NCBI GenBank assembly: GCA_964626775.1
Contig: CAZVGQ010000001.1
Location: 1-40,117, forward strand
Length of the DNA: 40,117 bases
Source of the DNA: an uncultured Smithella sp.
Lineage (GTDB): Bacteria > Desulfobacterota > Syntrophia > Syntrophales > Smithellaceae
Direction: 5' to 3'
Shown here: positions 1 through 40,117 of the stretch, piece by piece
How the letters are laid out: each line of letters begins with the position of its first letter
Position numbering within the stretch: position 1 is the stretch's first letter
Notes under the pieces: model-generated
Told to the model about the DNA's origin: nothing
Seen by the model: the letters and a program-made list of their open reading frames with translations, nothing else
Database searches by the model: none
Made by a program: the position numbers and the translations under genes

Positions 1-124
1 CCCGGGCAAGATCATGGCTGATCAGGTTTTCGGGCGGAATGCCGCGCCGGTAAAGTCGTTCCAGGGATTTGATTTGCTGGGCGCCGAGTCCTGAAGTATT
101 GCCGAATATTTTATTGATGGTCTG
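1..124 (-). CDS. possible 5' end of a CDS running off the left edge (product unknown)
   Basis: The minus-strand frame is open from the in-frame TGA at 125-127 to the window edge. It translates to QTINKIFGNTSGLGAQQIKSLERLYRRGIPPENLISHDLAR, which is protein-like. There is no ATG, GTG or TTG in the open stretch, so the start is unresolved. From memory it loosely resembles N-termini of HflX-type GTPases; this is unverified. Confidence 0.25.
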
Positions 125-168
125 TCATCCTCATGCCGGGAGTTTCGATGCAAATGCGCGCTTTTTGT

Positions 169-3018
169 TCATTCATACATGGCCGAAAGCAGTTCCAGGA
201 TTCTGGACTGGCCGGGCGATGTCGGATCCGTCGCCATATTGACCGCGTCGCGCGATGTATAAAAGGCGATTTCCTTCAAGGCTTCCCGGGAAATGCCGTA
301 GGATTTGAGCCGCAGGTCGATTTGCAGTTCTGTGTAAAGCCGGCGGAGCGCCGTCTCCAGGTCATCCGACCGGTTGATGAGGTAGGCCATGTCCATAAAC
401 GCGTCGCGGCAGGTTTCCCTGTTGGCCATCACGAAGCCCAGCAGACCGAAGATGGCCGCCCGTCCGTGCGGCAGATGATAATGCGCTCCGATGGCGTGGG
501 TGAGGGCGTGGCCAAGCCCCAGGCCTTTGAGGAACGCCAGGCCGCCGCAGAGGGCCGCCATGCACATGTCGGTCCGCGCGCGCATGTTGTCCGGCTCGCG
601 GTATGCGGTAATGAGGCTCCGGCCGATGAGTTTGATGCCGTAAAGCGCCTTGGATTCGAAGTAAGGATGGTAAGGCGTCGCAAGCGAAACATAGCCTTCG
701 ATGCAGTGCGACAGAGCGTCGACGCCGGATTCGATGGTCAGGCCCGGCGGCATGGTTTTGGTGAAGAGCGGATCGATCACCGCGAGCTTCGGAATGAAGT
801 GATTGCTCATGAGAATGAACTTCAAATCGCGGGCCTTGTCAGTCAAAACGGCGCAGGGATTGACTTCGCTGCCGGTGCCGGAGGTGGTCGGCAGGCAGAT
901 GATCGGCGGAAAGATCGGTTTGATTTTGCCGCCGCCGCCGACAATGCCTTCGTATTCGCGCAGATCCCCTGAATGCGTGACGCGCAGGCCCAGTGTTTTG
1001 GCCGTGTCCAGCGAAGAGCCGCCGCCCAGCCCCAAAATGCCGTTGCAGCCCGTTTCCTTGTACAGGGCGCCCGCGCGTTCGATGAGTTCGATGGGCGGGT
1101 CCGGTTCGACTTCGGCGAAAAATTCCGCTTCAATGCCGCTTTTCTTCAAAATGTCGGCGACTTCGCTGGCCCGACCGCTTTTGAGCATGAACGGATCGGT
1201 GACCAGGAAAATCTTGGACACTTTCATGTCACGGATTTTCCGGCCCATGGATCTGGCGACGCCTTCGCCCATCAGAATGTCGGGCATCGGCGGGATGCGG
1301 ATTTCCCAGACTTTCTTCTTTTCCCGGAACGTGTCGAGGCCCTTCCATAAATTCCGCACTTCTGCTTCGTCGACGTCGAAGACGGAACTGGTCGGCGCGA
1401 CGAGCTCCTCGCGGAAAAAGGTGGGAATCGTCGTATCGATCCTGCTGAACTGCGCCTGTTCGTTGAAAGCCAGCTGGTCGCGCAGGGTTTCCTTGGCGGT
1501 AGCAAGAATGCCCTCTTCGGTCAGCTTAAGGCCGTAGCGCGCGTTCATGAGCCCGGCAAAGAAAGGATACACGGATTCGCCGCCGGGAACGGCGTTGAGG
1601 CAGTAACCGAACGCATCGCAGGCCGCCGCCCGAATCTGCGTCGCCAGCGACGTCTGGATCTGGTCTTTCTTTTCCTTGGGCTGGCGGTAGGTGAGGCCGG
1701 CCGTGTGGTCCGCGCCCATGGGCGAGGAAAAGTACGTGACACCCGTTCCCTTGACCGCGCGGGGATCGTGGGCGGGCAGAGCCTGGCCTTTGAAGGCGGG
1801 AATGCGTTCCACGTTGAGGAAACGGGCCGTTGTCACGACGCCGTTGCCGAGCGCGAAGCCGAGCGGCGTTTCCTTTTCGATTTCCAAAAGCAGGCTTTCC
1901 GCGCCTTTGGCGTCGCCCCAGTTCATTTTGCCCGCTTCGGCCGCGACGCCCAGCGCGCTGCCCGCTTCGATGCCGTCGAGACCGATGTCGTCGCACAGGA
2001 ACTTCAGCCGGGCGATGGCGTCGTTGTCGGTGATGCCCAGGTTGGTTCCCAGAAGAGCGATCGTTTCGTATTCATACGCCGCGCAGATTTTTTTGCCCTC
2101 TTTGTCCGGATAGATGATCGAGCACTGCACCAGACAGCCGGGCATGCAGCCATGCATTTTTCCGCCGCGCTCGAACAGGATCTTCTGAATGTTGTTGCCG
2201 CTGACTTCCGTGAAATTGTCAGGGCGTCCGGAGCGGTAGTTCATGGCCGGAAGCGTGCCGTGGCCCGCGGAGTTGTTGATCGCAAACGGCGTCCCGAAGC
2301 GCGTGTAAAGGCTGATGGTGACGTCGTGTTTCATCATTTCCGCCCATTCGCGGACGGTTTTGCGAAAGGCGTCCGGATCGGCCAGCACGACCTGCTCCGT
2401 TCCAGTCGGGTCCAGAATGACGGCTTTGAGACCTTTGGAGCCCATCACGGCGCCCAGGCCGCCGCGAGCGGCGTTGCGCGAGGGATCGCCGAAAATGTCG
2501 GTGAGCGACACGGACGCCCCCTTGTACTGGCGCTCTCCGGCAATTCCCGTGGAGATCACGGCGACTTTGTCGGAATATTTTTTATGGATGGCGGAAACCA
2601 GGTCGTAATTTTTCAGACCGCGGTACTCTTCGGCCGGCACCAGCTTTACATTATCCTTCGTCACTACGAGCACGCGGAGTTTTCCGTCCCGCGGCATGCC
2701 TTCAAATACGATGGCGCGCAATCCCAGACGATCCAGATACTGCCCGGCGGGTCCGCCCGAGTTCGCTTCCTTGATGCCCTGTGTGAGCGGGCTTTTCGCG
2801 CCGATGGACATACGCCCCAATTGCGGCGCGCGTGTGCCGGCCAGCGGACCGCACGCGACGATGAGCTTATTGTCCGGGCCCAGCGGATCGCATTGCGGCG
2901 GGACTTCCCGGTTGAGGATTTTAGCAATTAAGGCGCTGCCGCCCAAATAGGTCCACTCCGACGGAAGCGGTTCGGCGGATACTTTTTGTTCATTCAGCGA
3001 TACGCGCAGGATTTTCAT
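169..3018 (-). CDS. fusion protein: aldehyde:ferredoxin oxidoreductase (W/Mo-pterin AOR family) N-terminal part plus iron-containing alcohol dehydrogenase C-terminal part
   Basis: A single 949-aa ORF. The N-terminal ~565 aa look like AOR: MKILRVSLNEQK...GGSALIAKIL..., the Cys cluster GCMPGCLVQC, and a DAFGYC motif. The C-terminal ~370 aa look like Fe-ADH: KIFLVTDPFM, GLGGGSSLDTAK, DALSHCIEGY and GHALTHAIGAHYHLPHG. A GGGGGA ribosome-binding site lies upstream of the ATG at 3018. Confidence 0.85.
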   Translation of the reverse strand: MKILRVSLNEQKVSAEPLPSEWTYLGGSALIAKILNREVPPQCDPLGPDNKLIVACGPLAGTRAPQLGRMSIGAKSPLTQGIKEANSGGPAGQYLDRLGLRAIVFEGMPRDGKLRVLVVTKDNVKLVPAEEYRGLKNYDLVSAIHKKYSDKVAVISTGIAGERQYKGASVSLTDIFGDPSRNAARGGLGAVMGSKGLKAVILDPTGTEQVVLADPDAFRKTVREWAEMMKHDVTISLYTRFGTPFAINNSAGHGTLPAMNYRSGRPDNFTEVSGNNIQKILFERGGKMHGCMPGCLVQCSIIYPDKEGKKICAAYEYETIALLGTNLGITDNDAIARLKFLCDDIGLDGIEAGSALGVAAEAGKMNWGDAKGAESLLLEIEKETPLGFALGNGVVTTARFLNVERIPAFKGQALPAHDPRAVKGTGVTYFSSPMGADHTAGLTYRQPKEKKDQIQTSLATQIRAAACDAFGYCLNAVPGGESVYPFFAGLMNARYGLKLTEEGILATAKETLRDQLAFNEQAQFSRIDTTIPTFFREELVAPTSSVFDVDEAEVRNLWKGLDTFREKKKVWEIRIPPMPDILMGEGVARSMGRKIRDMKVSKIFLVTDPFMLKSGRASEVADILKKSGIEAEFFAEVEPDPPIELIERAGALYKETGCNGILGLGGGSSLDTAKTLGLRVTHSGDLREYEGIVGGGGKIKPIFPPIICLPTTSGTGSEVNPCAVLTDKARDLKFILMSNHFIPKLAVIDPLFTKTMPPGLTIESGVDALSHCIEGYVSLATPYHPYFESKALYGIKLIGRSLITAYREPDNMRARTDMCMAALCGGLAFLKGLGLGHALTHAIGAHYHLPHGRAAIFGLLGFVMANRETCRDAFMDMAYLINRSDDLETALRRLYTELQIDLRLKSYGISREALKEIAFYTSRDAVNMATDPTSPGQSRILELLSAMYE

Positions 3019-3056
3019 AAATTCCCCCGGTCAGGATCAAAAGTTTGTGTGGCTGG

Positions 3057-3086
3057 AATATACAGAAGAAAACAGGGGCAAGTCAA
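3057..3086 (-). promoter_or_regulatory. candidate sigma70 promoter for the AOR-ADH gene (TTGACT-N18-TATATT on the minus strand)
   Basis: The reverse complement of 3081-3086 is TTGACT and that of 3057-3062 is TATATT, with an 18-nt spacer. It lies downstream of the abfD terminator and ~40 nt upstream of the start codon. Confidence 0.3.
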
Positions 3087-3164
3087 TGAAATAATAGGCT
3101 GAGGGGCTATTAGGCTGAAGGCCGAAGACTAAAGGATAAAGTAAAAGTTTTTAAAAGAGAAACG

Positions 3165-3200
3165 GGTACTTCCGCCGGATTTTTGTCCAGCGGAAGTACC
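3165..3200 (-). terminator. Rho-independent terminator after abfD
   Basis: An 11-bp perfect stem, GGTACTTCCGC (3165-3175) pairing with GCGGAAGTACC (3190-3200), with a 14-nt loop. On the minus strand it is followed by the T-rich CGTTTCTCTTTTAAAAACTTTT. It sits 8 nt after the abfD stop. Confidence 0.6.
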
Positions 3201-3207
3201 GGGGAAA

Positions 3208-4668
3208 CTATTTCTTTTCTTCCTTGATGCCGGCGATGTTTTTGGCCAGATTTTTCTTTTGCTCCAGATTGCCCTGGCGGGCGATCATGATGCGCTGCGC
3301 CTGGGGCGAACCGGCGCCGTGCATCGACTCCGTGCGGTAACCGACCGCCGCCGTGCCCAGCGTCAGGTTTTCCACCAGCCGCATGATCCGCGCCCGGTCT
3401 TCACAGGAAACATTGGCGGTTCCCTTCAGGTATTTCTCCAGGATTTTCGAAATCTCCGGATTCTTCATGTCTTTCTCGGAAGCCATCGTCACCATCATCC
3501 CGCCCGCGATGTCCTCAGCCAAACGGCAGATTTCATAGGGGAAACGGGTGACGTTCTGCTTGCAGACGTTGGCCAGCAAAAGGTCGATGAGGTAGGTGCC
3601 GGATGCCGTCTTGTGCCCCTGGGCGGAACAGGCGATGCCACAGGAAAAAAGCGTTTCGTTGAGATGCGTCATCTCGATGAGCTTGTCCTTGATGTGGGAG
3701 GCCTTATTCGCTCCGTTGTAATCCGCCGCCAGGGCCGCCGCGCCGATGAGAACGTCGCCCACGCCGACCTTGCAGCCGCCGTAGCTCTGCCGGTGATAAC
3801 CGGCAAACCGCTCGACCAGCATGCCGGAAAACTCAGTTTCGCCGCACATGAGGACGTTTTCCCAGGGAATGAAGACGTTGTCGAAGACCATCAGGGCTTC
3901 ATGGCCGCCAAACTGGTGGTTGCCGACGTCAATGGTGCCGCCTTCCAGTTTCCGCGTGTCGCAGGACTGGCGGCCGTAGATGTAGAAGATGCCCTTCTCA
4001 TCCGCCGGGCAGACGAAGGAGACGGCGTAATCCGCGTCGTCCTTTCCCATGGCGACGGTGGGCATGACCAAAACCCAGTGGGAGTTGACGGCGCCGGTCT
4101 GGTGGGCCTTGGCGCCCCGCACGACGATGCCCTTGTCGTTTTTCTCGACGATGTGGACGTACAGGTCGGGGTCGGCCTGCTGATGGGGAGCCAGTCCCCG
4201 GTCTCCTTTGACGTCGGTCATGGCGCCGTCTACGGTCAGGTCTTCTTCCTGGACCATTTTCAGGAATTGGATGAAGCGTTCATGGTACTTGGTGCCCAGT
4301 TTCCGGTCCATTTCATAGGTGGTGCTGTCGACGGCGTTCATGGCGTCCATGCCCACGCAACGCTGAAAGCAGGAGGCGGTCTGCTGCCCTAAAAGCCGCT
4401 GCATTTTGACTTTCTTGATCAAATCGTCAGTGCTCTGATGCAAGTGGGTGAAACGGTTTATTTTGTTCCCGGTCAGATGGGATTTGGCGGTCATCAAATC
4501 TTCATATTCCGGCTTCTGGGCCAAAGCGTAGGTCATTTTGACGGAGTTCATGGAGGGACGGATAATGGGGTGGTCAACCCAGTTCTCCACCAGCTCCCCC
4601 ATGAGGTAGATCTTGAAGTTCATCCTTCTCAAACTTTCTTCATACTGCTCGGGCGTTTTTAAAGACAT
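3208..4668 (-). CDS. abfD: 4-hydroxybutyryl-CoA dehydratase / vinylacetyl-CoA delta-isomerase
   Basis: The protein resembles Clostridium aminobutyricum AbfD, as I recall it, along its whole length (MSLKTPEQYEESLR..., NRFTHLHQSTDDLIKKVKMQRLLGQQTASCFQRCVGMD, ERFAGYHRQSYGGCKVGVGD, ESMHGAGSPQAQRIMIARQGN). The Cys/His [4Fe-4S] ligand motifs are present. I chose the start at ATG 4668, which is preceded by AGGAGG. The longer ORF reaching 4758 has no ribosome-binding site. Confidence 0.93.
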   Translation of the reverse strand: MSLKTPEQYEESLRRMNFKIYLMGELVENWVDHPIIRPSMNSVKMTYALAQKPEYEDLMTAKSHLTGNKINRFTHLHQSTDDLIKKVKMQRLLGQQTASCFQRCVGMDAMNAVDSTTYEMDRKLGTKYHERFIQFLKMVQEEDLTVDGAMTDVKGDRGLAPHQQADPDLYVHIVEKNDKGIVVRGAKAHQTGAVNSHWVLVMPTVAMGKDDADYAVSFVCPADEKGIFYIYGRQSCDTRKLEGGTIDVGNHQFGGHEALMVFDNVFIPWENVLMCGETEFSGMLVERFAGYHRQSYGGCKVGVGDVLIGAAALAADYNGANKASHIKDKLIEMTHLNETLFSCGIACSAQGHKTASGTYLIDLLLANVCKQNVTRFPYEICRLAEDIAGGMMVTMASEKDMKNPEISKILEKYLKGTANVSCEDRARIMRLVENLTLGTAAVGYRTESMHGAGSPQAQRIMIARQGNLEQKKNLAKNIAGIKEEKK

Positions 4669-4869
4669 TAGTTTCCTCCTGGCGTTGCGGCTTTGATCGA
4701 GCCGTCTGTTGTTTGATGGTTTGTTTTGTAATTTGGCCACTCCTTGTGGGGATGTCAACCAACGATCGCGGCCGAATCAGGGAACGCTCTCGATAATCTG
4801 GCCACCTGATTACCTAAAGGTCATGCGAGGTGGTGCGAGGTTACAAGGGTGTTCCCTGCGCTCACTTTC

Positions 4870-6051
4870 CTACAACATTTCAATAATAAAAGCCTGGCCG
4901 GGGCCGCCGCTGGCACAAAGCGCCGCGCAGCCGAATTTCTTGCCGCGGCGTCTGAGTTCGCCCATCATGGTGACGATCAGCCGGGCGCCCGTCGCACCGA
5001 CCGGATGGCCCATGCTGATGCCCGAGCCTACGGCGTTGACGTTCTCCAGGGAAATCTTCAACTCGCGGTTGCAGCCGATGACCTGGGCGGCAAAGGCTTC
5101 GTTCAATTCAAAATAATCAATGTTTTCCAGCTTCATCTTTGCAAATTTCAGAGCATTTTTGACGGCCGGGACCACGCCCATGCCCATGATGCGGGGCTCG
5201 ACGGAGCCGGGGGCGGAAGCCACCACCCGGGCGATGGGTTTCACCCCCAGTTCTTTGGCTTTCTCGGCTGCCATCATGATCAGGCAGGAACCCGCGTCAT
5301 TCAAGCCGGACGCGTTGCCGGCGGTGACCGTGCCGTCTTTTTTGAAAACGGGCTTGAGTTTGCTTAAAGACTCCATGCTGGTGTCCGCCCGGGGATGCTC
5401 GTCTCTTTCGAACAGGGCCGGCCCTTTTTTTGTTTTGATTTCCACCGGAACGATTTCATCCTTGAACCAGCCTTTTTCAATGGCCGCGCAGGCTCTCTGA
5501 TGGCTCATCAATGCCCATTCATCCTGTTCCTGCCGGGATATGCCGTACTGGTCGGCGATGTTGTCGGCCGTAATGCCCATGTGGTAGCCCAGAAGCGCGT
5601 CCACCAGGCCACCGATCATCAAGCTGTCCTGGATTCTTTCGCCGTCGTTGAGGCGGTACCCCTTGCGGGCGCCGAACAGCAGATACGGAGCGTTGCTCAT
5701 GCTTTCAATGCCGACGACCGCGCCGATGTCGACTTTGCCCAGCATGATTTCCTGGGAAAGCAGCTCCGCGCCTCGCATGGAAGAACAGCACTGCTGGTGA
5801 ACCGTGAAAGCAAAAGATTCTACCGGCAGCTCCGCACCGAGCGCGATGTGACGGGCGCTGTTTCCCGGCGCCCCGGCCTGGTTGCACTGGCCCGCTACGA
5901 CTTCCTGAATCAGGTTTTTATCGATGCCGGCCTTCGCAATGCCGCCTTTTAGCGCCGCGATTCCCAATTGAATGGGGCTGAATCCCGACAGAGACCCCAT
6001 GTAATCTCCAATAGCCGTTCTGGCTCCGCTGACAATCACCACTTCTCTCAT
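4870..6051 (-). CDS. acetyl-CoA C-acetyltransferase (thiolase)
   Basis: MREVVIVSGARTAIGDYMGSL N-terminus, with NEAFAAQ, GHPVGATG and CASGGPGQA C-terminal thiolase motifs. The start is ATG 6051, downstream of GAGAGAGG. Confidence 0.9.
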   Translation of the reverse strand: MREVVIVSGARTAIGDYMGSLSGFSPIQLGIAALKGGIAKAGIDKNLIQEVVAGQCNQAGAPGNSARHIALGAELPVESFAFTVHQQCCSSMRGAELLSQEIMLGKVDIGAVVGIESMSNAPYLLFGARKGYRLNDGERIQDSLMIGGLVDALLGYHMGITADNIADQYGISRQEQDEWALMSHQRACAAIEKGWFKDEIVPVEIKTKKGPALFERDEHPRADTSMESLSKLKPVFKKDGTVTAGNASGLNDAGSCLIMMAAEKAKELGVKPIARVVASAPGSVEPRIMGMGVVPAVKNALKFAKMKLENIDYFELNEAFAAQVIGCNRELKISLENVNAVGSGISMGHPVGATGARLIVTMMGELRRRGKKFGCAALCASGGPGQAFIIEML

Positions 6052-6437
6052 GATTTTGACCTCTCTCAATTTTATTTTTTGCGCTTTGGAAATAAGCGTT
6101 AATACACGTTTTGAACCACCCGATACCGCGGCAGTCCATCGCTTCTGACCAATAACTTACAAAAGTCTCTTTTCAAAATATTCGTGCTCTTACCAATTAT
6201 TATTTTATGTGGCAAGTCCTTATTAACGAATAGACCTAAAAGCGCTGAAAGAAGAACCGCATAGTAATCATTATGTAATAACAAAGGGATACGTATTACG
6301 TCCGTTTGTTTTGCAGGCGAATATTGAACATGGATAAATTGTGTATTTGTTTTTTCAATTAGGCAAATCTTTTCAGTGAAGATCCGTTCCTGCCTTGATC
6401 AAAGATATAGGGATCGGGGGTAAGTCTGAATACATTT

Positions 6438-7550
6438 TTACAACAGGCTCGCAAATCCACGGATATCGTTAATGGTTGCCAAGTACACCTCTGGCATCGC
6501 GGTTCTAAACATGCAATCACCGATGTGGCATGTGCCGTTTACCGTACGGCCGACCGCCTTGACGGAAGCGTGCAATAATTTGCGATAGTAAGCCAGTCCT
6601 TCATCTCGGAGAGGGCAGAGTTCATTGACGGATATGACGTGCGGCGGGAGACCGATCAGGTCTTCCTTTGCGGCGAAGTAAGGCCAGCACAGGGGGTTGT
6701 GGTTGTTGGACCCGCCGGGATCATAGACTGAAGCCAAGACGCTGCTCAGGGCATTATTGACAAAGTACAGGTCATTTTCCGTCAGAGACGGAAGGTTTTC
6801 AGTCTGCTGGGATGGTTCCCAGGCATACGCGCCATAGATATACGGCGCCATGGCATAAACGCCGTTAATGATCTGCAGGAGTCCATCTCGTTTGGCTTTC
6901 AACGCTGTCGCCAGGGCGAGATTTGCCCCTCCTGAGTCTCCGGAAATCACTATCTTGGAAAGGCCAAGCCGCTTGCGGTTGGCATGGAGCCACGCCAGCG
7001 CGCTGGTGCAGTCGTCCAGTCCGCTGGGAAATGGATGCGGACCCAAAATCCCCGCCGCATTGCGGAATTCAACCCCGACGGCAACCATACCGGCCGCTGC
7101 GAGGTGATCTCGCCATTGTTGATACAGGGGACCGGCAGCCTGCAACATAACCATTGCCCCGCCGTGCAAATGGAGAATGCAGGGCAATGGTTTTTTTATG
7201 TGATCAGGTTCGTGGATGTAAAGATGCAAGGAATGACCATCAATCCCTGTGATGGTTTCGGTTGTCCGCACCACCGTGGTGATCTCCGGCGCGTCCTTCA
7301 CCAACGCCGCAAAAAAGGCCTCAAAACCGGTTTCCGCCGCTGCACAGAAATGGAGCTTGTCGGCAAGGGTAGAATCCGGTCGGACAGGAGGCGCGGGCGG
7401 AAAGGTATCTAATCCGAATGGCGCCAGCGCAGCGACCATGCGCGGATCGGAACGGGGGTCCTGCCGGAGATCACTCGCCGGATTACCCAGGCGCCCCGGT
7501 AAGACCATGTTACGCCTTTTTCCGTTGGTTTCGACGTTTATCGGATGCAA
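6438..7550 (-). CDS. alpha/beta-fold carboxylesterase, hormone-sensitive-lipase type (family IV)
   Basis: An HGG oxyanion motif (LHLHGGAMVM), a GDSGG nucleophile elbow (ISGDSGGANLA) and no signal peptide. The TTG start at 7550 is preceded by AAGGAG. Confidence 0.8.
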   Translation of the reverse strand: MHPINVETNGKRRNMVLPGRLGNPASDLRQDPRSDPRMVAALAPFGLDTFPPAPPVRPDSTLADKLHFCAAAETGFEAFFAALVKDAPEITTVVRTTETITGIDGHSLHLYIHEPDHIKKPLPCILHLHGGAMVMLQAAGPLYQQWRDHLAAAGMVAVGVEFRNAAGILGPHPFPSGLDDCTSALAWLHANRKRLGLSKIVISGDSGGANLALATALKAKRDGLLQIINGVYAMAPYIYGAYAWEPSQQTENLPSLTENDLYFVNNALSSVLASVYDPGGSNNHNPLCWPYFAAKEDLIGLPPHVISVNELCPLRDEGLAYYRKLLHASVKAVGRTVNGTCHIGDCMFRTAMPEVYLATINDIRGFASLL

Positions 7551-7574
7551 GGGGATTCTCCTTTTGTTGTTACG

Positions 7575-8846
7575 TCAATCTAGGATTGCCTGATACACCG
7601 CATTGCGCAAAATTTTACGGTCATAAAGCCGCTGGGCCGGTTCCTGAATCATAAAAATAACGAAGAGCTCTTTTTGAGGATCAACCCAGAAACTGGTGCC
7701 GGCCAATCCGTACCAGTAATAATCTCCTGCGCTTCCCGGCCAGGGTTCTTTACCGTCCTGAAGCCGGACGGCGACGCCCATTCCGTAGCCATAACCGGCG
7801 CCCGGCAAGTAAAGAGGACCGGGTTTGATTTCGGGCCCTAGTTGATTGGTTGTCATCTGTTCTATCATTTTGGGTTCGAGCAGTCGAACACCGTCAAGCT
7901 GTCCTTTGTTGAGCATCATTTGCAAAAAGCGGGCGTAGTCGGCCGCCGTGGAGACCATCCCCGCGCCGCCGGAGAGCCAGGTCGGCGCTGTGCTGACGTT
8001 AATCAGAAAAGGAACCTTTCCTGTTTTAGGATCTTTTTGTCCTTGGGCCAGGCGGTTCAGTCTGTCCGGCTGTACGTAGAATGCGGAATCCGTCATTTTA
8101 AGAGGACGGGTAATTCGTTCCTCGACAAAACGGTCCAGAGGTATTCCGGAAACGATTTCAATGACGCGGCCCAGAATATCCGTTGAAAGGCTGTATTCCC
8201 AGGTGGTGCCAGGCTCGTGGGCCAGCGGCAGTTTGCTCAGCTTTGCGGCAATATCCTGGAGATTCTGGTTGGGCATTTCCACGCCCGCCTTGATGTAAAG
8301 CGATTTCGTTGCGGATTTTCCAAGGAATCCGTAAGTTAATCCGGATGTATGTCTCAGCAGATCGAGAATCGTCATGGGTTTGGTCGCGGGTTTTTCGATG
8401 CAGACCGGATTGCTGCTGGCGTCCTTGGATTCCTCGCAGACCTTGAGGTCGGCGAAGGCAGGGATAAATTTGGACACCGGGTCCGAAAGCGTCATTTTGC
8501 CTTCCTGAACCAGCATCAGGGCGCCCACCGTCACAACAGGCTTCGTCATGGAGTAAATGCGGAAAATGGAGTCCTTCTGCATGGCCGACTTATTTTCTTT
8601 ATCCCGCATGCCGAAACTCTCAAAGTAAGCGATTTTACCGCGTCTTGCGACCAGAACCACGGCCCCGGGCAGTTTTTCCACCTGAACATCCGCCGCGACC
8701 GTCTCCGTGATGCGGTTGAGTTTTTCAGATGATAAGCCCACGCTTTCCGGCTTGACAGCGGAAAGATTGCCTGCGCACCCCGCTGTCATGTAAACCAAAA
8801 CGGCAGTCAGGATGACCTTTAACCAGAAACGTTTGATCGTTTTCAT
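7575..8846 (-). CDS. beta-lactamase-fold serine hydrolase (family VIII esterase / class C-like), predicted lipoprotein
   Basis: An S-x-x-K motif (IYSMTKPV). The N-terminal signal peptide has a lipobox-like sequence, VLVYMTAGC. The start overlaps the upstream stop (ATGA). Confidence 0.8.
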   Translation of the reverse strand: MKTIKRFWLKVILTAVLVYMTAGCAGNLSAVKPESVGLSSEKLNRITETVAADVQVEKLPGAVVLVARRGKIAYFESFGMRDKENKSAMQKDSIFRIYSMTKPVVTVGALMLVQEGKMTLSDPVSKFIPAFADLKVCEESKDASSNPVCIEKPATKPMTILDLLRHTSGLTYGFLGKSATKSLYIKAGVEMPNQNLQDIAAKLSKLPLAHEPGTTWEYSLSTDILGRVIEIVSGIPLDRFVEERITRPLKMTDSAFYVQPDRLNRLAQGQKDPKTGKVPFLINVSTAPTWLSGGAGMVSTAADYARFLQMMLNKGQLDGVRLLEPKMIEQMTTNQLGPEIKPGPLYLPGAGYGYGMGVAVRLQDGKEPWPGSAGDYYWYGLAGTSFWVDPQKELFVIFMIQEPAQRLYDRKILRNAVYQAILD

Positions 8847-9652
8847 ATTTTCTCCTTTACCGATTGTAAAAACGCCAGAACGGCTTGATTGAACGGTTCA
8901 CTGTCTTCGATAAAAAAACAATGCCTCAGGGCTGGAAACATTTTCAGATGCGCATGAGGCATCAGCTCTTTTAAAATCACGGAATTTTGCGGCGGAATGA
9001 GCGGATCATCCTCTCCGGACAAAATCAGTGTCGGCGCTTTGACCAAGGAGATGCGGTTGACCGTATCATGCTTCTGGCAGGCGTTGAACTGTTGTACAAA
9101 CGCCTCCGCCGGCTGGTACCAGCGCATGGAAAGCTCGCTGAAGATCCTGACCTCCTCAGGGTGGTTGCGGATAAATCGATCGGAGAAAAAAATATCCATA
9201 TTCTTTTGAAGGATTTCCTCCGGGGTCAGCCCTTGTATATCCGCAAATTTTTCCGCCCGGTCTGCGCTCATGGTCACGGCGCGGGTCCCGCCGGCGCCTG
9301 TGGATACCAGCGTCAGACTGTCGACCATGTGTGGATGGCTAATGGCCAGCTCCTGGGCGATATAACCTCCCATGGAATAACCGAGAATGTGAGCGTGTTT
9401 AATGCCCAGAGAGCGCATCAATCCGGCCGTATCATCGGCAAATTGCTCGATGCTGTATTCACCCGCCGGTTTGTCGGTTCGCCCGGACCCGCGATTATCG
9501 AACACGATCACCTGGTAATGCGCCGACAGATCCGGCAATTGTTTGTACCACCATTCAATGTTGCGGCGAATGCCCATGATGAGCAACAGGGGTTCGCCGC
9601 TCCCGTGAATTTCGTAATATATATTGATCCCGTTGACATTTTGTTGGGGCAT
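8843..9652 (-). CDS. alpha/beta hydrolase (esterase or C-C hydrolase type)
   Basis: NGINIYYEIHGSGEPLLLIMG and a GYSMGG nucleophile elbow. I chose the start at ATG 9652, 2 nt after the upstream gene's TAA. The longer ORF would overlap that gene. Confidence 0.8.
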   Translation of the reverse strand: MPQQNVNGINIYYEIHGSGEPLLLIMGIRRNIEWWYKQLPDLSAHYQVIVFDNRGSGRTDKPAGEYSIEQFADDTAGLMRSLGIKHAHILGYSMGGYIAQELAISHPHMVDSLTLVSTGAGGTRAVTMSADRAEKFADIQGLTPEEILQKNMDIFFSDRFIRNHPEEVRIFSELSMRWYQPAEAFVQQFNACQKHDTVNRISLVKAPTLILSGEDDPLIPPQNSVILKELMPHAHLKMFPALRHCFFIEDSEPFNQAVLAFLQSVKEKI

Positions 9653-9653
9653 T

Positions 9654-10892
9654 TTAGTCCTCGATTTTGATCCAGACTTTTTTGTTGTTGCTTTTCGCCA
9701 GTTTTTTGTCCTTCTCAAATTCCTGCTGTGTTTTTTGCCACCAGAAGAATTCCTGAGGAACGGTGAATTTTCCGTTTTTGACCATGGTGACCCTGGAGGT
9801 CTGCATGAAGCGCCCCTTCTCCGTCAGCCCGTAGTTTTCCAGAACAAATTTATCGCCCGTTTGCGGGAAGGCTTTGGGAAACGCGGCGCGGATGGCATGA
9901 ACATCCGTTGCCGTTCCCGCGATGGTCATGGCTTTGGCCAGAGCATGAACGGCGCCATAGTTGGTCAGAACGTCGTAGGTATAGGGTCTTTTGTAGCTGG
10001 CGCTATAGGATTTACCGAACGTTTTGCTGGCGGGAACATCGATCATCGACGGCGGGGCCACACCGATGGTTCCTTCCATCAGTTTGACGTCCTTCAAAAT
10101 CGAGGCGATGATTTCCGGTTTGGCTTGCTCCATCAGGACAAAATTTCCTTTAAATCCCATGTTTCTGGCCTGTTCAATCACCAGCGCGGTCGGCGCCGTC
10201 GGTCCACCGGCCACAATGATATCGGGTTTCGTCGCCATGATGGCTGTCAGTTGAGACGAGAAATCCGTTTCCGTATAGTAATTTGCCGGTTTGTCGAGTG
10301 TGATCACACCGCCTTTCTTTTCCCAGTAAGCTTTGAATGCACCCTTCCATTCGTCGCCATAACCACCCACGGTGACCAGCAATCCGGCGCTCCGTGCTCC
10401 CTGCGCCCAGGCCATCTCGGCTTCAGGGTAAACATAACTTAAAAGTGTTGTGGTGATAATCAATCGCAAGCTGTTGGGAATTTGGACGGCCCTGGGGCTG
10501 GTCGTATACCCCATCACCAGAAATTCGTTGTTTTTTTCTTCGTTGACCTTCAACAGGGCGGAGATCGTAATAAAGGCCGGATTGAACACAGCAACGGCGC
10601 CGTTGGACCGCAAACGTCGTGCATTATTGACCGTCTGCACGGGGTCAATACGATCATCCATTCTTTCGAGCTTAAACGTATGAGGCACGCCGGAAACCTT
10701 AAAACCTCCGGCAGAATTAATTGCATTGACGGCCATTTCAATGCCGTTGAAACAATCCTGACCATATTCCGCCGCCGGACCGCTCAAAGGTCCTGTGAAT
10801 CCGATCAGCACTTCTTTGGCATGGCTTGCCGGAGCTGCAAAGAGCATAACAAAAAAACCCAACAACACAATGACTCCCTTTAATTTTCTCAT
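9654..10892 (-). CDS. ABC transporter substrate-binding protein (type 1 periplasmic-binding fold, Liv/Bra-like)
   Basis: A signal peptide (MRKLKGVIVLLGFFVMLFAAPASHA) followed by IGFTGPLSGPAAEYGQD, typical of Leu/Ile/Val-binding-protein family members. Confidence 0.85.
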   Translation of the reverse strand: MRKLKGVIVLLGFFVMLFAAPASHAKEVLIGFTGPLSGPAAEYGQDCFNGIEMAVNAINSAGGFKVSGVPHTFKLERMDDRIDPVQTVNNARRLRSNGAVAVFNPAFITISALLKVNEEKNNEFLVMGYTTSPRAVQIPNSLRLIITTTLLSYVYPEAEMAWAQGARSAGLLVTVGGYGDEWKGAFKAYWEKKGGVITLDKPANYYTETDFSSQLTAIMATKPDIIVAGGPTAPTALVIEQARNMGFKGNFVLMEQAKPEIIASILKDVKLMEGTIGVAPPSMIDVPASKTFGKSYSASYKRPYTYDVLTNYGAVHALAKAMTIAGTATDVHAIRAAFPKAFPQTGDKFVLENYGLTEKGRFMQTSRVTMVKNGKFTVPQEFFWWQKTQQEFEKDKKLAKSNNKKVWIKIED

Positions 10893-10950
10893 AATCCTTT
10901 CCTTTCTTTTGAAATGTAATGTTTGTTAACCCGTTTGAATCTGCAAAATG

Positions 10951-12246
10951 CTATTGTCTGTAAATCTCTTTAAATTCCCGCTTTAAGTCTTCTCTGAATT
11001 CAGGAGCCGCGATTTTTGACAGGGCTTCCACGCGTTCCCTGACGGTTTTCCCCCAAATGTTGGCAATTCCATATTCCGTGACAATGTAATCTACTTCGGC
11101 ACGCGTCGTGGTAACAGCCTGGCCTCTTTCAAAGGCTGCCACAATCCTCGATTTTGTGCCGGACGCCGCAGTAGCCGGCAAAGCAATCACACTCCTTCCC
11201 CCTGATGAAATTCTACAGCCTCTCACAAAATCAACTTGTCCTCCAACACCGCTATACTGAACGGGACCGATGGCATCTGCCGCAACCTGTCCCAACAGGT
11301 CAACGGCCACCGCTGAATTAACGGAAAACATGTTGTCGTTTCTTCCAATAACGTAAGGATTGTTGGTATAATCAACAGGATGCATCTCAATCATGGAATT
11401 CTCATGCATCCACTCATAGAGCTGGTCGCTCCCCAGGGCGAATGTAAAAATCATTCTGCCGCGATGGAAGTTCTTTTTCCGGCAGGTGATGATCCCTTTT
11501 TCAACGAGATGCATCACCCCGTCAGAAATCATTTCCGAATGGATGCCGAGGTCATGCTTTCCTTCTATAAATCTCAATATGGCATCCGGAATCTGGCCAA
11601 ATCCCAGCTGCAGACAGTCGCCGCTTTTAATTAATGTGGCCACATTAGACGCAATAGCTTCTTCCACCGGCCCAATGTTGGGCGACGGAAGCGGCAACAT
11701 GGGACGATCACTGACAATAAAGTGACCGATCTGTGAAACATGCAGAAAAGTGTCTCCATAGGTTTTCGGCATGAAGGGCGAAACTTCCGCAATAACCTTT
11801 TTGGCATTTAAAGCCGCGGCCAGGGAATAATCCACGGAGATGCCCAGGCTGACGTTCCCCACTTTATCGGGCAGCGATACCGAAATCAGGGCAACGTCAA
11901 TCGGCAGAACGCCTCTACGAATTAATGAGGGATAGTCGCTGAGGAATGCCGCCGTGAAATCAGCACGATCCTCTCTTATGGCCTGCCTTTGCGTAGGTCC
12001 GGCAAACATGGCATTATGTCGAAAAGAATTCTGATATTCAGGACGACAATATAAACTTTTGCCATAAGATACCATGTGCACGATTTCTACGTTCTGGAGT
12101 TCATGAGCTCGTTTGACCATCGCGTCATAAACCGGTTCAGGCGTGCCTCCGCCGGTTCCTGAAATGATTCGATCCCCCGACTTGATCAAATGTGCTGCTT
12201 CTTCTACGGTGATTGCTCGTTCACGGATGTATTGGTTCCAGTCCAT
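10951..12246 (-). CDS. acetyl-CoA hydrolase/transferase family protein, 4-hydroxybutyrate CoA-transferase-like
   Basis: Typical length (~431 aa) and motifs: GIHSEMISDG (candidate catalytic Glu), SGVGGQVDF (GxGGxxD) and YIVTEYGIANIWGK. ATG 12246 lies 7 nt after AGGAG. Confidence 0.8.
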   Translation of the reverse strand: MDWNQYIRERAITVEEAAHLIKSGDRIISGTGGGTPEPVYDAMVKRAHELQNVEIVHMVSYGKSLYCRPEYQNSFRHNAMFAGPTQRQAIREDRADFTAAFLSDYPSLIRRGVLPIDVALISVSLPDKVGNVSLGISVDYSLAAALNAKKVIAEVSPFMPKTYGDTFLHVSQIGHFIVSDRPMLPLPSPNIGPVEEAIASNVATLIKSGDCLQLGFGQIPDAILRFIEGKHDLGIHSEMISDGVMHLVEKGIITCRKKNFHRGRMIFTFALGSDQLYEWMHENSMIEMHPVDYTNNPYVIGRNDNMFSVNSAVAVDLLGQVAADAIGPVQYSGVGGQVDFVRGCRISSGGRSVIALPATAASGTKSRIVAAFERGQAVTTTRAEVDYIVTEYGIANIWGKTVRERVEALSKIAAPEFREDLKREFKEIYRQ

Positions 12247-12272
12247 CACTAACTCCTATTGGCCTTTTCTTG

Positions 12273-12983
12273 TTAAACACCCAGGTATGTCTTCATGATA
12301 TCCGGCCGCCTTTTTAGTTCCAGAACACTGCCCTGCCACAGTACATGACCCTTTTCGAGGATGTAGACGCGGTCTGATACATTAAGCGCGAAACTGGAAT
12401 TTTGTTCGGAGAGAAGAATCGTCAACCCTTCCTTCTTGAGTTCCATAATTTGATCTTCAATCATCTGGGTGACCATGGGCGCGAGACCTTCGGAGGGTTC
12501 GTCGAGCAGCAGCAATAAAGGATTTCCCATCAAAGTACGGGCAATCGTGAGCATCTGCTGTTCGCCTCCTGAAAGCGTGCCTGCCCATTGGCCGCTGCGC
12601 GTTTCCAGAACCGGGAACAGGCGATGCACTTTCTCCATTGTCCAGTTGAGGCTCTTTCTGCTTTTCGGACTGTCCTTCATGGCGATTTCGAGGTTTTCAC
12701 GTACGGTCAGATTGGAAAATATTTCCCGATCTTCAGGCACAAATCCCACGCCGAGGCGGGCGATTTTGAAGGGCGGCTTGCTGGTGATTTCAGTTCCCAG
12801 GAACTTGATGTGGCCGGACTGTGGATGCGTAAGCCCCATAATGCTGCGAAAAGTTGTTGTCTTTCCCACACCATTGCGCCCCAGCAGACACACCGTCTCA
12901 CCTTCATGAACCTCCATGGAAACATTGAATAAAATATGACTCAGATCATAGTAAGTGTTGATCTCACGAATTTCTAATAGCAT
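12273..12983 (-). CDS. ABC transporter ATP-binding protein (LivF-type)
   Basis: Walker A GRNGVGKTT, signature LSGGEQQ and Walker B LLLLDEP. Its start overlaps the upstream stop by 1 nt. Confidence 0.9.
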   Translation of the reverse strand: MLLEIREINTYYDLSHILFNVSMEVHEGETVCLLGRNGVGKTTTFRSIMGLTHPQSGHIKFLGTEITSKPPFKIARLGVGFVPEDREIFSNLTVRENLEIAMKDSPKSRKSLNWTMEKVHRLFPVLETRSGQWAGTLSGGEQQMLTIARTLMGNPLLLLLDEPSEGLAPMVTQMIEDQIMELKKEGLTILLSEQNSSFALNVSDRVYILEKGHVLWQGSVLELKRRPDIMKTYLGV

Positions 12984-13726
12984 CAGTGATTTCCCTCCCC
13001 CAGATAAATTCTCTGCACTTCACTGTTATTGCGGACGCTCTGTGGCGTTCCGCTGAAAATCACCGCGCCTTGATGCAAAACAATGATTTTGTCGGATATC
13101 CCGAAGACGACCTTCATATCGTGTTCCACAAAGATTAGTGTCAATCCCCGTTCCCTGACTAGTTTCTGAATGAGTTGAGTGGTTTCTTCCGTTTCCTGCG
13201 GGCTCATCCCCTGTGTGGGCTCATCGAGCAACAATAAGGAAGGATTCGTTGCCAGTGCAATGCCCATTTCCAGACGCTTCTGATCCCCATGCGCCAGAAG
13301 ACCTCCTTTGAAATGCTTTTTGTTCAGGAGTCCCACACTGTCCAGAATGGCTTCCGTTTCAGAAACGACCATTTTTTTGGCATTGGAAAAAAGCAGGTGA
13401 CTTTTACCCGTGGCGGAAAGGATGGCCACTTGAATGTTTTGAAAGGTAGTCAGCTTGGAAAAAATGTTGATGCGCTGGAACGAACGGCCTATCCCCATGC
13501 GCGAAATCAAATGAGGCGCAATGCCGGTGATGTTCCTGCCACGAAAAAAAACGTTTCCGGAATCAGGAACAATATGTCCGGTGAGGAGATTGAACAAGGT
13601 TGTTTTTCCCGCCCCGTTGGGTCCGATGACGGACACGAGTTCTTTTTCCTGAATTTGGAAGCTGATGTCGTTGGTCGCGGTGATGCCGCCGAATTTCTTG
13701 ATCAGATTGTTCGCTTCAAAAATCAT
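12983..13726 (-). CDS. ABC transporter ATP-binding protein (LivG-type)
   Basis: Walker A GPNGAGKTT and Walker B LLLLDEP. The start MIFEANNLIKKFGG is at 13726, in an ATGA overlap with the permease stop. Confidence 0.9.
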   Translation of the reverse strand: MIFEANNLIKKFGGITATNDISFQIQEKELVSVIGPNGAGKTTLFNLLTGHIVPDSGNVFFRGRNITGIAPHLISRMGIGRSFQRINIFSKLTTFQNIQVAILSATGKSHLLFSNAKKMVVSETEAILDSVGLLNKKHFKGGLLAHGDQKRLEMGIALATNPSLLLLDEPTQGMSPQETEETTQLIQKLVRERGLTLIFVEHDMKVVFGISDKIIVLHQGAVIFSGTPQSVRNNSEVQRIYLGEGNH

Positions 13727-14703
13727 AGTCCGTTTTCTTCCTTTCCGCCACTGAACCGGTCCGCCGCCCAAGCCAGCTTTTCATGAATAAAGCCGACGAT
13801 CCCGCTGCGCATGAATAAGACCAAAAACGCGATGATGATCCCCAGATAAAACATCCAGTAAGTTGTTCCTTTGGCAATGGTTTTGCTCAGGAAGATATAA
13901 ACCACGGAACCAACGATGGGTCCGGCAAAGCTGTGCAGTCCGCCGAGAAGACAGACGACAAGCATATCGGTGGATTTTGCCCAGTGTGCATAATCGGGAA
14001 AGACGCTGCCCGCAAAAACGCAGTAGAGCGAACCGGCGATGCCCAGAAAAATGCTGGAGATGACAAAGATGGCAAGCTGATAGCGGCGAACGGCCACGGA
14101 AATAAATTCCGTGCGCAGCGGGTTTTCGCGAATGGACTGAATGGTGATGCCAAAAGGAGAATGGACGATCTTCCAGATGATAAAAATGCAAATGAGCGTA
14201 ACGGCCAGAATGAAATAGTAAGACTGAATGATGGAGGACACATAGTCGGGAATGGGAACGCCGATGATGCCGTTGTCGCCGTTGGTGAAATCGTACCACT
14301 GAAAAATCACAGTCCAGATGATTTGGGCAAAGGCCAGCGTCAAAAGCGCGAAGTAAACCGCATTGCGGCGGACGCAAAACCATCCCACCGCAACGCCGAC
14401 GAGTCCCGCCATGACCGGCGCCGCAAGAAACGCGGCGGGCAAAGGCATGCCGTAACGCGACAGAAGAATCGCGGTCGTGTATGCGCCCACGCCGTAAAGT
14501 CCCGCGGGCCCGAAGGACACCATCCCGCCGTAGCCGACGATCAAATTCAGCGCGCAGCCGGCCAGCGCCATGATCAGCATTTCTATGATTAGACTGATCC
14601 AGCTTTTGGAGACGACCAATGGCGCTGCGATCAACAAAACAATGACGGCCAAAACCAGCCAGATACCGGCCGTGCGTAATTTGGCAAATAACGGTGTATA
14701 CAA
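13723..14703 (-). CDS. branched-chain-amino-acid-type ABC permease (LivM-type)
   Basis: A polytopic membrane protein with LivM-like length and composition. It sits between a LivH-type gene and a LivG-type gene. TTG start. Confidence 0.85.
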   Translation of the reverse strand: MYTPLFAKLRTAGIWLVLAVIVLLIAAPLVVSKSWISLIIEMLIMALAGCALNLIVGYGGMVSFGPAGLYGVGAYTTAILLSRYGMPLPAAFLAAPVMAGLVGVAVGWFCVRRNAVYFALLTLAFAQIIWTVIFQWYDFTNGDNGIIGVPIPDYVSSIIQSYYFILAVTLICIFIIWKIVHSPFGITIQSIRENPLRTEFISVAVRRYQLAIFVISSIFLGIAGSLYCVFAGSVFPDYAHWAKSTDMLVVCLLGGLHSFAGPIVGSVVYIFLSKTIAKGTTYWMFYLGIIIAFLVLFMRSGIVGFIHEKLAWAADRFSGGKEENGL

Positions 14704-14714
14704 TTGATTTCCCC

Positions 14715-15593
14715 CTATTCCGGCTTACCCATGAGACCCCATGGACGCACGATTAAAATGATGATCATGAGCATGAAGGGAAAAGCCACGGCCAGTTTCG
14801 GCATCACCAGAATCCCAAAAGCATTGAGAAAACCCAGAATGACCGCACCGATAAAAGCGCCAGGCAGGCTTCCCAGACCGCCGATGACAACGATAATGAA
14901 GCATTCAATAATCACGTGCATATCCGCGCCCAGCGCCACAACCGACATGGGGGGCATCAAAGCACCGGCGAGCCCCGCAAGATAACAGCCCAGCATGAAA
15001 ACGCCGGTATAAACCCGGGGCACATTGATGCCCAGCGCGTTGGCCATATCGCGGTTCAGCGTGACGGCCCGTACAATCCGACCTAATTCGGTATAGCGCA
15101 TCAAAGCGAGCAAAGCGGCAAAAATGGCCATTCCGCAAATGATCAGGAAGATGTTGTAAATCGGGAATGACATACCCAGAAAGGCAATGCTTCCGGTCAG
15201 CGGCCAGGGGACGGCTATGGTTTTAAAGGAAACACCAAAAACGTATTTTAAAACGTCGCCAAAAATCAAAATCAGCGCGAAGGTCAATATGTACTGGTAG
15301 AGCATGTCCTGCGAATAGATGCGCCGAAGCAGCAGGACTTCAACAAATCCTCCCAGTACGGCCACCGTGATGGGGGCAAGAAGCAGAGCCCACCAGAAAG
15401 AACCGCCGGCGTTGGCAAACATGTTTGTGAAGGCAAAACACAAAAAGCTTCCCATCATGAAAAAGGTCCCGTGCGCCAGGTTCAGAATTTTCATGGTTCC
15501 GAAGATGAGGGATAACCCCGCTGCAATAAGAAACAAGACAAGCCCGACGCTGATTCCACTGATAAATTGACTGACAAACGACTCAATCGTCAC
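14715..15593 (-). CDS. branched-chain-amino-acid-type ABC permease (LivH-type)
   Basis: A LivH-like N-terminus (SGISVGLVLFLIAAGLSLIFGTMKILNLAHG). The GTG start is preceded by AAGGAGG. Confidence 0.85.
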   Translation of the reverse strand: MTIESFVSQFISGISVGLVLFLIAAGLSLIFGTMKILNLAHGTFFMMGSFLCFAFTNMFANAGGSFWWALLLAPITVAVLGGFVEVLLLRRIYSQDMLYQYILTFALILIFGDVLKYVFGVSFKTIAVPWPLTGSIAFLGMSFPIYNIFLIICGMAIFAALLALMRYTELGRIVRAVTLNRDMANALGINVPRVYTGVFMLGCYLAGLAGALMPPMSVVALGADMHVIIECFIIVVIGGLGSLPGAFIGAVILGFLNAFGILVMPKLAVAFPFMLMIIILIVRPWGLMGKPE

Positions 15594-15664
15594 TGACCCA
15601 ACCTCCTTCTGGCACAGGGCCCGGGATATGAATCTTTACCCCGGGCCCCGCAGGTCATCTGTAA

Positions 15665-16897
15665 TTATTTCGCGGCCCGGATTTTCTTGATCTGATCCAG
15701 GGTATGATATCCTTCTTCGCCGATCGGCGTGACCTTCACGACATGTGGGAAAGGAAGTTTCGAAGAATAATCCATAATGCCGTACCAGGTGGGCATCATC
15801 GCCTGATGGTCATAGGCCCGGATTTGGACTTTGCCGATCAGGGTATTCAGCGTCATGCCTTCCAATGCTTTGATGATTTTTTCAGTGTCGACCGCGCCGG
15901 CCTTTTCAATGCCTGCTTTCAAAGCGTAAATGCTGTTGTAATGATTCATGGCGCCATAAGAGGGCCATTGGCCGGTCTTGCTCTTGTATTTTTCCACAAA
16001 CGCTTTGCTTCGGGGATTGTCGATGGTCCAGAAGGGGTATCTGGTCGTGGCCAGCGCGCCCTTGGGAAAAGGACCGCCTTTGGTCACGGTGTACCAGGAT
16101 TCGATATCGCCCGCACAGGGCTGCACGGCCAGCATTTGGTCATAAAGACCGAAAGCCGCCGCCTGCTTGGTAAAGGCAAGTTCTCCACCGCCATAAACCG
16201 CTGCAAGGTAAAAAGCATCGGCCCCGGAATTTTTGATTTTGTTGATGTAAGCGGTATAATCGGTTGTTCCTAACGGGGCCCACAGTTCATCAATGATCTT
16301 GGCGTCGGGAACCAGTTCCAGGTATTTTTCCTTAAATTCTTTAAGCGCAGTTTTGCCGGTTTCATAGTCCCATCCGAGACTGATGATCTTCTTTACTTTT
16401 TTGGTCTTGGCCAGCGCGATTGCCGGAGCGTAGCCCCAGTATACGACGGAATTCGTCGCGATGCGGAAAATGTAGGGATGGAATACCTCTTCCGTCATCC
16501 GGGAAGACTGGGCATTGCTGGGCATGAAGATAATTTTTTCTTTTTTTGCGTAACTGGAAACAGCCATCCCTACTGCACTGCTGACCGTTCCAGTTAAGAA
16601 ATCCGCTTTTTCACTGATCACCAGATCCTTGGCCTCGCGCATGCCGACTTCAGGATTGGCTTTGTCGTCGCGTGTGATCATCTTGATAGGCCTGCCTAGA
16701 ATGCCGCCTGTGGCATTGATTTCCTCAATGGCGATACTGCCTCCTGCCTCCGAGCTGATTCCGTACATAGATAGAGCGCCACTCATGGAATGAATATGCC
16801 CGATAATAATAGGTTCCTTTTCTGCCGACTGCGACGAAAACACTAGGCCAAATACCGACAGCATAGCAACCGCCCATACAATGAGATGTTTTTTCAT
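15665..16897 (-). CDS. ABC transporter substrate-binding protein (type 1 periplasmic-binding fold)
   Basis: A signal peptide (MKKHLIVWAVAMLSVFGLVFSSQSA) and EEINATGGILGRPIK. GGAGG lies upstream of the ATG. This is the first gene of the apparent operon. Confidence 0.85.
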   Translation of the reverse strand: MKKHLIVWAVAMLSVFGLVFSSQSAEKEPIIIGHIHSMSGALSMYGISSEAGGSIAIEEINATGGILGRPIKMITRDDKANPEVGMREAKDLVISEKADFLTGTVSSAVGMAVSSYAKKEKIIFMPSNAQSSRMTEEVFHPYIFRIATNSVVYWGYAPAIALAKTKKVKKIISLGWDYETGKTALKEFKEKYLELVPDAKIIDELWAPLGTTDYTAYINKIKNSGADAFYLAAVYGGGELAFTKQAAAFGLYDQMLAVQPCAGDIESWYTVTKGGPFPKGALATTRYPFWTIDNPRSKAFVEKYKSKTGQWPSYGAMNHYNSIYALKAGIEKAGAVDTEKIIKALEGMTLNTLIGKVQIRAYDHQAMMPTWYGIMDYSSKLPFPHVVKVTPIGEEGYHTLDQIKKIRAAK

Positions 16898-17066
16898 GGT
16901 TTATTCCTCCGTTTTGAAGATGCTTGTTCATTGGTCAAAAAGGCAACCAATGACGGCACTAAAATATATAATTAAAATTGCTAGACAATATGGATGATGT
17001 TTATTAATAACTTACTTTATTTTGTAATATAATGAGGACGATAGTCGATGTTTAATGCATGATATA

Positions 17067-17092
17067 TTACATAAACTTACATAATAATGTAA
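17067..17092. promoter_or_regulatory. phased TTACAT repeats (candidate operator) in the AT-rich region upstream of the transporter operon
   Basis: TTACAT occurs at 17067-17072 and 17077-17082. Its inverse, ATGTAA, occurs at 17087-17092. All three are at 10-bp spacing and lie inside a 9-bp inverted repeat, ATATTACAT (17064-17072) / ATGTAATAT (17087-17095). Confidence 0.3.
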
Positions 17093-17166
17093 TATTTTGC
17101 TCTGGGCATGGGGAGCTTATGAGTTGGTTGGAAAATTCGATGAGCAGGTTGTTTTAAGAAACTAGC

Positions 17167-18423
17167 CTAGGAAATATTGGACAAATGGGATTTTAGATTG
17201 GCTCTCTTTTTGTTCAAGCCTAATTTGTTACGTAATCGATAACGGTGAATATCAACAGCACCCTTGGAGATGTGCATGATATCCGCTATTTCTTTGCTGC
17301 TCTTGCCTTCTTTGATGAAATTGGCAATCATGATTTCCTTGTTGGTCAACTTCATGTATTTAGAGGAAAGTCTTTCGGAGAACGGAGAAATGATATCTTT
17401 GAGGTTGGATTCAAGGAGGTTGACATAAGCCAGGATTCTTTCATCGATCTTGCTTTTCTTCACAATGTCAATATACGGCAGGGCAAGTTCCTGGATGTTG
17501 GATAATATTTTTTCTTCCAGTTCCGCTTTATCATCCTCGCGTTGTTTGAGAAGAACTCGCAGAGCCGCATTCAATTCCTGCAGATTACCCGATTTGATCT
17601 TCAAAGATTTTTCCGCTTCCTTTAAAGCGGTCACGTCCGTGAGAGATGCGACGCTTTTTTTCGTGCCTGGAATCATGCTGCACGTCACCATCACGTTTTT
17701 GACGTTTCCACGACTGTCGATCAGATCATGCTCATAATTGCGAGGGGCGGCATTAGGGTCAATGCGCCTTAGCCTGTGATATTCCGTGATCATGGGGATG
17801 TATTCCTTGACCGTGTAATCCGACCACTTCTTCTTTCCTTCCCATTCCTGTTTAGAATAGCCGGTCAATTTTTCAAATTCAGAATTAATGAGAGAGATGG
17901 TCGTGTCTTCTTCTATGATAATGGTCGCAGTTCCCGTTGTGTCAAATATGGTGCGATAAAATATTTCTGTTTCCTGCAGTTTTTTTTCAGCTTTTTTCCT
18001 TTCGGTGATATCCATTGCATTGCCTAGGATCGCATGCTTTTTCTTAAACAATATCGATGTCGCCGTTCCAATGAGCCAGCAGATTTCGTTGTGTTTATTG
18101 ATGATTCTGTATTCGAAAGGGGATGTGCGTTTTCCACTCAGCATTTCACGCATATTGCGTTTTACATCGGCGCGATCCTCGGGATGGATGATGCTGTTTG
18201 CTTTTTTCCCCAGGAGTTCCTTTTGCGTGTAGCCGGTATATTGGGCTGCCAGGGGATTGATCCAAATATATTTTCCATCCTGTACCACATAAATACCGGC
18301 CAAAGCGTTTTCGAAAATGATTTGGTGCATATTTTCGTCTTCAACCGGTTTATAGGGAGAGGGGGCTTGACCTGCTGCCCGTTGAGAGCCTGTACGGTCT
18401 TTGGATTTAATTTTTTCATCCAT
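17167..18423 (-). CDS. PAS-PAS-LuxR family transcriptional regulator
   Basis: Two PAS/PAC-like modules (…FENALAGIYVV…DITERKKAE… and …YRTIFDTTGTATIII…LTDVTALKEAE…). A C-terminal LuxR-type helix-turn-helix follows (LTNKEIMIANFIKEGKSSKEIADIMHISKGAVDIHRYRLRNKLG). I prefer ATG 18423 over the TTG at 18441. Confidence 0.85.
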   Translation of the reverse strand: MDEKIKSKDRTGSQRAAGQAPSPYKPVEDENMHQIIFENALAGIYVVQDGKYIWINPLAAQYTGYTQKELLGKKANSIIHPEDRADVKRNMREMLSGKRTSPFEYRIINKHNEICWLIGTATSILFKKKHAILGNAMDITERKKAEKKLQETEIFYRTIFDTTGTATIIIEEDTTISLINSEFEKLTGYSKQEWEGKKKWSDYTVKEYIPMITEYHRLRRIDPNAAPRNYEHDLIDSRGNVKNVMVTCSMIPGTKKSVASLTDVTALKEAEKSLKIKSGNLQELNAALRVLLKQREDDKAELEEKILSNIQELALPYIDIVKKSKIDERILAYVNLLESNLKDIISPFSERLSSKYMKLTNKEIMIANFIKEGKSSKEIADIMHISKGAVDIHRYRLRNKLGLNKKRANLKSHLSNIS

Positions 18424-18508
18424 GTGCAACCCCTGAGGCAATATTTTTACCAGGGCAGAAGATTCGTCGGTCCTCCAGATTCAATAATGATTTCTTTCTC
18501 ATATATTT

Positions 18509-18537
18509 ATTATATGAAGAACAAATGGATGTGTCAA
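18509..18537 (-). promoter_or_regulatory. consensus sigma70 promoter (TTGACA-N17-TATAAT on the minus strand) for the PAS-LuxR regulator
   Basis: The reverse complement of 18532-18537 is TTGACA and that of 18509-18514 is TATAAT, with a 17-nt spacer. It lies ~85 nt upstream of ATG 18423. Confidence 0.6.
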
Positions 18538-18633
18538 CGGGATACTGCTAAAGGCCGTCCGAATGGTCGGCATCATCGATGGAGAAACTGTGCGAATAAC
18601 GTTGTTTTTTAAGATGTTGAAGCCCATAAAGAA

Positions 18634-18665
18634 ACCCTCGCCCTTCCGCGCGGATGGGCGAGGGT
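18634..18665 (-). terminator. Rho-independent terminator after the interrupted substrate-binding-protein gene
   Basis: A 10-bp stem, ACCCTCGCCC (18634-18643) pairing with GGGCGAGGGT (18656-18665), with a 12-nt loop. On the minus strand it is followed by TTCTTTAT. Confidence 0.55.
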
Positions 18666-18687
18666 AATGTTCAAGGCTGAGACTATT

Positions 18688-19935
18688 CTACAAGGCTTGA
18701 ATTACTGCAGCGGGCACCCAGCGGATGTTCTGCGGCTCGGTGAACTTGCTCATCTTCTTGTATTTTTCAAACTCTTCCTTGGTTTTCGGAAAGCTGAAGA
18801 TGTAATCCACCTTGCCGAATTTTCCGTTCTGGACCTGCTGCAGAACGCCGCCGCAATACATAACGCCCCGGTCATCGATGGTGAACAGCTCGTTGGGATA
18901 TTGATCGCCGGTCGTCGGCAGGGCTTTGGCGATGTTCTTGCGGATCTCCACCGCCTTGATGGAATCGGCGGCCCTGATGGCTCGCGCGAGAACGTGCATC
19001 ATGTTGTAATTCAGCGCGCATTCCCAGGTCATGTCTCGCTGATAGGCTTTGCTGTATTTTTTTGCGAAGACCGGCGTGATCGGCAACGGCAGATCCCGGC
19101 AGGAAGCGGTGCTGATCAATCCTTCCAGCAACTTCATGTTTTTGAGCACTTTGGCGATGTATTCGGGCTTGGCCTGGTCGATCATGACGAAGCCGCCTTT
19201 GAATCCCATGTTTCTGGCCTGTTCAATGACCAGCGCGGTTGTGGCCGATGGGCCGCCGATCAGGAGAAAGTCCGGTTTTTTGGAGAGTGCCGATGTGAGT
19301 TGGGACGAAAAGTCCGTCTCTGCGAAGTAGTTGGCCGGGAAATCGCCGACGATCTGGCCGCCTTTGGCCGTCCAGGCTTTGTTCCATGTGCTGCGCCACG
19401 CGTCCCCGTAAGCGCCCACGGTGACCACCATCGCGCAGGTTTTCCAGCCTCTGGCCAGGGCGGCGTCCGACATGTTCATCACATAGCCCACGAAGTTGGG
19501 CGTCGGGGTGATGATCAGGGGATGCTTCTTGTCGAAGAACACGTGAATGCTGGTGTAGGCGGCGATGATAAATTCGCTGCCGGGTGTCTGGGGGATCGAC
19601 ATCACGGAGCCGATCGTGGTTCCGATGGGAACGAAAACAAAGGGTGCTTTGTCCTGTGAAACGAAACGCAAGGTATTATTTTTTGCCCGGGTCGGATCGA
19701 CGGCGTCATCGAGCTTTTCCAGCCTGAACGTTTATTTCTTTCCCTTCACCTTCATGCCGCCCGAGGCGTTGATTTCTTTGACGGCCATGTCGATTCCGTT
19801 GAGGCAATCCTGGCCGTATTCGGCGGCGGGGCCGCTCAACGGACCGGTAAAACCGACGACGATTTCCTCGGCGTCTGCTTTCGCGCCCCAGGCGGCGGCC
19901 AAAAACACGAACAGGAAACACAACAACCGCTTCAT
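18688..19935 (-). pseudogene. ABC substrate-binding protein paralog interrupted by one in-frame TAA
   Basis: The 67-aa ORF (19732-19935) and the 327-aa ORF (18688-19671) are in the same frame, and the stretch between them is open. The only interruption is the TAA at 19732-19734. The joined product, ...GGMKVKGKK*TFRLEKLDDAVDPTRAKNNTLRFVSQDK..., aligns colinearly with the intact paralog at 9654-10892 (...GGFKVSGVPHTFKLERMDDRIDPVQTVNN...). Confidence 0.75.
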
Positions 19936-20115
19936 GACTTGCCTCCTCTTTCTGACGACGGACGATGAACCGTTGAAACGGCTTTTTCACCGGGGTTCCC
20001 GGCGTCTTTATATTTTTTTGTTTCGCGGTGTAAGGGGTCATACTATTGGGAATACGGCCTGTCAATGAAAAGCTGTCCAGTCCCGGCGGGCGCCGTTCTG
20101 CTTTCCCGTTTGTTT

Positions 20116-20145
20116 TTTACAAATTTCCGCGCGGCTTTATATAAA
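20116..20145 (+). promoter_or_regulatory. candidate sigma70 promoter at the 5' end of the long leader (TTTACA, then TATATAAA)
   Basis: TTTACA at 20116-20121. The -10 region TATATAAA at 20138-20145 gives hexamer options at 16-18 nt spacing. Confidence 0.35.
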
Positions 20146-20505
20146 AAACGAGTTGAATTTTTTTTCGTTGACAAACCCGCCAACTTATTTTAAGCAGTAA
20201 AAAACTTTTTTCGCTATATGTGCCGATGTTTCGGGGTGCCATAACAAAGCAGCTGAAAAGCGCATGACTGTTGGAAGCCGAATCCTGGAACGAATGTCCA
20301 AGCGGTTTTCCTGAAGAGGGAACAGATACAACTTCCTGAAGCTTTGGAGGCCTTGTGGTCGCAATCGTTTTTGCGTTAAAACGGATTGCCCGGACTCAGA
20401 TCAACCCGCCCAACTCCCAAAAGGATGAAACACCGACTCACAGCCATTTACTAACCGTCAGTCATTTTCCATTTTTCAAAAATCTACCATTCGCAATTTT
20501 TCCAT

Positions 20506-20551
20506 CAGCCGCCGGCCGGGTTGTGCTATGGCCCGGCGGCTGTTGCGTTTT
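20506..20551 (+). terminator. intrinsic terminator-like hairpin inside the leader upstream of the second transporter operon
   Basis: A GC-rich 10-bp stem, CAGCCGCCGG (20506-20515) pairing with CCGGCGGCTG (20533-20542). It is followed by TTGCGTTTTT. No plus-strand CDS lies upstream of it. Confidence 0.6.
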
Positions 20552-20681
20552 TGCTCGATGCACCGGAGGTCTTCCGCTCCGGGGCTGATCCAGGCGAAAG
20601 AAGTGGTCCACCGAAAACGGAGGGCCTTCTCATCAGCGTGGCATTGAAAAAATTTCGATTGATCAAAGAGGGTAAAAAGGC

Positions 20682-21557
20682 ATGGTGACGTATATTGAGA
20701 ATGTTCTGGTTTTTACGTTTGTAATGGGGTCCATTTATCTTCTGCTGGCCCTTGGCTTCTCCCTGATCTGCGGGGTGCTGCGGATTTTTCATCTTGGATA
20801 CGCCTACATCTTTCCACTTACGGTTTACGGTACCTGGATGTTCATGTCGGCCCTGGGATGGCCCCTGATTCCCTCCATTCTCGGAATGATCGTCGTTCAG
20901 TTCATCGTTTCCATCATTATTTACAAGGGAATGATCAAGAAATACATGACGACGGAAGATGTCCTCCTGACAGCCCTTCTGCTGGTCGCGCTGATCGTGG
21001 AACAGGCCGCGAATTACTTTTATCCGATTCAGACGGGCGTGTATCTGGAAACCACTCTGGCCGAAGGCACCTATCAGTTCGGTGACGCGGTGGTGCCCAA
21101 ACAGCTGATTATCGGCGCCCTGATCGCGCTGGCGATGACCGGCGCCTTTGTATTCTTCTTTGTTAAAACAAAAACCGGCATGGCCATCCGCGCTTTGTCC
21201 CAGGATATTTATTCATCGAAAATTGTCGGTATTAATGTTGAAACGCTTTATATTTTTACGATGATGATCGTCCTTTTGCCTGTTATCATCGGTACGCTTC
21301 TTACAGCGCCTGTCTGGTCAGTTGAGCCGGCCATGGGTTGGATGTACATGGTGACAGCGATCCTGGTCGCGGTTTTAGGCGGGTTGGGCAACATTAAAGG
21401 CACGATCATTGCCAGTTTTTTAATCGGATTTACCCACGCCATTGTTTGTTTTGTTCTCGGAGAGCCGCGCTTCATGAATCTGTCGGCGCTGATTCTCGTC
21501 ATGATCATATTGGTTATTCGACCCCAAGGATTAGCAAGGAGTGAATCGCTATGGTAG
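20682..21557 (+). CDS. branched-chain-amino-acid-type ABC permease (LivH-type)
   Basis: A polytopic membrane protein with a LivH-like N-terminus (FVMGSIYLLLALGFSLICGVLRIFHLGYA). Confidence 0.85.
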   Translation: MVTYIENVLVFTFVMGSIYLLLALGFSLICGVLRIFHLGYAYIFPLTVYGTWMFMSALGWPLIPSILGMIVVQFIVSIIIYKGMIKKYMTTEDVLLTALLLVALIVEQAANYFYPIQTGVYLETTLAEGTYQFGDAVVPKQLIIGALIALAMTGAFVFFFVKTKTGMAIRALSQDIYSSKIVGINVETLYIFTMMIVLLPVIIGTLLTAPVWSVEPAMGWMYMVTAILVAVLGGLGNIKGTIIASFLIGFTHAIVCFVLGEPRFMNLSALILVMIILVIRPQGLARSESLW

Positions 21558-22591
21558 AAATGGAATTAAAGAGAGACCGAATTGTTATCCGGCTTGGAAC
21601 AAAAAAGTGGGAATGGGTTCTTGAGCCGCGTTACTGGCGCAACACCCTGCTGTGGGCGGCCTTCCTAATGATCGCCCCGGCGGTCGCCTATTTTGTCAGC
21701 CCCGGGTTGATCAACACGATGATTTCAGCCAATATCTACGCCGCCATTGCAATGCCGCTGGCGCTGATGACCATCGGCACGGGGCGCATGAATTTCGGCC
21801 CTCAATTTTACATCGGCGTGGGAGGCTATACGGCGGCGCTCTTGAGCATTGCTTACGGTTGGGGGCCGCTGACTACTTTGCCCTTTGCCATCCTGATGTC
21901 CATGATTGCGGCGCTGATCTTCAGCCCGCTGGTCATCATGGCGCGGGGCCTTTACTACGTTCTCCTGACGCTGCTGCTGCCGCTGGTTTTTCTGGAAGTG
22001 ACCTTCATCTATACCGACATTTTCAAGGGCGATACGGGACTTTTCGGCATTGTGCCGCTTTTGGACACCGGCAACGCCAAAAACAATTTTTTGATCATCG
22101 GTTATCTTTCCACGGCGATCATGTTTGCTTATTTGTGGTTCATCAACAAAATCCTGAAATCCCGCTACGGGCTTTTAATGGCGTCGATCAACGATGATGA
22201 AGATGTTGCCCACTCCATCGGCATCAATATCAACAAGATCAAAATTATCGCATTTGTCGCCGCCTCGACGCTGATCGGCATCATCGGATGGTTTTACGCG
22301 CACTATTTCAGCTCGTTTGCCGGCATTACGTACCTGCCGCTGACGTTTATGCTGAAGGTTCTCTTGGTCCTGATGATCGGCGGACGCGCCCAGGTGTTCG
22401 GCTGCGTGGTCGGCGGCTATTTTGTCGCCTTCTTGGAGATGCTGATGATTCGATTTATGGGGCCGATCCAACCGCTGTTGTTCCCCATTATTCTTCTGAT
22501 TTTGTTGTTTATTCTTCCGGAAGGCTTGTTCGGCCTTTATCGAAAGCGCCGTTATCGCGAATATTTGCCAACCATTCACGTGCGGAGGTAG
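21551..22591 (+). CDS. branched-chain-amino-acid-type ABC permease (LivM-type)
   Basis: A polytopic membrane protein of LivM-like size. It overlaps the upstream permease gene by 7 nt. Confidence 0.85.
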   Translation: MVEMELKRDRIVIRLGTKKWEWVLEPRYWRNTLLWAAFLMIAPAVAYFVSPGLINTMISANIYAAIAMPLALMTIGTGRMNFGPQFYIGVGGYTAALLSIAYGWGPLTTLPFAILMSMIAALIFSPLVIMARGLYYVLLTLLLPLVFLEVTFIYTDIFKGDTGLFGIVPLLDTGNAKNNFLIIGYLSTAIMFAYLWFINKILKSRYGLLMASINDDEDVAHSIGININKIKIIAFVAASTLIGIIGWFYAHYFSSFAGITYLPLTFMLKVLLVLMIGGRAQVFGCVVGGYFVAFLEMLMIRFMGPIQPLLFPIILLILLFILPEGLFGLYRKRRYREYLPTIHVRR

Positions 22592-22597
22592 AAAGCC

Positions 22598-23344
22598 ATG
22601 ACTCCATTGGTGAAAGTAAGCAATCTGGTCAAGCGTTTCGGAGGAATCGTGGCGGTCAACGACGTATCCTTTGAAATTTACAAGGGGGAAACGCTGGGGT
22701 TTATCGGTCCCAACGGCGCCGGCAAATCCACCGTGGTCAATTGCCTGACGGGTTATCTTCCCGCGACGTCCGGAAAGGTGGAAATGAACGGCGTGGACAT
22801 CACGCGCATGAAGCCGCATCAGAGAGTGCATATGGGGCTTGCCCGCACCTATCAGATACCGCGTCCTTTTCCGGAGCTCACCGCGCTGACCAGCGTACTG
22901 GCCAGCTCCATTTCCGGCAAAAAAAGAGTCAACCAGAGTTTTCAGGACGCCATGTATGACGCGACGCATTATCTGGAATTCGTCGGGCTCTTCAGCAAGC
23001 GCAACATTCTGGCGCGTGACCTGACTTTTTATGAACTGAGAATGCTGGAGCTGGCGAGAGCCCTGGCCACGACGCCCCAGCTGCTGTTTATTGACGAAGT
23101 CATGGCCGGCCTGAATCCCGGAGAAGCCAAAAACGCCATCCAGATGATCCGGAAGGCCAAGGAGCAATTCGGCATTACGGTCTTCTGGATCGAGCATGTC
23201 ATGGCGGTCCTGATGGAGGCGGCCGACAGGATTGTCGCGATCAATTACGGGGCCAAACTGGCGGAAGGCACACCGGATCAGGTGGTGAATAATGATGATG
23301 TAATTGAAGCGTATCTGGGCAGAGGTTGGAGGAAATATGCTTGA
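22598..23344 (+). CDS. ABC transporter ATP-binding protein (LivG-type)
   Basis: VSNLVKRFGGIVAVNDVSF, Walker A GPNGAGKST and Walker B LLFIDEVMAG. Confidence 0.9.
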   Translation: MTPLVKVSNLVKRFGGIVAVNDVSFEIYKGETLGFIGPNGAGKSTVVNCLTGYLPATSGKVEMNGVDITRMKPHQRVHMGLARTYQIPRPFPELTALTSVLASSISGKKRVNQSFQDAMYDATHYLEFVGLFSKRNILARDLTFYELRMLELARALATTPQLLFIDEVMAGLNPGEAKNAIQMIRKAKEQFGITVFWIEHVMAVLMEAADRIVAINYGAKLAEGTPDQVVNNDDVIEAYLGRGWRKYA

Positions 23345-24041
23345 AGTAAGTGATCTGAGCGCGTCTTACGGCGTCATACCGGCGCTGCACGGGGTCAGTT
23401 TCAATGTCCGGCAGTCGGAAATCGTGACCATCCTGGGATCGAACGGCACGGGGAAAAGCACGATCCTCAATGTCGTTCAGGGCATGATGACCGGCACCAG
23501 CGGCAGAATTATTTTCCGAGACGAAGCCATTCAGGGTCTGCCGTCGCATAAAATTGTCGATCGGGGAGTTGTGCAGGTCCCGGAAGGCATGAAAAGTTTT
23601 CCTTTTATGACCGTCAAAGAAAATTTGATGCTGGGGGCCTATCGGAAAACATCCTGGTCTAAAAGAAAACAAACGATTCAATATGTGTACAGCCTTTTCC
23701 CGATTCTGAAGGAACGCTCCAACATGTCGGCCCGCCTCCTTTCCGGCGGTGAGCAGCAGATGCTGAAGATCGGACGGGGGCTGATGGCCAATCCGCATCT
23801 TTTGATGGTGGATGAACCGTCCATCGGTCTGGCGCCGCTTATTGTGGACAGTGTTTACGAAACGCTTGGGAAGCTTCGGGAAACGGGGCTGACCATTCTC
23901 CTGACCGAGCAAAACGCCCTGCGCGCTCTGCAGCTGGCTGACCGTGGTTACATTCTTCAGGAAGGACGAATCGTTCTGGAGGGAAGATCGGCGGAATTGA
24001 TGAAGAACAATTTGGTGAAAAAGGCATATTTAGGGAGATAG
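23337..24041 (+). CDS. ABC transporter ATP-binding protein (LivF-type)
   Basis: Starts MLEVSDLSASYG at ATG 23337, after GGAGG. Walker A GSNGTGKST, signature LSGGEQQ and Walker B LLMVDEP. Confidence 0.9.
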   Translation: MLEVSDLSASYGVIPALHGVSFNVRQSEIVTILGSNGTGKSTILNVVQGMMTGTSGRIIFRDEAIQGLPSHKIVDRGVVQVPEGMKSFPFMTVKENLMLGAYRKTSWSKRKQTIQYVYSLFPILKERSNMSARLLSGGEQQMLKIGRGLMANPHLLMVDEPSIGLAPLIVDSVYETLGKLRETGLTILLTEQNALRALQLADRGYILQEGRIVLEGRSAELMKNNLVKKAYLGR

Positions 24042-24043
24042 CA

Positions 24044-25399
24044 ATGGAAGATTATTTTTCTTATACGGCAAAACTTTTCAATCCCGAGGAGGCAAGCCAA
24101 AAGCCTGAAGCGCTCAAAGGCATCCGGGTGATGGATTTTTCCCACGTCATCTTCGGGCCGATTGCGGCGAGGCTTCTGGCGGATTACGGCGCGGAAGTGA
24201 TCAAGCTGGAGCTGCCTTTTTACGGCGATCTTTGGCGTCCGGCGACGTACTGGGGCAAATACTGGAAGCACTCGAATCCCATTTGGCACAATATCACCAA
24301 GAACAAGTATTTCCTCTCGGTGAACCTGCAGCTCAGGGAATCGAAAGAACTGATTTATCAAATGGCCAAAGATGCGGACGTAGTCATTGAAAACTTTGCG
24401 CCCGGAACGGCGGACGCCTGGGGCATCGGCTATGAGAAAATCTCCAAAATCAACCCGAACATCATATTCTTGAGCTGTTCCACTTACGGCCAGTTCGGTC
24501 CGATGCGGTATTTCCCCGGGTGGGATCTTCTGGCCCAGGGCGCAAGCGGCGTGCTGACCCTGAACGGCTATCCGGACACGGACAATTTTTACAAGCTGCC
24601 GGACTACGTGGGCGACTTCGTGCCGGGCAATTTTGCCGCGCTGGCCGCGCTGATGGCGCTGTACTACCGGAAGAAAACCGGAAAGGGTCAGTACATCGAC
24701 ATGGCGCAGACCGAAGGGCTGATGCGAACCCTTTTTCATTATACCTATTATTCCGTGACTCAAAAAGCGATCGGACGCACCGGAAATGTCGATCCCACGA
24801 TGGTGCCGGCGGCCATCTTTAAAACGGCCGACGACAAGTTTCTGGCGCTGGCCTGCGCGACGTCCGAACAGTTTGAAAATTTCGCCCGGGCCATCGGCAG
24901 GCCCGAGCTGTCTTCGGATCCGCGGTTTTCGGATACGCTGGAGCGGCTGAAGCCGGAAAACGCCAAAGCGCTCCATGAGATCGCGGTGGACTGGATCCGG
25001 TCGCAGCCCTGCGCTGATGTGATCCGCCTGGCCGACGATAAGAATTTTCCGGCGGCGGAGGTGGCGGACGATTACATGATCGCCAATGAGGAATGGCGCC
25101 GCAAACGCGGAAGCGTGGTGCTTTTCAAGGACGATGTGTACGGCCATCTGGTGATTGCCGGTCCGTCCGCCATGCTTTCCGGCACGCCTTCCCGCACCAA
25201 GTGGCTGGCGCGGCCGCTGGGGTATCACAACCGGCTGGTGCTCAAGAAATTTCTGGGGTTGAGCGAAGCGGACATTGAAAAGCTGGAGAAGAAAAAAGTC
25301 ATCGGGACATTTGACGACAGACCGGGATTGAAGCCGCCTGTCTATTACGATCTGAGCAAGGACCCCATCTATAACTACGGAAAAGAGGTTGGAAAATGA
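24044..25399 (+). CDS. family III CoA-transferase (CaiB/BaiF/Frc family), putative catalytic subunit
   Basis: The N-terminal signature LKGIRVMDFSHVIFGPIAARLLADYGAEVIKLE. The segment GDFVPGNFAALAALMALYYRKKTGKGQ carries an Asp at the position of the catalytic Asp169 of CaiB/Frc (aligned from memory). Confidence 0.85.
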   Translation: MEDYFSYTAKLFNPEEASQKPEALKGIRVMDFSHVIFGPIAARLLADYGAEVIKLELPFYGDLWRPATYWGKYWKHSNPIWHNITKNKYFLSVNLQLRESKELIYQMAKDADVVIENFAPGTADAWGIGYEKISKINPNIIFLSCSTYGQFGPMRYFPGWDLLAQGASGVLTLNGYPDTDNFYKLPDYVGDFVPGNFAALAALMALYYRKKTGKGQYIDMAQTEGLMRTLFHYTYYSVTQKAIGRTGNVDPTMVPAAIFKTADDKFLALACATSEQFENFARAIGRPELSSDPRFSDTLERLKPENAKALHEIAVDWIRSQPCADVIRLADDKNFPAAEVADDYMIANEEWRRKRGSVVLFKDDVYGHLVIAGPSAMLSGTPSRTKWLARPLGYHNRLVLKKFLGLSEADIEKLEKKKVIGTFDDRPGLKPPVYYDLSKDPIYNYGKEVGK

Positions 25400-26718
25400 G
25401 CCCCAAGGAAGAAGTCTATACACGGCACGGCGGCAAGGGCGGCGACCGGGGGAAAATTCTCGCCGAAATGATGAACGCCGAAGGAAAACCGGAAGTGCTC
25501 GACGACATTCTGGTGCTGGATGTCAGCTCGGCCAATTTTGCCGGCATTATTGCCGCCAGCTTCTTTGCGGAGTTCGGCGCGGAGGTCGTCAAAATCGAGC
25601 CTCCGAAAGGCGACCCGGCCCGGCAGATCACGCCTTTCGGCGTGACGGTGCAGGGGGTGGGCATTCCCTTCATGTTCGAAGGACGCAATAAGCGGTACAT
25701 GACGCTCGACATTCGGAACAGGCCGGAAGACAGGAAAACGTTCGCGAAGCTGGCCAAACAGGCGGCGGTTGTGATTGAAAGCTTTGCGCCCGGTGAGATG
25801 GACGGCTGGGGGATCGGCTACCGCCAGTTGTCCGTGGAGAATCCCGGATTGATCTACATCGCGCTTTCCGCCTACGGACAGTACACGGATAAAGCCAGAG
25901 AGTCCGCGGGAGTTCCGGATACGGACGTTACGTCCCAGGCGGGTTCAGGGCTTCCCGCGCAGATGGGCGCGCCGCCCAATGAACCGGAGCCCTATACCTG
26001 GCCTCTCAGAGGCGGCATGTGGGCGGGCTGGTACATTTCCGGGCTTTCCGCGGCCGTGGGGGGAACGGTCGCCCTCATCCACCGGCAAAACACCGGCCAG
26101 GGACAGATGGTGGATGTCGCCGGAATGGACGCGTATTCCTCCATGGTCGGCATGCCCGCCACCATCGGCTTTACCTGGGAAAAAGCCAGACCGCGCATCG
26201 GCGTTCTGGACTTCATTCTCTATCCGTACGGCCACTGGAAATGCAAGGACGGCTATGTGGCGATCGCCGCGCCGCGGGACCATGATTTCCGCGCGCTCTT
26301 GAAGGTTCTGGGCCTGTGGGAGCAGGAAGACGACTGGCGCTATTCGTCGGACCGCATCCCCGATATTCTGGAGCAGGCCATTCATTTGCACAAGATCATT
26401 GAGGAAAAAACGCTGCTGTACACCGGCGACGAACTGGTGAAGATGGCGCTCAATTACAGCAAAAAATCCGCCCGCTCCAAGTGGCGGGGCGGCGGCGTGC
26501 CCATTGTCATGAAGCTGATGACGCCCGAAGCCGCGATGGAAAACAAGCAGTGGCACATCCGCAAGGCTTTTCAGGACGTGGAGGACAAAAAGCTGGGCAA
26601 GTACACGATCAGCTCCAATTTTGTAAAAATGTCCGAATCGCCTCCCCGCGTGAAATGGGTGGGAAGCGAAATCGGCGGGGATAATGAATATATCCGGAAA
26701 AAATATTTAAACGATTAG
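25396..26718 (+). CDS. family III CoA-transferase paralog, putative non-catalytic partner subunit
   Basis: LDDILVLDVSSANFAGIIAASFFAEFGAEVVKIEPPKGDP. In the aligned segment GWYISGLSAAVGGTVALIHRQNTGQGQ a Trp stands where the paralog has Asp. An ATGA start/stop overlap couples it to the upstream gene. Confidence 0.8.
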   Translation: MSPKEEVYTRHGGKGGDRGKILAEMMNAEGKPEVLDDILVLDVSSANFAGIIAASFFAEFGAEVVKIEPPKGDPARQITPFGVTVQGVGIPFMFEGRNKRYMTLDIRNRPEDRKTFAKLAKQAAVVIESFAPGEMDGWGIGYRQLSVENPGLIYIALSAYGQYTDKARESAGVPDTDVTSQAGSGLPAQMGAPPNEPEPYTWPLRGGMWAGWYISGLSAAVGGTVALIHRQNTGQGQMVDVAGMDAYSSMVGMPATIGFTWEKARPRIGVLDFILYPYGHWKCKDGYVAIAAPRDHDFRALLKVLGLWEQEDDWRYSSDRIPDILEQAIHLHKIIEEKTLLYTGDELVKMALNYSKKSARSKWRGGGVPIVMKLMTPEAAMENKQWHIRKAFQDVEDKKLGKYTISSNFVKMSESPPRVKWVGSEIGGDNEYIRKKYLND

Positions 26719-26787
26719 AAGGATCAAATATTCGGCAGAAATTTGATCGTATTTTTAAGGGGAATTTTGATAAACAGGAGGGGAAAC

Positions 26788-28149
26788 ATGATGAAGAGAG
26801 CAAGCAGAGTCAAGATGGTCGTTGTGACGGCGCTGGTACTGCTGGTTGCGATTGCTATCAGCGTACCATCCGTTGCAGTGGCGCAGCCGAAGGGAGAGCC
26901 GTTTGTGATCGGCTACATCGGCATGGTCGGATCGCCGGGCACCCGCCCGTGCATGGATATCCAGAAAATGGCGGTGGAGGAAATCAACGCCACCGGCGGC
27001 ATTCTGGGCCGGCCGGTCAAGTACGTGGTCATGGACAACAAGGGTGACACGTCTCTGTCCGTTGAGGCGTTTCGCAAACTGGTCATTGAGGACAAGGCGA
27101 AATTCATCTCCGTCGAAGGCCGGACGGAAATCTGCCTGGCCGTTCAGGAAGCCTCCGGAATGCTGTTTAAGGAATACCCCCACATTCTGGTTTTCAACGG
27201 GCCGATGGGCGCGGAACTGACGGCGCGCATCATCGATGAGGCGCCGAAATACAATCACTGCTTCCGTGACTGGGATCCGGAGCCGGCGCATTATGCCCAG
27301 ACGAAGTATTTCTTCTGCAAGACCATGCCCCAGTACCAGAAAACCAAAAAAATTGCTTTCCTCTGGGAGGATCTTGCTTGGACCACGGAATGGCGCAAAG
27401 GCATCAGCTACATCGATCTGCCCACCTGGGAAAAAATGGCCAAAGACTGCGGTCTGGAAGTGGTGTACAGCAAGGCGGTCAAACCCCGCGGCACCATGTA
27501 CCTGCCGATTCTGCAGGATATCAAAAAATCCAACGCCGATTTGATTTTCTACATCAGCTCGTGGTTTACGGACACGGAATCTTTTGCCAAACAGTGGTCG
27601 GATTCCGCGGCCAGGGACATTCAGGTCAACCTCTACGGCGGCGTTGCTCAGACCTACGATTACTGGCGGATGACGGGAGGCAAGGCCCTGGGGATCATCA
27701 GTTCCTTCACGGATCTGGATGATATTCCTCTGACGCCTAAAACCGTTCCGCTGGTCAAAAAAGCCCATGCACGGAAAATCCCCATGCAGATCCATGTCCA
27801 TATCGCTTATGCTGATATTTATCATTTCAAGGCGGCCATCGAAAGAGCGAAAGGAACCGGCAACATCAATGCGCTCATCAAGGCCATGGAGGATGTGGAA
27901 ACGGTCTATTCGCTGGGCAAGATGAAATATGAAACACGCAAAATCAAACCTTTCTACCATTCCCGCATGAGGGTTGACGCGGCTAATCCTTGGAAGACCT
28001 ATCCCGGATATTACCTGCAGCTGATTGTTCAGTTCCAGAAGGACGGCAAGGTTGCCTTCCTGCACGAGTCCTGCGAGGAAAACGAAAAACTGGTATCCAA
28101 ATGGGTGGATCCCAAACGCTATAAGACCCCGGCCGAGTTGAGGAAGTAA
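26788..28149 (+). CDS. ABC transporter substrate-binding protein (type 1 periplasmic-binding fold)
   Basis: A signal peptide (MMKRASRVKMVVVTALVLLVAIAISVPSVAVA) and EEINATGGILGRPVK. ATG 26788 follows AGGAGGGG. Confidence 0.85.
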   Translation: MMKRASRVKMVVVTALVLLVAIAISVPSVAVAQPKGEPFVIGYIGMVGSPGTRPCMDIQKMAVEEINATGGILGRPVKYVVMDNKGDTSLSVEAFRKLVIEDKAKFISVEGRTEICLAVQEASGMLFKEYPHILVFNGPMGAELTARIIDEAPKYNHCFRDWDPEPAHYAQTKYFFCKTMPQYQKTKKIAFLWEDLAWTTEWRKGISYIDLPTWEKMAKDCGLEVVYSKAVKPRGTMYLPILQDIKKSNADLIFYISSWFTDTESFAKQWSDSAARDIQVNLYGGVAQTYDYWRMTGGKALGIISSFTDLDDIPLTPKTVPLVKKAHARKIPMQIHVHIAYADIYHFKAAIERAKGTGNINALIKAMEDVETVYSLGKMKYETRKIKPFYHSRMRVDAANPWKTYPGYYLQLIVQFQKDGKVAFLHESCEENEKLVSKWVDPKRYKTPAELRK

Positions 28150-28154
28150 TTGAT

Positions 28155-28184
28155 TGCAGGGAACAGTAGCGACTGTTCCCTGCA
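28155..28184. other. perfect 12-bp hairpin immediately after the substrate-binding-protein stop
   Basis: TGCAGGGAACAG (28155-28166) pairs with CTGTTCCCTGCA (28173-28184) across a 6-nt loop. No U-tract follows it. Confidence 0.4.
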
Positions 28185-28193
28185 GACTAAAAG

Positions 28194-28229
28194 AAAAGGG
28201 GCGGCATTCTTGTGAAGGCCGCCCCTTTT
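28194..28229. terminator. bidirectional Rho-independent terminator between convergent genes
   Basis: AAAAGGGGCGGC ... GCCGCCCCTTTT. The 8-bp GC stem is flanked by A4 on one side and T4 on the other. It lies between the SBP gene (+) and the enoyl-CoA hydratase gene (-). Confidence 0.6.
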
Positions 28230-28315
28230 CCTCATTGCGCTCCGTGCTTTCTTTCCCGGGCGCACCACGCTCTTGAAATGCCGCTTGACACCCCCGCGAT
28301 TTTGCTTCTTTCCCG

Positions 28316-29098
28316 TTATCGGCCTTTGAATTGCGCCGGTCTTTTTTCCAGAAACGCTTTGGAGCCTTCTTTGAAATCTTCGGTGACCAGCAAGGTCTGG
28401 AAGGCGGCTTTCTCAACCTTGGTGATGCCGTCGTAAAGGGTGCCCTCCAATCCCAGACGGACGGCTTTCATAATCTCGCGCTGCGCCACGGGAGCGCCAC
28501 CCGCCAGCTTTTTGGCCAGCTTTTTGGCGGCTTCCAGCACTTCGGCGCCGGGGACGACCTTGTTGAGCAAACCGAGCGCGAGCGCTTCTTTGGCAGGCAT
28601 AAAGTCACCGGTGAGCATGAGTTCCAGCGCCTTGGTTTTGCCGATATAGCGGGGCAGACGCTGGGTTCCGCCCCAGCCGGGGTTGAGGCCCAGTTTGACT
28701 TCGGGAAGACCCACGACTGCTTCTTCCGCCATAATTCTCAAATGGCAGGAGCAGGCCAGTTCCAGTCCCCCGCCTAGGGCCAGGCCCTGAATGGCCGCGA
28801 TGATGATCTTGGGATAATTTTCAATTTTGAAATACACGTCGTTGCCGTCGTACTGGGGCACTTTACCCGACTGGAGGTCGGCAAACTCGGTAATGTCCGC
28901 GCCCGCCGAAAAGCATTTCGGGCCGGTGCCGGTAATGATGATCACTCGCACGGAGTCGTCCTTTTCGCATCGGTTGAGCAGTTCGGTTAAATCCCGCAGA
29001 ACCCCCTGCGCCATTGCGTTGGCCGGCGGATGATTGATGGCCGCCACCACGACAGCGCCGTCTTGTTCCACAACCAGTTTTTCATACTCAAAAGCCAT
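28316..29098 (-). CDS. enoyl-CoA hydratase/isomerase (crotonase family)
   Basis: [14 protein letters not shown]..., [19 protein letters not shown] and [17 protein letters not shown], which are crotonase-fold hallmarks. AAGGAGG lies upstream of the ATG. Confidence 0.9.
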
Positions 29099-29265
29099 GT
29101 TCCTATCCTCCTTGGGTATTGATTTTAAAGATTTTCAGGGAACCTGTTCAAAAACACCGCAGGCACTATAGAAAGAACGCAAAAGCGTGTCAAGAGGAAA
29201 CAGCAAACCGCCGCCGCGCGGGGCGCCGCATGCCAAAATTTTCATTTCCGGCATGCAGAATTTTC

Positions 29266-29293
29266 TTGAAACCCCGGAAATAAGGTGTAGAAT
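29266..29293 (+). promoter_or_regulatory. candidate sigma70 promoter for cstA (TTGAAA-N16-TAGAAT, with TG directly adjoining the -10 hexamer)
   Basis: TTGAAA at 29266-29271 and TAGAAT at 29288-29293, with TG at 29286-29287 immediately preceding the -10 hexamer. It lies ~88 nt upstream of ATG 29381. Confidence 0.45.
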
Positions 29294-29380
29294 TCGCGCG
29301 TCCTGCGGGCACGCGGGGTAACCTTCATCAGCAATAAATGGCGGCGACCATCAATTCCGTGCGGTATGGAGGAGAAGGTT

Positions 29381-31138
29381 ATGAATGTTGCTGTTCTGTT
29401 GATCATAGCGGCGGTTTTGTTCTTTCTGGCGTATCGCTTTTATGCCCGTTTTATCGCGAAGCTTTTCGACGAAAACGACAACCGGCCCACACCGGCCTGT
29501 TCCATGAAAGATGATCGCGATTACGTTCCGTCCAAACCCGTTGTCCTCTTCGGCCATCATTTTGCCAGCATCGCCGGAGGCGGACCGATTATTGGACCCA
29601 CCGTCGCCATGATTTTCGGTTTTATGCCCGTCTGGCTGTGGGCCGTTATCGGCACAATTTTTATCGGCGCCGTCCAGGACATGACTGTGTTGTTTGCCAG
29701 TGTCCGGGAAAAAGGCAAATCCGTGGCCGAAATCGCCAAAGAGTCGCTGGGGAACACGGGATTCTTTTTGTTCATCAGTTTTGCCATCCTGATGCTGATC
29801 CTACTGACCTCGGCGTTTCTGGGATTGACGGCTGTGTCTTTGACTTCTTTGGTTCCCGTGGAAATGATGCGGCTGGATCCCAACCATGCGTTGGTGAAAA
29901 CTCATCTGGACAAAGGCGTGGTTGTGGCGCACATCGGCGGCATTTCCTCCACATCGCTGATCGTTATCACCGGTTTTGCGCCGATTCTCGGATGGCTGGT
30001 CTATAAAAGAGGCCTGAACATCATCGTGGCCACCATTTTGGCGATCATCGTTTGTATCGGCTCCATCATCCTTGGTATGCGGCATCCGGTAATGCTGGAC
30101 CCTGATATCTGGATGATCATTCTGTGTTTCTATACGCTGCTGGCGGCCGGAATTCCCGTCTGGATCATTCTGCAGCCCCGAGATTTCACCAATTCGTTTT
30201 TGCTTTATATGGGCGTCATCGCCCTGTTTGCCGGCGGCATCGCCGCCGGCTTCCAAGGCGTGACCTTTGAGGCTCCTGCCTTCAATCTGGCGCAGGGGGC
30301 AAGCAAGCTGGGTCCCGTCTGGCCTTTCCTTTTTATTACAGTGGCTTGCGGCGCCATATCCGGTTTTCACGCCCTCGTGGCCGGCGGCACATCCAGCAAG
30401 CAGGTTTCCAAAGAATCGCATGTTAAATTAATCGGTTTTGGCGGAATGCTGCTGGAGGGTTTACTGGCCATCGGCGTTATGATTGCAATCGGCTGTGGAA
30501 TCATGTTCAGCGATTATCTGAATATCGCTTTTCCCACGGCGGCAGGCATAAAAGCCAACCCCATTTTGGCTTTTGCCATGGGCGTGGGCGGTTTGCTGGA
30601 GAAAGCCCTTGGCATCCCGCCGGTTTATGGAACAGTTTTCGGGATTTTGATGGTGGAAGGTTTTATTATTACAACGCTGGACACGGCCATCCGCCTGGAG
30701 CGTTATTTACTGGAAGAACTCTGGCAGGTGGTTTTTAAAAAAGTTCCAAAAATCATGAAATCCTATTTTTTCAATGCTTTTGTCTGCGTGGCATTAATGT
30801 ACATTCTGGCCTACTCGAACGCTTTTGCGGCCATCTGGCCGATCTTCGGCTCCGCCAATCAACTGCTCGCGTCGCTCGCGCTGATTGCCGTATCCGCCTG
30901 GCTGGCCGGCAGAAAGAAAACTGCCTGGTTTACCTTGCTGCCCGCTGTCTTCATGATGATCACCACCCTGTACTCGCTGGTGTCGCTGCTGGTCAATAAA
31001 TACCTTCCCAAGCACAACCTCGCGCTGGCCGTGACGGACGTCGCGCTGATCATCCTTTGCATCGGCGTTATTGTGCTGGCGCTCAAAAGATGGCGGGAAT
31101 TAAGAAACGGGCCTTCGACGGCAGGAGAAGCGGCGTAA
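29381..31138 (+). CDS. cstA: carbon starvation protein A (peptide/pyruvate transporter family)
   Basis: The CstA N-terminal signature ...YRFYARFIAK...LFGHHFASIAGGGPIIGP... and a polytopic protein of ~585 aa. ATG 29381 follows GGAGGAGAAGG; the ATG at 29366 has no ribosome-binding site. Confidence 0.9.
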   Translation: MNVAVLLIIAAVLFFLAYRFYARFIAKLFDENDNRPTPACSMKDDRDYVPSKPVVLFGHHFASIAGGGPIIGPTVAMIFGFMPVWLWAVIGTIFIGAVQDMTVLFASVREKGKSVAEIAKESLGNTGFFLFISFAILMLILLTSAFLGLTAVSLTSLVPVEMMRLDPNHALVKTHLDKGVVVAHIGGISSTSLIVITGFAPILGWLVYKRGLNIIVATILAIIVCIGSIILGMRHPVMLDPDIWMIILCFYTLLAAGIPVWIILQPRDFTNSFLLYMGVIALFAGGIAAGFQGVTFEAPAFNLAQGASKLGPVWPFLFITVACGAISGFHALVAGGTSSKQVSKESHVKLIGFGGMLLEGLLAIGVMIAIGCGIMFSDYLNIAFPTAAGIKANPILAFAMGVGGLLEKALGIPPVYGTVFGILMVEGFIITTLDTAIRLERYLLEELWQVVFKKVPKIMKSYFFNAFVCVALMYILAYSNAFAAIWPIFGSANQLLASLALIAVSAWLAGRKKTAWFTLLPAVFMMITTLYSLVSLLVNKYLPKHNLALAVTDVALIILCIGVIVLALKRWRELRNGPSTAGEAA

Positions 31139-31193
31139 CGAAAATGAAGATCGGGATGATTTTGAAATCTACGCTGATCTTCCGAAGGACAGG

Positions 31194-31778
31194 CTATTTG
31201 CCCGCGGACGGCCCGGGTTTTTTGTCCGGGGTCTTGAGCAGGGGAAAGACCCCCTTGCGGACGGAACGAACATCTTCAATGGTATAAAACGCCAGCGGGT
31301 TGCAGACACGAACGATCTCCAGCACGGAATCGATGGATTTCCTTTTGACGATGGTAAAAATAATCTTTACCTGTCCCATGGCCCCCTGGGCGTCCACGTG
31401 CGTAACGCCGTAACGGTTCTCTTTAAGACAGTCGATGAGCGACTGCGCGTCTTTCTGCGTGATGATCCGGATCACCACGGTGCCGATGGCCATTTTTTCT
31501 TCAATGAGGATGCCGATAAAGTTGCCCATCGCAAAGCCGCCCGCATAGGCCACATAGCAGACCGGATTGGACAGGTTTTTGAAGATCTGCGTGATCGCGA
31601 CCAGCCAGATCAACACTTCGACGAAGCCGATCACCGGCGCCAGAAATTTCATTCCCCGCCCGACATAGATGATGCGCAGCGTGTCGAGCGTGACATCGCA
31701 AATCCGCGCGAGAAAAATCAAGGCGGGCAGCAGAACAAATTTAAAAATTTCCGAATGATAAAAAGCGGCAATGTCCAC
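31194..31778 (-). CDS. UPF0316 / DUF2179 family membrane protein
   Basis: Three N-terminal transmembrane segments (the DVTLDTLRII motif region) plus a C-terminal DUF2179-like soluble domain (GVTHVDAQGAMGQVKIIFTIVKRK). The GTG start follows GAAGGAG. Confidence 0.7.
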   Translation of the reverse strand: MDIAAFYHSEIFKFVLLPALIFLARICDVTLDTLRIIYVGRGMKFLAPVIGFVEVLIWLVAITQIFKNLSNPVCYVAYAGGFAMGNFIGILIEEKMAIGTVVIRIITQKDAQSLIDCLKENRYGVTHVDAQGAMGQVKIIFTIVKRKSIDSVLEIVRVCNPLAFYTIEDVRSVRKGVFPLLKTPDKKPGPSAGK

Positions 31779-31878
31779 TGAAGCTTTCTACTCCTTCAAA
31801 AGGTTGCCGACACTATAGGCGATGCATCCTTGCATGTCAATCCGCTTTCATGTTTTTCGCGACATGAGTCATTTCAGG

Positions 31879-31906
31879 TTGAAATAAATCGAATCTTGCG
31901 TAAACT
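31879..31906 (+). promoter_or_regulatory. candidate sigma70 promoter for the M23 peptidase gene (TTGAAA-N16-TAAACT)
   Basis: TTGAAA at 31879-31884 and TAAACT at 31901-31906, about 30 nt upstream of ATG 31936. Confidence 0.3.
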
Positions 31907-31935
31907 GATCCGGACAACGCTTTAAGGAGATTCCC

Positions 31936-33006
31936 ATGGCCCGACACGTTGCTTCGCCGTTTCCGCCGGTTCATCCTTCCTCCGGCATCTCTTTTTCCGT
32001 TTCCCCGCGGCCTGCGGGGTGGAAGATTTCAAAGCCTGTGCCGGCAAAAAAATCGGCCGTACGGAAAAGACGGGCGATTCGGCCATCCGCCGCGGGTTGC
32101 GCGTCCGCACGTCCGAAGAACAGGAAGGCGGCCTTTATAAAGCGGGTATCCGCCGTGCTTTTGATGGCGCTGAGCCTGGCCGCGCTGCCTTTCGAATCCC
32201 GGTCGTCCGGTCCGGACATATCTTTTTCATCGGACGCGTTGGTCCGCGGCGGCCTGATCCTGTTGAGGATTCAGGGCTGCGAGTCCGACGATGTTCAGGT
32301 TGTCTGGATGGAAAAGGAAATCCCGCTTGCCCGCGACCGGGACGGAACCTTGCGGCATGGATTTCTGGCCGCCGATCTGAACCGGAAGCCCGGGGTTTAT
32401 CCGGTGGCCGTGCGCGTTCCTTCTCTGGAGTTTGAACGATATTATGATGTCCGGGTCAACGACCGGGATTACGGCGTGCGAAAAATCAAGCTGCCCCGCG
32501 CCAAAGTCGATCTGGACAAAGCCTCCCTGAAAAGAGTGAAGAGAGAAGCGCAGACCGTCAACGCCTTGTGGAACGCCGGTTGCCGGCCTCCGGAATGGGA
32601 AGGTTCTTTCCAAATGCCGGTGGACAACAAAATTGTCGGTCCCTTCGGACAGAGAAGCATCATCAACCGTCAGGAGCGATCTCCGCACACGGGCGTGGAC
32701 ATTCGGGGTAAAACGGGCAGTCCGGTTCGGGCAACCAATGCCGGTACGGTCGTTCTGGCCGCCGATCACTTCTTTACGGGCAAATCCGTTTTTGTGGATC
32801 ACGGAAGCTGCATTTTCAGCATGTATTTCCATCTGGATCAGATCCGGGTTGAAGAGGGGGAGCAAATCGAAAAGGGACGGATCCTCGGAAGCGTCGGCGC
32901 CACCGGGCGCGCGACCGGCCCTCATCTGCACTGGGGCGTGCGGGTCAACGGGGCCAGGGTCGATCCTTTAACGCTGATCGAATTGGGCCGGGAGTTGGAG
33001 CCATAA
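31936..33006 (+). CDS. M23 family metallopeptidase (LytM domain)
   Basis: C-terminal motifs HTGVDIRG...HLHWGVRVNGARVDP (HxxxD and HxH). A hydrophobic anchor, VSAVLLMALSLAALP, follows a basic, Pro-rich ~65-aa N-terminus. AAGGAG lies upstream of the ATG. Confidence 0.85.
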   Translation: MARHVASPFPPVHPSSGISFSVSPRPAGWKISKPVPAKKSAVRKRRAIRPSAAGCASARPKNRKAAFIKRVSAVLLMALSLAALPFESRSSGPDISFSSDALVRGGLILLRIQGCESDDVQVVWMEKEIPLARDRDGTLRHGFLAADLNRKPGVYPVAVRVPSLEFERYYDVRVNDRDYGVRKIKLPRAKVDLDKASLKRVKREAQTVNALWNAGCRPPEWEGSFQMPVDNKIVGPFGQRSIINRQERSPHTGVDIRGKTGSPVRATNAGTVVLAADHFFTGKSVFVDHGSCIFSMYFHLDQIRVEEGEQIEKGRILGSVGATGRATGPHLHWGVRVNGARVDPLTLIELGRELEP

Positions 33007-33112
33007 CCGGAAGACTCCGGGGTAAAAGCGCCCCCGGCGCGCCCGCGTGCCGCTCTTCAGAACGCTCCGGCCCCGGCCGTCAAAAGAAAACGCCCCAAAA
33101 GGCCCCAAAAGG

Positions 33113-33140
33113 TTGACATCTTTGGCTGATGGTATATAAT
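33113..33140 (+). promoter_or_regulatory. consensus sigma70 promoter (TTGACA-N16-TATAAT) for the universal stress protein gene
   Basis: TTGACA at 33113-33118 and TATAAT at 33135-33140, about 24 nt upstream of ATG 33164. Confidence 0.6.
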
Positions 33141-33163
33141 TCCAACCGGTTTGGAAGGTGCAT

Positions 33164-33574
33164 ATGCCCGATTTTCGAAATATTCTTTATGGAATGGATC
33201 TGGATGCGGAGACTTTTTCTTCCGTGGTGCACGCGCTGGAATTCGCCCAGCTTTTCGGAAGCCGGATCCATATCCTCTATGTCAATGATCCGCAGGCCGG
33301 TTACCGCCATCCGGCGGATCGTGAAGATGCCGTGGCTTTGAAGGTCAAGGAAGCCGCGCCCGCGTCCTTGTTGGAAAATCTGGATGTCATTTACGCCGTT
33401 TCCAAGGGGGACATCGCCAGAGAAATCGTCCAATATGCCCAGGAAAATCAGATTGATCTGATCATTGTCGGGCATAAACACCGCGGCAAACTGTATGCGT
33501 CGATGTTTGACAGCACGGATGTGCATGTCATCGATGAAGCCCGGCTGCCCATTTTAGTCTTTCCGGAAGCGTAG
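33164..33574 (+). CDS. universal stress protein (UspA family)
   Basis: ILYGMDLD..., IHILYV and the C-terminal DLIIVGHKHRGKLYASMFDSTDVHVIDEARLPILVF, typical of the Usp fold. ATG 33164 follows GGAAGG. Confidence 0.8.
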   Translation: MPDFRNILYGMDLDAETFSSVVHALEFAQLFGSRIHILYVNDPQAGYRHPADREDAVALKVKEAAPASLLENLDVIYAVSKGDIAREIVQYAQENQIDLIIVGHKHRGKLYASMFDSTDVHVIDEARLPILVFPEA

Positions 33575-33653
33575 ATTCTTTTTCAGGGAAGATTCTTCAG
33601 GAGCGTCGGCAGTCGGACCGCGTGCGATTACGCGCGCAGAGAGGATTTTACCC

Positions 33654-34445
33654 ATGAAAATCAAAAAAGACGCAAAGCAAAAAAGAACCAGGATCGGCCT
33701 TTTCGGTTTCGGTAAAACCGGCCGTCTGGTGGCGGAAGAGTTTTTTCAGGACGGTTTATTCGATCTCGAGTGGGTGGTCCGGAAAACGCACAAGGAAAAT
33801 CACAAATATGCGTCCCGTCTGCTGGGGTATGAAGTGGATGACGCGAGGGTTTTTTCGGTGGATGAAGCGAACCCTGATTTTTACCGGCTGCACCCGGTGG
33901 ACATCATCGTTGATTTTTCAAGCGCCGCCGCTCACCGGCAGTACGCGCCCGCCGCCGATTTTGGAATCCGGATCATTTCCGCCATCTCGAAGTACAGAAC
34001 GGAAGACGTGGAGGATTTGAGGCGGATGGCTGAAAAAACGGCGGTGCTGTATTCGCCGAACATCACTCTGGGTATCAATTTTCTGCTCGTGGCTTCGCAG
34101 ATCCTTCAGGGAATCGCTCCACACGCGGATATTGAAATCGTGGAAGAGCACTTTCGCGGCAAGAAAGAGGAATCCGGCACCGCTTTGAAAATCGCGGAGG
34201 TTCTGGGCCTGGAAAAGGAAAAGCGCGTCAACTCCATTCGCGTGGGAGGAATCGTGGGCAAGCACGAAATCATTTTCGGTCTGCCCAACCAGACCATCCG
34301 TCTGGTGCATGAGAGCATCAGCCGGGCGGCGTTTGGACAGGGCGCCATTTTTGCCGCCAAATGGCTGATCCAGGCTCCACCGGGACTCTATTCCATGGAA
34401 AATATCATCGTGGATATGTTTAAGAAAAACATTCCCGTTTACTAG
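33654..34445 (+). CDS. 4-hydroxy-tetrahydrodipicolinate reductase (DapB) family protein
   Basis: An N-terminal Rossmann motif (IGLFGFGKTGR). DIEIVEEHFRGKKEESGTA aligns with E. coli DapB [20 protein letters not shown] (from memory), and the His and Lys are retained. Confidence 0.7.
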   Translation: MKIKKDAKQKRTRIGLFGFGKTGRLVAEEFFQDGLFDLEWVVRKTHKENHKYASRLLGYEVDDARVFSVDEANPDFYRLHPVDIIVDFSSAAAHRQYAPAADFGIRIISAISKYRTEDVEDLRRMAEKTAVLYSPNITLGINFLLVASQILQGIAPHADIEIVEEHFRGKKEESGTALKIAEVLGLEKEKRVNSIRVGGIVGKHEIIFGLPNQTIRLVHESISRAAFGQGAIFAAKWLIQAPPGLYSMENIIVDMFKKNIPVY

Positions 34446-36370
34446 ATATCCATCAGCATCAGCTTGTCGCCGATATCCACGGACGAACCGGGGGACGCAA
34501 AGATTTCCGAGACCTTGCCGTCCACGTCCGCCAGGATGTTGGTGAGCATTTTCATGGCTTCCAGGACGACCAGCGTGTCGCCGACGCCGACCTCGTCGCC
34601 CACCGCCACGGGAATCTGGTTGACGACGCCCTTCAGGGTTGCGCGGATATCGCCCATTCTGGCCAGCGCCTCGATTTCCTTGGCGGAAAGCGCCACGGGA
34701 GTTTTTGGCTTTTCTCCCTCGCTGTCGGCCGGTGTGACGACGGGTTCGGGATGGTAATCAATTCCCAGATGCGTCATGTACGAGCCGTCCTTGGTGCGGC
34801 GGGAAGGGCCGATTTCAATGGTGTGCAATTTGCCGGTGGCGTCGGGGAATTCAAATTTGTCGCCGATGCTGAATCCGCCGCGGCGGAACCACACGTTGGG
34901 CGGCAGCACCCATGTCTTGCCGAACTTTTCCTCAAACTTGAAAAAGCCCACCGCGTCATTGGGATGCTGCAGATACAACACCAGCTCGTCGTCGTCGGCC
35001 TTCCGGCCGATCGCGTGCTCCAGGATTCGTTTTTCAACGTCCAGATCGACGTCTTCGATTTTCTGGTAGCCGGCTTCCCTTCTTACGATTTTTCTCCAGT
35101 CTCCGCCGAAGACCGCTTCATAAATCTCCGGCGCCGGCTTGTAAAACGGGAACTTGCCGTAGCGCTCCAGAAGCAGATTTTTCAAATCGTCGCTGGCGTC
35201 CCGGTAGCGCGCTCCCTTTACGACATTGTTGGCGGCCGTGGTCCACAGGATCTGTGAACCGGGAGTGACGCTCCAGAAGTTGCCCAGTTCGACCTGCACA
35301 CGGGGCAGTTCGTTTTGCAGAATATCCGGCATGCGGTCCAGAAAGCCGCCCTTTTGCGCCTGTTCGAAGCTGGACCCCGTCGCACCGCCGGGCAGCTTGT
35401 GGGTTTGCACCGTCGGGTCGAATCCGAAAAACTGCGATTCGAAATCACGGTAATAGGGTCGTTCGCGCCGCAGTTTGTTGGACGCGTCGATGACGGCCTG
35501 TTTGTCCAGCCCGACGGCGGGAAAGCCGTAATCTTCCAGTGTGTTCACCACCGTCAACAGCGGCGGCGGCCCGTAGAAGCCGGTCAGCGCATGGTCGCTC
35601 GCATCCACGATTTTCGCGCCGTTTTGCACGGCGGCCACGATGCGGCCGATTTCGTTGCCGTCGGTGTTGTGTCCGTGGTAGTGAATCAGCAGATCGGGAT
35701 ACTTCTGCACGATGGCGCGCACCAGCTCGCCGATTTGCCGGGGGGATCCCAGCCCTCCGTGATTTTTAATGGCCAACAAAATATCCGGACCGGTCACGTC
35801 CAGAATTTCACCGATTTTCCGAATGTAGAACCGATGGGTATGCTCCGGCCCCGTCGAGAAGCAGACGGCCGCTTCGAGAATACGCCCCGCTTTTTTGACT
35901 TCTTCATAAACGGGGATCATGTTGGGGATGTAGTTTAAAAAGTCGAACACCCGCCAGACATGGACACGGCGGGCAAACGCTTCCACCGTCAGACGGATGA
36001 TGTTTTCCGGATACGGGCGGTAGCCGAACAGATTGATGCCGCGGCACAGGGTCTGGAATAGCGTGTCGGGCATCAGTCCCGCGAGCACGTCCAGTTTTTC
36101 CAGCGGATTCATCTGCCGGCGCAGCAGATCGACGTGCACCGACGCGCCGCCCGTGATTTCCAGGGAGAAGTATCCGGCCGCGTTGCGCTCCGGGGCGACG
36201 AGCATCTGTGTGTGGGGCATGATCCGGTTTTTAAAGTCCGACTGCGAAAGGTCCCTCTCGGTATTGGTGAGGTAGTATCCTTTTTGTCCGCGCATTTTGT
36301 CCAGAATGGATTTAACCCCGTCGCTTTGAAGATCCCGGGGGGTGATCCGTCCTTCCGGCCAGCTTTTCAT
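34442..36370 (-). CDS. biotin-dependent carboxylase, carboxyltransferase plus biotin-carrier subunit (PycB/OadA-like, divergent)
   Basis: An HMGL-like TIM-barrel region colinear with PycB (…QTLCRGINLFGY…WRVFDFLNY…HYHGHNTDG…). The C-terminal biotinyl domain carries the EAMKM motif (VVLEAMKMLTNI). Confidence 0.8.
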   Translation of the reverse strand: MKSWPEGRITPRDLQSDGVKSILDKMRGQKGYYLTNTERDLSQSDFKNRIMPHTQMLVAPERNAAGYFSLEITGGASVHVDLLRRQMNPLEKLDVLAGLMPDTLFQTLCRGINLFGYRPYPENIIRLTVEAFARRVHVWRVFDFLNYIPNMIPVYEEVKKAGRILEAAVCFSTGPEHTHRFYIRKIGEILDVTGPDILLAIKNHGGLGSPRQIGELVRAIVQKYPDLLIHYHGHNTDGNEIGRIVAAVQNGAKIVDASDHALTGFYGPPPLLTVVNTLEDYGFPAVGLDKQAVIDASNKLRRERPYYRDFESQFFGFDPTVQTHKLPGGATGSSFEQAQKGGFLDRMPDILQNELPRVQVELGNFWSVTPGSQILWTTAANNVVKGARYRDASDDLKNLLLERYGKFPFYKPAPEIYEAVFGGDWRKIVRREAGYQKIEDVDLDVEKRILEHAIGRKADDDELVLYLQHPNDAVGFFKFEEKFGKTWVLPPNVWFRRGGFSIGDKFEFPDATGKLHTIEIGPSRRTKDGSYMTHLGIDYHPEPVVTPADSEGEKPKTPVALSAKEIEALARMGDIRATLKGVVNQIPVAVGDEVGVGDTLVVLEAMKMLTNILADVDGKVSEIFASPGSSVDIGDKLMLMDI

Positions 36371-36403
36371 AACAGTTTCTCCTTCATGGTGTGGTTCGGT
36401 CCG

Positions 36404-37852
36404 CTAAAAGGCATAGGGATTTATTTTTTTCGAGTGAATCTCCGCGATCAGCCGGGACAGCTTGGCGATTTCCCGTTCGGTGTCGGGATAGTCAAAGATT
36501 TCGGAATGTTCATCGAGATAGCCGGTCGTAAATTGACCCTTGCGAAAGTCCGGCTCATCGCAGATGGACAGATAAAACGGGATCGTCGTTTTCGGACCGA
36601 CAATCAAAAAGTCGTGGAGCGCGCGCTTCAGGCGCTGAATGGTCTGCTCCCAGGAATAGCCGCGCACGGTGAGTTTGACCAGGAGCGAATCGTAATCGGT
36701 GGGAATTTTGTAGCCCTGATACACGATGCCGTCGAGACGGATTTCCGGGCCGCCGGGCGACTGATACACCTCGACGCGCTTGCCGCCTTCCGGCATGAAG
36801 TTGTTTTTGGGGTCTTCGGCGTTGATGCGGACCTGAATGGCTTTGCCGACCAGATGGATCCGTTCCTCCGGAATGTCCAGCGTCTCGCCTTCGGCCATCA
36901 GAATCTGCTGGCGGATGATGTCGATGCCCGTGAGGATTTCCGTGACGGTGTGCTCCACCTGCAGGCGGGTGTTGACCTCCATAAACCAGAATTCGTTGGT
37001 TTTCGGATCCACCAGAAATTCCACCGTGCCGGCATTGACGTACCCCGCTTCACTGGCCGCCCGAATGGCCGTCTGGTGCATGGCGTCAAGCACGCTTTTC
37101 GGCAGGTCGGCCGGTGCGATTTCCAGCAGCTTCTGGTGGCGGCGCTGAATGGAGCAGTCGCGCGTGCCCAGATGCATCGCATGGCCGTAGGCATCGGCCA
37201 GAATCTGCACTTCGACGTGGCGGGGCGACTCGACGCATTTTTCGATGTAAATGCGGTCGTCGTTGAAGGCGGAGCGCGCTTCGGAGCGAGCTTGCGGCAG
37301 TTGGGCGCGGAGGTCTTCTTCGCCGGCAATTTTGCGAATGCCGCGTCCGCCGCCGCCGGCCAGCGCTTTGAGCATGATCGGATAGCCGTGCGTTTTGCCG
37401 AAGGCCACGGCCTCCGAAAGGCCCGCATCGCCCGCGGAAAGCGTGCCGGTTCCCGGAATAAAGGGGATGGAGGCTTTTTTCATGATGTCGCGGGCGACGA
37501 CCTTATTACCCAGATCACGAATGACCCGGGGGGGAGGTCCGATAAACGTGATTCCCGCATCGACGCAGGCCTGGGCCAGATCAGGATTTTCCGACAAAAA
37601 ACCGTAGCCCGGGTGAATGGCGTCCGCTCCGGCTTTTTGCGCTGCTCCGATGATTTTGTCAATATTCAGGTAATCCCTGCGCGGCCCGTCTCCGATCAGA
37701 ATGGCCTGATCGGCAAATCGCAGAAAATACGCTTCGCTGTCCGGTTTTTCATAAACCGCGACGGTGGAAAGCCCCATTTCCTTGGCGGTGCGGATAATGC
37801 GCAAAGCGATTTCCCCCCGGTTGGCCACCAGTAATTTTTGGATTTTTTTCAT
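36404..37852 (-). CDS. biotin carboxylase subunit (AccC/PycA-type)
   Basis: KLLVANRGEIALRIIRTAKEMG, HPGYGFLSEN, KALAGGGGRGIR and FMEVNTRLQVEHTVTE. ATG 37852 follows AAGGAAGAAAGGG. Confidence 0.92.
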   Translation of the reverse strand: MKKIQKLLVANRGEIALRIIRTAKEMGLSTVAVYEKPDSEAYFLRFADQAILIGDGPRRDYLNIDKIIGAAQKAGADAIHPGYGFLSENPDLAQACVDAGITFIGPPPRVIRDLGNKVVARDIMKKASIPFIPGTGTLSAGDAGLSEAVAFGKTHGYPIMLKALAGGGGRGIRKIAGEEDLRAQLPQARSEARSAFNDDRIYIEKCVESPRHVEVQILADAYGHAMHLGTRDCSIQRRHQKLLEIAPADLPKSVLDAMHQTAIRAASEAGYVNAGTVEFLVDPKTNEFWFMEVNTRLQVEHTVTEILTGIDIIRQQILMAEGETLDIPEERIHLVGKAIQVRINAEDPKNNFMPEGGKRVEVYQSPGGPEIRLDGIVYQGYKIPTDYDSLLVKLTVRGYSWEQTIQRLKRALHDFLIVGPKTTIPFYLSICDEPDFRKGQFTTGYLDEHSEIFDYPDTEREIAKLSRLIAEIHSKKINPYAF

Positions 37853-38006
37853 AAACGCCCTTTCTTCCTTAGTTGAGATGACGCCTCTGTATGTAGGGGT
37901 TATACTTGCCCCGCCCAAGGCCTGTCAAGCACAGAGTCTTGCAATGATTATTTGATTATTTTGATGAAATATTTTATCGTGTCGCACGTTTATTGAGGGC
38001 GTTCTT

Positions 38007-39905
38007 ATGAAAGACAGCACGATGAAGGGTTTTTTCGACTATCGCAGCAAGGTGATCGGGACGGATCAGGTGCTGGAAAAGCTGAAGCCCGGGCAGAAGA
38101 TATTTTTAACCAGCGGCGTTGCGGCGCCGGGGAAAGTACTGACGGCGCTGGCCCGGTCGGACGCGAAGAATCTGCGCGACCTGGAGATCATTCAGCTGAT
38201 TACGCTGCGCAAATACCTGTCTCACCAGAGCTCCGATCAGTACCGGCTTAAAACATTCAATGTCGGAGAAAGCATCAGCAAGGAAGTCGCCGAGGGCCGG
38301 GTCGATTTCATCCCCGCCAACCTGATGGAGCTGCCGTACATTTTTTTAAGCGGCGCGGTGGCGGTGGACGTCGCGATCATTCAGACGTCCGTGCCGGACG
38401 AAAGGGGCTTCATGTCCCTGGGCGTCGCGGTGGACGTGGCCAATATCGTCATCAAGCAAGCCGCGCTGGTGATTGCGGAAATCAATCCGAACATGCCGGT
38501 GACGCTGGGCGAAACGACCATCCACATCAGCAGCATTGACTATGTCGTCGAAAGCGATCTGCCGCTGGTCGAGCGGATCAACCGGCCCTACGACGAGATT
38601 ACGGACCGCATCGGGTGGAATATTTCCAACCTGATCGACGACGGGGCGACCGTCGTGCTGCACGTGGGCAGATTGTTCAACGCCGTGGCCGATCACCTGA
38701 AGCAAAAACGCAACCTCGGCATCGTGACGCATGTGGTTTCCGACTGGGCGATGGACCTGATTGAATCCGGCGCCATCTCGCTTGACCGCAGCCGGTTCAA
38801 CGGCGGACTGATTACCGCCAGCTATTGCTACGGCAGCAAAGCGCTCTACCGGTACGTTCACCGCAACCCCATCTTTGAATTCTATCCGATCGCGAGGCTC
38901 AACAATCCTTTCGTGGTGCGCCGGATCAAAAGCCTCATCGGCATCATGAACGTGAAAAAGATAGACATTTCCGGCGAATCGGTCATCTTCCATTCCGGCG
39001 ACAACCTGCTGACCGGCTACGAAAGCAAGCTAAACTTCGCCGTCGGCGCGACGATGACCCGAAGAGGCAAGGCGATTGTGGCGCTCAATTCCGTGGATAC
39101 GGAGGGAAACAGCAATATCGTCATTCGGTTTGACGGCCGGACCGACAACACCCACAGCACGCTTGGTGTCGTGAAATACATCGTCACCGAATACGGCGTG
39201 GCCAATCTTTTCGGAAAGTCCATTCGGGAAAGGGCGCTGGCCATGATCGACATCGCCCACCCGGACCATCGCGAAGACCTGCTTAGGCAGGCCAAGGCGC
39301 TCAATTATGTCTATGCGGACCAGATTTATGTCGCCCGCCACGCAGCCAACTATCCGGCACTGCTGGAAACGCGCAAATCCCTGAAAGACGGTCTGGAAAT
39401 CAAGGTTCGTCCGATCAAGCCCTCCGATGAGGACAAGATGCGGCGGCTGTTTTACAACTTCTCCGATGAATCGAAATATTTCCGTTATTTTGCCCCGAAG
39501 CCGGTCATGCCCCACAAGGAAATGCAGACCTATGTGAGCATTGATTATGATGAGGTTCTGTCCGTGGTGGCCGTCGCGGAAAAAGGGCGGAATGAAAGAA
39601 TTATCGCGGAAGCCCGTTATGCGTATGACAAAAGAGCCGGCGCGTATGAGATTGCGTTCATTGTCGATGAGGACTTTCAGGGAAAGGGCGTGGCCACCTT
39701 TTTGTTTAAGTATCTGATCAAAATCGCGCGTGACCGGGGAATTCAATGGTTTGTCGCCTATGTGTTGCCGCGCAATGAATCCATGATGAAGGTCTTTGAA
39801 AAATCAAAATTGCCCATTCAGAAATCCTATGATGCAGACGCGCTGGTTTTGCGTTTTGATCTGGCGCAGGAGGTTGCACAGACGGATGCGGCCGCAAAAC
39901 AATAG
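38007..39905 (+). CDS. fusion protein: acetyl-CoA hydrolase/transferase-like domain (degenerate motifs) plus C-terminal GNAT acetyltransferase (Pat-like)
   Basis: Residues 1-~440 are colinear with the CoA-transferase at 10951-12246 (e.g. YIVTEYGVANLFGKSIRERA). Residues ~463-620 form a GNAT domain with the acetyl-CoA loop FQGKGVATFLF. GAGGG lies 7 nt upstream of the ATG. Confidence 0.85.
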   Translation: MKDSTMKGFFDYRSKVIGTDQVLEKLKPGQKIFLTSGVAAPGKVLTALARSDAKNLRDLEIIQLITLRKYLSHQSSDQYRLKTFNVGESISKEVAEGRVDFIPANLMELPYIFLSGAVAVDVAIIQTSVPDERGFMSLGVAVDVANIVIKQAALVIAEINPNMPVTLGETTIHISSIDYVVESDLPLVERINRPYDEITDRIGWNISNLIDDGATVVLHVGRLFNAVADHLKQKRNLGIVTHVVSDWAMDLIESGAISLDRSRFNGGLITASYCYGSKALYRYVHRNPIFEFYPIARLNNPFVVRRIKSLIGIMNVKKIDISGESVIFHSGDNLLTGYESKLNFAVGATMTRRGKAIVALNSVDTEGNSNIVIRFDGRTDNTHSTLGVVKYIVTEYGVANLFGKSIRERALAMIDIAHPDHREDLLRQAKALNYVYADQIYVARHAANYPALLETRKSLKDGLEIKVRPIKPSDEDKMRRLFYNFSDESKYFRYFAPKPVMPHKEMQTYVSIDYDEVLSVVAVAEKGRNERIIAEARYAYDKRAGAYEIAFIVDEDFQGKGVATFLFKYLIKIARDRGIQWFVAYVLPRNESMMKVFEKSKLPIQKSYDADALVLRFDLAQEVAQTDAAAKQ

Positions 39906-40062
39906 GCGCGGCTTCGCATAATTCAGTCTTGCCATAACCACCGGATTGTGGAATACTTCCGCGCGAATCCGGACGATTCATGAAGCATTACGGGCTTTTG
40001 GTTTTGCCGGATGGTAAAATAACATCAACCATATCAATCATATCAAGGGAGGTAGCAGGATT

Positions 40063-40117
40063 ATGTCAAATGCAGTCATTGTCAGCGGTGTGCGCACGGC
40101 GGTTGGAGCCTTCGGCG
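40063..40117 (+). CDS. thiolase (acetyl-CoA acetyltransferase), 5' fragment running off the right edge
   Basis: MSNAVIVSGVRTAVGAFG is a canonical thiolase N-terminus. GGGAGG lies upstream of ATG 40063. Confidence 0.7.
   Translation, partial: MSNAVIVSGVRTAVGAFG

Follow-up and report, generated by a model that had tools for sequence, protein, structure and literature searches.

Aldehyde:ferredoxin oxidoreductase (AOR) and iron-containing alcohol dehydrogenase (Fe-ADH) are normally separate proteins, and the locus described here raises the question of whether one gene encodes both and, if so, which reaction its product would catalyze. The window, that is, the whole analyzed stretch of 40,117 nucleotides from an uncultured Smithella sp., carries a complete open reading frame on the minus strand at positions 169 to 3018 (ATG at 3018-3016, stop codon at 171-169) that has no internal stop and encodes 949 amino acids. 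The first-pass annotation took this frame to be a genuine fusion of an entire AOR with an entire Fe-ADH, and the analysis below bears out that reading.

Domain organization of the fusion gene

Four Pfam domains were identified in the frame, all scoring far above their cut-offs of 27 to 31 bits (30 for AFOR_N and 27 for AFOR_C). AFOR_N, the N-terminal domain with which AOR-family proteins bind the pterin, covers residues 2 to 203 (positions 2410 to 3015; PF02730, 199 bits), and AFOR_C, comprising domains 2 and 3, covers residues 223 to 540 (1399 to 2352; PF01314, 165 bits), with a match spanning profile positions 4 to 344 of 385. The Rossmann-like N-terminal domain of Fe-ADH follows at residues 580 to 750 (769 to 1281; PF00465, 153 bits), and the helical C-terminal domain, ADH_Fe_C, at residues 761 to 948 (175 to 738; PF25137, 118 bits), all on the minus strand. 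The motifs quoted at first pass are all in place: GCMPGCLVQC (residues 290 to 299), DAFGYC (468 to 473), GGGSSLD (665 to 671), DALSHC (767 to 772), and HALTHAIGAHYHLPHG (837 to 852). Neither half had an equivalog-level family match among the NCBIfam models.

The junction had been placed at positions 1250 to 1325 (residues ∼565 to 590), in agreement with the points at which unfused AOR relatives stop (query residues ∼555 to 565) and Fe-ADH structures begin to align (∼576 to 580). By per-column conservation, residues 541 to 579 (1282 to 1398, minus strand) consist of a short AOR C-terminal tail and a conserved connector, in which P542, F547, D548, W558, L561, E572, R574, I575, P576, P577, and P579 are invariant; the segment is conserved rather than low in complexity. 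A predicted structure of the full fusion (mean pLDDT, 73.6; pTM, 0.59) has low pLDDT at residues 528 to 555 and 568 to 577, falls below 50 in the linker and cofactor loops, and does not define the geometry between the domains.

Recurrence of the fusion

The same architecture of ∼949 amino acids, with the conserved junction, was found in more than 120 clusters drawn from NCBI, JGI, ENA, and Logan assemblies, at 70 to 96% identity and mostly from Smithellaceae/Syntrophales. Orthologous clusters are 941 to 967 amino acids long, with the exception of one (P0059) that has 849 amino acids and covers 89% of the query. The nearest relative, L090 (GCA_030153525.1), is 96% identical, and the fusion is also a single frame in genomes of Spirochaetota and Desulfobacteraceae. 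It could be argued that separate AOR and Fe-ADH genes were joined here by a frameshift, an assembly error, or a missed stop near positions 1250 to 1325, since other lineages (L028, L063, and L073) do have adjacent, unfused AOR and Fe-ADH genes, in both orders. However, because the frame is continuous in the more than 120 independent clusters and in independent metagenome-assembled genomes of several phyla, with W558, L561, E572, and R574-I-P-P577 invariant across the junction, the chance of a sequencing artifact is negligible. The frame is one real gene of 949 codons for amino acids, and its architecture recurs in many anaerobes.

Fusion has also occurred repeatedly. AOR-to-ADH fusions fall into three separate lineages of the AOR tree, with P0126 and P0131/P0160 lying away from the main clade, and fusions in the reverse order, ADH to AOR, make up a family of at least 65 clusters (P0212) from a different AOR clade. 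Together with the adjacent unfused gene pairs, these independent fusions support a real functional coupling of AOR and Fe-ADH.

The AOR half

The N-terminal half aligned from residues 2 to 4 onward with the AOR structures 9mqx (E = 1.5e-56) and 1aor (E = 1.2e-53); from these alignments, its identity to characterized AORs is estimated at ∼30 to 35%. Among 121 family members, the AFOR_C residues T243, E316-Y-E318, C342-D343, G346-L-D348, H417, D437-H438, D468, and G471-Y-C473 are invariant. So are the three cysteines of the [4Fe-4S] motif C291-x3-C295-x3-C299 (2122 to 2148, minus strand), for which C473 is the expected fourth ligand. Pyrococcus AOR has the spacing CxxCxxxC (C288-Y-A-C291-P-I-G-C295 in 1aor, with C494 as the fourth cysteine), and the difference in spacing remarked on at first pass is real in the alignment to 1aor; the three cysteines align to 9mqx with a one-residue insertion. 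We considered the Cx3Cx3C spacing as a hallmark of the fusion and rejected it, as nearly all unfused AOR relatives of ∼570 amino acids share it. The pterin motifs are kept as D343-D-I-G-L-D348 and D468-A-F-G-Y-C473 (D338/D343 and D489/C494 in PfAOR), and D343, G346, D348, D468, G471, and C473 do not vary among the 121 members. The partial AFOR_C match raised the possibility of a truncated AOR, which was also rejected: the unfused relatives are 557 to 594 amino acids long and end where the AOR part of the query does, and the module is therefore complete for its subfamily.

The second-shell catalytic residues of Pyrococcus AOR are Thr243, Glu313, Tyr427, and His448 (PMC12096430). The fusion has invariant T243, E318, and H438, whereas in the alignment to 1aor its His417 (within LPAHDPR; 1768 to 1770, minus strand) occupies the Tyr427 position. 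This histidine is invariant in the main fusion clade; most unfused relatives carry tyrosine there, as do the distant fusions P0131 and P0160. The same change is known from an active Clostridium formicoaceticum AOR and from WOR5/ASOR, which also acts on non-aldehyde substrates, namely sulfonates; ASOR lacks Thr243 (PMC12096430). Because of the resemblance to WOR5/ASOR, the AOR half might act on another substrate. Its conserved residues nonetheless point to a likely metallopterin/[4Fe-4S] AOR of the short, ∼570-amino-acid Cx3Cx3C subfamily.

The Fe-ADH half

The C-terminal half aligned with 8zwd (E = 3e-53) and 3owo (E = 6e-49), the closest structures being those of methanol, ethanol, and 1,3-propanediol dehydrogenases. 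The metal ligands D767, H771, H837, and H851 align to D194, H198, H263, and H277 of Zymomonas ADH2 (3owo); the first three are invariant, and H851 is histidine in 120 of the 121 sequences and glutamine in one. The nucleotide-binding motif G665-G-G-S668, the loop T711-T-S-G-T-G-S-E718, and D608 of a VTD motif are invariant in the same set. We take D608 to be the counterpart of FucO Asp39 and to indicate a preference for NAD, and the invariance of this aspartate suggests that the cofactor is NAD(H).

The best NCBIfam match of this half was the regulatory protein ErcA (258 bits, cut-off 550), followed by 4-hydroxybutyrate dehydrogenase (NF058672; 232 bits, cut-off 500), with the choline dehydrogenase and lactaldehyde reductase models scoring similarly. 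The half is thus not recognizable as a 4-hydroxybutyrate dehydrogenase. As judged from its conserved residues, it is in all likelihood a group III iron alcohol dehydrogenase.

Gene neighborhood

The gene upstream of the fusion had been called abfD, and full-length similarity to the Clostridium aminobutyricum enzyme identifies its product as a genuine 4-hydroxybutyryl-CoA dehydratase/vinylacetyl-CoA isomerase (3208 to 4668, minus strand; 1u8v, E = 8.7e-233, residues 33 to 512; 6vjr, E = 4e-198; Pfam domains HpaB_N and HpaB). Translation probably begins with the ATG at 4668; the frame as listed opens with TTG and reaches 4758, and the orthologs have 486 amino acids. Upstream of abfD lies an acetyl-CoA C-acetyltransferase (thiolase) gene (4870 to 6069, minus strand; Pfam Thiolase_N/C; TIGR01930, 411 bits, cut-off 240). 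The order thiolase-abfD-fusion is found in the window and in loci L001, L005, L089, and L090, and L007 retains abfD next to the fusion. This adjacency, present in 6 of ∼18 distinct fusion contexts, is limited to the closest subclade and absent from fusion loci L004, L008 to L015, and L092 to L094.

A 15-bp hairpin with a T-rich tail, resembling a terminator or attenuator, directly follows the abfD stop codon (3165 to 3200, minus strand); hairpins occupy the same place in L001, L005, and L089, where the sequences differ but are still self-complementary. A sigma-70-like promoter, TTGACT-18-TATATT, matched by consensus only, lies ∼39 nucleotides upstream of the fusion ATG (3057 to 3086, minus strand), with hexamers conserved in the orthologous loci L001 and L089; GGGGGA, ahead of the start codon, resembles a Shine-Dalgarno site. 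From these signals, the fusion gene appears to have a promoter of its own, distinct from that of abfD.

The window also encodes an AbfT/Cat2-family CoA transferase, and such transferases and an acyl-CoA ligase occur near the fusion in several loci. The upstream esterases, CoA transferase, and ABC transporter were considered as a conserved unit with the fusion; this was rejected because positions 6091 to 20161 form an ∼14-kb insertion of lower GC content that is missing from the 96% identical relative. Uptake systems and hydrolases are encoded in some of the fusion contexts, in keeping with catabolism. Neither a ferredoxin gene nor a tungstate uptake gene adjoins the fusion within the window, which ends 168 nucleotides past the fusion stop codon, a span in which no open reading frame starts. 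In L001, L005, L007, and L089, a ThDP enzyme matching PRK07586 ("acetolactate synthase large subunit") and a PIG3-type oxidoreductase are encoded downstream of the fusion. The pair may supply the aldehyde, for example if the ThDP enzyme is a 2-oxoacid decarboxylase; this enzyme is not found downstream of the fusion in the closest relative, L090.

Proposed function and alternatives

The fusion probably places the known two-enzyme route between acid, aldehyde, and alcohol on one protein, and a genuine bifunctional enzyme of this kind is the explanation that we consider likely, with its activities, direction, channeling, and substrate inferred. The AOR module would interconvert a carboxylic acid and an aldehyde with ferredoxin as the electron carrier, and the Fe-ADH module would interconvert the same aldehyde and a primary alcohol with NAD(P)H. 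The net reaction would be acid + reduced ferredoxin (two electrons) + NAD(P)H ↔ alcohol, a four-electron conversion independent of CoA and ATP. Fusion would keep the free, reactive aldehyde low and would let the favorable step pull the unfavorable one. In Smithellaceae/Syntrophales, the oxidative, catabolic direction would convert an alcohol or omega-hydroxy compound to an acid and yield NADH and reduced ferredoxin 1:1; on the basis of physiology and gene context only, this direction is favored for the syntrophic lineage. The acid-aldehyde-alcohol logic proposed at first pass matches the AOR-ADH pathway (PMC10816221) and is strengthened by the existence of independent fusions in both orders and of adjacent unfused pairs. 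The lack of an equivalog-level match for either half, and of a ferredoxin or tungstate uptake gene next to the fusion in the window, counts against the bifunctional reading.

Two narrower interpretations bear on this proposal. Only one half might work as expected, the Fe-ADH being a sensor or regulator like ErcA, or the AOR acting on non-aldehyde substrates such as sulfonates like WOR5/ASOR, so that the two halves would not perform consecutive steps. ErcA is indeed the best NCBIfam match of the ADH half, and the AOR half shares its Tyr-to-His second-shell change with WOR5/ASOR. However, the ErcA score is far below the cut-off, none of the NAD- and Fe-binding residues has been lost, the AOR half retains the Thr243 that ASOR lacks, and the C. 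formicoaceticum enzyme, which is active, has the histidine too. Consecutive reactions best explain why AOR and Fe-ADH have been fused independently several times and also lie side by side, and we regard a half-functional protein as improbable.

The enzyme might instead be dedicated to C4 compounds and feed AbfD, either from succinate via succinic semialdehyde to 4-hydroxybutyrate, in which case it would replace Cat1, SucD, and 4HbD of Clostridium kluyveri, or from 1,4-butanediol via 4-hydroxybutanal to 4-hydroxybutyrate. The true AbfD next door, the thiolase before it, the kept gene order, the CoA transferases and acyl-CoA ligase nearby, and the rank of 4-hydroxybutyrate dehydrogenase as second-best model all point this way. 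Against it stand the confinement of abfD adjacency to the closest subclade, the conserved hairpin and promoter-like site between the two genes, the low score of that model in a protein nearer to methanol, ethanol, and 1,3-propanediol dehydrogenases, and the location of the window's CoA transferase and esterases in the insertion. For a syntroph, spending scarce reduced ferredoxin reductively is also physiologically awkward. Such a dedicated role is therefore rather unlikely. The C4 substrates suggested at first pass are doubtful: the neighbor is a genuine AbfD, but the adjacency is restricted to one subclade, the hairpin and promoter-like site intervene, and the ADH half is not recognizable as a 4-hydroxybutyrate dehydrogenase. 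Because abfD and thiolase adjoin the fusion in this subclade, a C4 compound is a candidate substrate there (1,4-butanediol/4-hydroxybutanal/4-hydroxybutyrate or 4-hydroxybutyrate/succinic semialdehyde/succinate). Dismutation of propionate by Smithella through the fusion, with succinate formed by carboxylation and then reduced to butyrate, fits stoichiometrically but was rejected because 13C-bicarbonate is reportedly not incorporated in S. propionica.

Extending the bifunctional enzyme further, we tentatively envisage, as a combination that is doubtful in its entirety, a self-contained, reversible, CoA- and ATP-free acid/alcohol oxidoreductase that would pass the aldehyde internally between its metallopterin and Fe-ADH sites. 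In syntrophs, its products would include NADH and reduced ferredoxin at 1:1, the ratio that electron-confurcating hydrogenases or formate dehydrogenases require. Convergent evolution would have produced this AOR-based equivalent of AdhE at least four times, and one Smithellaceae paralog would lead from C4 diols or omega-hydroxy acids into the AbfD route.

Significance and comparison with known systems

No description of a natural AOR-Fe-ADH fusion was found in the literature searched, with subscription-only papers outside the search, and the words "fusion" and "fused" are both absent from the text of a 2025 review of tungsten enzymes. The fusion proteins are annotated only as "iron-containing alcohol dehydrogenase" at NCBI and only as "aldehyde:ferredoxin oxidoreductase" at JGI; a metabolic reconstruction that relies on either name therefore overlooks one activity. 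Acetogens and thermophiles have in AOR plus ADH an ATP- and CoA-free route from acid to alcohol, an engineering target for gas fermentation and biocatalysis, for which a natural, repeatedly arisen single-chain version would be a ready-made candidate. The fusion could also explain alcohol and aldehyde handling in syntrophic Thermodesulfobacteriota, Spirochaetota, and Bacillota.

The AOR-ADH pathway is established with separate enzymes, acid and reduced ferredoxin giving aldehyde, and aldehyde and NAD(P)H giving alcohol (PMC10816221). In acetogens, Thermoanaerobacter, and engineered Pyrococcus, it uses the same two enzyme families and the chemistry proposed here, with no CoA or ATP. The fusion differs in having both halves in a single chain, joined by a conserved connector, in drawing its AOR from the short Cx3Cx3C subfamily, and in being hosted by syntrophic Thermodesulfobacteriota instead of acetogens. 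The C. formicoaceticum aldehyde oxidoreductase/carboxylic acid reductase (AOR-Cf), which has the same Tyr427-to-His change, is active on both aldehydes and acids (PMC12096430), but it is an unfused homodimer. Compared with the 4-hydroxybutyrate pathway of C. kluyveri and C. aminobutyricum (SucD, 4HbD, Cat2/AbfT, and AbfD), the window has an AbfD homolog, an AbfT/Cat2-family transferase, and, in addition, a thiolase beside the Fe-ADH-family domain. It contains no SucD and no recognizable 4HbD, both of which the fusion would have to replace, and the abfD-fusion linkage is lineage restricted, with the genes apparently separately promoted.

AdhE has the same design, an aldehyde-producing module fused to an aldehyde-reducing Fe-ADH, and shares the C-terminal fold: its ADH domains match fusion residues ∼600 to 864 (E = 1e-38 to 1e-44). 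The N-terminal module of the fusion is instead an unrelated metallopterin/[4Fe-4S] AOR that would use ferredoxin and the free acid where AdhE uses NADH and acyl-CoA. Pfam detected no Aldedh domain in the fusion, whose N-terminal 560 residues are AFOR_N/AFOR_C, and the AdhE model NF010378 matches the ADH part only (190 bits versus 951). The fusion is thus not a member of the AdhE family, but its mode of action may resemble that of AdhE, an AOR standing in for the CoA-acylating aldehyde dehydrogenase, and it would serve as a parallel test case for aldehyde channeling.

A single reading frame encodes an AOR–Fe-ADH fusion

The window gene (positions 169-3018, reverse strand) is a single ORF of 949 codons with an ATG start. 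Its product matches four Pfam domains, all well over the gathering cut-offs: AFOR_N (residues 2-203, 199 bits), AFOR_C (residues 223-540, 165 bits, profile positions 4-344 of 385), Fe-ADH (residues 580-750, 153 bits), and ADH_Fe_C (residues 761-948, 118 bits). The proposal of the first-pass annotation, that an AOR (aldehyde:ferredoxin oxidoreductase) and an iron alcohol dehydrogenase (Fe-ADH) share one uninterrupted frame, is thus borne out. The motifs it quoted were each found where it had placed them. The junction it gave (nt 1250-1325) falls at residues ∼565-590, matching the points at which unfused AORs end and alignments to Fe-ADH structures start. A defective, truncated AFOR_C was considered and rejected, as unfused relatives of ∼557-594 aa stop at query ∼555-565, which is normal for the subfamily.

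The orthologue search that the first-pass annotation called for was carried out against 5.8 billion proteins and found over 120 clusters with identities of 70-96%; each has the four domains and, save for one entry of 849 aa, a length of 941-967 aa. Wherever a source names them, the name given is Smithella, Smithellaceae, Syntrophales, or Thermodesulfobacteriota. Among species-representative genomes, single-ORF fusions of 954-971 codons stop-to-stop, at 55-56% identity, were also found in Spirochaetota (L013 and L015) and Desulfobacteraceae (L014). In a 121-sequence alignment, the junction retains invariant residues (P542, F547, D548, W558, L561, E572, R574-I-P-P577, and P579) and is therefore a structured connector, not a stretch of low complexity. 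A sequencing or assembly artefact at the junction is ruled out by this conservation and by the recurrence of the same architecture in clusters drawn from independent NCBI, JGI, ENA, and Logan assemblies. The AlphaFold2 model (mean pLDDT of 73.6, pTM of 0.59, linker below 50) was too weak to assess an interdomain tunnel.

Some genomes hold two fusion paralogues. They are in tandem at L005:10001-15865 and L006:10001-15865, followed by a long acyl-CoA dehydrogenase, at which L006 stops and after which L005 alone has a second thiolase and a methyltransferase. Identity to the window protein is 77% (AOR half) and 70% (ADH half) for copy 1 and 82% and 84%, respectively, for copy 2. Two paralogues were also seen on several further contigs.

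Recurrent pairing of AOR and Fe-ADH

An exhaustive search of 1.84 billion representatives at 50% identity, followed by Pfam scans, recovered two further lineages with the AOR→ADH order, P0126 (977 aa, 40% identity) and P0131/P0160 (35-36%), as well as proteins with the reverse order (P0212, P0237, and P0243; ∼1004-1029 aa). With P0212 as query, the ADH→AOR family comprises at least 65 clusters, from Oscillospiraceae or Anaerovoracaceae where named. Its AOR half belongs to a different AOR clade, nearest to ∼630-aa AORs with a CxxCxxxC motif, such as that of Desulfosporosinus.

In a neighbor-joining tree of the AOR domain, the clade of ∼949-aa fusions that includes the window protein is monophyletic, with the Spirochaetota and Desulfobacteraceae members within it, and its sister group consists of unfused AORs (P0124, L016, and L017) plus L018. 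P0126 and P0131/P0160 lie among unfused short AORs, apart from one another and from the main clade, and the ADH→AOR forms fall in the long-AOR clade. We read this tree, which carries no support values, as suggesting that AOR and Fe-ADH fused independently at least four times. The two are also encoded by separate neighboring genes, AOR then ADH in a Bacillota locus (L028) and ADH then AOR in Syntrophales (L063) and Ca. Zipacnadia (L073). That AOR and Fe-ADH have fused, or come to lie side by side, more than once and in either order is classical evidence that they act on a common intermediate.

Other partners occur near the main clade. L018:3420-6596 (+), on the metagenome-assembled contig JAOZRE010000095.1, is a 1058-aa single ORF in which a PLP-dependent decarboxylase domain (Pyridoxal_deC, residues 606-943, 79 bits) follows a short Cx3Cx3C AOR that shares 47% identity with the AOR half of the window protein and is sister to the main clade; it is a different AOR fusion, equally undescribed. 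The gene after that of the closest unfused AOR relative (50% identity) encodes a D-2-hydroxyacid dehydrogenase, not an Fe-ADH (L016:11937-13067 (+)), which hints at other dehydrogenase partners for the short AOR subfamily.

Conserved residues in both halves

The AOR half was aligned to Pyrococcus AOR (PfAOR, 1aor) and 9mqx, and invariance was judged from family conservation. Invariant residues include T243 (PfAOR Thr243), E316-Y-E318 (Glu311/Tyr312/Glu313), C342-D343...G346-x-D348 (the D338/D343 pterin motif), D437-H438 (of which H438 is PfAOR His448), and D468-x-x-G471-Y-C473 (D489/C494). The clustered cysteines read C291-x3-C295-x3-C299, with a one-residue insertion in the alignment with 9mqx. 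This spacing had been flagged for comparison with Pyrococcus AOR; the Cx3Cx3C motif is indeed present, but it is not peculiar to the fusion, being shared by nearly all unfused ∼557-594-aa relatives in the exhaustive search.

Only His417 (in LPAHDPR) truly deviates; it stands where the conserved AOR second shell, Thr243/Glu313/Tyr427/His448 (2025 review, PMC12096430), has Tyr427. His417 is invariant within the main fusion clade; Tyr persists in P0131 and P0160, the distant fusions, and in the majority of unfused relatives. Since the same change occurs in the active Clostridium formicoaceticum AOR, as well as in WOR5/ASOR (PMC12096430), His417 is compatible with aldehyde oxidoreductase activity and could tune specificity.

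In the Fe-ADH half, VTD608, G665-G-G-S668, and T711-T-S-G-T-G-S-E718 are conserved, as are the four metal ligands D767/H771/H837/H851, which align with D194/H198/H263/H277 of Zymomonas ADH2. Neither half reached an NCBIfam equivalog cut-off. The highest scores of the ADH half were 258 bits for ErcA (cut-off 550), 232 for 4-hydroxybutyrate dehydrogenase (500), 224 for choline dehydrogenase (550), and 203 for lactaldehyde reductase (523). Among solved structures, this half comes closest to methanol, ethanol, and 1,3-propanediol dehydrogenases.

Genomic context

The adjoining upstream gene (3208-4668, reverse strand), previously annotated as abfD, proved to be a genuine 4-hydroxybutyryl-CoA dehydratase (1u8v, E = 8.7e-233), and a thiolase gene precedes it. 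The listed TTG starts of both ORFs (3208-4758 and 4870-6069, reverse strand) are probably too far upstream: the 1u8v alignment begins at residue 33 and orthologues have 486 aa, so that abfD likely starts at the ATG at 4668, and thiolase orthologues of 393 aa likewise place that start at 6051. The thiolase-abfD-fusion order is kept in the window, L001, L005, L089, and L090 (the closest relative, 96% identical), and abfD-fusion only in L007. In total, abfD adjoins the fusion gene in 6 of ∼18 distinct contexts, and these 6 all belong to the closest sub-clade. The adjacency is lacking at L004, L008 to L015, and L092 to L094, where the fusion gene is often alone, beside TctC/TctABC, MFS, LacI, or alpha/beta-hydrolase genes. 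Downstream of the fusion, a ThDP enzyme (PRK07586) and a PIG3-type oxidoreductase are found in L001, L005, L007, and L089, not in L090. At L007:8336-9794, an orthologous locus (83%), abfD lies in two overlapping frames (q1-240 and q239-486), which reflects a frameshift or else an error in sequencing.

A 15-bp hairpin and the T-rich tail after it (3165-3200, reverse strand) lie between the stop codon of abfD and the start of the fusion gene. Hairpins after abfD in L001, L005, and L089 differ in sequence, yet each is self-complementary, which looks like compensatory change across the four loci and suggests that the space between the two genes holds a functional terminator, attenuator, or RNA-processing site. 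A putative promoter, TTGACT-18-TATATT (3057-3086, reverse strand), is conserved in two of the three hairpin-bearing orthologous loci; transcription of the fusion gene probably starts from a promoter of its own.

Upstream of the thiolase, a ∼14-kb block (6091-20161) is missing from L090 (GCA_030153525.1), where its flanks are just 273 nt apart. Its GC content is 0.40-0.54, compared with 0.55-0.61 in 1-kb bins of positions 1-6000. The block encodes three hydrolases of esterase type (HSL-family, AcmB-like beta-lactamase fold, and PcaD-like), an AbfT/Cat2-family CoA transferase, a Liv-type ABC transporter, two Liv-type binding proteins, a PAS-LuxR regulator, and, at 18688-19671, a truncated binding-protein ORF; it looks like an acquired ester- or lactone-utilization island. 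Within its Liv-type permease genes, positions 14001-15000 show an AT skew of +0.35, far over the rest of the window. Elsewhere, a 632-aa ORF (38007-39905 (+)) joins acetyl-CoA hydrolase/transferase N and C domains to a C-terminal GNAT acetyltransferase domain; another GNAT fusion, to an ADP-forming acyl-CoA synthetase, occurs in L001.

Proposed reaction and relation to known systems

The best-supported reading is a bifunctional acid/aldehyde/alcohol enzyme, in which the metallopterin/[4Fe-4S] module would interconvert acid and aldehyde with ferredoxin, the Fe-ADH module would interconvert aldehyde and alcohol with NAD(P)H, and fusion would keep the aldehyde pool small. The acid/aldehyde potential is ∼-580 mV and the aldehyde/alcohol potential ∼-200 mV, with ferredoxin at ∼-420 to -500 mV and NADH at -320 mV; the four-electron sum therefore lies near equilibrium. 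We favor the oxidative direction in syntrophic Smithellaceae on three grounds: the gene contexts have a catabolic look, syntrophs pay dearly for reduced ferredoxin, and confurcating hydrogenases would be well served by NADH and reduced ferredoxin formed 1:1. As a candidate, the C4 substrate suggested by the first-pass annotation is reasonable for the AbfD-linked paralogue, but only for that one.

Public databases contain the fusion architecture under names that, in each source, cover one half only. No description of a natural AOR–Fe-ADH fusion was found in the full-text literature, whose coverage leaves out most subscription journals, and the words "fusion" and "fused" are both absent from a recent review of the AOR family. 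The fusion is real, widespread, convergently evolved, and uncharacterized, and it is biotechnologically relevant. The two enzyme families, and the pathway that uses them as separate enzymes, were known already, and the mechanism is the one that the parts lead one to expect; the reactions proposed here are those of the established AOR-ADH pathway (PMC10816221), placed on a single chain, and the protein would be an AOR-based analogue of AdhE.

Follow-up and report, generated by a model that had tools for sequence, protein, structure and literature searches.

Does this stretch of Smithella DNA (40,117 nt, referred to here as the window) encode a route from 4-hydroxybutyrate (4HB) to acetyl-CoA, and do the genes concerned belong together? 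An earlier note made from the sequence alone had named five genes of such a route. Profile searches and PDB comparison confirmed all five, both as ORFs and in their family assignment. The note had placed them in two adjacent operons; we found instead at least three transcription units (an island operon, thiolase-abfD and an AOR-ADH fusion gene) plus a distant crotonase. On balance we favor the reading that the locus combines three parts of differing history into one composite unit for 4HB catabolism. A route from 4HB, or 4HB esters, to acetyl-CoA is plausible in this Smithella-like syntroph, and both homology and synteny speak for the catabolic reading.

The resident part of the locus consists of two genes and a hairpin:
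3208-4668, minus strand: abfD, 4-hydroxybutyryl-CoA dehydratase/vinylacetyl-CoA isomerase
4870-6051, minus strand: acetoacetyl-CoA thiolase (acetyl-CoA C-acyltransferase)
3165-3200, minus strand: intrinsic-terminator-like hairpin (15-bp stem with nine GC pairs, and a T-rich tail) immediately behind the stop codon of abfD

AbfD shares 71% identity with the Clostridium aminobutyricum enzyme (PDB 1U8V, 777 bits), which bears out the earlier call. All residues checked in the alignment to 1U8V (Cys99, Cys103, His292, Cys299, Tyr296, Glu257 and Glu455) are present, and the [4Fe-4S] ligands and active-site residues among them are intact. The thiolase scored 411 bits on TIGR01930 (cutoff 240.55). It is found directly upstream of abfD in 10 of 10 related genus-g1 loci examined (those named are L010, L012, L021-L025, L027 and L028), and the two genes form an operon resident in Smithella. 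The hairpin recurs at the equal position in L010, L012 and L025 with a different stem sequence, as shown by alignment. Behind this conserved terminator comes the fusion gene with its own promoter:
169-3018, minus strand: AOR::Fe-ADH fusion, 949 aa in one frame (Pfam AFOR_N, AFOR_C, Fe-ADH and ADH_Fe_C)
3057-3086, minus strand: promoter-like element TTGACT-18-TATATT, 5' of the fusion gene, conserved in L010 and L012

The fused gene is genuine and conserved across the Syntrophales. More than 120 clusters of homologs of about 949 aa with 70 to 96% identity were found in Smithella, Smithellaceae and Syntrophales. A tungsten-type aldehyde:ferredoxin oxidoreductase (AOR; residues 1-540) is followed by a linker and an iron-type alcohol dehydrogenase (about 578-949). 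Aligned with PfAOR (1AOR) and 9MQX, the fusion retains the three Cys of C-x3-C-x3-C, the fourth Cys in DxxGxC and the pterin motif CDDIGLD. With its own promoter and the conserved terminator before it, the fusion gene is a separate transcription unit, a point against the composite reading. On the models for ErcA, 4HB dehydrogenase, choline dehydrogenase and lactaldehyde reductase its ADH domain obtained nearly equal scores, each far short of the cutoff, and it is no nearer to 4HB dehydrogenase than to the other Fe-ADH subfamilies. Unrelated clusters contain AOR/Fe-ADH fusions with either domain first, and such fusions arose in both orders. It is quite possible, if somewhat short of an even chance, that the fusion is unrelated to 4HB and works as a general alcohol-to-acid oxidizer (syntrophic alcohol oxidation) or as an acid-to-alcohol reducer and electron sink, with AdhE-like logic in which a tungsten AOR replaces the acylating aldehyde dehydrogenase. 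The separate promoter and terminator and the fusions of both domain orders fit this explanation. The varied contexts of the gene outside genus g1 (Usp, CarB, sigma-54 activator or MFS transporter) fit it too. The unrelated contexts in other families, and the lack of the gene in 10 of 33 genus genomes that retain thiolase-abfD, count against the composite reading. In acetogens and Pyrococcus, AOR and ADH work together as an acid/alcohol couple. A link to 4HB, however, is favored by the adjacency of fusion and abfD in at least 14 genus-g1 genomes, which survives about 25% sequence divergence and is seen in both paralogs within the genus, and by the repeated linkage of the fusion with acyl-CoA dehydrogenase and crotonase genes.

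On the other side of thiolase-abfD lies DNA of a different origin:
6091-20161, no strand: 14.07-kb stretch absent in the closest relative, L010 (blastn)
6438-7508, minus strand: hormone-sensitive-lipase-family esterase, cytoplasmic (Pfam Abhydrolase_3; HGG and GDSGG motifs)
7575-8846, minus strand: beta-lactamase-fold (family VIII-like) esterase (Pfam Beta-lactamase; AcmB-like, 169 bits)
8843-9652, minus strand: alpha/beta hydrolase, PcaD enol-lactonase-like, cytoplasmic (TIGR02427, 145 bits, below cutoff; GYSMG nucleophile)
9654-10892, minus strand: second periplasmic binding protein, SBP2 (Peripla_BP_6; signal peptide)
10951-12246, minus strand: AbfT/Cat2-type CoA-transferase (AcetylCoA_hydro-type family and PDB matches), putative 4-hydroxybutyrate CoA-transferase
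12273-15593, minus strand: LivFGMH-type ABC importer (Pfam; 79 to 87% aa identity to L016)
12273-12983 and 12983-13771, minus strand: importer ATPases (Pfam)
13723-14703 and 14715-15593, minus strand: importer permeases (Pfam)
15665-16897, minus strand: first periplasmic binding protein, SBP1 (Pfam Peripla_BP_6/5; 87% identical to a Desulfatitalea tepidiphila protein)
17012-17092, no strand: two TTAC-N8-GTAA palindromes (17012-17027 and 17077-17092; motif scan), candidate PAS-LuxR operators
17167-18441, minus strand: island-encoded PAS-PAS-LuxR(GerE) transcription regulator (Pfam; 71% identical to the D. tepidiphila regulator)
18688-19935, minus strand: decayed resident binding-protein pseudogene (Peripla_BP_6 positions 106-341 only)

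By blastn, window 1-6090 corresponds to L010 13018-6976 and window 20162-26865 to L010 6703-1. Most of the intervening stretch (about 6091-18650) is a horizontally acquired island with a GC content of 0.44 to 0.52 versus 0.57 to 0.60 in the abfD flank. The ABC importer, CoA-transferase and PAS-LuxR regulator are 71 to 87% identical to those of a D. tepidiphila operon (BCAG01000006; L016) encoding an SBP, two permeases, two ATPases, the CoA-transferase and AbfD, with a crotonase and the PAS-LuxR regulator beside it. Two more metagenome contigs, L017 and L018, also show the order ABC importer, CoA-transferase, abfD; as far as searched, no description of such an operon was found in the literature. 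The location of the CoA-transferase within a transporter operon, which had been called unusual, matches this conserved Desulfobacterales order. The comparison suggests that a 14-kb uptake/CoA-activation block was acquired horizontally from sulfate reducers and landed just upstream of thiolase-abfD without an abfD of its own. SBP2 and the three esterases/hydrolases occupy the place of the D. tepidiphila-type abfD, and the resident thiolase-abfD is immediately downstream. The island-thiolase junction is real and retained, because an independent metagenome contig (L019) has ATPase, CoA-transferase, SBP2, hydrolase, esterase remnant and thiolase in this order. SBP2 is 94% and the 8843-9652 hydrolase 85% identical in L019; the island genes (85 to 94%) and the thiolase (89%) have diverged about equally.

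The 7575-8846 esterase begins with a signal peptide of the lipoprotein type (...MTAGC), and its nucleophile motif is SMTK. Profile searches gave no 4HB-specific signal for the three hydrolases, and a structure search with SBP1 found no close solved structure with a nameable ligand. SBP2 is a paralog of the 18688-19935 pseudogene, which is 63 to 69% identical to binding proteins in L012, L024 and L028 and whose intact relatives adjoin thiolase-abfD on the upstream side in other Smithella genomes. TTAC-N8-GTAA has only two matches in the 40-kb window (0.13 expected), and both palindromes recur in front of the D. tepidiphila operon. No LuxR-type palindrome was found upstream of the thiolase, where only a 10-mer half-site recurs; this speaks against the composite reading, for which island and abfD would presumably be co-regulated.

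The CoA-transferase would tie the island to 4HB. Its five best PDB matches were all deposited as 4-hydroxybutyrate CoA-transferases, including AbfT (3GK7, 395 bits, 44% identity), and it keeps the GIHSEM catalytic-Glu motif (Glu238). The type check suggested earlier came out in favor of AbfT/Cat2 over Cat1/acetate enzymes (395 to 447 bits on 4HB-CoA-transferase structures versus about 57 bits on acetyl-CoA hydrolase/Cat1-like ones). It is 82% identical to D. tepidiphila P0130, which is directly 5' of abfD. Its clade repeatedly adjoins abfD across the loci compared, and each of the more distant members L037, L038 and G080 (59 to 63% identity) is beside abfD. About 19 abfD/CoA-transferase neighbor pairs were counted from Syntrophales coordinates. 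In keeping with acquisition of the island from outside, a search of 300 Syntrophales genomes gave no CoA-transferase of more than 59% identity. L038 carries an MBL-fold hydrolase, unlike those of the island, right after its CoA-transferase, so unrelated types of hydrolase are repeatedly associated with CoA-transferase and AbfD.

Could the juxtaposition be coincidental? The island might import and hydrolyze another ester or amide (e.g., 3-hydroxybutyrate oligomers or short-chain acyl esters), the CoA-transferase might be a general short-chain acyl-CoA:acetate transferase, and the site upstream of the thiolase a variable insertion hotspot. We regard this as unlikely. Among the genus genomes examined, the gene upstream of the thiolase is indeed different in nearly every one (ligase, SpoIIE-type response regulator, aminotransferase or binding proteins); where it encodes an SBP2-type binding protein it supports the composite reading, and where it encodes a long-chain-type acyl-CoA ligase it counts against that reading and hints at a general beta-oxidation setting. 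The lack of a 4HB-specific signal in the hydrolases also fits coincidence. So does the best NCBIfam match of the CoA-transferase, butyryl-CoA:acetate CoA-transferase (275 bits, below cutoff). With the characterized AbfT the CoA-transferase shares no more than 44% identity, and the AbfT-related family also holds enzymes preferring butyrate or acetate; both points count against the composite reading. Against coincidence, the closest homologous operons (82% identity) terminate in abfD in three records, the clade members at 59 to 63% identity adjoin abfD as well, and the junction is kept in a second lineage with matching divergence.

The remaining steps were searched for in the rest of the window and in the genome, which is 78% complete:
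28316-29098, minus strand: short-chain enoyl-CoA hydratase (crotonase), generic (Pfam ECH_1; PRK07658, 276 bits, below cutoff)

This crotonase is outside the 169-12246 span and 16 kb from the CoA-transferase. It belongs to the neighborhood of the second transporter operon, with which it is syntenic in G239; membership in the 4HB route is possible. As had been noted, the window has no 3-hydroxyacyl-CoA dehydrogenase (no 3HCDH_N (Hbd) match on its contig). The proposed genome search revealed four Hbd-like genes on contigs C307, C202, C47 and C27, with one match of 406 bits to PRK05808 (just under the 408-bit cutoff), and likewise placed Etf outside this contig. At 78% completeness, the only two Aldedh genes of the genome encode a non-acylating MdlD-like enzyme and ProA, so a SucD type was not found. 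The fusion may possibly replace SucD/4HbD.

The AbfD reaction is reversible. The resident genes might run from acetyl-CoA or crotonyl-CoA via 4HB-CoA, 4HB and succinate semialdehyde to succinate (yielding NADH and reduced ferredoxin), or reductively from succinate to crotonyl-CoA, with the fusion as a CoA-independent Cat1/SucD/4HbD replacement and the 4HB-import island as a later add-on. The conserved fusion-abfD adjacency and the lack of a SucD-type match in this genome agree with this, as does a tight string in genus g4 (EtfBA, MmdA-type carboxyltransferase, fusion, acyl-CoA dehydrogenase, crotonase and SdhA/FrdA). We nevertheless give it a low probability. The adjacency is limited to one genus and a terminator lies between the genes, the ADH domain does not discriminate among the four subfamily models, and neither methylmalonyl-CoA mutase nor SdhA/FrdA was detected at 78% genome completeness. 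Labeling in S. propionica reportedly ruled out CO2-incorporating routes for propionate.

In the favored composite reading, flux would run from 4HB to acetyl-CoA and the transported substrate would be 4HB or a derivative. The island, under its own PAS-LuxR regulator, would form the front end: the lipoprotein esterase would act in the periplasm, the two binding proteins and the Liv-type importer would mediate uptake, and the two cytoplasmic hydrolases would open esters or lactones. The AbfT-type CoA-transferase would then convert 4HB and an acyl-CoA donor to 4HB-CoA. Derived from a Desulfobacterales operon, the island would use the resident downstream abfD in place of its own. AbfD would convert 4HB-CoA to crotonyl-CoA and the thiolase acetoacetyl-CoA to two acetyl-CoA; the intervening hydration would be provided in trans by the 28316-29098 crotonase (and probably others) and the oxidation by Hbd (e.g., on contig C307). 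The separately transcribed fusion would interconvert acid, aldehyde and alcohol with ferredoxin and NAD(P)(H), and no aldehyde would be released. The most economical substrates next to abfD would be 4HB/succinate semialdehyde/succinate or 1,4-butanediol/4-hydroxybutanal/4HB.

The locus thus resembles a variant of the known 4HB pathway, assembled from resident genus genes, an imported uptake/CoA-activation block and an unusual fusion. With the 4-aminobutyrate/succinate fermentation of C. aminobutyricum and C. kluyveri (AbfD, AbfT/Cat2, 4HbD, SucD and Cat1) it shares AbfD, an AbfT-family CoA-transferase and the downstream crotonase, Hbd and thiolase steps. It differs in that no SucD or stand-alone 4HbD was found and no abfT is beside the resident abfD; the CoA-transferase is within an imported ABC-transporter/esterase operon, a tungsten-type AOR fused to Fe-ADH is at the position expected for the redox step, and the host, which belongs to the Thermodesulfobacteriota, lives by obligate syntrophy. 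The D. tepidiphila operon has the same order of importer, CoA-transferase and regulator and the same upstream palindromes, but ends in its own abfD, where the window has SBP2, three hydrolases and then the resident thiolase-abfD. AdhE and the unfused AOR/ADH couple of acetogens and Pyrococcus furiosus likewise join an aldehyde module to an iron-type alcohol dehydrogenase, so that the aldehyde can pass between active sites. AdhE, however, contains an NAD-dependent acylating ALDH, whereas the module here is a tungstopterin/[4Fe-4S] AOR, ferredoxin-linked and CoA-independent; known AOR and ADH pairs are unfused, while here they form one chain. In the archaeal 3-hydroxypropionate/4-hydroxybutyrate and dicarboxylate/4-hydroxybutyrate cycles, AbfD-type dehydratases (PDB 6VJR, 662 bits) also connect C4 acids with crotonyl-CoA and acetyl-CoA. 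Those cycles are autotrophic, of which there is no sign here; they activate 4HB by an AMP- or ADP-forming ligase and obtain succinate semialdehyde from succinyl-CoA.

The window is the entire contig C1 (40,117 bp) of a host genome of 1.83 Mb in 379 contigs (78% complete). Close homologues of its proteins carry the names Smithella, Smithellaceae or Syntrophales. The gene calls of the earlier note (AbfD, CoA-transferase, thiolase, crotonase and an AOR-ADH fusion) all hold; gene identities and catalytic residues were read from domain matches and alignments. The same note had placed a near-complete 4-hydroxybutyrate (4HB) to acetyl-CoA route on two adjacent operons, and this arrangement had to be redrawn: thiolase-abfD is resident, the CoA-transferase block is imported and the fusion gene is a separate transcription unit. 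The features are listed below, the minus-strand series in gene order from 16897 to 169.

17167-18441: PAS-LuxR regulator
from 16897, minus strand: binding protein SBP1, two permeases, two ATPases
10951-12246, minus strand: CoA-transferase
next, minus strand: binding protein SBP2, alpha/beta hydrolase, beta-lactamase-fold esterase, HSL-type esterase, then a 368-nt gap
4870-6051, minus strand: thiolase
3208-4668, minus strand: AbfD, then a 190-nt gap
169-3018, minus strand: AOR::Fe-ADH fusion
18688-19935, minus strand: decayed binding-protein gene
20682-28149, plus strand: second Liv-type ABC operon with two family-III CoA-transferases
28316-29098: crotonase
38007-39905, plus strand: 632-aa protein in which a CoA-transferase-like N-terminal part is joined to a GNAT acetyltransferase (homologues of about 630 aa are common in Syntrophales)

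Blastn against the closest relative locus (L010, GCA_030153525.1) aligned window positions 1-6090 with L010 13018-6976 at 90% nucleotide identity and positions 20162-26865 with L010 6703-1 at 94%. The proteins of these flanks are 88-99% identical. Between the flanks there are 273 bp in L010 and 14,071 bp in the window. The GC content is 0.44-0.52 over most of the inserted stretch, compared with 0.57-0.60 around abfD and the fusion gene. A counterpart of the inserted operon is found in Desulfatitalea tepidiphila (L016), with the order binding protein, permease, permease, ATPase, ATPase, CoA-transferase and AbfD, then a convergent crotonase and a PAS-LuxR regulator. The identity to L016 is 87% for SBP1, 87% and 84% for the permeases, 79% and 84% for the ATPases, 82% for the CoA-transferase and 71% for the regulator. 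Two metagenome contigs (L017 and L018) carry the same operon, in which the N-terminus of AbfD comes right after the CoA-transferase. An operon of the donor type has been inserted beside thiolase-abfD. The position of the CoA-transferase within a transporter operon had been considered unusual; because L016, L017 and L018 repeat the arrangement, it is a conserved operon type, normally with abfD as its last gene, and not an oddity. In the window variant, SBP2 and three hydrolases take the place of the operon-end abfD, and the host thiolase-abfD follows on the same strand. The island borders showed no mobile-element traces in the form of flanking direct repeats, an integrase or a tRNA.

We rejected an assembly chimera as the origin of the island, since a single contiguous relative is syntenic with both flanks and the junction is repeated in an independent Logan contig (L019, SRR22387900). 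The order in L019 is ATPase, CoA-transferase, SBP2, alpha/beta hydrolase, esterase remnant and thiolase, with 92%, 87%, 94% and 85% identity to the window for the first four and 89% for the thiolase. The similar divergence of the island genes and the thiolase is consistent with co-inheritance since a single acquisition, and by this comparison the island-thiolase junction is probably real and maintained. L019 is a deletion variant at 3689-4303, where a fused remnant combines the N-terminal end of the beta-lactamase-fold esterase with the C-terminal end of the HSL esterase; two of the three hydrolases are therefore dispensable in this lineage. In the window a lipoprotein signal peptide is present on the beta-lactamase-fold esterase, which is therefore predicted to be active outside the cytoplasm; neither the HSL esterase (HGG, GDSGG) nor the alpha/beta hydrolase (GYSMG) has a signal peptide. 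SBP1 and SBP2 both have signal peptides, and their relatives in PDB are too distant to be informative about the ligand.

The inserted stretch includes old resident DNA. The longest ORF of the decayed binding-protein gene at 18688-19935 covers only positions 106-341 of Peripla_BP_6, and intact relatives (63-69% identical) directly precede thiolase-abfD in L012, G297 and G263. SBP2 is a paralogue of this type of binding protein. What lies upstream of the thiolase varies within the genus: a ligase, a ligase with a CoA-transferase, binding proteins, or nothing (L010). A FadD11-like acyl-CoA ligase is found there in five genomes (G145, G239, G279, G264 and G297), accompanied in G279 and G264 by a distant CoA-transferase. 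This ligase was rejected as a 4HB-CoA ligase and is not used as evidence for 4HB, because it is of the FadD11, long-chain type. On the other side of the window's island, the second Liv-type ABC operon, binding protein included, is divergent beside thiolase-abfD, and its two family-III CoA-transferases are translationally coupled. The same neighborhood is seen in L010, L012, G145 and G239 (listed as loci L010, L012, L021 and L022), and in G239 the binding-protein genes are followed by the crotonase, as in the window. The second operon may be another feeder of the thiolase-abfD cluster.

Two TTAC-N8-GTAA palindromes, the only matches in the 40-kb window (0.13 expected), are located in the gap between SBP1 and the regulator gene; Desulfatitalea has kept both. 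They are good candidates for putative operators. A LuxR operator common to the island and the thiolase was rejected, the palindromes being confined to the regulator/SBP1 gap. No such palindrome is present upstream of the thiolase; only a 10-mer half-site at 6151-6160 recurs there, near chance expectation, and we therefore make no claim of co-regulation. Between the last esterase and the thiolase we detected no terminator, and read-through from the island is therefore possible. On the 3' side of abfD there is a strong hairpin terminator and then a promoter-like element. Both are found in relatives with different stem sequences, and the fusion gene is therefore predicted to be its own transcription unit.

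The CoA-transferase contains the N- and C-terminal AcetylCoA_hydro domains (PF02550 and PF13336). Its motif GIHSEMISDGV is identical in AbfT and the catalytic glutamate (AbfT Glu238) is kept. Its five best PDB matches, all deposited as 4HB CoA-transferases, score 383-447 bits, while acetyl-CoA hydrolase/Cat1-like chains score 41-58 bits; the YgfH/ScpC models give 91-108 bits. By bit score the protein is thus placed with the AbfT/Cat2 enzymes and away from the Cat1/acetate types, in support of the earlier assignment. It is 48% identical to 3EH7 and only 44% to the characterised AbfT (3GK7), and is predicted to be a single-chain family I CoA-transferase of the AbfT/Cat2 type, with 4HB as the putative acceptor. 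In the window abfD lies 6.3 kb downstream on the same strand. Relatives of the CoA-transferase at 82%, 63% (L037), 61% (L038) and 59% (G080/L026) identity all directly adjoin abfD, and about 19 neighbor pairs of the two genes were counted across Syntrophales families by comparing coordinates, so the linkage is recurrent. The nearest named relative in a global protein collection is the 82% identical protein of D. tepidiphila. None of 300 sampled Syntrophales genomes has a CoA-transferase more than 59% identical to that of the window, and a scan of genome contigs with this query gave just two loci, of which one is a 2-kb fragment.

In L038, an unrelated metagenome contig, a metallo-beta-lactamase-fold hydrolase (8315-9136) directly follows the AbfD/CoA-transferase pair and could be a lactonase feeding 4HB. 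Hydrolases of unrelated folds therefore recur beside the pair, which would be consistent with a lactone or ester precursor of 4HB.

AbfD of the window aligns with PDB 1U8V at 777 bits (71% identity over 480 residues). All four [4Fe-4S] ligands (Cys99, Cys103, His292 and Cys299, C. aminobutyricum numbering) are kept in this alignment, as are Tyr296, Glu257, Glu455, Thr190 and Lys300, which we take from the mutagenesis literature to be active-site residues. The confident AbfD call of the earlier note is borne out, with every ligand and active-site residue checked being conserved, and the predicted activity is 4-hydroxybutyryl-CoA dehydratase/vinylacetyl-CoA isomerase. The protein is 92-97% identical to other Smithella AbfDs and only 66% identical to that of the Desulfatitalea operon; it is therefore a resident gene and was not imported. 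AbfD is nearly universal in Syntrophales: 234 of the 301 genomes searched encode homologues (E <= 1e-100), frequently with 2 to 5 or more copies each. No discussion of abfD in Smithella or Syntrophus was found in an incomplete search of the literature, including a 2026 comparative-genomics paper on Smithellaceae, which mentions neither abfD nor AOR.

As the earlier note stated, there is no Hbd or SucD gene in the window. A search of the rest of the genome (78% complete) supplied one part of what that note had suggested looking for there, four Hbd-like genes and Etf genes, and failed to find the other, an enzyme of the SucD type. One of the Hbd-like proteins is a classical 3-hydroxybutyryl-CoA dehydrogenase (PRK05808, 406 bits, just under the 408-bit cutoff). 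The only aldehyde-dehydrogenase-family genes in the 78%-complete genome encode an MdlD-like non-acylating enzyme and ProA, and the complete clostridial succinate/4HB pathway (SucD plus Cat1) was not found in this MAG at that completeness. Neither methylmalonyl-CoA mutase nor the SdhA/FrdA C-terminal domain was found in the whole genome (78% complete), and a route feeding propionate through succinate is therefore unsupported in this genome at that completeness. A reduced methylmalonyl-CoA pathway has been reported for Smithella (PMC13685792), in line with this result.

One uninterrupted frame of 949 aa encodes the fusion, which has both an AOR and an Fe-ADH domain by Pfam, in agreement with the earlier call. 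A frameshift or assembly artefact was rejected: proteins of about 949 aa with 70-96% identity to it form more than 120 clusters, and full-length copies occur in several Syntrophales families. The AFOR_C match covers positions 4-344 of 385; the last 40 or so positions are unmatched where the sequence runs into the linker. The AOR [4Fe-4S] cysteines and both pterin DxxGL(C/D) motifs are present. The first three cysteines are spaced C-x3-C-x3-C (HGCMPGCLVQC), a one-residue insertion relative to C-x2-C-x3-C in 9MQX; the fourth comes from DAFGYC, and the pterin motif CDDIGLD is kept. The N-terminal part is assigned to the tungsten/molybdenum AOR family, with the cofactor and aldehyde oxidation predicted. 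In the C-terminal part Fe-ADH and ADH_Fe_C are complete (3-168 of 168 and 1-194 of 194), and the sequence shows the NAD(P) motif GGGSSLD together with VDALSH and the H-rich HALTHAIGAHYHLPHG, with candidate Asp/His metal ligands of a predicted iron-containing (group III) alcohol dehydrogenase. Its score is 232 bits on the 4HB dehydrogenase model NF058672 (cutoff 500) and 258 bits on the ErcA model. The scores on these two models and on those for choline dehydrogenase and lactaldehyde reductase are similar, and each falls far short of its cutoff.

Among 1.84 billion representative proteins, we recovered AOR-then-ADH fusions down to 35% identity and ADH-then-AOR fusions of about 1,000-1,030 aa, all confirmed by Pfam. 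The two orders fall in unrelated clusters (P0333, P0358 and P0364, with AOR first and about 950-977 aa long, versus P0242, P0247 and P0252, with ADH first and about 1004-1029 aa long), which points to independent fusion events. That both orders exist argues for an aldehyde intermediate shared by the two domains. We found no description of an AOR fused with an Fe-ADH in the literature searched, which was incomplete. AdhE is likewise a fusion of an aldehyde module with an alcohol dehydrogenase; in the window's fusion the aldehyde module is predicted to be a tungsten enzyme.

Within the genus, at least 14 genomes have the fusion gene next to abfD; these cases include both paralogue lineages (identity about 75% and 83-96%) as well as tandem duplicates. 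Such duplicates are seen at G245:C30, G259:C35 and G295:C203 (about 75% and about 84% identity to the window copy). Thiolase-abfD occurs without the fusion gene in 10 of 33 genomes of the genus (e.g., L027 and L028). Outside the genus the fusion gene sits elsewhere, with uninformative neighbors in other families. A tight coupling to abfD is disfavored because of these two observations. In the sister genus g4, a tight co-directional string (L031, G111:C1:190000-208000, 4040-15871) encodes EtfB, EtfA, an MmdA-type methylmalonyl-CoA carboxyltransferase, the fusion, a 611-aa acyl-CoA dehydrogenase, a crotonase and an SdhA/FrdA-type flavoprotein. In L012, too, an acyl-CoA dehydrogenase of this type comes after the fusion. 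The g4 context would link the fusion to propionate/succinate and butyryl-CoA metabolism.

It had been proposed that the fusion stands in for the SucD/4HbD pair; a specific replacement of this kind is possible but doubtful. The fusion might be a ferredoxin- and NAD(P)H-dependent, CoA-independent succinate/4HB oxidoreductase that channels succinate semialdehyde and, with AbfD and thiolase, forms an unrecognized C4-dicarboxylate <-> crotonyl-/acetyl-CoA shunt bypassing Cat1, SucD and 4HbD, which we consider unlikely. Such a shunt could be one part of the enzymology of syntrophic propionate/succinate metabolism that is yet to be worked out, because the g4 fusion lies beside methylmalonyl-CoA carboxyltransferase and SdhA/FrdA.

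For the island and thiolase-abfD we favor, with moderate confidence, a catabolic 4HB pathway. The ABC system would import 4HB, either free or freed from an ester or lactone by the island hydrolases, and the AbfT-type transferase would convert it to 4HB-CoA. AbfD would then dehydrate and isomerize 4HB-CoA to crotonyl-CoA, which would be hydrated and oxidized by crotonase and Hbd encoded elsewhere. Thiolase would cleave the product into two acetyl-CoA. The fusion may interconvert acid, aldehyde and alcohol as a side branch (4HB/succinate semialdehyde/succinate, or 1,4-butanediol/4-hydroxybutanal/4HB). We infer the substrate, the flux direction, any co-regulation and this role of the fusion from gene content and context.

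Smithella and its relatives are key syntrophs of methanogenic digesters and oil reservoirs, and their central enzymology is largely unknown. The locus is an example of catabolic pathway assembly by horizontal transfer, in which an uptake and activation module of a sulfate reducer came to lie upstream of a host dehydratase operon. It also draws attention to a conserved tungsten aldehyde oxidoreductase-alcohol dehydrogenase fusion. If the substrate is 4HB, gamma-butyrolactone or esters of 4HB or 1,4-butanediol, the locus would bear, speculatively, on the anaerobic fate of polyester building blocks. The core chemistry of the predicted route is common to the clostridial and archaeal 4HB routes. 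New relative to these are the ABC-importer/CoA-transferase/abfD operon type, its acquisition without abfD beside the resident abfD of a syntroph, the added esterases and the neighboring AOR::Fe-ADH fusion.

Follow-up and report, generated by a model that had tools for sequence, protein, structure and literature searches.

The ten-gene unit encoding a Liv-type importer, a CoA-transferase, a second binding protein and three hydrolases makes up the functional portion of a 14-kb accessory island located directly upstream from the host genes for a thiolase and a 4-hydroxybutyryl-CoA dehydratase (AbfD). We tentatively propose that the island is a feeder module for the host thiolase-AbfD-(AFOR/Fe-ADH) genes, in which a core of six proteins would import and activate 4-hydroxybutyrate and the esterases would feed into this route. 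The window under study, 40,117 nucleotides from an uncultured Smithella sp., has the genome backbone of Smithellaceae (Syntrophales). The island (positions 6091 to 20161, 14,071 bp, minus strand) was delineated by blastn against the Smithellaceae-type relative L019, the closest genome in the comparison, which is colinear with the window on both flanks (89.8% identity for positions 1 to 6090 and 94.0% for 20162 to 26865) and harbors 272 bp in place of positions 6091 to 20161. The island is also missing from L021, in which the slot is occupied by genes for an acyl-CoA ligase, a CoA-transferase and a two-component system. The GC content was 0.499 for the island versus 0.552 elsewhere in the window, and the mean GC3 was 0.60 versus 0.68 (Mann-Whitney p = 0.003). 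Neither tRNA genes nor boundary repeats nor mobility genes were detected. In addition to the ten genes, the island contains a gene for a PAS-LuxR regulator and a paralogue of SBP2 (18688 to 19935, minus strand; tblastn 3e-102 in a single frame; 43% identity to SBP2). The latter is interrupted by one in-frame TAA codon (19734-19732), indicating either a pseudogene or a sequencing error, and lies near a GC-rich hairpin followed by a T-rich tail (18634-18665).

Inspection of the open reading frames of the window confirmed the presence of ten co-directional genes, all on the minus strand, between positions 6438 and 16897. The preliminary description had placed all ten correctly, although their order had to be revised to SBP1-LivH-LivM-LivG-LivF-CoA-transferase-SBP2-ABH-family VIII-HSL. 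Pfam families were assigned to all ten proteins. SBP1 (15665 to 16897) and SBP2 (9654 to 10892) are Liv-type periplasmic binding proteins (Peripla_BP_6, 8e-72 and 2e-37, respectively), both with Sec signal peptides. LivH (14715 to 15593) and LivM (13723 to 14703) are permeases (BPD_transp_2, 3e-35 and 2e-32), and LivG (12983 to 13726; ABC_tran and BCA_ABC_TP_C) and LivF (12273 to 12983; ABC_tran, 8e-33) are ATPases. The remaining genes encode an AbfT-type (family I) CoA-transferase (10951 to 12246; AcetylCoA_hydro and AcetylCoA_hyd_C), the cytoplasmic alpha/beta hydrolase ABH (8843 to 9652; Abhydrolase_1, 5e-33), a beta-lactamase-fold family VIII carboxylesterase (7575 to 8846; Beta-lactamase) and an HSL/brefeldin-A-esterase-type enzyme (6438 to 7550; Abhydrolase_3). 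None of the ten proteins reached an NCBIfam equivalog cut-off. Junctions were measured from the start codons judged most plausible, all of which follow a ribosome-binding site of the GGAG/AGGA type. In gene order, the junctions consist of gaps of 71 nt (SBP1/LivH) and 11 nt (LivH/LivM), an ATGA overlap at 13723-13726 between the LivM stop codon and the LivG start (ATG at 13726), a 1-nt overlap at 12983 (LivG/LivF), gaps of 26 nt (LivF/CoA-transferase) and 58 nt (CoA-transferase/SBP2), a 1-nt spacer (SBP2/ABH, 9654/9652), an ATGA overlap at 8843-8846 (ABH/family VIII) and a 24-nt gap (family VIII/HSL). These junctions of at most 71 nt, together with the Pfam families, bear out the view of one tightly coupled unit combining a Liv-type importer, two binding proteins and a CoA-transferase.

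Tight coupling does not extend to a common ancestry. In Desulfatitalea tepidiphila (L005), the gene order is SBP-LivHMGF-CoA-transferase-AbfD, followed by a crotonase-family gene and a PAS-LuxR regulator gene, and the six core proteins are 81 to 87% identical to those of the window (SBP1 and LivH, 87%; LivM and LivF, 84%; CoA-transferase, 82%; LivG, 81%). The same core was found in four metagenome contigs (L011 to L014), again with no hydrolase gene. Comparison of gene orders in relatives, a check that had been suggested at the outset, revealed that the order of the core is kept and that the accessory genes, where present, also keep theirs: L018 displays CoA-transferase-SBP2-ABH-family VIII and L010 displays LivF-CoA-transferase-SBP2-ABH, with the thiolase gene further downstream. 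Desulfatitalea nevertheless lacks the block altogether, and L010 has lost part of it. The ten genes, previously regarded as one system, are therefore a conserved six-gene core plus a variable accessory block of SBP2 and three hydrolases rather than one ancestral operon.

The preliminary description held that the substrate could not be read from the sequence. The AbfT-type CoA-transferase and AbfD narrow the choice. The closest solved relatives of the transferase are all 4-hydroxybutyrate CoA-transferases (1e-113 to 1e-133), including 3eh7 (4e-133), 9vag (2e-123) and 3gk7 (3e-117), and Glu238 lies within the motif HSEM. The AbfD of the window (3208 to 4668, minus strand; PDB 1u8v, 9e-233) keeps the cluster-ligand motifs CFQRC and HRQSYGGC, which identify it as a true 4-hydroxybutyryl-CoA dehydratase. 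The proposed connection to the neighbouring abfD cluster proved real and stronger than supposed, as AbfD directly follows the orthologous transferase gene in D. tepidiphila (58 nt downstream) and in the metagenome contigs L011 and L014, which encode an AbfD N-terminus 57 to 63% identical; the downstream genes of L012 and L013 gave no identification. This arrangement, together with the host thiolase and AbfD genes located downstream from the unit with no detectable intervening terminator, points to 4-hydroxybutyrate as the most likely transported acid. AbfT-family transferases take several short acids, and butyrate, crotonate, vinylacetate, 3-hydroxybutyrate or 5-hydroxyvalerate could therefore be the substrate, the adjacency of AbfD reflecting general short-chain acyl-CoA metabolism. 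We consider this unlikely. The best NCBIfam match of the transferase is a butyryl-CoA:acetate CoA-transferase, at a score far below the cut-off (274.6 versus 674.8 bits), the thiolase and the crotonase-family gene product are general beta-oxidation enzymes, and AbfD doubles as a vinylacetyl-CoA isomerase, as appears in the molecule name of its relative PDB 6vjr. Against this stand the solved structures and the AbfD gene neighbouring the transferase gene in the donor-like lineage. To our knowledge, AbfD is required only for 4-hydroxybutyryl-CoA or vinylacetyl-CoA and would be superfluous for catabolism of butyrate or crotonate.

The first gene after the island encodes the host acetoacetyl-CoA thiolase (4870 to 6051, minus strand; Thiolase_N/C; TIGR01930, 411 bits versus a cut-off of 240.55), which is 88% identical to that of L019, the homology stopping 39 nt upstream from the ATG codon. 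Thiolase and AbfD are followed, as in L019 and L021, by a 949-residue fusion of an aldehyde:ferredoxin oxidoreductase and an Fe-alcohol dehydrogenase (169 to 3018, minus strand; AFOR_N, AFOR_C, Fe-ADH and ADH_Fe_C), an architecture found in all 120 clusters listed at identities of at least 70%. AbfD is 94% identical to that of L019 and only 65% identical to that of D. tepidiphila; it is thus the host's and not that of the island donor, and its coupling to the island is by position only. No terminator-like site was detected between HSL and the thiolase gene, and the RNA following the HSL stop codon did not exceed shuffled sequence in its degree of structure (z = +1.2). The strongest terminator-like site within positions 1 to 19000 is a 15-bp GC-rich hairpin immediately 3' of the AbfD stop codon (3165 to 3200, minus strand), the likely end of the transcription unit. 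Read-through from the ten-gene unit into the thiolase and AbfD genes is therefore plausible, and their co-transcription probable. Since the 386-nt spacer between HSL and the thiolase gene contains a weak promoter-like site and a conserved operator motif is absent upstream from the latter gene, thiolase and AbfD may also be transcribed separately.

Such a motif is present upstream from SBP1. Two copies of ATATTAC-N8-GTAAGTT, a candidate operator for the regulator, lie 65 nt apart, 115 to 200 nt upstream from SBP1 (17009 to 17095, minus strand), and are exact matches, against an expectation of 0.19 for the entire window. D. tepidiphila and two other loci (L006 and L011) likewise have exactly two copies upstream from SBP1, at a distance of 64 nt, and the motif is absent in the 20 other loci. 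The PAS-PAS-LuxR(GerE) one-component regulator (17167 to 18441, minus strand; Pfam PAS and GerE), preceded by a 12/12 match to the sigma-70 consensus (18537-18509), is 71% identical to the regulator encoded beside the D. tepidiphila operon.

The two binding proteins differ at the position of LivJ Glu226, the residue to which the amino group binds in LivJ. SBP1 harbors Gln at this position and is not expected to bind amino acids; we propose 4-hydroxybutyrate as its ligand. SBP2, for which LivJ and LivK are the best solved relatives, keeps the equivalents of Tyr18, Thr102, Tyr150 and Glu226, and the five members of its family all have an acidic residue (Glu or Asp) at position 226 together with Tyr18, Thr/Ser102 and Tyr150 equivalents. 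Because this acidic residue is kept, the ligand of SBP2 may be other than a plain organic acid, the residues pointing to an amino compound over a hydroxy acid, although SBP2 and LivJ align at roughly 25% identity, without conservation of Tyr202 or Ser79. By extension, the accessory block could handle an amino compound, with the family VIII enzyme, which belongs to the beta-lactamase/DD-peptidase fold, acting as a peptidase or amidase and SBP2 importing the amino product, possibly 4-aminobutyrate for conversion into 4-hydroxybutyrate. The Fe-ADH domain of the host fusion resembles 4-hydroxybutyrate dehydrogenase (232 bits, under the cut-off), and JGI labels the family VIII homologues 'CubicO group peptidase'. 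However, the nearest structures of the family VIII enzyme are carboxylesterases (EstU1 4ivi, 7e-110; 7pp3, 4e-75), peptidases following at 1e-12 to 1e-20, and none of the window genes that were scanned was recognized as an aminotransferase gene, making this scenario quite improbable.

The hydrolases had been described as three mechanistically distinct serine enzymes with characteristic motifs. The motifs are present and the family VIII enzyme has a different fold, but ABH and HSL share the alpha/beta-hydrolase fold and the catalytic acid of HSL is gone. ABH harbors GYSMGG with Ser93, matches Est1 (6eb3, 2e-54) and falls below every NCBIfam cut-off (for example PcaD, 145 versus 256 bits). The family VIII enzyme displays S99-M-T-K102, Tyr218 and W378-Y-G. 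As initially suggested, it is the only one predicted to be exported: no signal peptide was found in ABH or HSL, whereas its N-terminus (MKTIKRFWLKVILTAVLVYMTAG|C) conforms to the lipoprotein rule, with a basic n-region, a hydrophobic core and [AGS]-C at residue 24. Its homologues (60 to 62% identity) carry Sec signal peptides, and the lipobox is present in the window protein and in P0122. HSL (PDB 6z68, 2e-127; 4j7a, 1e-118; 1jkm, 5e-99) contains HGG at 129, GDSGG with Ser206, and His342. Cys312 (codon TGC, 6617-6615) occupies the position of the catalytic Asp: the window protein reads NELCPLRDEG versus NE[LV]DPLRDEG in five aligned homologues (6z68, 4j7a, 5iq0, 5iq2 and 5iq3). The TGC codon is also present in L002 and L010, and among 119 representatives of the family 108 have Asp and none has Cys at this position. 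By alignment, HSL has lost the catalytic Asp of its family.

The absence of hydrolases in Desulfatitalea, this loss, and a deletion in L010 that brings residues 1-47 of family VIII and residues 253-367 of HSL together in different reading frames fit dispensable or decaying passengers. The core alone would then be the pathway unit, with SBP2 and the hydrolases as partly decaying passengers that serve some purpose unconnected with it, for example general esterase activity, detoxification or beta-lactam-like hydrolysis. The lack of any hydrolase in L011 to L014 and the nonsense codon of the SBP2 paralogue agree with this explanation, as does the record of EstU1-type family VIII esterases, for which only promiscuous in-vitro activities are known (PMC9795927, PMC4844572). 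We nevertheless regard it as rather doubtful. The 1-nt spacer, the ATGA overlap and the 58-nt and 24-nt gaps couple translation of the block to that of the core. The block also sits between the transferase and thiolase-AbfD genes and would have to be transcribed with them, if transcription extends to the latter as we infer. Family VIII and ABH retain all catalytic motifs. The SBP2-ABH order is retained in two more relatives at 87 to 94% identity (ABH: 87% in L010 and 92% in L018). SBP2 is rare, with one 52% match in a metagenome scan, and the family VIII/SBP2 pair recurs in the unrelated contig L015, in which an SBP2 homologue (56%) directly follows a family VIII homologue (62%). A third family VIII homologue has a Liv-type system no more than 5 kb away. 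As these genomes encode a very large number of Liv-type binding proteins, such proximity could be due to chance.

The initial idea of an ester or lactone converted into an acid and then a CoA ester is thus partly supported; any action of the esterases on 4-hydroxybutyrate esters or lactones is hypothetical. According to the feeder-module reading, SBP1-LivHMGF would import 4-hydroxybutyrate or a closely similar C4/C5 acid, and the AbfT-type transferase would form the CoA ester with acetyl-CoA as the donor. Transcription, probably controlled by the PAS-LuxR regulator at the two conserved sites, would continue into the thiolase and AbfD genes. AbfD would dehydrate 4-hydroxybutyryl-CoA to crotonyl-CoA, and beta-oxidation with the thiolase would yield acetyl-CoA. 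The periplasmic family VIII lipoprotein may release a small product that SBP2 would bind and deliver to the LivHM permease also used by SBP1, an arrangement resembling the single permease that serves both LivJ and LivK in E. coli. In the cytoplasm, ABH, and possibly also the Asp-less HSL, would complete the hydrolysis of anything entering in esterified form.

Ten head-to-tail open reading frames were identified on the minus strand between positions 6438 and 16897, as proposed in the preliminary description. They encode, in this order, a Liv-type binding protein (SBP1), LivH, LivM, LivG, LivF, a CoA-transferase, a second binding protein (SBP2), an α/β hydrolase (ABH), a β-lactamase-fold hydrolase, and an HSL-type enzyme. 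With start codons chosen for the presence of a Shine-Dalgarno sequence upstream, the widest gap was 71 nt (SBP1/LivH), the upper limit previously given, and the start/stop overlaps were recovered as ATGA at 13723-13726 and 8843-8846 and as a 1-nt overlap at 12983; a spacer of 1 nt was found at 9652/9654. Every protein of the unit belongs to a well-known family, with the exception that the HSL-type enzyme lacks a canonical triad (Cys312 replaces Asp). Pfam identified Peripla_BP_6 in SBP1 and in SBP2, BPD_transp_2 in LivH and in LivM, ABC_tran and BCA_ABC_TP_C in LivG, ABC_tran in LivF, and both the AcetylCoA_hydro and AcetylCoA_hyd_C domains in the CoA-transferase. The hydrolases fell into three families, Abhydrolase_1 (ABH), Beta-lactamase, and Abhydrolase_3 (HSL-type enzyme), and all of the motifs quoted for them were found in the sequences of the unit. 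The β-lactamase-fold protein was the only exported hydrolase, as claimed, since it has a lipoprotein signal (YMTAG↓C, Cys24) and both α/β hydrolases are devoid of signal peptides. Sec signal peptides were detected on SBP1 and SBP2.

The closest solved relatives of the CoA-transferase are all named 4-hydroxybutyrate CoA-transferase (E values of 4e-133 to 2e-113), including PDB entries 3eh7 (4e-133), 9vag (2e-123), 3gk7 (3e-117), and 3d3u (4e-116). By these matches, the protein is predicted to be an AbfT-type (AbfT/Cat2, family I) 4-hydroxybutyrate CoA-transferase. Residue 238 is Glu, in the motif GIHSEM; we take Glu238 to be the catalytic residue of the Clostridium aminobutyricum enzyme, the equivalence with the window residue being by number only. 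Downstream from the ten-gene unit, a thiolase gene (4870-6051, minus strand) is followed by abfD (3208-4668, minus strand). The product of the latter gene matched PDB entry 1u8v (E value of 9e-233), and the cluster ligands of this HpaB-fold protein, Cys-x3-Cys and His-x6-Cys, were aligned and conserved as CFQRC and HRQSYGGC. The window AbfD is a true 4-hydroxybutyryl-CoA dehydratase.

A scan of the genome collection with the CoA-transferase returned two loci only (70% and 35% identity). Synteny comparisons were built on exact-protein look-ups because the species representatives scanned did not include the window genome; the exact-sequence look-up of SBP1 returned no record. In Desulfatitalea tepidiphila (locus L005; GCA_001293685.1, contig BCAG01000006.1), an uncharacterised operon encodes a binding protein, LivH, LivM, LivG, LivF, and a CoA-transferase in the same order as in the window, with 81-87% protein identity. 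An abfD gene starts 58 nt after the CoA-transferase gene, its product being 65% identical to the window AbfD, and is followed by a convergent crotonase-family gene and a gene encoding a PAS-LuxR regulator (71% identity to that of the window). The same core was present in four metagenome contigs, in two of which (L011 and L014) the N-terminus of AbfD is encoded after the transferase. The AbfD genes adjacent to the transferase gene in L005, L011, and L014 provide a context that supports the predicted activity on 4-hydroxybutyrate and acetyl-CoA. No hydrolase or SBP2 gene was found in L005 or in the four metagenome core loci. The Desulfatitalea operon shares with the window the PAS-LuxR regulator and a pair of upstream ATATTAC-N8-GTAA sites, but differs by the absence of SBP2 and of the hydrolases, by the location of its own abfD directly after the transferase gene, and by a regulator gene that is convergent and on the opposite side.

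The unit encodes a complete set of HAAT (Liv-type) importer subunits, with Peripla_BP_6, two BPD_transp_2, and two ABC ATPases encoded together, and SBP2 is an extra binding protein beside this set (Pfam). The E. coli LivJ/LivK-LivHMGF system comprises the same subunits and also has two binding-protein genes per permease pair. In contrast to the E. coli system, the window importer sits in an acyl-CoA pathway rather than in an amino acid regulon, and its scores with the NCBIfam Liv and Urt models were all far below the curated cut-offs. No equivalog-level match to LivJ/H/M/G/F or UrtA-E was obtained, the scores being 92.5 versus a cut-off of 477 bits for the LivJ-type model and 138.8 versus 492.75 bits for UrtA. 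In the structures of LivJ, Glu226 holds the amino group of the ligand. SBP1 lacks an equivalent of this residue, as Gln occupies the position both in SBP1 and in its Desulfatitalea orthologue in the alignment with E. coli LivJ, a substitution that would fit a ligand other than an amino acid. The import of a short acid different from 4-hydroxybutyrate is an alternative that we consider improbable in the face of the single activity named for the solved relatives of the transferase and of the abfD genes located next to it.

The ten-gene unit is carried on an accessory island (6091-20161), as indicated by its absence from L019, whose flanks are colinear, and from L021, its lower GC and GC3 contents, and its Desulfobacterales relatives. 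The 362-kb contig L019 is colinear with window positions 1-6090 (89.8% nucleotide identity) and 20162-26865 (94.0%), and only 272 bp replace the 14,071 bp of the island; L021 likewise lacks the island. The GC content is 0.499 in the island versus 0.552 in the flanks, and GC3 is also lower (p = 0.003). The island proteins are nearest to those of Desulfatitalea (Desulfobacterales), and those of the flanks to Smithellaceae. No integrase or transposase ORF was detected by Pfam, and searches for an Rfam match, a tRNA target, direct repeats at the boundaries, and plasmid copies of the island were negative. The island is located beside the thiolase gene in L010, a locus from a related species. Since L010 is more distant from the window than L019 according to the thiolase gene (79% versus 84% nucleotide identity) and yet has the island, the history of the latter must include either both a gain and a loss, or recombination through the flanks as the means of spread.

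Upstream from thiolase-abfD, the Smithellaceae-type genomes compared differ in the activation or uptake module that they carry, making this site a variable slot. The more distant locus L021 has kept the thiolase, AbfD, and AFOR/ADH genes, and its divergent slot (787-6590) encodes an acyl-CoA ligase, a different CoA-transferase of family I (30% identity), and a two-component PAS kinase/LuxR pair. The same slot is occupied by a Liv system and family III transferases in L019 (1-6184) and by the island and a Liv system in the window. The latter Liv system (20682-28149, plus strand) is host-encoded, divergent from the island, and conserved in L019; the genes for LivH, LivM, LivG, and LivF are followed by those for two family III CoA-transferases and a 468-residue binding protein, the paired transferases suggesting a dicarboxylate-type substrate. 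Elsewhere in the window (38007-39905, plus strand), a 632-residue protein combines a family I acetyl-CoA hydrolase/transferase with a C-terminal GNAT acetyltransferase domain.

On the other side of abfD, a gene at 169-3018 (minus strand) encodes a 949-residue fusion of a tungsten-type aldehyde:ferredoxin oxidoreductase (AFOR) and an Fe-alcohol dehydrogenase (ADH). Its five-domain architecture was found in 120 of 120 clusters among the matches listed, at an identity of at least 70% (Smithellaceae, Syntrophales). The fusion is 96% identical in L019, and proteins with about 95% identity are labelled Smithellaceae. It follows thiolase-abfD in all three contexts (the window and positions 10001-12850 in both L019 and L021). 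The ADH domain is nearest to the ErcA and 4-hydroxybutyrate dehydrogenase models, below the cut-offs. The fusion could oxidise an alcohol to an acid in one protein, either 1,4-butanediol to 4-hydroxybutyrate or 4-hydroxybutyrate to succinate. Literature searches for Smithella with AbfD and for AFOR-ADH fusions returned nothing usable.

The spacer between the HSL-type and thiolase genes is AT-rich and comprises 386 nt, in which no terminator-like site and no RNA structure beyond shuffled controls were detected. The strongest terminator-like site of the region is a hairpin located after abfD (3165-3200, minus strand), and the ten genes may therefore be co-transcribed with thiolase-abfD. The PAS-LuxR regulator is encoded upstream from the unit on the same strand (17167-18441, minus). 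The motif ATATTAC-N8-GTAAGTT occurs twice, 65 nt apart, 115-200 nt upstream from SBP1, for a chance expectation of 0.19 matches in the whole window. Exactly two copies, 64 nt apart, are present at the same place in L005, L006, and L011, and the motif is absent from the other 20 loci. The pair is a good candidate for the operator of the linked PAS-LuxR protein. Regulation shared by the ten-gene unit and thiolase-abfD through this operator was considered and rejected, as the motif is absent upstream from the thiolase gene. A perfect sigma-70 consensus (TTGACA, 17 nt, TATAAT; 18509-18537, minus strand) lies about 70 nt upstream from the PAS-LuxR gene, an uncommon feature for the gene of a regulator in a genome of the Deltaproteobacteria type. 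Further upstream, a third binding-protein gene (18688-19935, minus strand), encoding a paralogue of SBP2 (43%), carries a single in-frame TAA (19734-19732) but is otherwise intact; it is either a recent pseudogene or affected by a sequence error. A GC-rich hairpin follows this gene (18634-18665).

The hydrolysis of hydroxy-acid esters or lactones was the most attractive, yet the least supported, part of the preliminary interpretation. The β-lactamase-fold hydrolase matched EstU1 (4ivi) over its full length (E value of 7e-110) and harbors S99-M-T-K102, Tyr218, and W378-Y-G, a W-x-G motif replacing the KTG of class C enzymes, all of which identify it as an EstU1-type carboxylesterase of family VIII. 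Assignment to the class C β-lactamases was rejected, as the bla_class_C score was 56 versus a cut-off of 415 bits and the match was limited to the N-terminal 90 residues. Homologues of the enzyme (60-62%) have ordinary signal peptides, and the family is therefore exported. The characterised EstU1/EH7-type esterases were obtained by screening metagenomes, and no physiological role is known for them (PMC9795927, PMC4844572). The window enzyme shares their S-x-x-K, Tyr, and W-x-G motifs, but is a lipoprotein encoded in a transport and catabolic operon beside a binding protein.

The latter association has a few parallels. In L015, an unrelated 277-kb contig, a homologue of SBP2 (56%) is encoded directly after a family VIII homologue (62%), and a further family VIII homologue is located less than 5 kb from a Liv-type system and 2.7 kb from another binding protein. 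The association is only suggestive because these genomes encode many Liv-type binding proteins. SBP2 itself is rare, the metagenome scan having returned one short contig (L009) devoid of informative neighbours. In the alignment with LivJ, Glu or Asp occupies position 226 in all five SBP2-family members, which also retain the equivalents of Tyr18, Thr/Ser102, and Tyr150, but not of Tyr202. The ligand of SBP2 may thus be an amino compound or another one with a polar head, a reading that we offer as a caveat rather than a result, as the alignment is at roughly 25% identity. These residues would be accounted for if SBP2 and the family VIII enzyme served to handle an amino compound, an alternative that we consider quite improbable.

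ABH matched the metagenomic esterase Est1 (6eb3; E value of 2e-54). No curated NCBIfam equivalog cut-off was reached, including those for PcaD (145.2 versus 255.85 bits), RutD (115.5 versus 238.5), and PHA depolymerases (84.4 versus 300 for the intracellular scl-PHA enzyme). Identification of ABH as a 3-oxoadipate enol-lactonase (PcaD) or another named hydrolase was therefore rejected in favor of generic α/β-hydrolase membership. Polyhydroxyalkanoates are used by the combination of an extracellular depolymerase and an intracellular oligomer hydrolase. The window follows a similar logic, with exported and cytoplasmic esterases and uptake ahead of hydroxyacyl-CoA metabolism, but none of its three hydrolases reaches the cut-off of any PHA-depolymerase model and a periplasmic lipoprotein cannot reach a polymer outside the cell. 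A literature search on structures 6EB3, 6Z68, 8TG1, and 3I45 provided nothing usable.

The HSL-type enzyme belongs to the brefeldin-A-esterase/Est22/Est25 subgroup (1jkm, 5iq0, 4j7a, and 6z68), with full-length matches (E values of 5e-99 for 1jkm to 2e-127 for 6z68) and a conserved His. The HGG oxyanion motif (position 129), the GDSGG nucleophile elbow (Ser206), and His342 are present. In contrast to the subgroup, the Asp of DPLxD is replaced by Cys312, encoded by TGC (6615-6617, minus strand): the enzyme has NELCPLRDEG where all five structures aligned, out of the six closest, have NE[LV]DPLRDEG. We take the triad of brefeldin A esterase to be Ser202, Asp308, and His338, which places Ser206, Cys312, and His342 at a constant offset of +4. 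Conversion of an Asp codon to TGC requires two base changes, and TGC was also found in L002 (same species, independent contig) and in L010. The site is covered by 119 cluster representatives (50% identity); the residue is Asp in 108 of them and Cys in none. On these grounds, the enzyme is non-canonical and may be inactive.

These observations bear on the possibility that the hydrolases are passenger or decaying genes. In L010, LivF, CoA-transferase, SBP2, and ABH genes are followed by a scar (3723-4207), in which codons 1-47 of the family VIII gene are joined to codons 253-367 of the HSL gene in different frames, with the thiolase gene directly after; the family VIII and HSL genes were therefore deleted in this locus. 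Conversely, the order CoA-transferase-SBP2-ABH-family VIII is kept in L018, with 89-94% identity. We regard the passenger or decay alternative as rather unlikely. L008 encodes AbfD, AF_0334, and AbfT, with an HSL-type esterase gene 344 nt after that of AbfT; this esterase has the canonical motifs (HGG, GDSAG, and DPL) but shares only 25% identity with the window enzyme, making L008 weak support for a link between esterases and AbfT/AbfD. In L016, a family VIII homologue is encoded near an HpaB-family protein. This locus was rejected as an independent esterase-AbfD link, since the HpaB-family protein shares no more than 38% identity with AbfD and no match was obtained for the ABH of the locus.

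We tentatively favor, with somewhat less than even confidence for the whole, a model in which SBP1-LivHMGF would import 4-hydroxybutyrate, AbfT would activate it to 4-hydroxybutyryl-CoA with acetyl-CoA as the donor, the host AbfD would convert the latter to crotonyl-CoA, and β-oxidation and thiolase would yield acetyl-CoA. The periplasmic family VIII lipoprotein would free a product handed by SBP2 to the same permease, and ABH, possibly also the Asp-less HSL-type enzyme, would act in the cytoplasm. We place considerably more confidence in the core than in the esterase part of the model. The gene anatomy, the family assignments, the island status, the linkage of the core to abfD in relatives, and the triad defect are established by the sequence comparisons; the identity of the acid, co-transcription with thiolase-abfD, and all esterase substrates are inferred. 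As in the AbfT/AbfD route of C. aminobutyricum (3gk7, 1u8v), both enzymes are present and co-located, the dehydratase is of the [4Fe-4S]/FAD type, and thiolase acts further along the route. In contrast to the 4-aminobutyrate route of that species, the scanned genes of the window include no aminotransferase and no stand-alone 4-hydroxybutyrate dehydrogenase, the acid would be of external origin and enter by a Liv-type ABC importer, the transferase (island) and the dehydratase (host) differ in evolutionary origin, and esterases are attached.

A broader reading, which we consider quite improbable, is that the island is a transferable add-on enabling a syntrophic Smithellaceae to use 4-hydroxybutyrate-yielding esters under methanogenic conditions. 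The candidate substrates would be γ-butyrolactone, 4-hydroxybutyrate oligoesters derived from polyesters of the P4HB type, or pieces of polyesters based on 1,4-butanediol. Oligomers would be cut by the family VIII lipoprotein in the periplasm, dimers and monomers would reach one Liv-type permease via SBP2 and SBP1, cytoplasmic esterases would complete hydrolysis, and AbfT together with the host AbfD, thiolase, and AFOR/Fe-ADH fusion would turn hydroxy acid and diol into acetyl-CoA. If true, this would provide the first physiological role for family VIII esterases and define an anaerobic oligoester pathway.

No paper was found in the literature searched for a Liv-type 4-hydroxybutyrate importer or 4-hydroxybutyrate binding proteins, nor one describing a two-SBP Liv importer, AbfT, and three esterases upstream from a resident abfD operon, a combination that is new in that literature. 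No new principle is involved, as the combination falls within the ordinary biology of catabolic islands; a specialist would find use, but little surprise, in the candidate importer for 4-hydroxybutyrate, the pairing of a family VIII enzyme with SBP2, and the Asp-to-Cys esterase. The natural Asp-to-Cys triad change might reflect loss of activity, catalysis by a dyad, or new chemistry. If correct, the favored model would provide a named candidate Liv-type ABC importer for 4-hydroxybutyrate and would place family VIII esterases, which are known chiefly through activity screening of metagenomes, in a physiological context, the window enzyme being exported and encoded alongside a binding protein. 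It would also mean that a cassette of transporter and CoA-transferase genes, originating from a Desulfobacterales-like donor, docked directly upstream from the resident dehydratase operon of a syntroph, showing the assembly of a catabolic pathway from parts of different origin.

Follow-up and report, generated by a model that had tools for sequence, protein, structure and literature searches.

A conserved pair of family III CoA-transferase paralogs next to a LivHMGF-type importer in Smithella, one of them without the catalytic aspartate

Two adjacent genes, here called A and B, in DNA from an uncultured Smithella sp. (contig CAZVGQ010000001.1; the stretch of 40,117 nucleotides that was analysed is called the window) encode paralogous family III CoA-transferases. 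It is likely that the two products form an obligate interlocked heteromer, with a single working active site for each A-B pair. The pair defines an uncharacterised subfamily, an Asp-bearing A with an Asp-less B, that is genetically tied to an ABC importer. Family III CoA-transferases activate acids without the use of ATP, and this is of importance to anaerobes, syntrophs among them, that live close to the thermodynamic limit.

Both proteins match the family profile PF02515 over its full length, positions 1-366 for A and 1-365 for B, at a cut-off of 23.3 bits (Table 1). None of the NCBIfam equivalog cut-offs was reached by A or B, the best score, 177 bits, falling short of a cut-off of 504. The junction between the genes reads GGA AAA TGA, where the ATG of B begins at 25396, and an AGAGG is found about 8 nt 5' of the B start. 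The initial annotation had described two family III paralogs joined by an ATGA in an operon with LivHMGF and a binding protein, and the open reading frames, the PF02515 matches and the junction all agree with this; the peptides that it quoted are present in A (YVGDFVPGNFAALAALMALYYRKKTGKGQ) and in B (AGWYISGLSAAVGGTVALIHRQNTGQGQ).

The gene order in the operon is livHMGF, A, B and the binding protein, and the livF stop lies 2 nt 5' of the A start. For livF the listed TTG is possibly upstream of the true start, as the family match starts only at residue 11, and the start of the binding protein was revised from the TTG at 26743 to the ATG at 26788, which stands behind an AGGAGG. The importer genes carry the domains of a HAAT-family (LivHMGF-type) system, PF02653 twice, PF00005 twice, one of them together with PF12399, and PF13458. 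No NCBIfam equivalog cut-off was reached by these genes, and the substrate class is therefore not given by the family. Judging from inspection of the sequence, the two hairpins behind the binding-protein gene are likely to be a bidirectional terminator that closes the operon. The enoyl-CoA hydratase gene on the other side is a neighbour of the cassette in 21 of the 87 related loci, and so counts as loosely associated and not as a member of the operon. Scanning for promoter and terminator consensus sequences gave results at or near the shuffle expectation, and the 5' leader (19600-20750), searched with Rfam for a riboswitch that could have pointed to the ligand, gave nothing at E <= 1.

Table 1. 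Features of the A-B operon and its surroundings in the window.
Feature	Position	Strand	Remarks
AbfT	10951-12249		already in the window
livH-type ABC permease	20682..21557	+	PF02653, 90 bits; syntenic in L001-L075
livM-type ABC permease	21551..22591	+	PF02653, 95 bits; syntenic; 7-nt overlap with livH
livG-type ATPase	22598..23344	+	PF00005 and PF12399; NF008449 LivG-like 213 bits, below cut-off
livF-type ATPase	23304..24041	+	PF00005; NF008626 LivF-like 253 bits, below cut-off
Subunit A, family III CoA-transferase, predicted catalytic	24044..25399	+	451 aa; PF02515, 306 bits; Asp191
ATGA start/stop overlap of A and B	25396..25399	+	4 nt
Subunit B, family III paralog, predicted non-catalytic	25396..26718	+	440 aa; PF02515, 259 bits; Trp212
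Periplasmic solute-binding protein (Peripla_BP_6), signal peptide	26788..28149	+	PF13458, 98 bits
Two GC-rich hairpins	28156..28228	.	between the convergent genes of the binding protein and the enoyl-CoA hydratase; sequence inspection
Enoyl-CoA hydratase (crotonase), convergent	28316..29098	-	PF00378, 213 bits

To define the catalytic column we used the real E. coli sequences of CaiB, Frc and YfdE, with Asp169 of CaiB and Frc as the catalytic residue. This column holds Asp191 in A and Trp212 in B, and three independent alignments gave the same answer: phmmer pairwise against PDB chains, MAFFT in auto mode with 137 sequences, and L-INS-i. Over about 70 species-level genomes the residue is an Asp in 66/66 A orthologs and a Trp in 64/64 B orthologs, and there is no Asp or Glu within 8 residues on either side of Trp212 in B. 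An Asp of A at the Asp169 position of CaiB and Frc, and a Trp of B with no acidic residue near it, had both been put forward in the initial annotation, and both are borne out. The CaiB string that it quoted agrees with the translation of caiB from E. coli K-12, and the alignment with Frc and CaiB that it proposed, now run, places Asp191 and Trp212 in the shared Asp169 column. B is thereby, as far as its sequence tells, a family III fold without the catalytic signature. In the sister cassettes and in distant relatives the same column is occupied by Gly, Ser, Thr or Phe, which means that the conserved feature is the missing carboxylate and not the Trp; that the Trp itself is functionally essential was rejected on the same grounds. 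A 127-sequence alignment showed that in the column of Frc N96 the conserved Asn has become Ser or Thr in both Asp-less groups, a loss correlated with that of the Asp.

The two genes are never found apart in the related loci where both could be read, about 70 genomes, and the adjacency extends to eight diverged sister cassettes and, with overlapping genes, to Archaeoglobus and Pyrobaculum, where experiments on the cassette would be feasible. Of the 61 related loci compared, 36 have retained the ATGA overlap; in the others the B start, as aligned, falls either 1 nt within A or between 5 and 24 nt beyond the end of A. B-like proteins reach the Archaea at 41% identity. In Smithella, the source genus, 23 of the 25 sampled genomes have the cassette, and within the class diverged copies are common, often two to four per genome, with the binding protein as the most divergent gene among sister cassettes (30-34% identity). 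Many anaerobic bacteria, and also some archaea, have the cassette, which is predicted to couple uptake with activation. A natural fusion of the two subunits was also observed, P0124, a protein of 916 aa from an Anaerolineae MAG. Its N-terminal half is 38.5% identical to A and has kept the Asp, and its C-terminal half is 39% identical to B and has a Trp at the Asp column.

Conservation along the two proteins was compared as column entropy in 61 paired A and B orthologs. The mean entropy of B, 0.667, is very close to that of A, 0.683, and invariant columns make up 32% of each protein. The distribution, on the other hand, is complementary: the large-domain segments A25-44, 66-85 and 146-165 are more conserved in A than in B, while the small domain (about 248-383) is the most conserved part of B and the least constrained part of A, with an entropy of 0.16-0.23 in B269-308 as compared to 0.7-1.2 in A. 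Such a pattern would be expected if both subunits contributed to one live site. A control with BbsE/F orthologs, four pairs only, agreed clearly in the large domain, and one window on the small-domain side favoured BbsE. An AF2 monomer model of B, made from a 36-sequence ortholog alignment, had a pLDDT of 50.9 and a pTM of 0.44 and was too poor for a fold search.

The initial annotation had also read the pair as a heteromer in which one subunit is catalytic and the other degenerate, with the acid brought in by the neighbouring transporter as its substrate. This reading is well supported, but not proven, by the adjacency in about 70 genomes, in diverged sister cassettes and in archaea, the fusion P0124, the conservation of B and the complementary constraint, and we infer both the physical association of A and B and the single live site from sequence data. 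The live pocket would consist of the large domain of A, with Asp191 as the nucleophile and the CoA-binding loops, and the small domain of B. In the reciprocal pocket Trp212 would take the place of the Asp, leaving it catalytically dead and probably kept as a scaffold. The enzyme would be translated together with the LivHMGF-type ABC importer and the binding protein, and would make the CoA thioester of the imported carboxylic acid with an abundant acyl-CoA, for instance acetyl-CoA or succinyl-CoA, as the CoA donor. A CoA transfer of this kind would spare an energy-limited syntroph the ATP cost of a ligase. B has an invariant motif, W202-P-L-x-x-G207-x-W209-x-x-W212-Y213, and its aromatic residues around Trp212 imply that the presumed dead pocket is strongly constrained; it could have a ligand-binding or regulatory role instead of being a mere scaffold.

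A two-subunit enzyme of this family has been solved, benzylsuccinate CoA-transferase BbsEF (PDB 9fn0), which like A-B is encoded by two adjacent paralogous family III genes and has the Asp in one subunit and not in the other. The initial annotation had named BbsEF as a two-subunit precedent, which is correct as to the two subunits but incomplete, as chain A of 9fn0 itself has a Tyr at the Asp column, in 'APDNQAYRMAEAY', where B has a Trp. An Asp-less partner is consequently already present in a characterised enzyme, and A-B is less unprecedented than it seemed. No paper stating this was found in a literature search on the BbsEF structure and on Asp-less family III subunits. The BbsF-like partners, encoded by the genes adjoining BbsE orthologs, read TNYTDHV at the site, and throughout the phylum the BbsE/F-like pairs and fusions consist of one half with and one half without the Asp. 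For P0002 chain A of 9fn0 scores above chain B, and for P0001 chain B scores above chain A. The two systems differ in gene order, the Asp subunit being first in A-B and the Asp-less subunit first in the BbsEF type, and also in context, which is an ABC importer (livHMGF and a binding protein) for A-B and a beta-oxidation operon for bbs.

In both ML trees A and B are sisters and fall outside the clade of BbsE-like and BbsF-like proteins, with a support of 97/92 in the careful tree and an SH-aLRT of 100 in a quick tree of 127 rows. This placement suggests that the Asp was lost in B independently of BbsEF, but the AU tests allow a shared origin: a grouping of B with the BbsE-like clade was not rejected in either of two tests (p 0.25; p 0.126, the latter with a delta-lnL of 46), and nor was one of A with the BbsF-like clade (p 0.059). 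Uncharacterised fused family III proteins of about 800 aa likewise carry a half without and a half with the Asp on one polypeptide. Of those included in the tree, nearly all group in the BbsE/F-type clade, with the Asp-less half leading; P0124 is the sole fusion with the A-B order, and it clusters with A and B. Among the two-domain proteins listed, both halves have the Asp in only 13, and the combination of Asp and Trp occurs in one, P0124.

The fold and the PF02515 domain of A and B are those of the homodimeric family III enzymes Frc/YfdW, YfdE, CaiB, SUGCT and Mct, and A keeps, besides Asp191, the large-domain residues conserved throughout the family. A dimer of such an enzyme contains two identical sites, whereas B is without a nucleophile. 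It is conceivable that A follows them and is an active homodimer and the whole enzyme, and that B forms a non-catalytic homodimer, for example a cytoplasmic protein that binds or buffers the acid or its CoA ester, or a regulator, the two being only co-expressed. Characterised family III enzymes are mostly homodimers (PMC5592240), and the invariant, aromatic-rich pocket around Trp212 would suit a binding site. Still, separate homodimers are unlikely: a natural fusion exists in the same order as the genes, the closest solved two-subunit enzyme has an equal split into a subunit with and a subunit without the Asp, and a small domain that is least constrained in A and most constrained in B is predicted by one shared site instead. 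Other enzymes of the family are also reported as heteromeric; for malate CoA-transferase an (alpha-beta)6 form is cited in PMC5592240, and SptAB is mentioned in PMC11659651. Phthalate enzyme genes were searched for in a plasmid collection, which gave only generic single CoA-transferases, with an unpaired gene of Peribacillus as the best match.

The strong purifying selection on B would also fit a B that is itself catalytic, with another nucleophile or another chemistry, for example as an isomerase, a lyase or an intramolecular transferase working on the product of A, so that the genes would encode two enzymes of one pathway. Racemases and intramolecular transferases do share the family III fold (PDB matches; PMC9813914), and the mechanism of the intramolecular Mct proceeds via an aspartyl anhydride and a thioester (PMC9813914). 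However, the racemases and Mct use the very Asp column that is changed in B. With no acidic residue near Trp212, with W, G, S, T and F in the column among sister cassettes, which speaks against a specific catalytic residue, and with a further pocket residue of the whole family, in the Frc N96 column, also lost, a catalytic B is highly improbable. There is next to no chance that B is a duplicate decaying into a pseudogene, or that the position of the Trp is an alignment artefact. B does score below A against the family model, 259 as compared to 306 bits, and it sits on a longer stem branch, but its frame is intact, 32% of its columns are invariant over about 61 genomes, its relatives are conserved into the Archaea at 41% identity and three alignment methods point to the same column. 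This explanation is already contradicted by the conservation data.

A-B is a clear case in which to study the origin of pseudo-enzyme subunits, which possibly occurred twice within one fold. It also offers a rule for annotation, namely that paired or fused family III genes usually have one half without a nucleophile, and automatic labels such as 'CoA:oxalate CoA-transferase' are wrong for such halves. A more far-reaching picture, which we hold to be rather unlikely, is that A-B would be a second independent lineage of pseudo-enzyme heteromers and, together with the LivHMGF importer, an ancient mobile uptake-and-trap cassette of Bacteria and Archaea. The transferase and the transporter ATPases would then act in physical or kinetic concert in a vectorial CoA-esterification of the imported acid, and B would use its constrained aromatic pseudo-site for docking or for ligand hand-over and not as an inert scaffold.

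As to the substrate, 4-hydroxybutyrate or a related short hydroxy acid is a doubtful guess from the loose neighbourhood of the cassette. The window contains abfD, a thiolase and a crotonase, and the AbfT/AbfD route is that of Clostridium aminobutyricum for 4-hydroxybutyrate. AbfT belongs to another CoA-transferase family (PF02550/PF13336), and the link of this route to A-B is one of neighbourhood, in a minority of the loci. A PDB search with the binding protein gave a distant Leu/Ile/Val-binding homolog as the best match (E 1.7e-13). AbfD-family genes lie near the cassette in 6 of 87 loci and AOR-ADH genes in 3 of 87, and it is this recurrence that weakly hints at acids similar to 4-hydroxybutyrate. 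An AbfD-family gene and a thiolase are found directly upstream of the cassette in two loci (L002 and L017), an AbfD-family paralog follows it downstream in three (L015, L023 and L065), and a distant member of the family, with 31% identity, adjoins the cassette of Pyrobaculum.

The paralogous family III CoA-transferase genes A and B appear, as far as their sequences tell, to represent a widespread, uncharacterised variant of the heteromeric family III CoA-transferases with an Asp-less subunit. Enzymes of that kind were already known, and what is new is the variant in the importer cassette, livHMGF-A-B-binding protein, within which it is fixed in both Bacteria and Archaea. Both reading frames were found where the initial annotation had put them, with the ATGA overlap it described and with AGAGG about 8 nt 5' of the B start. 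The pair is also embedded in the operon as claimed, livH, livM, livG and livF lying upstream, with 2 nt between the livF stop and the A start, and a Peripla_BP_6 binding protein lying downstream. The longest frame of the binding protein opens at TTG 26743, but an AGGAGG site and a signal peptide (MMKRASRVKMVVVTALVLLVAIAISVPSVAVAQ) both point to ATG 26788 as the real start. Neither A nor B reached an NCBIfam equivalog cut-off, the top score being 177 bits as compared to the 504 required.

Features of the cassette and of related loci (L, fetched loci; G, genomes)
Feature	Location	Strand	Remarks
A	24044..25399	+	451 aa; PF02515 matched across whole length, 306 bits
B	25396..26718	+	440 aa; PF02515 matched across whole length, 259 bits
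B-type 4-6-residue insertion and invariant aromatic/Pro motif	25999-26031		B residues 202-212; directly before the lost Asp
Two hairpins	28156-28228		closing the cassette unit
Complete sister cassettes, with binding protein, livHMGF, A and B	L108-L115		G404, G434, G560, G486, G561, G540, G551; elsewhere in genomes of the same class
Archaeal cassette, Archaeoglobus	L117 1933-9179		livF/A and A/B genes overlap
Archaeal cassette, Pyrobaculum aerophilum	L118 5239-12705		livF/A and A/B genes overlap
Fused two-domain family III proteins	L096 4053-6623; L099 4048-6606; L101 3145-5475

The catalytic column was placed by aligning A and B, with their orthologs and the two remaining family III genes of the genome, to sequences retrieved for caiB, frc and yfdE of E. 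coli K-12. This alignment with Frc and CaiB, which the initial annotation had called for, puts CaiB Asp169 at Asp191 of A and at Trp212 of B, just as it had read them, and the column is D in 66 of 66 A orthologs and W in all 64 B orthologs. Pairwise phmmer comparisons against PDB chains and two L-INS-i alignments gave the same placement, and, again as described, no acidic residue was seen near Trp212. Around this residue, 36 homologs share without exception the motif W202-P-L-x-x-G-x-W209-x-x-W212-Y213, and the B-type stretch preceding the Asp column, PEPY(T/N)WP(L/T)R(G/A)G(M/F/I)(W/Y)A, is common to sister cassettes and archaeal copies, so the "dead" pocket is under constraint. The two other family III genes (contigs C51 4541-5683 and C77 394-1461) are unpaired and keep the catalytic Asp, and they group with homodimeric enzymes in the tree.

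The sequence evidence confirms the observation; its interpretation, a heteromer of one catalytic and one degenerate subunit, is supported by comparative evidence from adjacency, fusion and the pattern of constraint. A adjoins B wherever both are readable, and a natural A-B fusion of 916 aa occurs in an Anaerolineae MAG (P0124), its N-terminal half 38.5% identical to A, with the Asp, and its C-terminal half 39% identical to B, with the Trp. B is constrained to the same degree as A, the mean column entropy over 61 paired orthologs being 0.667 in B as compared to 0.683 in A, with 32% invariant columns in each. In these orthologs the large-domain segments A25-44, 66-85 and 146-165 (Frc 6-25, 47-64 and 125-144) are more conserved in A, whereas the small domain, B248-383, is far more conserved in B, with a best-window entropy of 0.16-0.23 against 0.7-1.5 in A. 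According to the cited source, it is usually the small domain that is less conserved. A, with its large domain more constrained than its small one, thus behaves as a normal catalytic subunit, and the inverted constraint of B is as expected if the live pocket consists of the large domain of A completed by the small domain of B, while the reciprocal pocket would be idle. A correlated loss is seen in the column of Frc N96, a second family-wide large-domain residue, which holds Ser or Thr in B-like and BbsE-like proteins and Asn in every Asp-bearing group. The two-subunit benzylsuccinate CoA-transferase BbsEF, as a control for complementary conservation with four ortholog pairs only, agreed clearly in the large domain, and one window on the small-domain side favours BbsE. 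An AF2 model of monomeric B was of low quality (pLDDT 51).

An Asp-less partner is already present in a solved enzyme. Benzylsuccinate CoA-transferase structures are in the PDB as 9fn0, 9fol and 9fun, and in 9fn0 chain A (BbsE) the stretch APDNQAYRMAEAY puts a Tyr at the position of the Asp, both when aligned with B and when aligned with YfdE. A fragment of this chain was searched against 401 genomes of the phylum and the neighbourhoods of the matches were fetched. Four BbsE orthologs, 58-69% identical to the fragment, have their partner gene intact, and the partner reads TNYTDHV, with the Asp; the proposed comparison with BbsE and BbsF, now made, shows the same Asp/Asp-less split as in A and B. 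The other fetched adjacent pairs and fused two-domain proteins have Tyr or Ala in the first half and Asp in the second in all but one. In a representative library clustered at 50% identity, well over a hundred clusters (within P0124-P0272) consist of family III proteins in which two domains are fused into one chain of about 800 aa, the majority being X-D (X being Y, E, A, S, H, Q, L, F or W) and only 13 D-D. An Asp-less partner is therefore general in paired family III genes. We know of no characterised member among the fused proteins. The first domain of the L096 fusion has an Asp at the column (ATQADVM) inside an otherwise Asp-less BbsE-like clade and may have either regained it or kept it from an ancestor; its split relative (L098 4176-5513) has Ala.

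The Asp may have been lost once, in a common ancestor of B and BbsE, or separately. Nearly all BbsEF-type pairs and fusions have the Asp-less half first, whereas A-B and P0124 have the Asp half first, a reversal that fits independent duplication. In a careful tree of 49 rows the A and B families are sisters (97/92), apart from a BbsE-like and a BbsF-like clade (100/100 each), and a quick tree of 127 rows with added representatives joins A-like with B-like (SH-aLRT 100) and BbsE-like with BbsF-like proteins (97); on the latter tree, at least 7 switches between Asp and non-Asp are required. However, AU tests did not reject B grouped with the BbsE-like clade (p 0.25; p 0.126 and delta-lnL 46 in a second test), with groups defined post hoc, after the tree was seen, and long branches involved. 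Together, the sister trees and the reversed order favour an independent origin of the A-B pair, short of demonstrating it.

Synteny of the cassette extends over about 70 MAG loci from Smithellaceae, Syntrophales and other Thermodesulfobacteriota. Of 61 loci, 36 have the same ATGA overlap at the A-B junction; in the others the aligned start of B is 1 nt within A or follows the end of A by 5 to 24 nt. B orthologs occur in 44 of 201 genomes of the class, and within the genus of the window in 23 of the 25 that were sampled; many B-bearing genomes hold 1-3 additional cassettes with the same gene content. These sister cassettes are 49-57% identical to the window in A and 44-53% in B, but only 30-34% in the binding protein, and keep Asp in A, with Gly, Ser or Thr in B; they look like a family of uptake-and-activation modules differing in specificity. 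In the archaeal cassettes A is 44-45% identical, with Asp, and B 41%, with Trp or Thr. Remoter B-like proteins (33-43% identity), most with the Trp, were found in Archaeoglobi, Bathyarchaeia, Campylobacterota and other MAGs.

The neighbouring genes give a weak but recurrent hint to the substrate, through a minority association. The closest relatives (L002 1-2544; L017 2-2301) have the 4-hydroxybutyrate-route gene abfD and a thiolase gene immediately upstream of the cassette and divergent from it. In the window these two genes lie at 3208-6069, about 14.6 kb from the cassette (20682) and parted from it by another transporter/esterase block (6438-16897). L015, L023 and L065 carry an AbfD paralog (64-67%) roughly 2.4 kb downstream. 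The Pyrobaculum cassette is within a beta-oxidation-like cluster of acyl-CoA dehydrogenases, thiolase with a DUF35-type protein, crotonase, SDR and thioesterase, which also holds a family I CoA-transferase and, after the cassette, a distant HpaB/AbfD-family gene (31% identity). A crotonase gene faces the cassette, in convergent orientation, in 21 of 87 loci. Only distant Liv-type relatives of the binding protein were matched in the PDB, and an Rfam search of the cassette leader gave no match. An unusual 949-aa protein, in which aldehyde:ferredoxin oxidoreductase is fused to iron alcohol dehydrogenase, is encoded at 169-3018 of the window. A Desulfobacteraceae MAG has its gene directly upstream of the cassette (L106/L107 996-3845), and L040 and L046 have it nearby; its position beside the cassette recurs across unrelated Thermodesulfobacteriota. 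The neighbouring genes fit activation of 4-hydroxybutyrate or a related hydroxy acid by the cassette, a reading that is conceivable, though rather unlikely.

Follow-up and report, generated by a model that had tools for sequence, protein, structure and literature searches.

A two-subunit biotin enzyme of Smithella with a rebuilt active site that lacks the usual catalytic Thr and is probably still a pyruvate carboxylase

The window analysed here is a 40,117-nucleotide stretch of a contig from an uncultured Smithella sp. The two genes and the sites described within and just before them lie on its minus strand. Two adjacent genes encode a biotin carboxylase (BC, alpha) subunit and a carboxyltransferase (CT, beta) subunit, an architecture that is directly visible in the translations. 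The BC subunit (36404..37852, 482 amino acids) is an ATP-grasp enzyme with the Pfam domains Biotin_carb_N, CPSase_L_D2 and Biotin_carb_C, and its motifs GGGGRG (position 166), HQK (239), EVNTRLQVEH (292) and RINAEDP (342) are canonical, as the initial annotation had stated. The CT subunit (34442..36370, 642 amino acids) combines CT, PT (tetramerisation/allosteric-type) and BCCP domains, with Pfam scores of 32.2 bits for HMGL-like, 121.8 for PYC_OADA and 49.8 for Biotin_lipoyl, and belongs to a clade termed here “FYG-type”. Matches to PRK12999 (CT, E 3.6e-103; BC, 610.9 bits over positions 3-484, E 4.7e-183) indicate that both open reading frames are real rather than chance occurrences. The PDB matches of the BC subunit (440-470 bits) are spread across the BC of ACC, A. 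aeolicus PycA, the H. thermophilus OGC small subunit and pyruvate carboxylase (PC), so that by sequence it is of a generic type.

The BC gene starts at an ATG at 37852 with the ribosome-binding site GGAAGAAAGGG. A TTG upstream, at 37918, falls within a promoter-like site, TTGACA-N18-TATAAC (37899..37928), which is predicted from the letters of the DNA about 45 nt 5' of the BC start and was missed by a consensus scan because its second hexamer has a terminal C. The CT gene has a ribosome-binding site, AGGAG, 8 nt 5' of its ATG, which itself lies 33 nt past the BC stop. Beyond the pair, a convergent DapB-like gene and a divergent CoA-transferase/GNAT fusion are present as first described; just 46 codons of the next open reading frame, first described as a thiolase, lie in the window, and its same-genus counterpart is a thiolase.

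The CT subunit retains the metal and substrate ligands of PC. Their roles are taken from L. lactis PC, in which Asp534 (of Arg533-Asp534), carboxy-Lys703, His732 and His734 coordinate the metal (PMC9581989). By this equivalence the metal-ligand Asp is D40 of R39-D40-L-S-Q43-S44 (36239..36256), a segment of LTNTERDLSQS that also supplies the substrate-binding Arg and Gln; R39, D40, Q43 and S44 are invariant in the clade alignment (A1). An Asp-to-Asn change of the metal ligand and, with it, altered metal chemistry had been proposed for this motif; both ideas fall away, because they were based on the wrong Asp and four of four ligands are retained. The others are K202 of K202-N-H-G-G (35753..35767), the metal-bridging Lys, which is expected to be carbamylated, and the HxH pair H232-G-H234 (35669..35677) within HYHGHNTDG. 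R110 of LCRGINLFGY (36041..36043) is the equivalent of the pyruvate/oxaloacetate-binding Arg606 of L. lactis PC and is invariant together with G116 and Y117, as are M606 and K607 of the biotinylation motif E-A-M-K607-M (34547..34561) in the C-terminal BCCP domain. The four metal ligands, the Arg/Gln/Arg set and the biotinyl Lys are all invariant in the clade.

Other parts of the active site are changed. The motifs LTNTERDLSQS, ITGGASVH, IKNHGG and GFYGPP, singled out in the initial annotation as departures from signature residues, are all present in the translation, and three of the four departures are genuine. The His of RDAHQS is Ser in RDLSQS; G74-G-A-S-V-H79 (36134..36151), here TGGASVH, is the counterpart of (W)GGATFD, with His79 in place of Asp throughout the clade; and KDMAG is replaced by KNHGG, a change confined to the 59-100% identity tier, with KDMAG retained in tier 3 and in single-chain relatives. 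RD(A/G)HQS, WGGATFD and KDMAG are kept in nearly all of about 100 canonical representatives (taken at 50% identity) and the three solved enzymes compared, and, judged from this alignment, the three replacements exceed the range of canonical variation. The fourth motif, GTSQP, is no universal signature: V. cholerae OadA (2nx9) has GTYGHP and M. flagellatus PycB (5ks8) has EGASLP, and it alone of the four varies in bona fide enzymes. In the CT subunit the loop G264-F-Y266-G-P-P (35564..35581) replaces G-(A/L)-T-S-Q-P, which aligns Y266 with the catalytic Thr (RePC T882, SaPC T908, LlPC T867) and leaves no Thr or Ser in or beside that column. T882 is essential for catalysis by R. etli PC, and T882A abolishes activity (PMC5895798). 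Among about 170 clade sequences, at least 5-6 have Phe rather than Tyr in this column, so the Tyr hydroxyl is no universal substitute for Thr.

The CT subunit is colinear with PycB, as first noted along with its HYHGHNTDG and EAMKM motifs, and with residues ~512-1141 of single-chain PC. Its best NCBIfam match is PRK12999 (346 bits against a cut-off of 965), followed by the PycB domain model NF006761 (289.5 against 402), the OadA model TIGR01108 (259 against 756.5) and the 5S model NF008984 (179.7 against 827), so that it lies under every curated PC, OadA and 5S cut-off. The FYG-type clade is monophyletic (SH-like support 1.0; stem length 1.08 substitutions per site), and the tree places it outside all PycB, OadA, 5S and single-chain PC representatives. 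Separate clade, sub-cut-off scores and loss of the essential Thr mark the CT subunit, by sequence, as a genuine outlier, in line with its first description. RefSeq now names the protein merely “biotin/lipoyl-containing protein”, and a literature search found no paper describing the clade. In an AF2 model (pLDDT 79.6, with confidence lowest at the active-site loops, residues 40-47, 236-239, 261-264 and 312-330), the predicted fold matches the CT+PT+BCCP part of single-chain PC: single-chain PCs are the top Foldseek matches (TMq 0.73, identity 24-26%), two-subunit PycB is weaker (TMq 0.62-0.64), and superposition on the R. etli CT domain (4m6v) gives an rmsd of 3.6 A over ~557 columns.

Single-chain PC (EC 6.4.1.1; L. 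lactis 5vyw/5vz0, L. monocytogenes 4qsk, S. aureus 3bg5, R. etli 2qf7/4m6v) is the best HMM match of both subunits and shares the CT-PT-BCCP order, including an N-terminal PT segment (CT 12-38 ~ PC 512-540), the metal ligands, the Arg/Gln/Arg set and AMKM. It is one chain, whereas the FYG-type enzyme is split into two polypeptides and differs from it by Thr to Tyr in G(A/L)TSQP, Asp to His in WGGATFD, RDAHQS to RDLSQS and KDMAG to KNHGG. PycA/PycB (M. flagellatus 5ks8; NF006761) likewise has BC and CT-BCCP subunits from adjacent genes; this PycB is the top PDB phmmer match of the CT subunit (2.8e-62) and also lacks Thr in the T882 column. Canonical PycB-like representatives, however, score 740-876 bits on NF006761, far above the FYG-type CT, and 5ks8 retains RDGHQS and WGGATFD and has IKDMAS in the KDMAG place. 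OadA (TIGR01108) shares the CT fold, the VTP(T/G)SQI motif and the G-x-Y-G-x-P loop (Tyr over Tyr), but it retains RDAHQS, WGGATFD and KDMAG and partners membrane OadB and OadG without a BC, whereas the FYG-type CT has an adjacent BC and no OadB/G-type gene nearby. Hydrogenobacter thermophilus CfiAB has a similarly sized BC plus CT-BCCP layout. It was compared by its small subunit only (7kc7/7kct), which matches the BC at ~450 bits, and the BC of ACC and PycA match equally well. The transcarboxylase 5S subunit (P. shermanii 1rqb; NF008984) shares its CT fold and metal site with the FYG-type CT and works with a 12S carboxyltransferase; in Syntrophales a separate canonical CT takes the 5S part.

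Of the 301 Desulfobacterota genomes sampled, 70 carry an FYG-type member, among them Syntrophus, Desulfatibacillum, Ca. Desulfofervidus and Thermodesulfobacterium. Identity of 59-92% is kept across several families of the phylum, which implies strong purifying selection. The FYG-type CT is the sole PYC_OADA-domain protein in 25 of 31 tier-1 and 26 of 28 tier-3 genomes, and also in the complete genomes of Syntrophus, Ca. Desulfofervidus auxilii and Thermodesulfobacterium sp. TA1. Neither single-chain PC nor a canonical PycB-type protein occurs in any of the 70 carriers of this sample, counts in which kinship among genomes is not weighted. A second, canonical CT in Syntrophales adjoins 12S carboxyltransferase, methylmalonyl-CoA mutase, fumarase and succinate dehydrogenase genes and, given these neighbours, is a transcarboxylase component rather than a PC. 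PEP carboxylase (PEPC) was not found in nine of ten carriers checked, and one of the carriers, G010 (100% complete), has no PEPCK match either. Other oxaloacetate routes exist elsewhere, namely PEPC in G319, PEPCK-GTP plus transcarboxylase in the same-genus genome G048 and a weak PEPCK-ATP-like match in Syntrophus, so the gap-filling argument is not universal. A BC gene adjoins the FYG-type CT in 12 of 13 loci inspected across tiers (the window, G048, G010, two Syntrophus, G319, Ca. Desulfofervidus, Desulfatibacillum, G163, Thermodesulfobacterium and two tier-2 genomes), G101 being the exception. The remaining neighbours change between genomes, and most have housekeeping roles (PFK, EF-G, Fpg, MetRS, TrmD, XerC-like, CCA-adding enzyme), and no pathway-specific neighbour was found in ~14 loci. 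Translational coupling to a two-subunit 2-oxoacid:ferredoxin oxidoreductase of unassigned specificity was seen for one tier-3 relative.

We consider it somewhat better than an even bet that these anaerobes use the FYG-type pair as their anaplerotic PC and that its biotin/proton-relay pocket has been remodelled. The two genes would form a single operon for an alpha/beta biotin-dependent carboxylase, in which the BC subunit would use ATP and bicarbonate to form carboxybiotin on the beta subunit, at K607. From there the BCCP domain would swing to the TIM-barrel carboxyltransferase site, where a divalent metal (on D40, carbamyl-K202, H232 and H234) with R39, Q43 and R110 would hold an enolisable 2-oxoacid. 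We infer that pyruvate is the most probable substrate, with oxaloacetate as product, and that another residue now carries the proton in a pocket rebuilt by Tyr or Phe in the Thr column, the GFYGPP loop, the change of Asp to His and, in this tier, that of KDMAG to KNHGG. Domains, fold, invariant ligands, BC adjacency, housekeeping context, sole copy, exclusivity, the failure to find PEPC in nine of ten carriers checked, the transcarboxylase setting of the second Syntrophales CT and purifying selection argue for a PC, as does the 2-oxoacid link of the tier-3 relative, and by analogy Tyr in the Thr column has a precedent in the solved, working OadA (2nx9). Against it stand the missing Thr, the members with Phe in its column, three changed near-invariant motifs, the very long stem, the sub-cut-off scores and the other oxaloacetate routes of some carriers.

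The same outlier features could instead reflect a new substrate. The initial annotation had offered a substrate other than pyruvate/oxaloacetate as one of two options, which is possible, although context, sole copy, the failure to find PEPC in nine of ten carriers checked and the lack of a single-chain PC in the sampled carriers lean the other way. The pair would then be an ATP-dependent biotin enzyme that carboxylates another enolisable compound, such as 2-oxobutyrate, 2-oxoglutarate (the substrate of Hydrogenobacter CfiAB) or a carbonyl compound that is not an oxoacid. Such a role would fit the rebuilt pocket (His79, Asn203-His204, Phe265-Tyr266), the clade-invariant replacements around the biotin/substrate site, the stem, the low scores, the presence of PEPC beside it in G319 and of PEPCK and a canonical 5S-type CT in G048, and the oxidoreductase coupling. 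Some automatic pipelines also name clade members “2-oxoglutarate carboxylase large subunit”, which is a best-hit label only. This reading appears rather unlikely: the residues gripping the 2-oxo-carboxylate are unchanged, pathway-specific neighbours are missing, and the spread is housekeeping-like, at one copy per genome, in heterotrophic syntrophs and sulfate reducers. These syntrophs have no evident need for reductive 2-oxoglutarate carboxylation. Glutamate synthesis in Syntrophus proceeds oxidatively via Re-citrate synthase, so a 2-oxoglutarate carboxylase would have no role there.

It is more doubtful that the pair serves as a shared carboxyl-carrier hub, in which the cell's only BC also loads carboxyl groups onto further biotin carriers (acyl-CoA carboxyltransferase modules) and the CT maybe acts mainly from oxaloacetate to biotin, in a transcarboxylase-like or decarboxylating manner. 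A single Biotin_carb_C match, beside the CT, is found in two complete Syntrophus genomes, G048 (99% complete), G106 and the genome of the window (78% complete); single-BC genomes still carry 2-4 acyl-CoA carboxyltransferase genes, and the decarboxylase OadA has a similar G-x-Y-G loop. A CT that is a PC could, however, still share its BC, other carriers (G010, G005, G097) have a second BC, no OadB/OadG-type or 12S gene adjoins the pair in the loci inspected, and flux direction is unreadable from sequence. Second matches in G087, G096 and G319 are weak and partial (57-62 bits). Least probable is an impaired CT that persists as a scaffold or BCCP-bearing partner of BC, with carboxyl transfer lost along with the Thr. 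The effect of T882A in R. etli PC and the Phe of several members would suit such a loss, but conservation across the phylum, the invariance of metal ligands, substrate-binding residues and biotinyl Lys, and the lack of Thr in that column of working OadA and PycB argue against it.

The FYG-type enzymes are a deep, unstudied branch of PC-type biotin enzymes that is frequent in syntrophic and sulfate-reducing bacteria. The Smithella pair probably still converts pyruvate to oxaloacetate, and with that reaction the enzyme would serve as the anaplerotic PC in Smithella as well as in many other Desulfobacterota.

The biotin carboxylase (BC) gene of the Smithella locus (36404-37852, reverse strand, 482 aa) precedes the carboxyltransferase (CT) gene (34442-36370, reverse strand, 642 aa) by a gap of 33 nt, and each gene has a separate ribosome-binding site. 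A promoter-like TTGACA-N18-TATAAC, read from the sequence, lies ~45 nt ahead of the BC gene on the same strand; because this site includes the alternative TTG start codon at 37918, translation probably begins at the ATG at 37852. The operon contains no further gene, its flanks are DapB-like and Pat-like genes, and no OadB/OadG-type genes occur at the locus. The source genome is a Smithella metagenome assembly of 1.83 Mb that is 78% complete. The classic BC motifs and the CT motifs quoted in the initial annotation are all present in the translations, and the ATP-grasp catalytic motifs of BC are intact. BC scores almost equally (440-470 bits) against ACC BC, A. aeolicus PycA, the small subunit of H. 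thermophilus 2-oxoglutarate carboxylase (OGC) and pyruvate carboxylase (PC), so it carries no information on the substrate.

The CT subunit has HMGL-like, PYC_OADA and biotinyl domains and is colinear with residues ~512-1141 of single-chain PC, so that it contains CT, PT and BCCP regions; its biotinyl motif is EAMKM (residues 604-608). It has the R-D motif and HxH of the TIM barrel as well as the PYC_OADA funnel domain, and belongs with the DRE-TIM metallolyases on PF00682 (32.2 bits, cut-off 29) and PF02436 (121.8 bits, cut-off 27), with which its fold match agrees. Scores against curated PC models are below the cut-off for both PRK12999 (346.3 bits, cut-off 965) and TIGR01235 (241.2 bits, cut-off 1114), as they are for NF006761 (289.5 bits, cut-off 402) and NF010645 (188.3 bits, cut-off 1182). 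Canonical representatives reach 740-876 bits on the PycB domain model, compared to 289.5 bits for the CT subunit (cut-off 402). The AlphaFold model (pLDDT 79.6, pTM 0.75) is most similar to single-chain PCs (TMq 0.73) and superposes on the R. etli CT domain with 3.6 A over ~557 columns; its match to M. flagellatus PycB is weaker (TMq 0.62-0.64). Active-site loops have the lowest confidence in this AF2 model, which confirms the overall fold alone.

A maximum-likelihood tree of the CT region places the subunit in a single clade with SH-like support of 1.0 and a stem of 1.08 substitutions per site, apart from all PycB/OadA/5S and single-chain PC representatives. We refer to this clade as FYG-type after its G-F-Y-G-P-P loop. 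Relatives with 70-92% identity form more than 120 protein clusters, all from Syntrophales-type metagenome genomes and mostly labelled “pyruvate carboxylase”. A search of 1.84 billion 50%-identity representatives shows a sharp identity gap around the query, with few near relatives: P0121 (55%) and P0123 (41%), plus two single-chain proteins, P0128 and P0137 (33-34%). Canonical PC/PycB/OadA proteins have 27-34% identity to the query. P0128 (contig L020, 208-3957) is a BC-fused FYG-type carboxylase of 1249 aa with the biotin motif LMKM and a zinc-ribbon-like CxxC...CxxC tail at its C-terminal end.

FYG-type genes occur in 70 genomes of a 301-genome Desulfobacterota sample and fall into three tiers by CT identity to the query: tier 1 (31 genomes, 59-100%) has full-length proteins, tier 2 (11 genomes, 50-57%) lacks the BCCP domain, and tier 3 (28 genomes, 40-46%) has proteins of ~690 aa. 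The BC gene adjoins the CT gene in 12 of the 13 loci inspected, which cover all three tiers, the exception being genome G101. BC beside CT is the single Biotin_carb_C match in two complete Syntrophus genomes (G036, G053), in the same-genus genome G048 (99% complete) and in G106. No E. coli-type AccA/AccD pair was seen in G036, G053 or G048, which nevertheless have 2-4 acyl-CoA carboxyltransferase genes; several biotin enzymes may depend on this one BC. In tier-2 genomes (e.g., G106, G099, G255 and G226) the FYG-type CT is a 550-aa protein with no BCCP domain, and 10 of the 11 also encode a second, canonical CT+BCCP protein (~655-700 aa), which hints at a borrowed carrier domain. Exact-sequence look-up identified Syntrophus buswellii, S. 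gentianae, Desulfatibacillum alkenivorans, D. aliphaticivorans, Ca. Desulfofervidus auxilii, Thermodesulfobacterium commune, T. geofontis and sp. TA1 as carriers. Their FYG-type proteins are currently named just “biotin/lipoyl-containing protein” in RefSeq, in agreement with scores under every curated cut-off. We found no paper that describes the clade or assays any member, and genome papers list such a protein simply as pyruvate carboxylase (e.g., PMC5606693).

Metal ligands in L. lactis PC are Asp534 of Arg533-Asp534, carboxy-Lys703, His732 and His734; Arg606 holds pyruvate/oxaloacetate, and Thr867 places its hydroxyl between biotin and the methyl group of pyruvate (PMC9581989). The corresponding T882 of R. 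etli PC is essential (PMC5895798). Across the FYG-type clade the metal-site residues D40, K202 (for which carbamylation is predicted), H232 and H234 are invariant, as are the pyruvate-binding equivalents R39 (of RD), Q43 (of QS) and R110 (of LRG), and G116-Y117. The metal-ligand Asp-to-Asn change proposed in the initial annotation concerned the wrong residue, namely the first D of DTT; the true ligand is the D of RD (D40), which is kept. Altered metal chemistry consequently finds no support, with all ligands in place. Three of the reported motif departures are genuine and exceed canonical variation in a comparison with ~100 50%-identity representatives and three solved enzymes: RDAHQS to RDLSQS, WGGATFD to TGGASVH, and KDMAG to KNHGG. 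GTSQP, by contrast, is no universal signature, since solved V. cholerae OadA (2nx9) has GTYGHP, solved M. flagellatus PycB (5ks8) has EGASLP, and GTSH, GASH, GSSH, GTGH and TYGH also occur among canonical representatives.

Changes that characterise the whole clade are RDxxQS(D/E), GGAxxH (His for the canonical Asp), an (F/I)-(Y/F)-G loop, (P/T/A)GGA, and VTPG(S/Q)(Q/T)I, after which most members have W. Only the 59-100% identity tier has KNHGG, a related KNYAG occurs in tier 2, and KDMAG is retained in Thermodesulfobacterium-type and single-chain members. The catalytic Thr column (RePC T882, SaPC T908, LlPC T867) is occupied by Y266 in the CT subunit, with no adjacent Thr or Ser. The Tyr of GTYGHP in 2nx9 aligns directly to Y266 of GFYGPP, and the Thr is missing from this column in both solved 5ks8 and 2nx9. 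Phe replaces Tyr here in at least five to six clade sequences from several clusters, which weakens the idea that Tyr266 is a plain hydroxyl stand-in for the catalytic Thr.

The FYG-type CT is the sole PYC_OADA-domain protein in 25 of 31 tier-1 and 26 of 28 tier-3 genomes, including complete genomes of Syntrophus (two), Ca. Desulfofervidus and Thermodesulfobacterium. Single-chain PC occurs in none of the 70 carriers and in eight other genomes of the sample (raw counts that ignore relatedness). Canonical PycB-type proteins and FYG-type carriers do not overlap in the 301 genomes, with relatedness again ignored and PycB-type not judged by BC adjacency. Strict complementarity inside Syntrophales fails at the domain level because some genomes have both types, the second being a CT in a transcarboxylase context. 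This extra canonical CT lies with 12S carboxyltransferase, methylmalonyl-CoA mutase, fumarase and succinate dehydrogenase genes, which assigns it to the methylmalonyl-CoA pathway as a transcarboxylase; one genus has its extra canonical CT within a fatty-acid-synthase-like cluster. Five Syntrophales carriers yielded no PEP carboxylase of either type, and the bacterial type is missing in four of five other carriers checked; genome G319 has PEPC. The 100% complete genome G010 has no PEPCK match either, Smithella G048 has a GTP-PEPCK, and Syntrophus has a weak ATP-PEPCK-like match. A 2-oxoacid connection comes from one tier-3 relative, to which a two-subunit 2-oxoacid:acceptor oxidoreductase is translationally coupled. 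Taken together, the genomic evidence fits, rather than proves, a housekeeping C3-to-C4 carboxylase, i.e., pyruvate carboxylase.

On the metagenome contig of P0123 (L019, 1404-6056) the tier-3 CT-BCCP gene overlaps the oxidoreductase start by 11 nt; the oxidoreductase subunits have 581 and 281 aa, and an Old-Yellow-Enzyme-type flavoprotein is encoded next. Conserved gene neighbourhood was rejected as a guide to the substrate. Beyond the BC-CT pair, neighbours differ in every lineage inspected: phosphofructokinase and EF-G in Syntrophus, Fpg in G010, and MetRS, TrmD, an integrase-type recombinase and a CCA-adding-type enzyme in others. The DapB-like gene (33654-34445, forward strand) is convergent to CT with overlapping stop codons, and was rejected as a pathway partner: it is a divergent paralogue (TIGR00036 114.6 bits, cut-off 122; 63 and 51 bits in a genome scan) that is found beside BC-CT only in two Smithella genomes, and none was detected in a third genome, G336. 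True dapB genes of relatives score 303-307 bits and are located elsewhere. A 46-codon open-ended ORF (39980-40117, forward strand) lies 3' of the Pat-like gene; its positional counterpart in G048 is a thiolase gene, followed by an alpha/beta hydrolase.

Alternative explanations must be weighed against pyruvate carboxylation. The long stem and rebuilt pocket, together with alternative routes to oxaloacetate in some carriers, would suit an enzyme for a different 2-oxoacid or another compound, which we regard as possible but doubtful. A BC that serves as a shared hub, or a reverse-direction role, appears quite improbable; the idea stems from the single BC match in the complete Syntrophus genomes and G048, in which 2-4 genes for acyl-CoA carboxyltransferases are present. 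A bolder combination, which we also think unlikely, is that FYG-type enzymes are not PCs and represent a phylum-wide, undescribed biotin carboxylase with another substrate or direction, whose BC would be the sole one in Syntrophus/Smithella and would also charge several free-standing carboxyltransferase/BCCP modules. Sequence conservation makes a catalytically dead CT very unlikely.

Known systems provide further comparisons. In the Na+-pumping oxaloacetate decarboxylase (OadABG) the alpha subunit occurs with OadB/OadG and no BC, whereas BC is adjacent here. Transcarboxylase 5S is 12S-linked and its model NF008984 has a cut-off of 827 bits, compared to 179.7 bits for the CT subunit, and the 12S-linked CTs of Syntrophales are a separate, canonical type. 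For OGC (CfiAB of H. thermophilus), BC similarity to 7kc7 is not diagnostic and the comparison covers the small subunit only; we found no sequence criteria for the large subunit in the OGC literature and no CfiA-type large-subunit model in NCBIfam. Two Smithellaceae genomes of another genus (G012, G031; contigs L015, 5708-12908, and L017) lack the FYG-type gene and have a canonical 5S-like CT of ~485 aa with no BCCP, in a cluster with malonyl-CoA:ACP transacylase-like, acyl-CoA dehydrogenase, FabH-like and KAS genes that may supply malonyl units by a route linked to oxaloacetate or biotin. The Syntrophales genome G021, a two-contig assembly, has eight PYC_OADA matches, seven of which are a third, low-scoring kind (~77-84 bits, ~510-aa open frames) that occurs as a single copy in a few other Syntrophales genomes.

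If the enzyme is a pyruvate carboxylase, biotin on K607 would be carboxylated by BC with ATP and bicarbonate, and the BCCP domain would bring carboxybiotin to the CT barrel. Pyruvate would be polarised there by the metal (D40, carbamyl-K202, H232, H234) and R39/Q43/R110, and carboxyl transfer would yield oxaloacetate. The proton relay from the pyruvate methyl group to biotin would have no Thr route; candidates are Y266, H79 (at the canonical Asp site) and, in tier 1, H204. Phe variants imply that the Tyr is not indispensable.

Roughly one in four of the sampled Desulfobacterota genomes carries the FYG-type subfamily; among the carriers are the model syntrophs Syntrophus/Smithella, alkane-degrading Desulfatibacillum, Thermodesulfobacterium, and Ca. 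Desulfofervidus, a partner in methane oxidation. Its chemistry is probably familiar in kind, in a subfamily that is widespread and, judged from its sequences, lacks a residue deemed essential. Aspartate and glutamate synthesis draws on a C3-to-C4 carboxylation for which most carriers have no candidate other than this enzyme. Should the enzyme be a pyruvate carboxylase, carboxyl transfer is possible without the Thr deemed essential, and the clade would be a natural experiment on the proton relay, with a Tyr/Phe loop, His for Asp, and Asn-His following the carbamyl-Lys. Otherwise, a central step is misannotated in its carriers, and the central carbon maps drawn for syntrophs and for many sulfate reducers would contain a wrongly assigned step.

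Follow-up and report, generated by a model that had tools for sequence, protein, structure and literature searches.

The window analysed here, a 40,117-nucleotide stretch of DNA from an uncultured Smithella sp., carries a gene that joins a CoA-transferase-like domain to a GNAT acyltransferase domain. On balance, we favour the reading that its product is a Pat-like protein lysine acyltransferase with a non-catalytic regulatory or scaffolding module derived from a CoA-transferase. The two domain identities, the missing catalytic residues, strong purifying selection at the rebuilt site, the wide distribution of the family and the genes that recur beside it are all observed; from these we infer that the GNAT acts on protein lysines, which proteins it modifies and that a ligand is sensed. 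In the mechanism we propose, the C-terminal GNAT would transfer an acyl group from acyl-CoA to lysine side chains of target proteins. The N-terminal 430 residues, which appear to descend from an AbfT/RipA-type CoA-transferase, would serve as a non-catalytic regulator and scaffold, rigidly docked on the GNAT much like the dead ACD-like domain of Pat/PatZ. Regulation would most likely depend on a ligand occupying what was once the acyl-CoA cleft, now remodelled, or on oligomer formation and the docking of substrates. The fusion family probably acylates lysines of acyl-CoA-metabolising enzymes, and the prime candidate target would be the catalytic Lys of the PX4GK motif in AMP-forming acyl-CoA synthetases; products of a neighbouring thiolase/CoA-transferase cluster may be further targets in Smithellaceae. 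The gene and its parts are as follows.

38007..39905, + strand: CoA-transferase-like/GNAT fusion gene, complete, 632 aa (ORF list; Pfam; ribosome-binding site; full-length orthologues)
38034..39296, + strand: N-domain, residues ~10-430, class I CoA-transferase fold (AbfT/RipA type), catalytically degenerate (phmmer against the PDB, AF2, Foldseek, dN/dS)
39297..39344, + strand: conserved inter-domain linker, residues 431-446 (family alignment; Pat-type alignments begin at ~447)
39345..39863, + strand: Pat-type GNAT acyltransferase domain, residues ~447-619, with a YP..LE..L.DG lead-in (PDB matches, Foldseek, NCBIfam)

The plus-strand ORF at 38007-39905 stands as originally predicted, with a GAGGG ribosome-binding site 7 nt 5' of the ATG and full-length orthologues at 61-98% identity. 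Pfam places AcetylCoA_hydro at residues 55-184 (E 4e-22), AcetylCoA_hyd_C at 276-429 (E 4e-40) and the GNAT family Acetyltransf_1 at 511-599 (E 1.5e-9). A search of the PDB returned no single chain in which both domains occur together. Modelling with AF2 from a 96-sequence alignment gave a pLDDT of 89.5 and a pTM of 0.87 (single-sequence AlphaFold reached a pLDDT of only 33), and this pTM indicates a confidently predicted, fixed mutual placement of the N-domain and the GNAT in the model.

By both homology and structure, the N-domain has the class I CoA-transferase fold of the AbfT/RipA type. Homology extends over both the PF02550 and PF13336 halves, phmmer against the PDB matches 9vag at E 9.5e-85 (further matches 3eh7, 3d3u and 3gk7), and Foldseek comparison with RipA/AbfT gives TMt values of 0.84-0.89. 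A comparator with an intact active site lies within the window itself.

10951..12249 (stop codon included), - strand: stand-alone CoA-transferase, active site intact (Pfam, NCBIfam, BLASTP)

Residues 1 to ~440 had been described as aligning with this enzyme over long gap-free stretches, and BLASTP bears this out at 31% identity with 5 gaps in 423 columns (E 3e-72); the alignment also contains the 24-residue colinear block leading up to the shared (S/A)(V/I)(I/V)AL. A recent duplication of the in-window gene was considered as a source of the N-domain and rejected: the N-domain shows 31-34% identity to this enzyme and to the CoA-transferase encoded downstream in related loci, less than the 41% that these two enzymes share.

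Loss of the catalytic apparatus centres on four features.

38661..38663, + strand: His219, where active enzymes have the first Gly of G-V-G, a loop beside the catalytic Glu that lines the CoA cleft (family alignment; RipA spacing)
38730..38732, + strand: His242 (CAT), at the site of the catalytic Glu nucleophile (BLASTP and PDB alignments; conservation in orthologues)
38946..38948, + strand: Met314, candidate equivalent of the internal oxyanion-hole Asn, the mapping being tentative (family alignment; AarC Asn347)
39015..39038, + strand: G337-Y-E-S-K-L-N-F344, in place of the GxGGQxDF external oxyanion-hole loop (BLASTP, PDB and family alignments)

The original prediction read the change from GIHSEMISDG to GIVTHVVSDW as the replacement of the catalytic Glu by His242, and this holds against both the in-window enzyme, where His242 aligns with Glu239, and the 'hTEm' Glu of the solved 4-hydroxybutyrate CoA-transferases 9vag, 3eh7 and 3d3u. 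The alignment around His242 is gap-free, Glu occupies the site in 100% of 44 active-like relatives, and the fusion thus carries His242 where class I CoA-transferases have their catalytic Glu (RipA Glu249, AarC Glu294). The second predicted replacement, of GVGGQVDF by GYESKLNF, is also real, but the range given for it (nt ~39012-39035) lay 3 nt to the left of the true position. Residues 337-344 align with GVGGQVDF or sGfGGQlDF, so that G337-Y-E-S-K-L-N stands in place of the GxGGQxD external oxyanion hole (AarC Gly388). Alignment with CoA-transferase structures (9vag, 3eh7 and 3d3u, with Foldseek to RipA/AbfT) agrees that the Glu nucleophile and the GGQ loop are both gone.

Remodelling of the N-domain goes further than these two motifs, with differences at 21 of the 73 positions conserved in active relatives. 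Position 219 is Gly in 98% of active-like relatives, and its distance from position 242, 23 residues, equals that from G226 to E249 in RipA, where the G-V-G loop helps to line the CoA cleft (PMC3180442). The fusion reads H219-V-G here and has also lost the conserved basic residues (R91S, K262S, R346V, R386L). Position 314, Met in the fusion, is Asn in 93% of active-like relatives, and AarC Asn347 forms part of the internal oxyanion hole (PMC4876117). The best reading of these substitutions is that the N-domain can no longer make the glutamyl-CoA intermediate. Because the G-V-G loop and four basic residues are lost, CoA binding by the N-domain is not assured either.

The architecture is shared widely. 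A CoA-transferase/GNAT fusion is present in 82 of 129 scorable 50%-identity representatives; 29 of these 82 have both motifs and 34 have neither. The family ranges over Smithellaceae, Syntrophales, Desulfobacterales, Spirochaetota, WOR-3, Latescibacterota, Planctomycetota, Victivallales and others. The fusion is therefore a large family and not a one-off, and many of its members have an intact active site. The prediction that the architecture is uncharacterised fits the literature, where a search for GNAT and CoA-transferase domain fusions, including by domain architecture, found no relevant publication.

Loss of the canonical catalytic motifs might at first sight point to a decaying fusion or functionless pseudogene, and we regard this as having next to no chance of being correct. 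The ORF is intact in more than 120 orthologue clusters and the fold is predicted with high confidence. Values of dN/dS are 0.03-0.15 for the 'dead' N-domain, compared with 0.04-0.20 for the GNAT domain, and this measured purifying selection contradicts decay. The replacement residues have themselves become fixed: no variation occurs at H219, H242, D246, W247, G337, E339 or K341 among 33 orthologues with identity of at least 61%. From these invariant new residues and low dN/dS values, the N-domain is a constrained pseudoenzyme rather than a product of decay.

The conserved polar residues H219, H242, E339 and K341 in the old site could also signal a new catalysis instead of none. In that case the N-domain would still be an enzyme with a rebuilt site, for instance an acyl-CoA hydrolase or a catalyst of another acyl transfer through E339, H242 or H219, and the protein would be bifunctional; we consider this improbable. 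It would account for invariant new polar residues at old catalytic positions and for the very low dN/dS, and E339 takes the place of an oxyanion-hole Gly that faces the nucleophile, as mapped from PMC4876117. N-domain catalysis is also compatible with the fusion as such, because the 29 representatives noted above retain a complete CoA-transferase active site. However, the external oxyanion hole, described as strictly conserved across class I CoA-transferases (PMC4876117), is gone from the Smithella fusion, and His219, invariant in close orthologues, is Asn together with position 242 in some Spirochaetota orthologues that retain GYESKLNF. His242 is thus not indispensable, since a Spirochaetia subclade has Asn there. 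At position 242, degenerate lineages elsewhere in the family have Pro, Asp, Gln, Ala or others, with no shared replacement. A His/His/Glu metal or catalytic site formed by H219, H242 and E339 was considered separately, and is weakened by the replacement of both His residues with Asn in several Spirochaetota orthologues.

Alternatively, the N-domain could be a pure scaffold for di- or oligomerisation and substrate docking that binds no small ligand, leaving the lysine-acyltransferase GNAT to be governed by acyl-CoA supply and expression alone. We think this rather unlikely, though it deserves serious attention. The basic residues at 91, 262, 346 and 386, the G-V-G loop and the oxyanion loop are all lost in the Smithella protein, and E339 and K341 could conceivably do no more than plug the former pantetheine tunnel. 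In PatZ, the regulatory domain reportedly forms a direct part of the pocket that receives the substrate, and it gives the Acs-binding pocket its shape. AbfT/RipA-type enzymes, moreover, are obligate dimers or tetramers (PMC3180442). Against a pure scaffold, the clade-invariant residues H219, H242, D246, W247, E339 and K341 sit precisely in the old active site, which looks more like a functional pocket than a filled cavity, and other degenerate lineages retain the four basic residues in 55-67% of cases. For the reading that we favour, a lysine acyltransferase under the control of its N-terminal module, acyl-CoA sensing by the dead N-domain is plausible by analogy with Pat/PatZ, whose regulatory domain is catalytically inactive and binds acetyl-CoA (PMC8556138). 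The conserved, remodelled pocket and the pTM of 0.87 hint at an effector bound by the N-domain that would alter GNAT activity. The original prediction had invoked the Pat precedent of an inactive, acyl-CoA-synthetase-like sensor, in agreement with that review.

Two sites define the acyltransferase half of the protein.

39648..39650, + strand: Glu548, counterpart of the 'aEvAF'/'aEfAv' Glu found in Mt-Pat and PatZ (PDB alignments)
39678..39695, + strand: Q558-G-K-G-V-A563, acetyl-CoA pyrophosphate-binding loop, Q/R-x-x-G-x-G/A (sequence; motif from PMC8556138)

The proposed likeness of the C-terminus to Pat is well supported by structural comparison. The best matches of the GNAT domain are all Pat-group protein lysine acetyltransferases, namely S. 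lividans PAT (4nxy/4u5y, E 2e-25), E. coli PatZ (9it0, E 4e-17) and Mt-Pat (4ava, E 1e-11), and they include a PAT GNAT structure bound to the Acs C-terminal domain. These alignments begin at the 'YP..LE' lead-in that distinguishes the Pat subgroup, NCBIfam returns 'acetyltransferase Pat' at E 8e-23, and Foldseek superposes the domain on Pat-type GNATs with TMt 0.88-0.91 and an rmsd of ~2 Å. Glu548, which we take to be the GNAT catalytic base, is E, rarely D, across 80 loci. The FQGKGVA loop is intact as predicted: Q558-x-x-G561-x-A563 conforms to the Q/R-x-x-G-x-G/A definition (PMC8556138) and is conserved across loci. The ACD-like regulatory domain of Pat types I and II was sought in the fusion as CoA_binding, Succ_CoA_lig or ATP-grasp_5, with no match.

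GNAT substrate specificity cannot be read from sequence, and some KAT-like GNATs acetylate small molecules too (PMC6456759). The domain might acylate a small molecule or a protein N-terminus rather than lysine; the fusion would then act as a metabolic N-acyltransferase, supplied by its own CoA-transferase in the active members. We give this proposal little credence. Generic source annotations (RimJ/RimL-type or GNAT N-acetyltransferase) and weak NCBIfam and PDB matches to arsinothricin and phosphinothricin acetyltransferases lean towards it, and an active CoA-transferase coupled to a GNAT could in principle channel an unusual acyl-CoA. The Pat-group matches are, however, better by 15-20 orders of magnitude and include the Pat-specific N-terminal lead-in; the family contains HDAC fusions and HDAC neighbours, and acyl-CoA synthetases bearing PX4GK adjoin orthologues. 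Two family members carry Hist_deacetyl, an HDAC-type domain, as a third, C-terminal domain (E 1e-79 and 3e-85). These are writer-eraser fusions, and they point to protein-lysine acylation as the activity of the GNAT.

The genes around the fusion in the window are the following.

34442..36370, - strand: pycB, carboxyltransferase and biotin carrier (Pfam, NCBIfam)
36404..37918, - strand: pycA, biotin carboxylase subunit, divergent neighbour (Pfam, NCBIfam)
40063..40117, + strand: 5' end of a thiolase gene (MSNAVIVSGVRTAVGAFG...) that runs past the window (window-tail translation; full genes in loci L002, L058 and others)

The true start of pycA is probably at 37852, and the gene is called at 482 aa in L002. 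The thiolase begins 157 nt 3' of the fusion gene, and a promoter/terminator scan of this gap gave chance-level matches only. It is the first gene in a conserved thiolase/alpha-beta hydrolase/active CoA-transferase cluster, and the Smithellaceae fusion gene lies between pycAB and this cluster. The thiolase and the carboxylase had both been put forward as targets, and both do recur beside the fusion in Smithellaceae; the carboxylase nevertheless seems the less likely target, and the context of orthologues directs attention first to AMP-forming acyl-CoA synthetases, which are the classical substrates of Pat. Adjacency to pycAB occurs at 17 Smithellaceae loci and is absent from Spirochaetota and from more distant loci. 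Being restricted in this way, it is a weak sign of a functional link, and we rejected the carboxylase as a conserved partner.

In Smithellaceae no acyl-CoA synthetase gene adjoins the fusion, the neighbours being pycAB, the thiolase, hydrolase and CoA-transferase genes and PAS/HD signalling genes. At eight Spirochaetota loci a dead-motif orthologue lies 11-570 nt from an AMP-binding acyl-CoA synthetase with LPESxVGK, and at eight intact-motif loci an ADP-forming acetyl-CoA synthetase lies 27-166 nt away. Both associations, with the PX4GK synthetases and with the ADP-forming enzymes, point to protein-lysine acylation, although carrying the target from Spirochaetota over to Smithellaceae is indirect. 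One locus (L083) clusters a bona fide Acs, an ACD and an HDAC with the fusion. Besides the two members with a fused deacetylase, an HDAC gene is found within 10 kb of the fusion in three distinct loci (L001/L037, one contig in two records; L042; and L083 itself).

Bacterial protein acetylation is classed according to which regulatory domain accompanies the GNAT, namely ACD-like, cAMP, ACT or NADP+ (PMC6456759, PMC8556138), and a widespread regulatory type derived from a CoA-transferase is absent from that classification. The family also offers an enzyme-to-pseudoenzyme series within one architecture, in which one can ask how a metabolic enzyme turns into an allosteric sensor. In syntrophic degraders of fatty acids and aromatics, as described in PMC8942843 and PMC9676460, acyl-lysine marks on acyl-CoA ligases and thiolases are unusually abundant and chemically diverse; the available sections of these two papers name no dedicated acyltransferase for them. 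The fusion gene is a concrete candidate, which makes enzymatic versus non-enzymatic acylation testable in syntrophs. As a tentative extension, in which we place some hope but less than even belief, the fusions may add a fourth major type to the multidomain lysine acyltransferases of bacteria. A class I CoA-transferase module, still catalytic in certain phyla but a remodelled pseudoenzyme elsewhere, would replace the ACD-like sensor and couple acylation to the acyl-CoA/carboxylate state; in Smithella and Syntrophus such a protein could be the missing 'writer' for part of the very large acyl-lysine proteomes now ascribed to non-enzymatic reactive acyl-CoAs.

Compared with the class I CoA-transferases AbfT, RipA and AarC, the N-domain has the same two-lobed fold along its full length and keeps 52 of 73 family-conserved positions, mainly structural Gly and Pro. 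Substitutions have removed their Glu nucleophile, GGQ external oxyanion hole, G-V-G loop, conserved Asn and four basic residues, and the fusion has an extra GNAT domain. Intact-site fusions (P0127, P0132 and WOR-3 loci L071-L077) share the architecture and the Pat-type GNAT through full-length homology at 33-39% identity; they differ from the Smithella fusion in keeping QxGxGxxP, HTE and GxGGQxDF and in adjoining an ADP-forming acetyl-CoA synthetase.

Among lysine acyltransferases, Pat/PatZ/YfiQ of Salmonella enterica and E. coli (type I, class I-alpha) resembles the fusion in having a large N-domain from a CoA-thioester enzyme that lacks its catalytic residue, a C-terminal GNAT with the YP..LE..DG lead-in (E 4e-17 to PatZ residues 709-882) and a genomic link to acyl-CoA synthetases, which is also seen for fusion family members. 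The Pat/PatZ regulatory domain is, however, a ~700-aa NDP-forming acyl-CoA synthetase-like domain, unrelated to the ~430-aa class I CoA-transferase fold of the fusion. Acetyl-CoA binding is demonstrated for Pat and proposed by analogy for the fusion N-domain, whose CoA-cleft lining is remodelled. SlPatA (Streptomyces lividans PAT, type II) provides the nearest solved GNAT (4nxy/4u5y, ~35% identity, TM ~0.9), crystallised with the Acs C-terminal domain, but has the GNAT N-terminal, an ACD-like domain C-terminal and no CoA-transferase fold, so that the domain order differs. The layout of the fusion, residues 10-430 followed by a GNAT at 447-619, is that of the type III (class I-beta) KATs Mt-Pat/Ms-Pat (Rv0998), MxKat and the ACT-domain PatA, in which a regulatory domain of 300-400 aa precedes the GNAT (definition in PMC6456759 and PMC8556138). 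Their GNATs are similar to that of the fusion, as the Mt-Pat and NCBIfam Pat matches attest; cAMP, NADP+ or amino acids are the ligands of the regulatory domains known in this type (PMC6456759), and a domain derived from a CoA-transferase is absent from that set.

The 632-aa fusion protein is encoded by an ORF with a good ribosome-binding site, and Pfam places the following domains in it.

38007-39905, plus strand: CoA-transferase/GNAT fusion gene (the query)
Residues 55-184 of the query: AcetylCoA_hydro
Residues 276-429 of the query: AcetylCoA_hyd_C
Residues 511-599 of the query: GNAT

The original observation of a long, near-gapless alignment between the N-domain and the stand-alone AbfT-like CoA-transferase in the window was borne out (BLASTP, 31% identity over 423 columns with only 5 gaps, E 3e-72). 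This comparator gene lies on the minus strand, at 10951-12249. The query also matches the solved 4-hydroxybutyrate CoA-transferases 9vag (E 9.5e-85), 3eh7 and 3d3u. As had been proposed, His242 (nt 38730-38732) stands opposite the catalytic Glu of the HSE/HTE motif in the in-window gene and in all three structures. The replacement of their GxGGQxDF motif by G337-YESKLNF likewise holds in the alignment, but its coordinates are nt 39015-39038, offset by 3 nt from those first given. The acetyl-CoA loop of the GNAT domain, FQGKGVA, is intact as Q558-x-x-G-x-A563.

The extent of remodelling was assessed against 44 relatives that keep both Glu and GGQ, among which 73 positions are conserved at ≥85%. 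The query retains 52 of these, Gly and Pro for the most part, a sign that the fold is conserved, and alters the other 21.

Functional positions replaced in the query N-domain
Glu nucleophile: E242H
Oxyanion loop: G339E, G340S, Q341K, D343N
G-V-G cleft loop: G219H
Conserved Asn: N314M
Basic residues: R91S, K262S, R346V, R386L
Other active-site neighbours: Q217V, P224F, H240V, G247W, Q324E

In the class I CoA-transferase RipA, the G226-V227-G228 loop adjoins Glu249, the catalytic residue, and forms part of the wall of the CoA cleft (PMC3180442); the 23-residue spacing between the G226 loop and Glu249 recurs between H219 and H242 of the query. In AarC the nucleophile is Glu294 and the internal oxyanion hole is provided by Asn347 (PMC4876117), of which the conserved Asn replaced by Met314 in the query is a candidate equivalent. 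Since the Glu, the oxyanion loop and other functional positions are all replaced, canonical ping-pong CoA-transferase chemistry is, judged from sequence, excluded for this domain. The fold itself is predicted to be retained: an AF2 model built from a 96-sequence alignment (pLDDT 89.5, pTM 0.87) superposes on RipA and AbfT with TM 0.84-0.89 (Foldseek).

The replacement residues are themselves under constraint. H219, H242, D246, W247, G337, E339 and K341 are unchanged across 33 orthologues down to 61% identity, and T-H-V-x-S-D-W and G-Y-E-S-K-L-N-F are the prevailing motifs among the 120 close homologues listed. In pairwise comparisons of the query with Smithellaceae orthologues, the N-domain has dN/dS values of 0.03-0.15 and the GNAT domain values of 0.04-0.20, so that the 'dead' domain is constrained at least as much as the catalytic one. 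Invariant replacement residues and low dN/dS rule out decay of the N-domain and indicate a constrained pseudoenzyme instead. A Spirochaetia subclade carries Asn at 242, and some of its loci also at 219 with GYESKLNF kept; His219 and His242 are therefore not indispensable.

As had been anticipated, the GNAT domain belongs to the Pat type. Residues 447-619 match the GNAT domain of S. lividans PAT (4nxy/4u5y, E 2e-25), residues 709-882 of E. coli PatZ (E 4e-17), Mt-Pat (E 1e-11) and Sulfolobus Pat. The lead-in 'YP..LE....L.DG...RPI.P.D' falls within the Pat-group alignments, as does the 'Y(F/Y)RYF' segment, and E548 is paired there with the Glu that Mt-Pat and PatZ carry in 'aE(v/f)A'. The GNAT model superposes on 4nxy/4u5y with TM 0.88-0.91 and an rmsd of ~2 Å (Foldseek), 4u5y being the structure in which the PAT GNAT is bound to the C-terminal domain of Acs. 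The best NCBIfam match is 'acetyltransferase Pat' (E 8e-23), and matches to small-molecule GNATs are 15-20 orders of magnitude poorer than those to the Pat group.

The CoA-transferase/GNAT fusions form a large family whose N-domains are, judged from their motifs, live in some members and dead in others. Proteins 97-98% identical to the query are encoded on Smithella/Smithellaceae MAG contigs, and close full-length homologues form at least 120 clusters at 61-97% identity. A profile-free exhaustive search was run over 1.84 billion representatives clustered at 50% identity, and the best 150 matches were kept; 129 of these have a complete N-domain, comprising 82 fusions (26-46% identical to the query) and 47 stand-alone enzymes.

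Active-site motifs among the 129 matches
82 fusions: Glu + GG, 29; Glu only, 13; GG only, 6; neither, 34
47 stand-alone: Glu + GG, 31; Glu only, 2; GG only, 11; neither, 3

Active-site conservation drops stepwise from stand-alone enzymes through intact fusions to degenerate ones. In a crude neighbour-joining sketch the stand-alone enzymes fall together with the intact fusions nearest them, and the degenerate fusions lie deeper on longer branches; the query falls with representatives P0121 and P0124. The tree as a whole carries limited weight. A coherent stand-alone clade of ~420-435 aa has Gly at the catalytic Glu, 'HSGM(I/V)SDG', and mostly keeps the GGQ loop (P0217, P0232, P0233, P0236, P0237, P0247, P0251, P0259, P0261, P0266). 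The 83 fetched loci were sorted into three groups.

Groups of fetched fusion loci
Group A: Smithellaceae, Syntrophus, Spirochaetota/Leptospirales; ≥50% identity; query-type dead site
Group B: Syntrophales, Desulfobacterales; ~40% identity; HTP.../GPGAV, degenerate in another way
Group C: WOR-3, Latescibacterota, Planctomycetota, Victivallales, Lysobacterales; 35-39% identity; intact QxGxGxxP, HTE and GIGGQxDF

The Spirochaetota/Leptospirales MAG proteins (loci L036-L054, L060-L063) share the dead-site motifs at 56-65% identity to the Smithella protein, suggesting that the gene has moved laterally between Syntrophia-like bacteria and anaerobic spirochaetes.

Additional domains and neighbouring genes, clustered over all fetched loci, bear on function. 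Two representatives, P0150 (1013 aa, E 1e-79) and P0189 (955 aa, E 3e-85), carry a third, C-terminal Hist_deacetyl domain, and their CoA-transferase motifs are degenerate, with Asp or Gly in place of Glu. One polypeptide would thus hold both a putative 'writer' and a putative 'eraser' of acyl-lysine, and the presence of a lysine-deacetylase domain next to the GNAT in one chain is strong, if circumstantial, evidence for acyl-lysine as the product of the GNAT. Deacetylase (HDAC) genes lie ≤10 kb from the fusion in three further distinct loci: L042, L083 and L001/L037 (two records of one contig). P0137, P0152 and P0281 (960-1067 aa) have an N-terminal ferredoxin-like 4Fe-4S dicluster domain, which may be a redox input.

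In 8 Spirochaetota loci an AMP-binding acyl-CoA synthetase gene lies 11-570 nt from the dead-site fusion, in most cases directly upstream and on the same strand; an acyl-CoA dehydrogenase gene lies downstream, and 5 of the 8 have an SSF symporter too. These synthetases end in LPES(N/T)VGK, the PX4GK motif that holds the lysine acetylated by Pat enzymes. In 8 group-C loci (L071-L074, L076, L077, L081, L083; WOR-3, Latescibacterota, Victivallales and other MAGs), a complete ADP-forming acetyl-CoA synthetase (ACD) lies 27-166 nt from the intact-site fusion. It has CoA_binding_2, Succ_CoA_lig and ATP-grasp_5 domains, a TIGR02717 score above cutoff and an apparently kept 'HTGALAG' His motif. In L083 the fusion gene clusters with genes for an HDAC, an ACD and a bona fide Acs, which scores 1032 bits in NCBIfam against a cutoff of 657.

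In Smithellaceae, pycA/pycB lie divergently upstream of the fusion gene in 17 loci. In ~20 loci it is followed on the same strand by genes for a thiolase, an alpha/beta-hydrolase and a CoA-transferase of the active, AbfT-like kind. The gap to this cluster is ~160 nt in roughly two-thirds of loci and 4-7 kb in the rest, where PAS sensor and response-regulator/HD genes are inserted. Such genes, between fusion and thiolase or just upstream of the fusion, occur in L003, L014, L018, L022, L033 and others. The mechanical pycA ORF starts at TTG 37918 (minus strand), and its relatives start at the Met of 'MKKIQKLL', ~37852; with the latter start the divergent intergenic region is ~154 nt rather than 88 nt. 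The cluster is complete in L002 (12060-15651). The thiolase N-terminal peptide TAVGAFGGSLKGV... matches an acetylated peptide reported for S. aciditrophicus thiolase SYN_02642 (PMC8942843), a suggestive but unspecific match.

40063-40117, plus strand: thiolase gene start, cut by the window end
169-3018, minus strand: 949-aa ORF, aldehyde:ferredoxin oxidoreductase (AFOR_N + AFOR_C) fused to iron-containing alcohol dehydrogenase
3208-6069, minus strand: HpaB-family protein (516 aa, far under HpaB cutoffs) and thiolase
20682-22591: ABC permeases of a branched-chain-type operon
24044-26718, plus strand: two tandem family III (CaiB/Frc-type) CoA-transferase genes inside that operon
26743-28149: ABC binding protein of the same operon

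The best NCBIfam similarities of the 949-aa ORF include 4-hydroxybutyrate dehydrogenase, and the HpaB-family protein is possibly 4-hydroxybutyryl-CoA dehydratase-like. With the thiolase and the AbfT-like CoA-transferase (10951-12249, minus strand) they share one region, and together hint at a 4-hydroxybutyrate/crotonyl-CoA type pathway.

In the query, a Pat-type GNAT that is intact is joined to a CoA-transferase fold that is conserved and rigidly packed but catalytically disabled. From sequence, models and analogy, we lean slightly towards a lysine-acylating GNAT with a regulatory and scaffold N-domain, resembling the dead ACD-like domain of Pat/PatZ. The GNAT would acylate lysines of acyl-CoA-metabolising enzymes; AMP-forming acyl-CoA synthetases come first among the candidates, joined in Smithellaceae perhaps by the thiolase or CoA-transferase encoded nearby. 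For the Smithella protein we infer the target by analogy with orthologues in another phylum. The ACD-like domain of Pat/PatZ has nanomolar affinity for acetyl-CoA, is the driver of cooperativity and gives the Acs pocket its shape (PMC8556138; PatZ preprint). A CoA thioester may still be a ligand of the remodelled cleft: tightly conserved new polar residues sit exactly at the old active site and argue for a functional pocket, while the loss of four conserved basic residues and of the G-V-G loop argues against such binding. We give a ligand sensor and a pure scaffold or docking module roughly equal weight.

Full-text literature searches found no paper on this architecture, in keeping with the original view of it as uncharacterised, and database names are generic, once wrongly 'butyrate:acetyl-CoA CoA-transferase'. 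The accessible parts of the syntroph acylome papers (PMC8942843, PMC9676460) report abundant multi-acyl lysine marks, the catalytic lysine of benzoate-CoA ligase being among the sites, and name no acyltransferase for them; the Syntrophomonas wolfei paper describes the marks as driven by reactive acyl-CoAs and shows that a non-enzymatic origin is possible. For Smithellaceae and Syntrophus-like genomes, the fusion family provides a concrete candidate for such a writer. Regulatory modules listed for GNAT lysine acetyltransferases are ACD-like (types I and II) or cAMP-, ACT- and NADP+-binding (type III) (PMC6456759, PMC8556138), and a CoA-transferase-derived module is absent from these lists. The query is alike in layout to type III/class I-beta enzymes and parallel in logic to Pat; the dead regulatory domain of canonical Pat comes from the same enzyme family as the ADP-forming acetyl-CoA synthetase encoded beside the group-C fusions.
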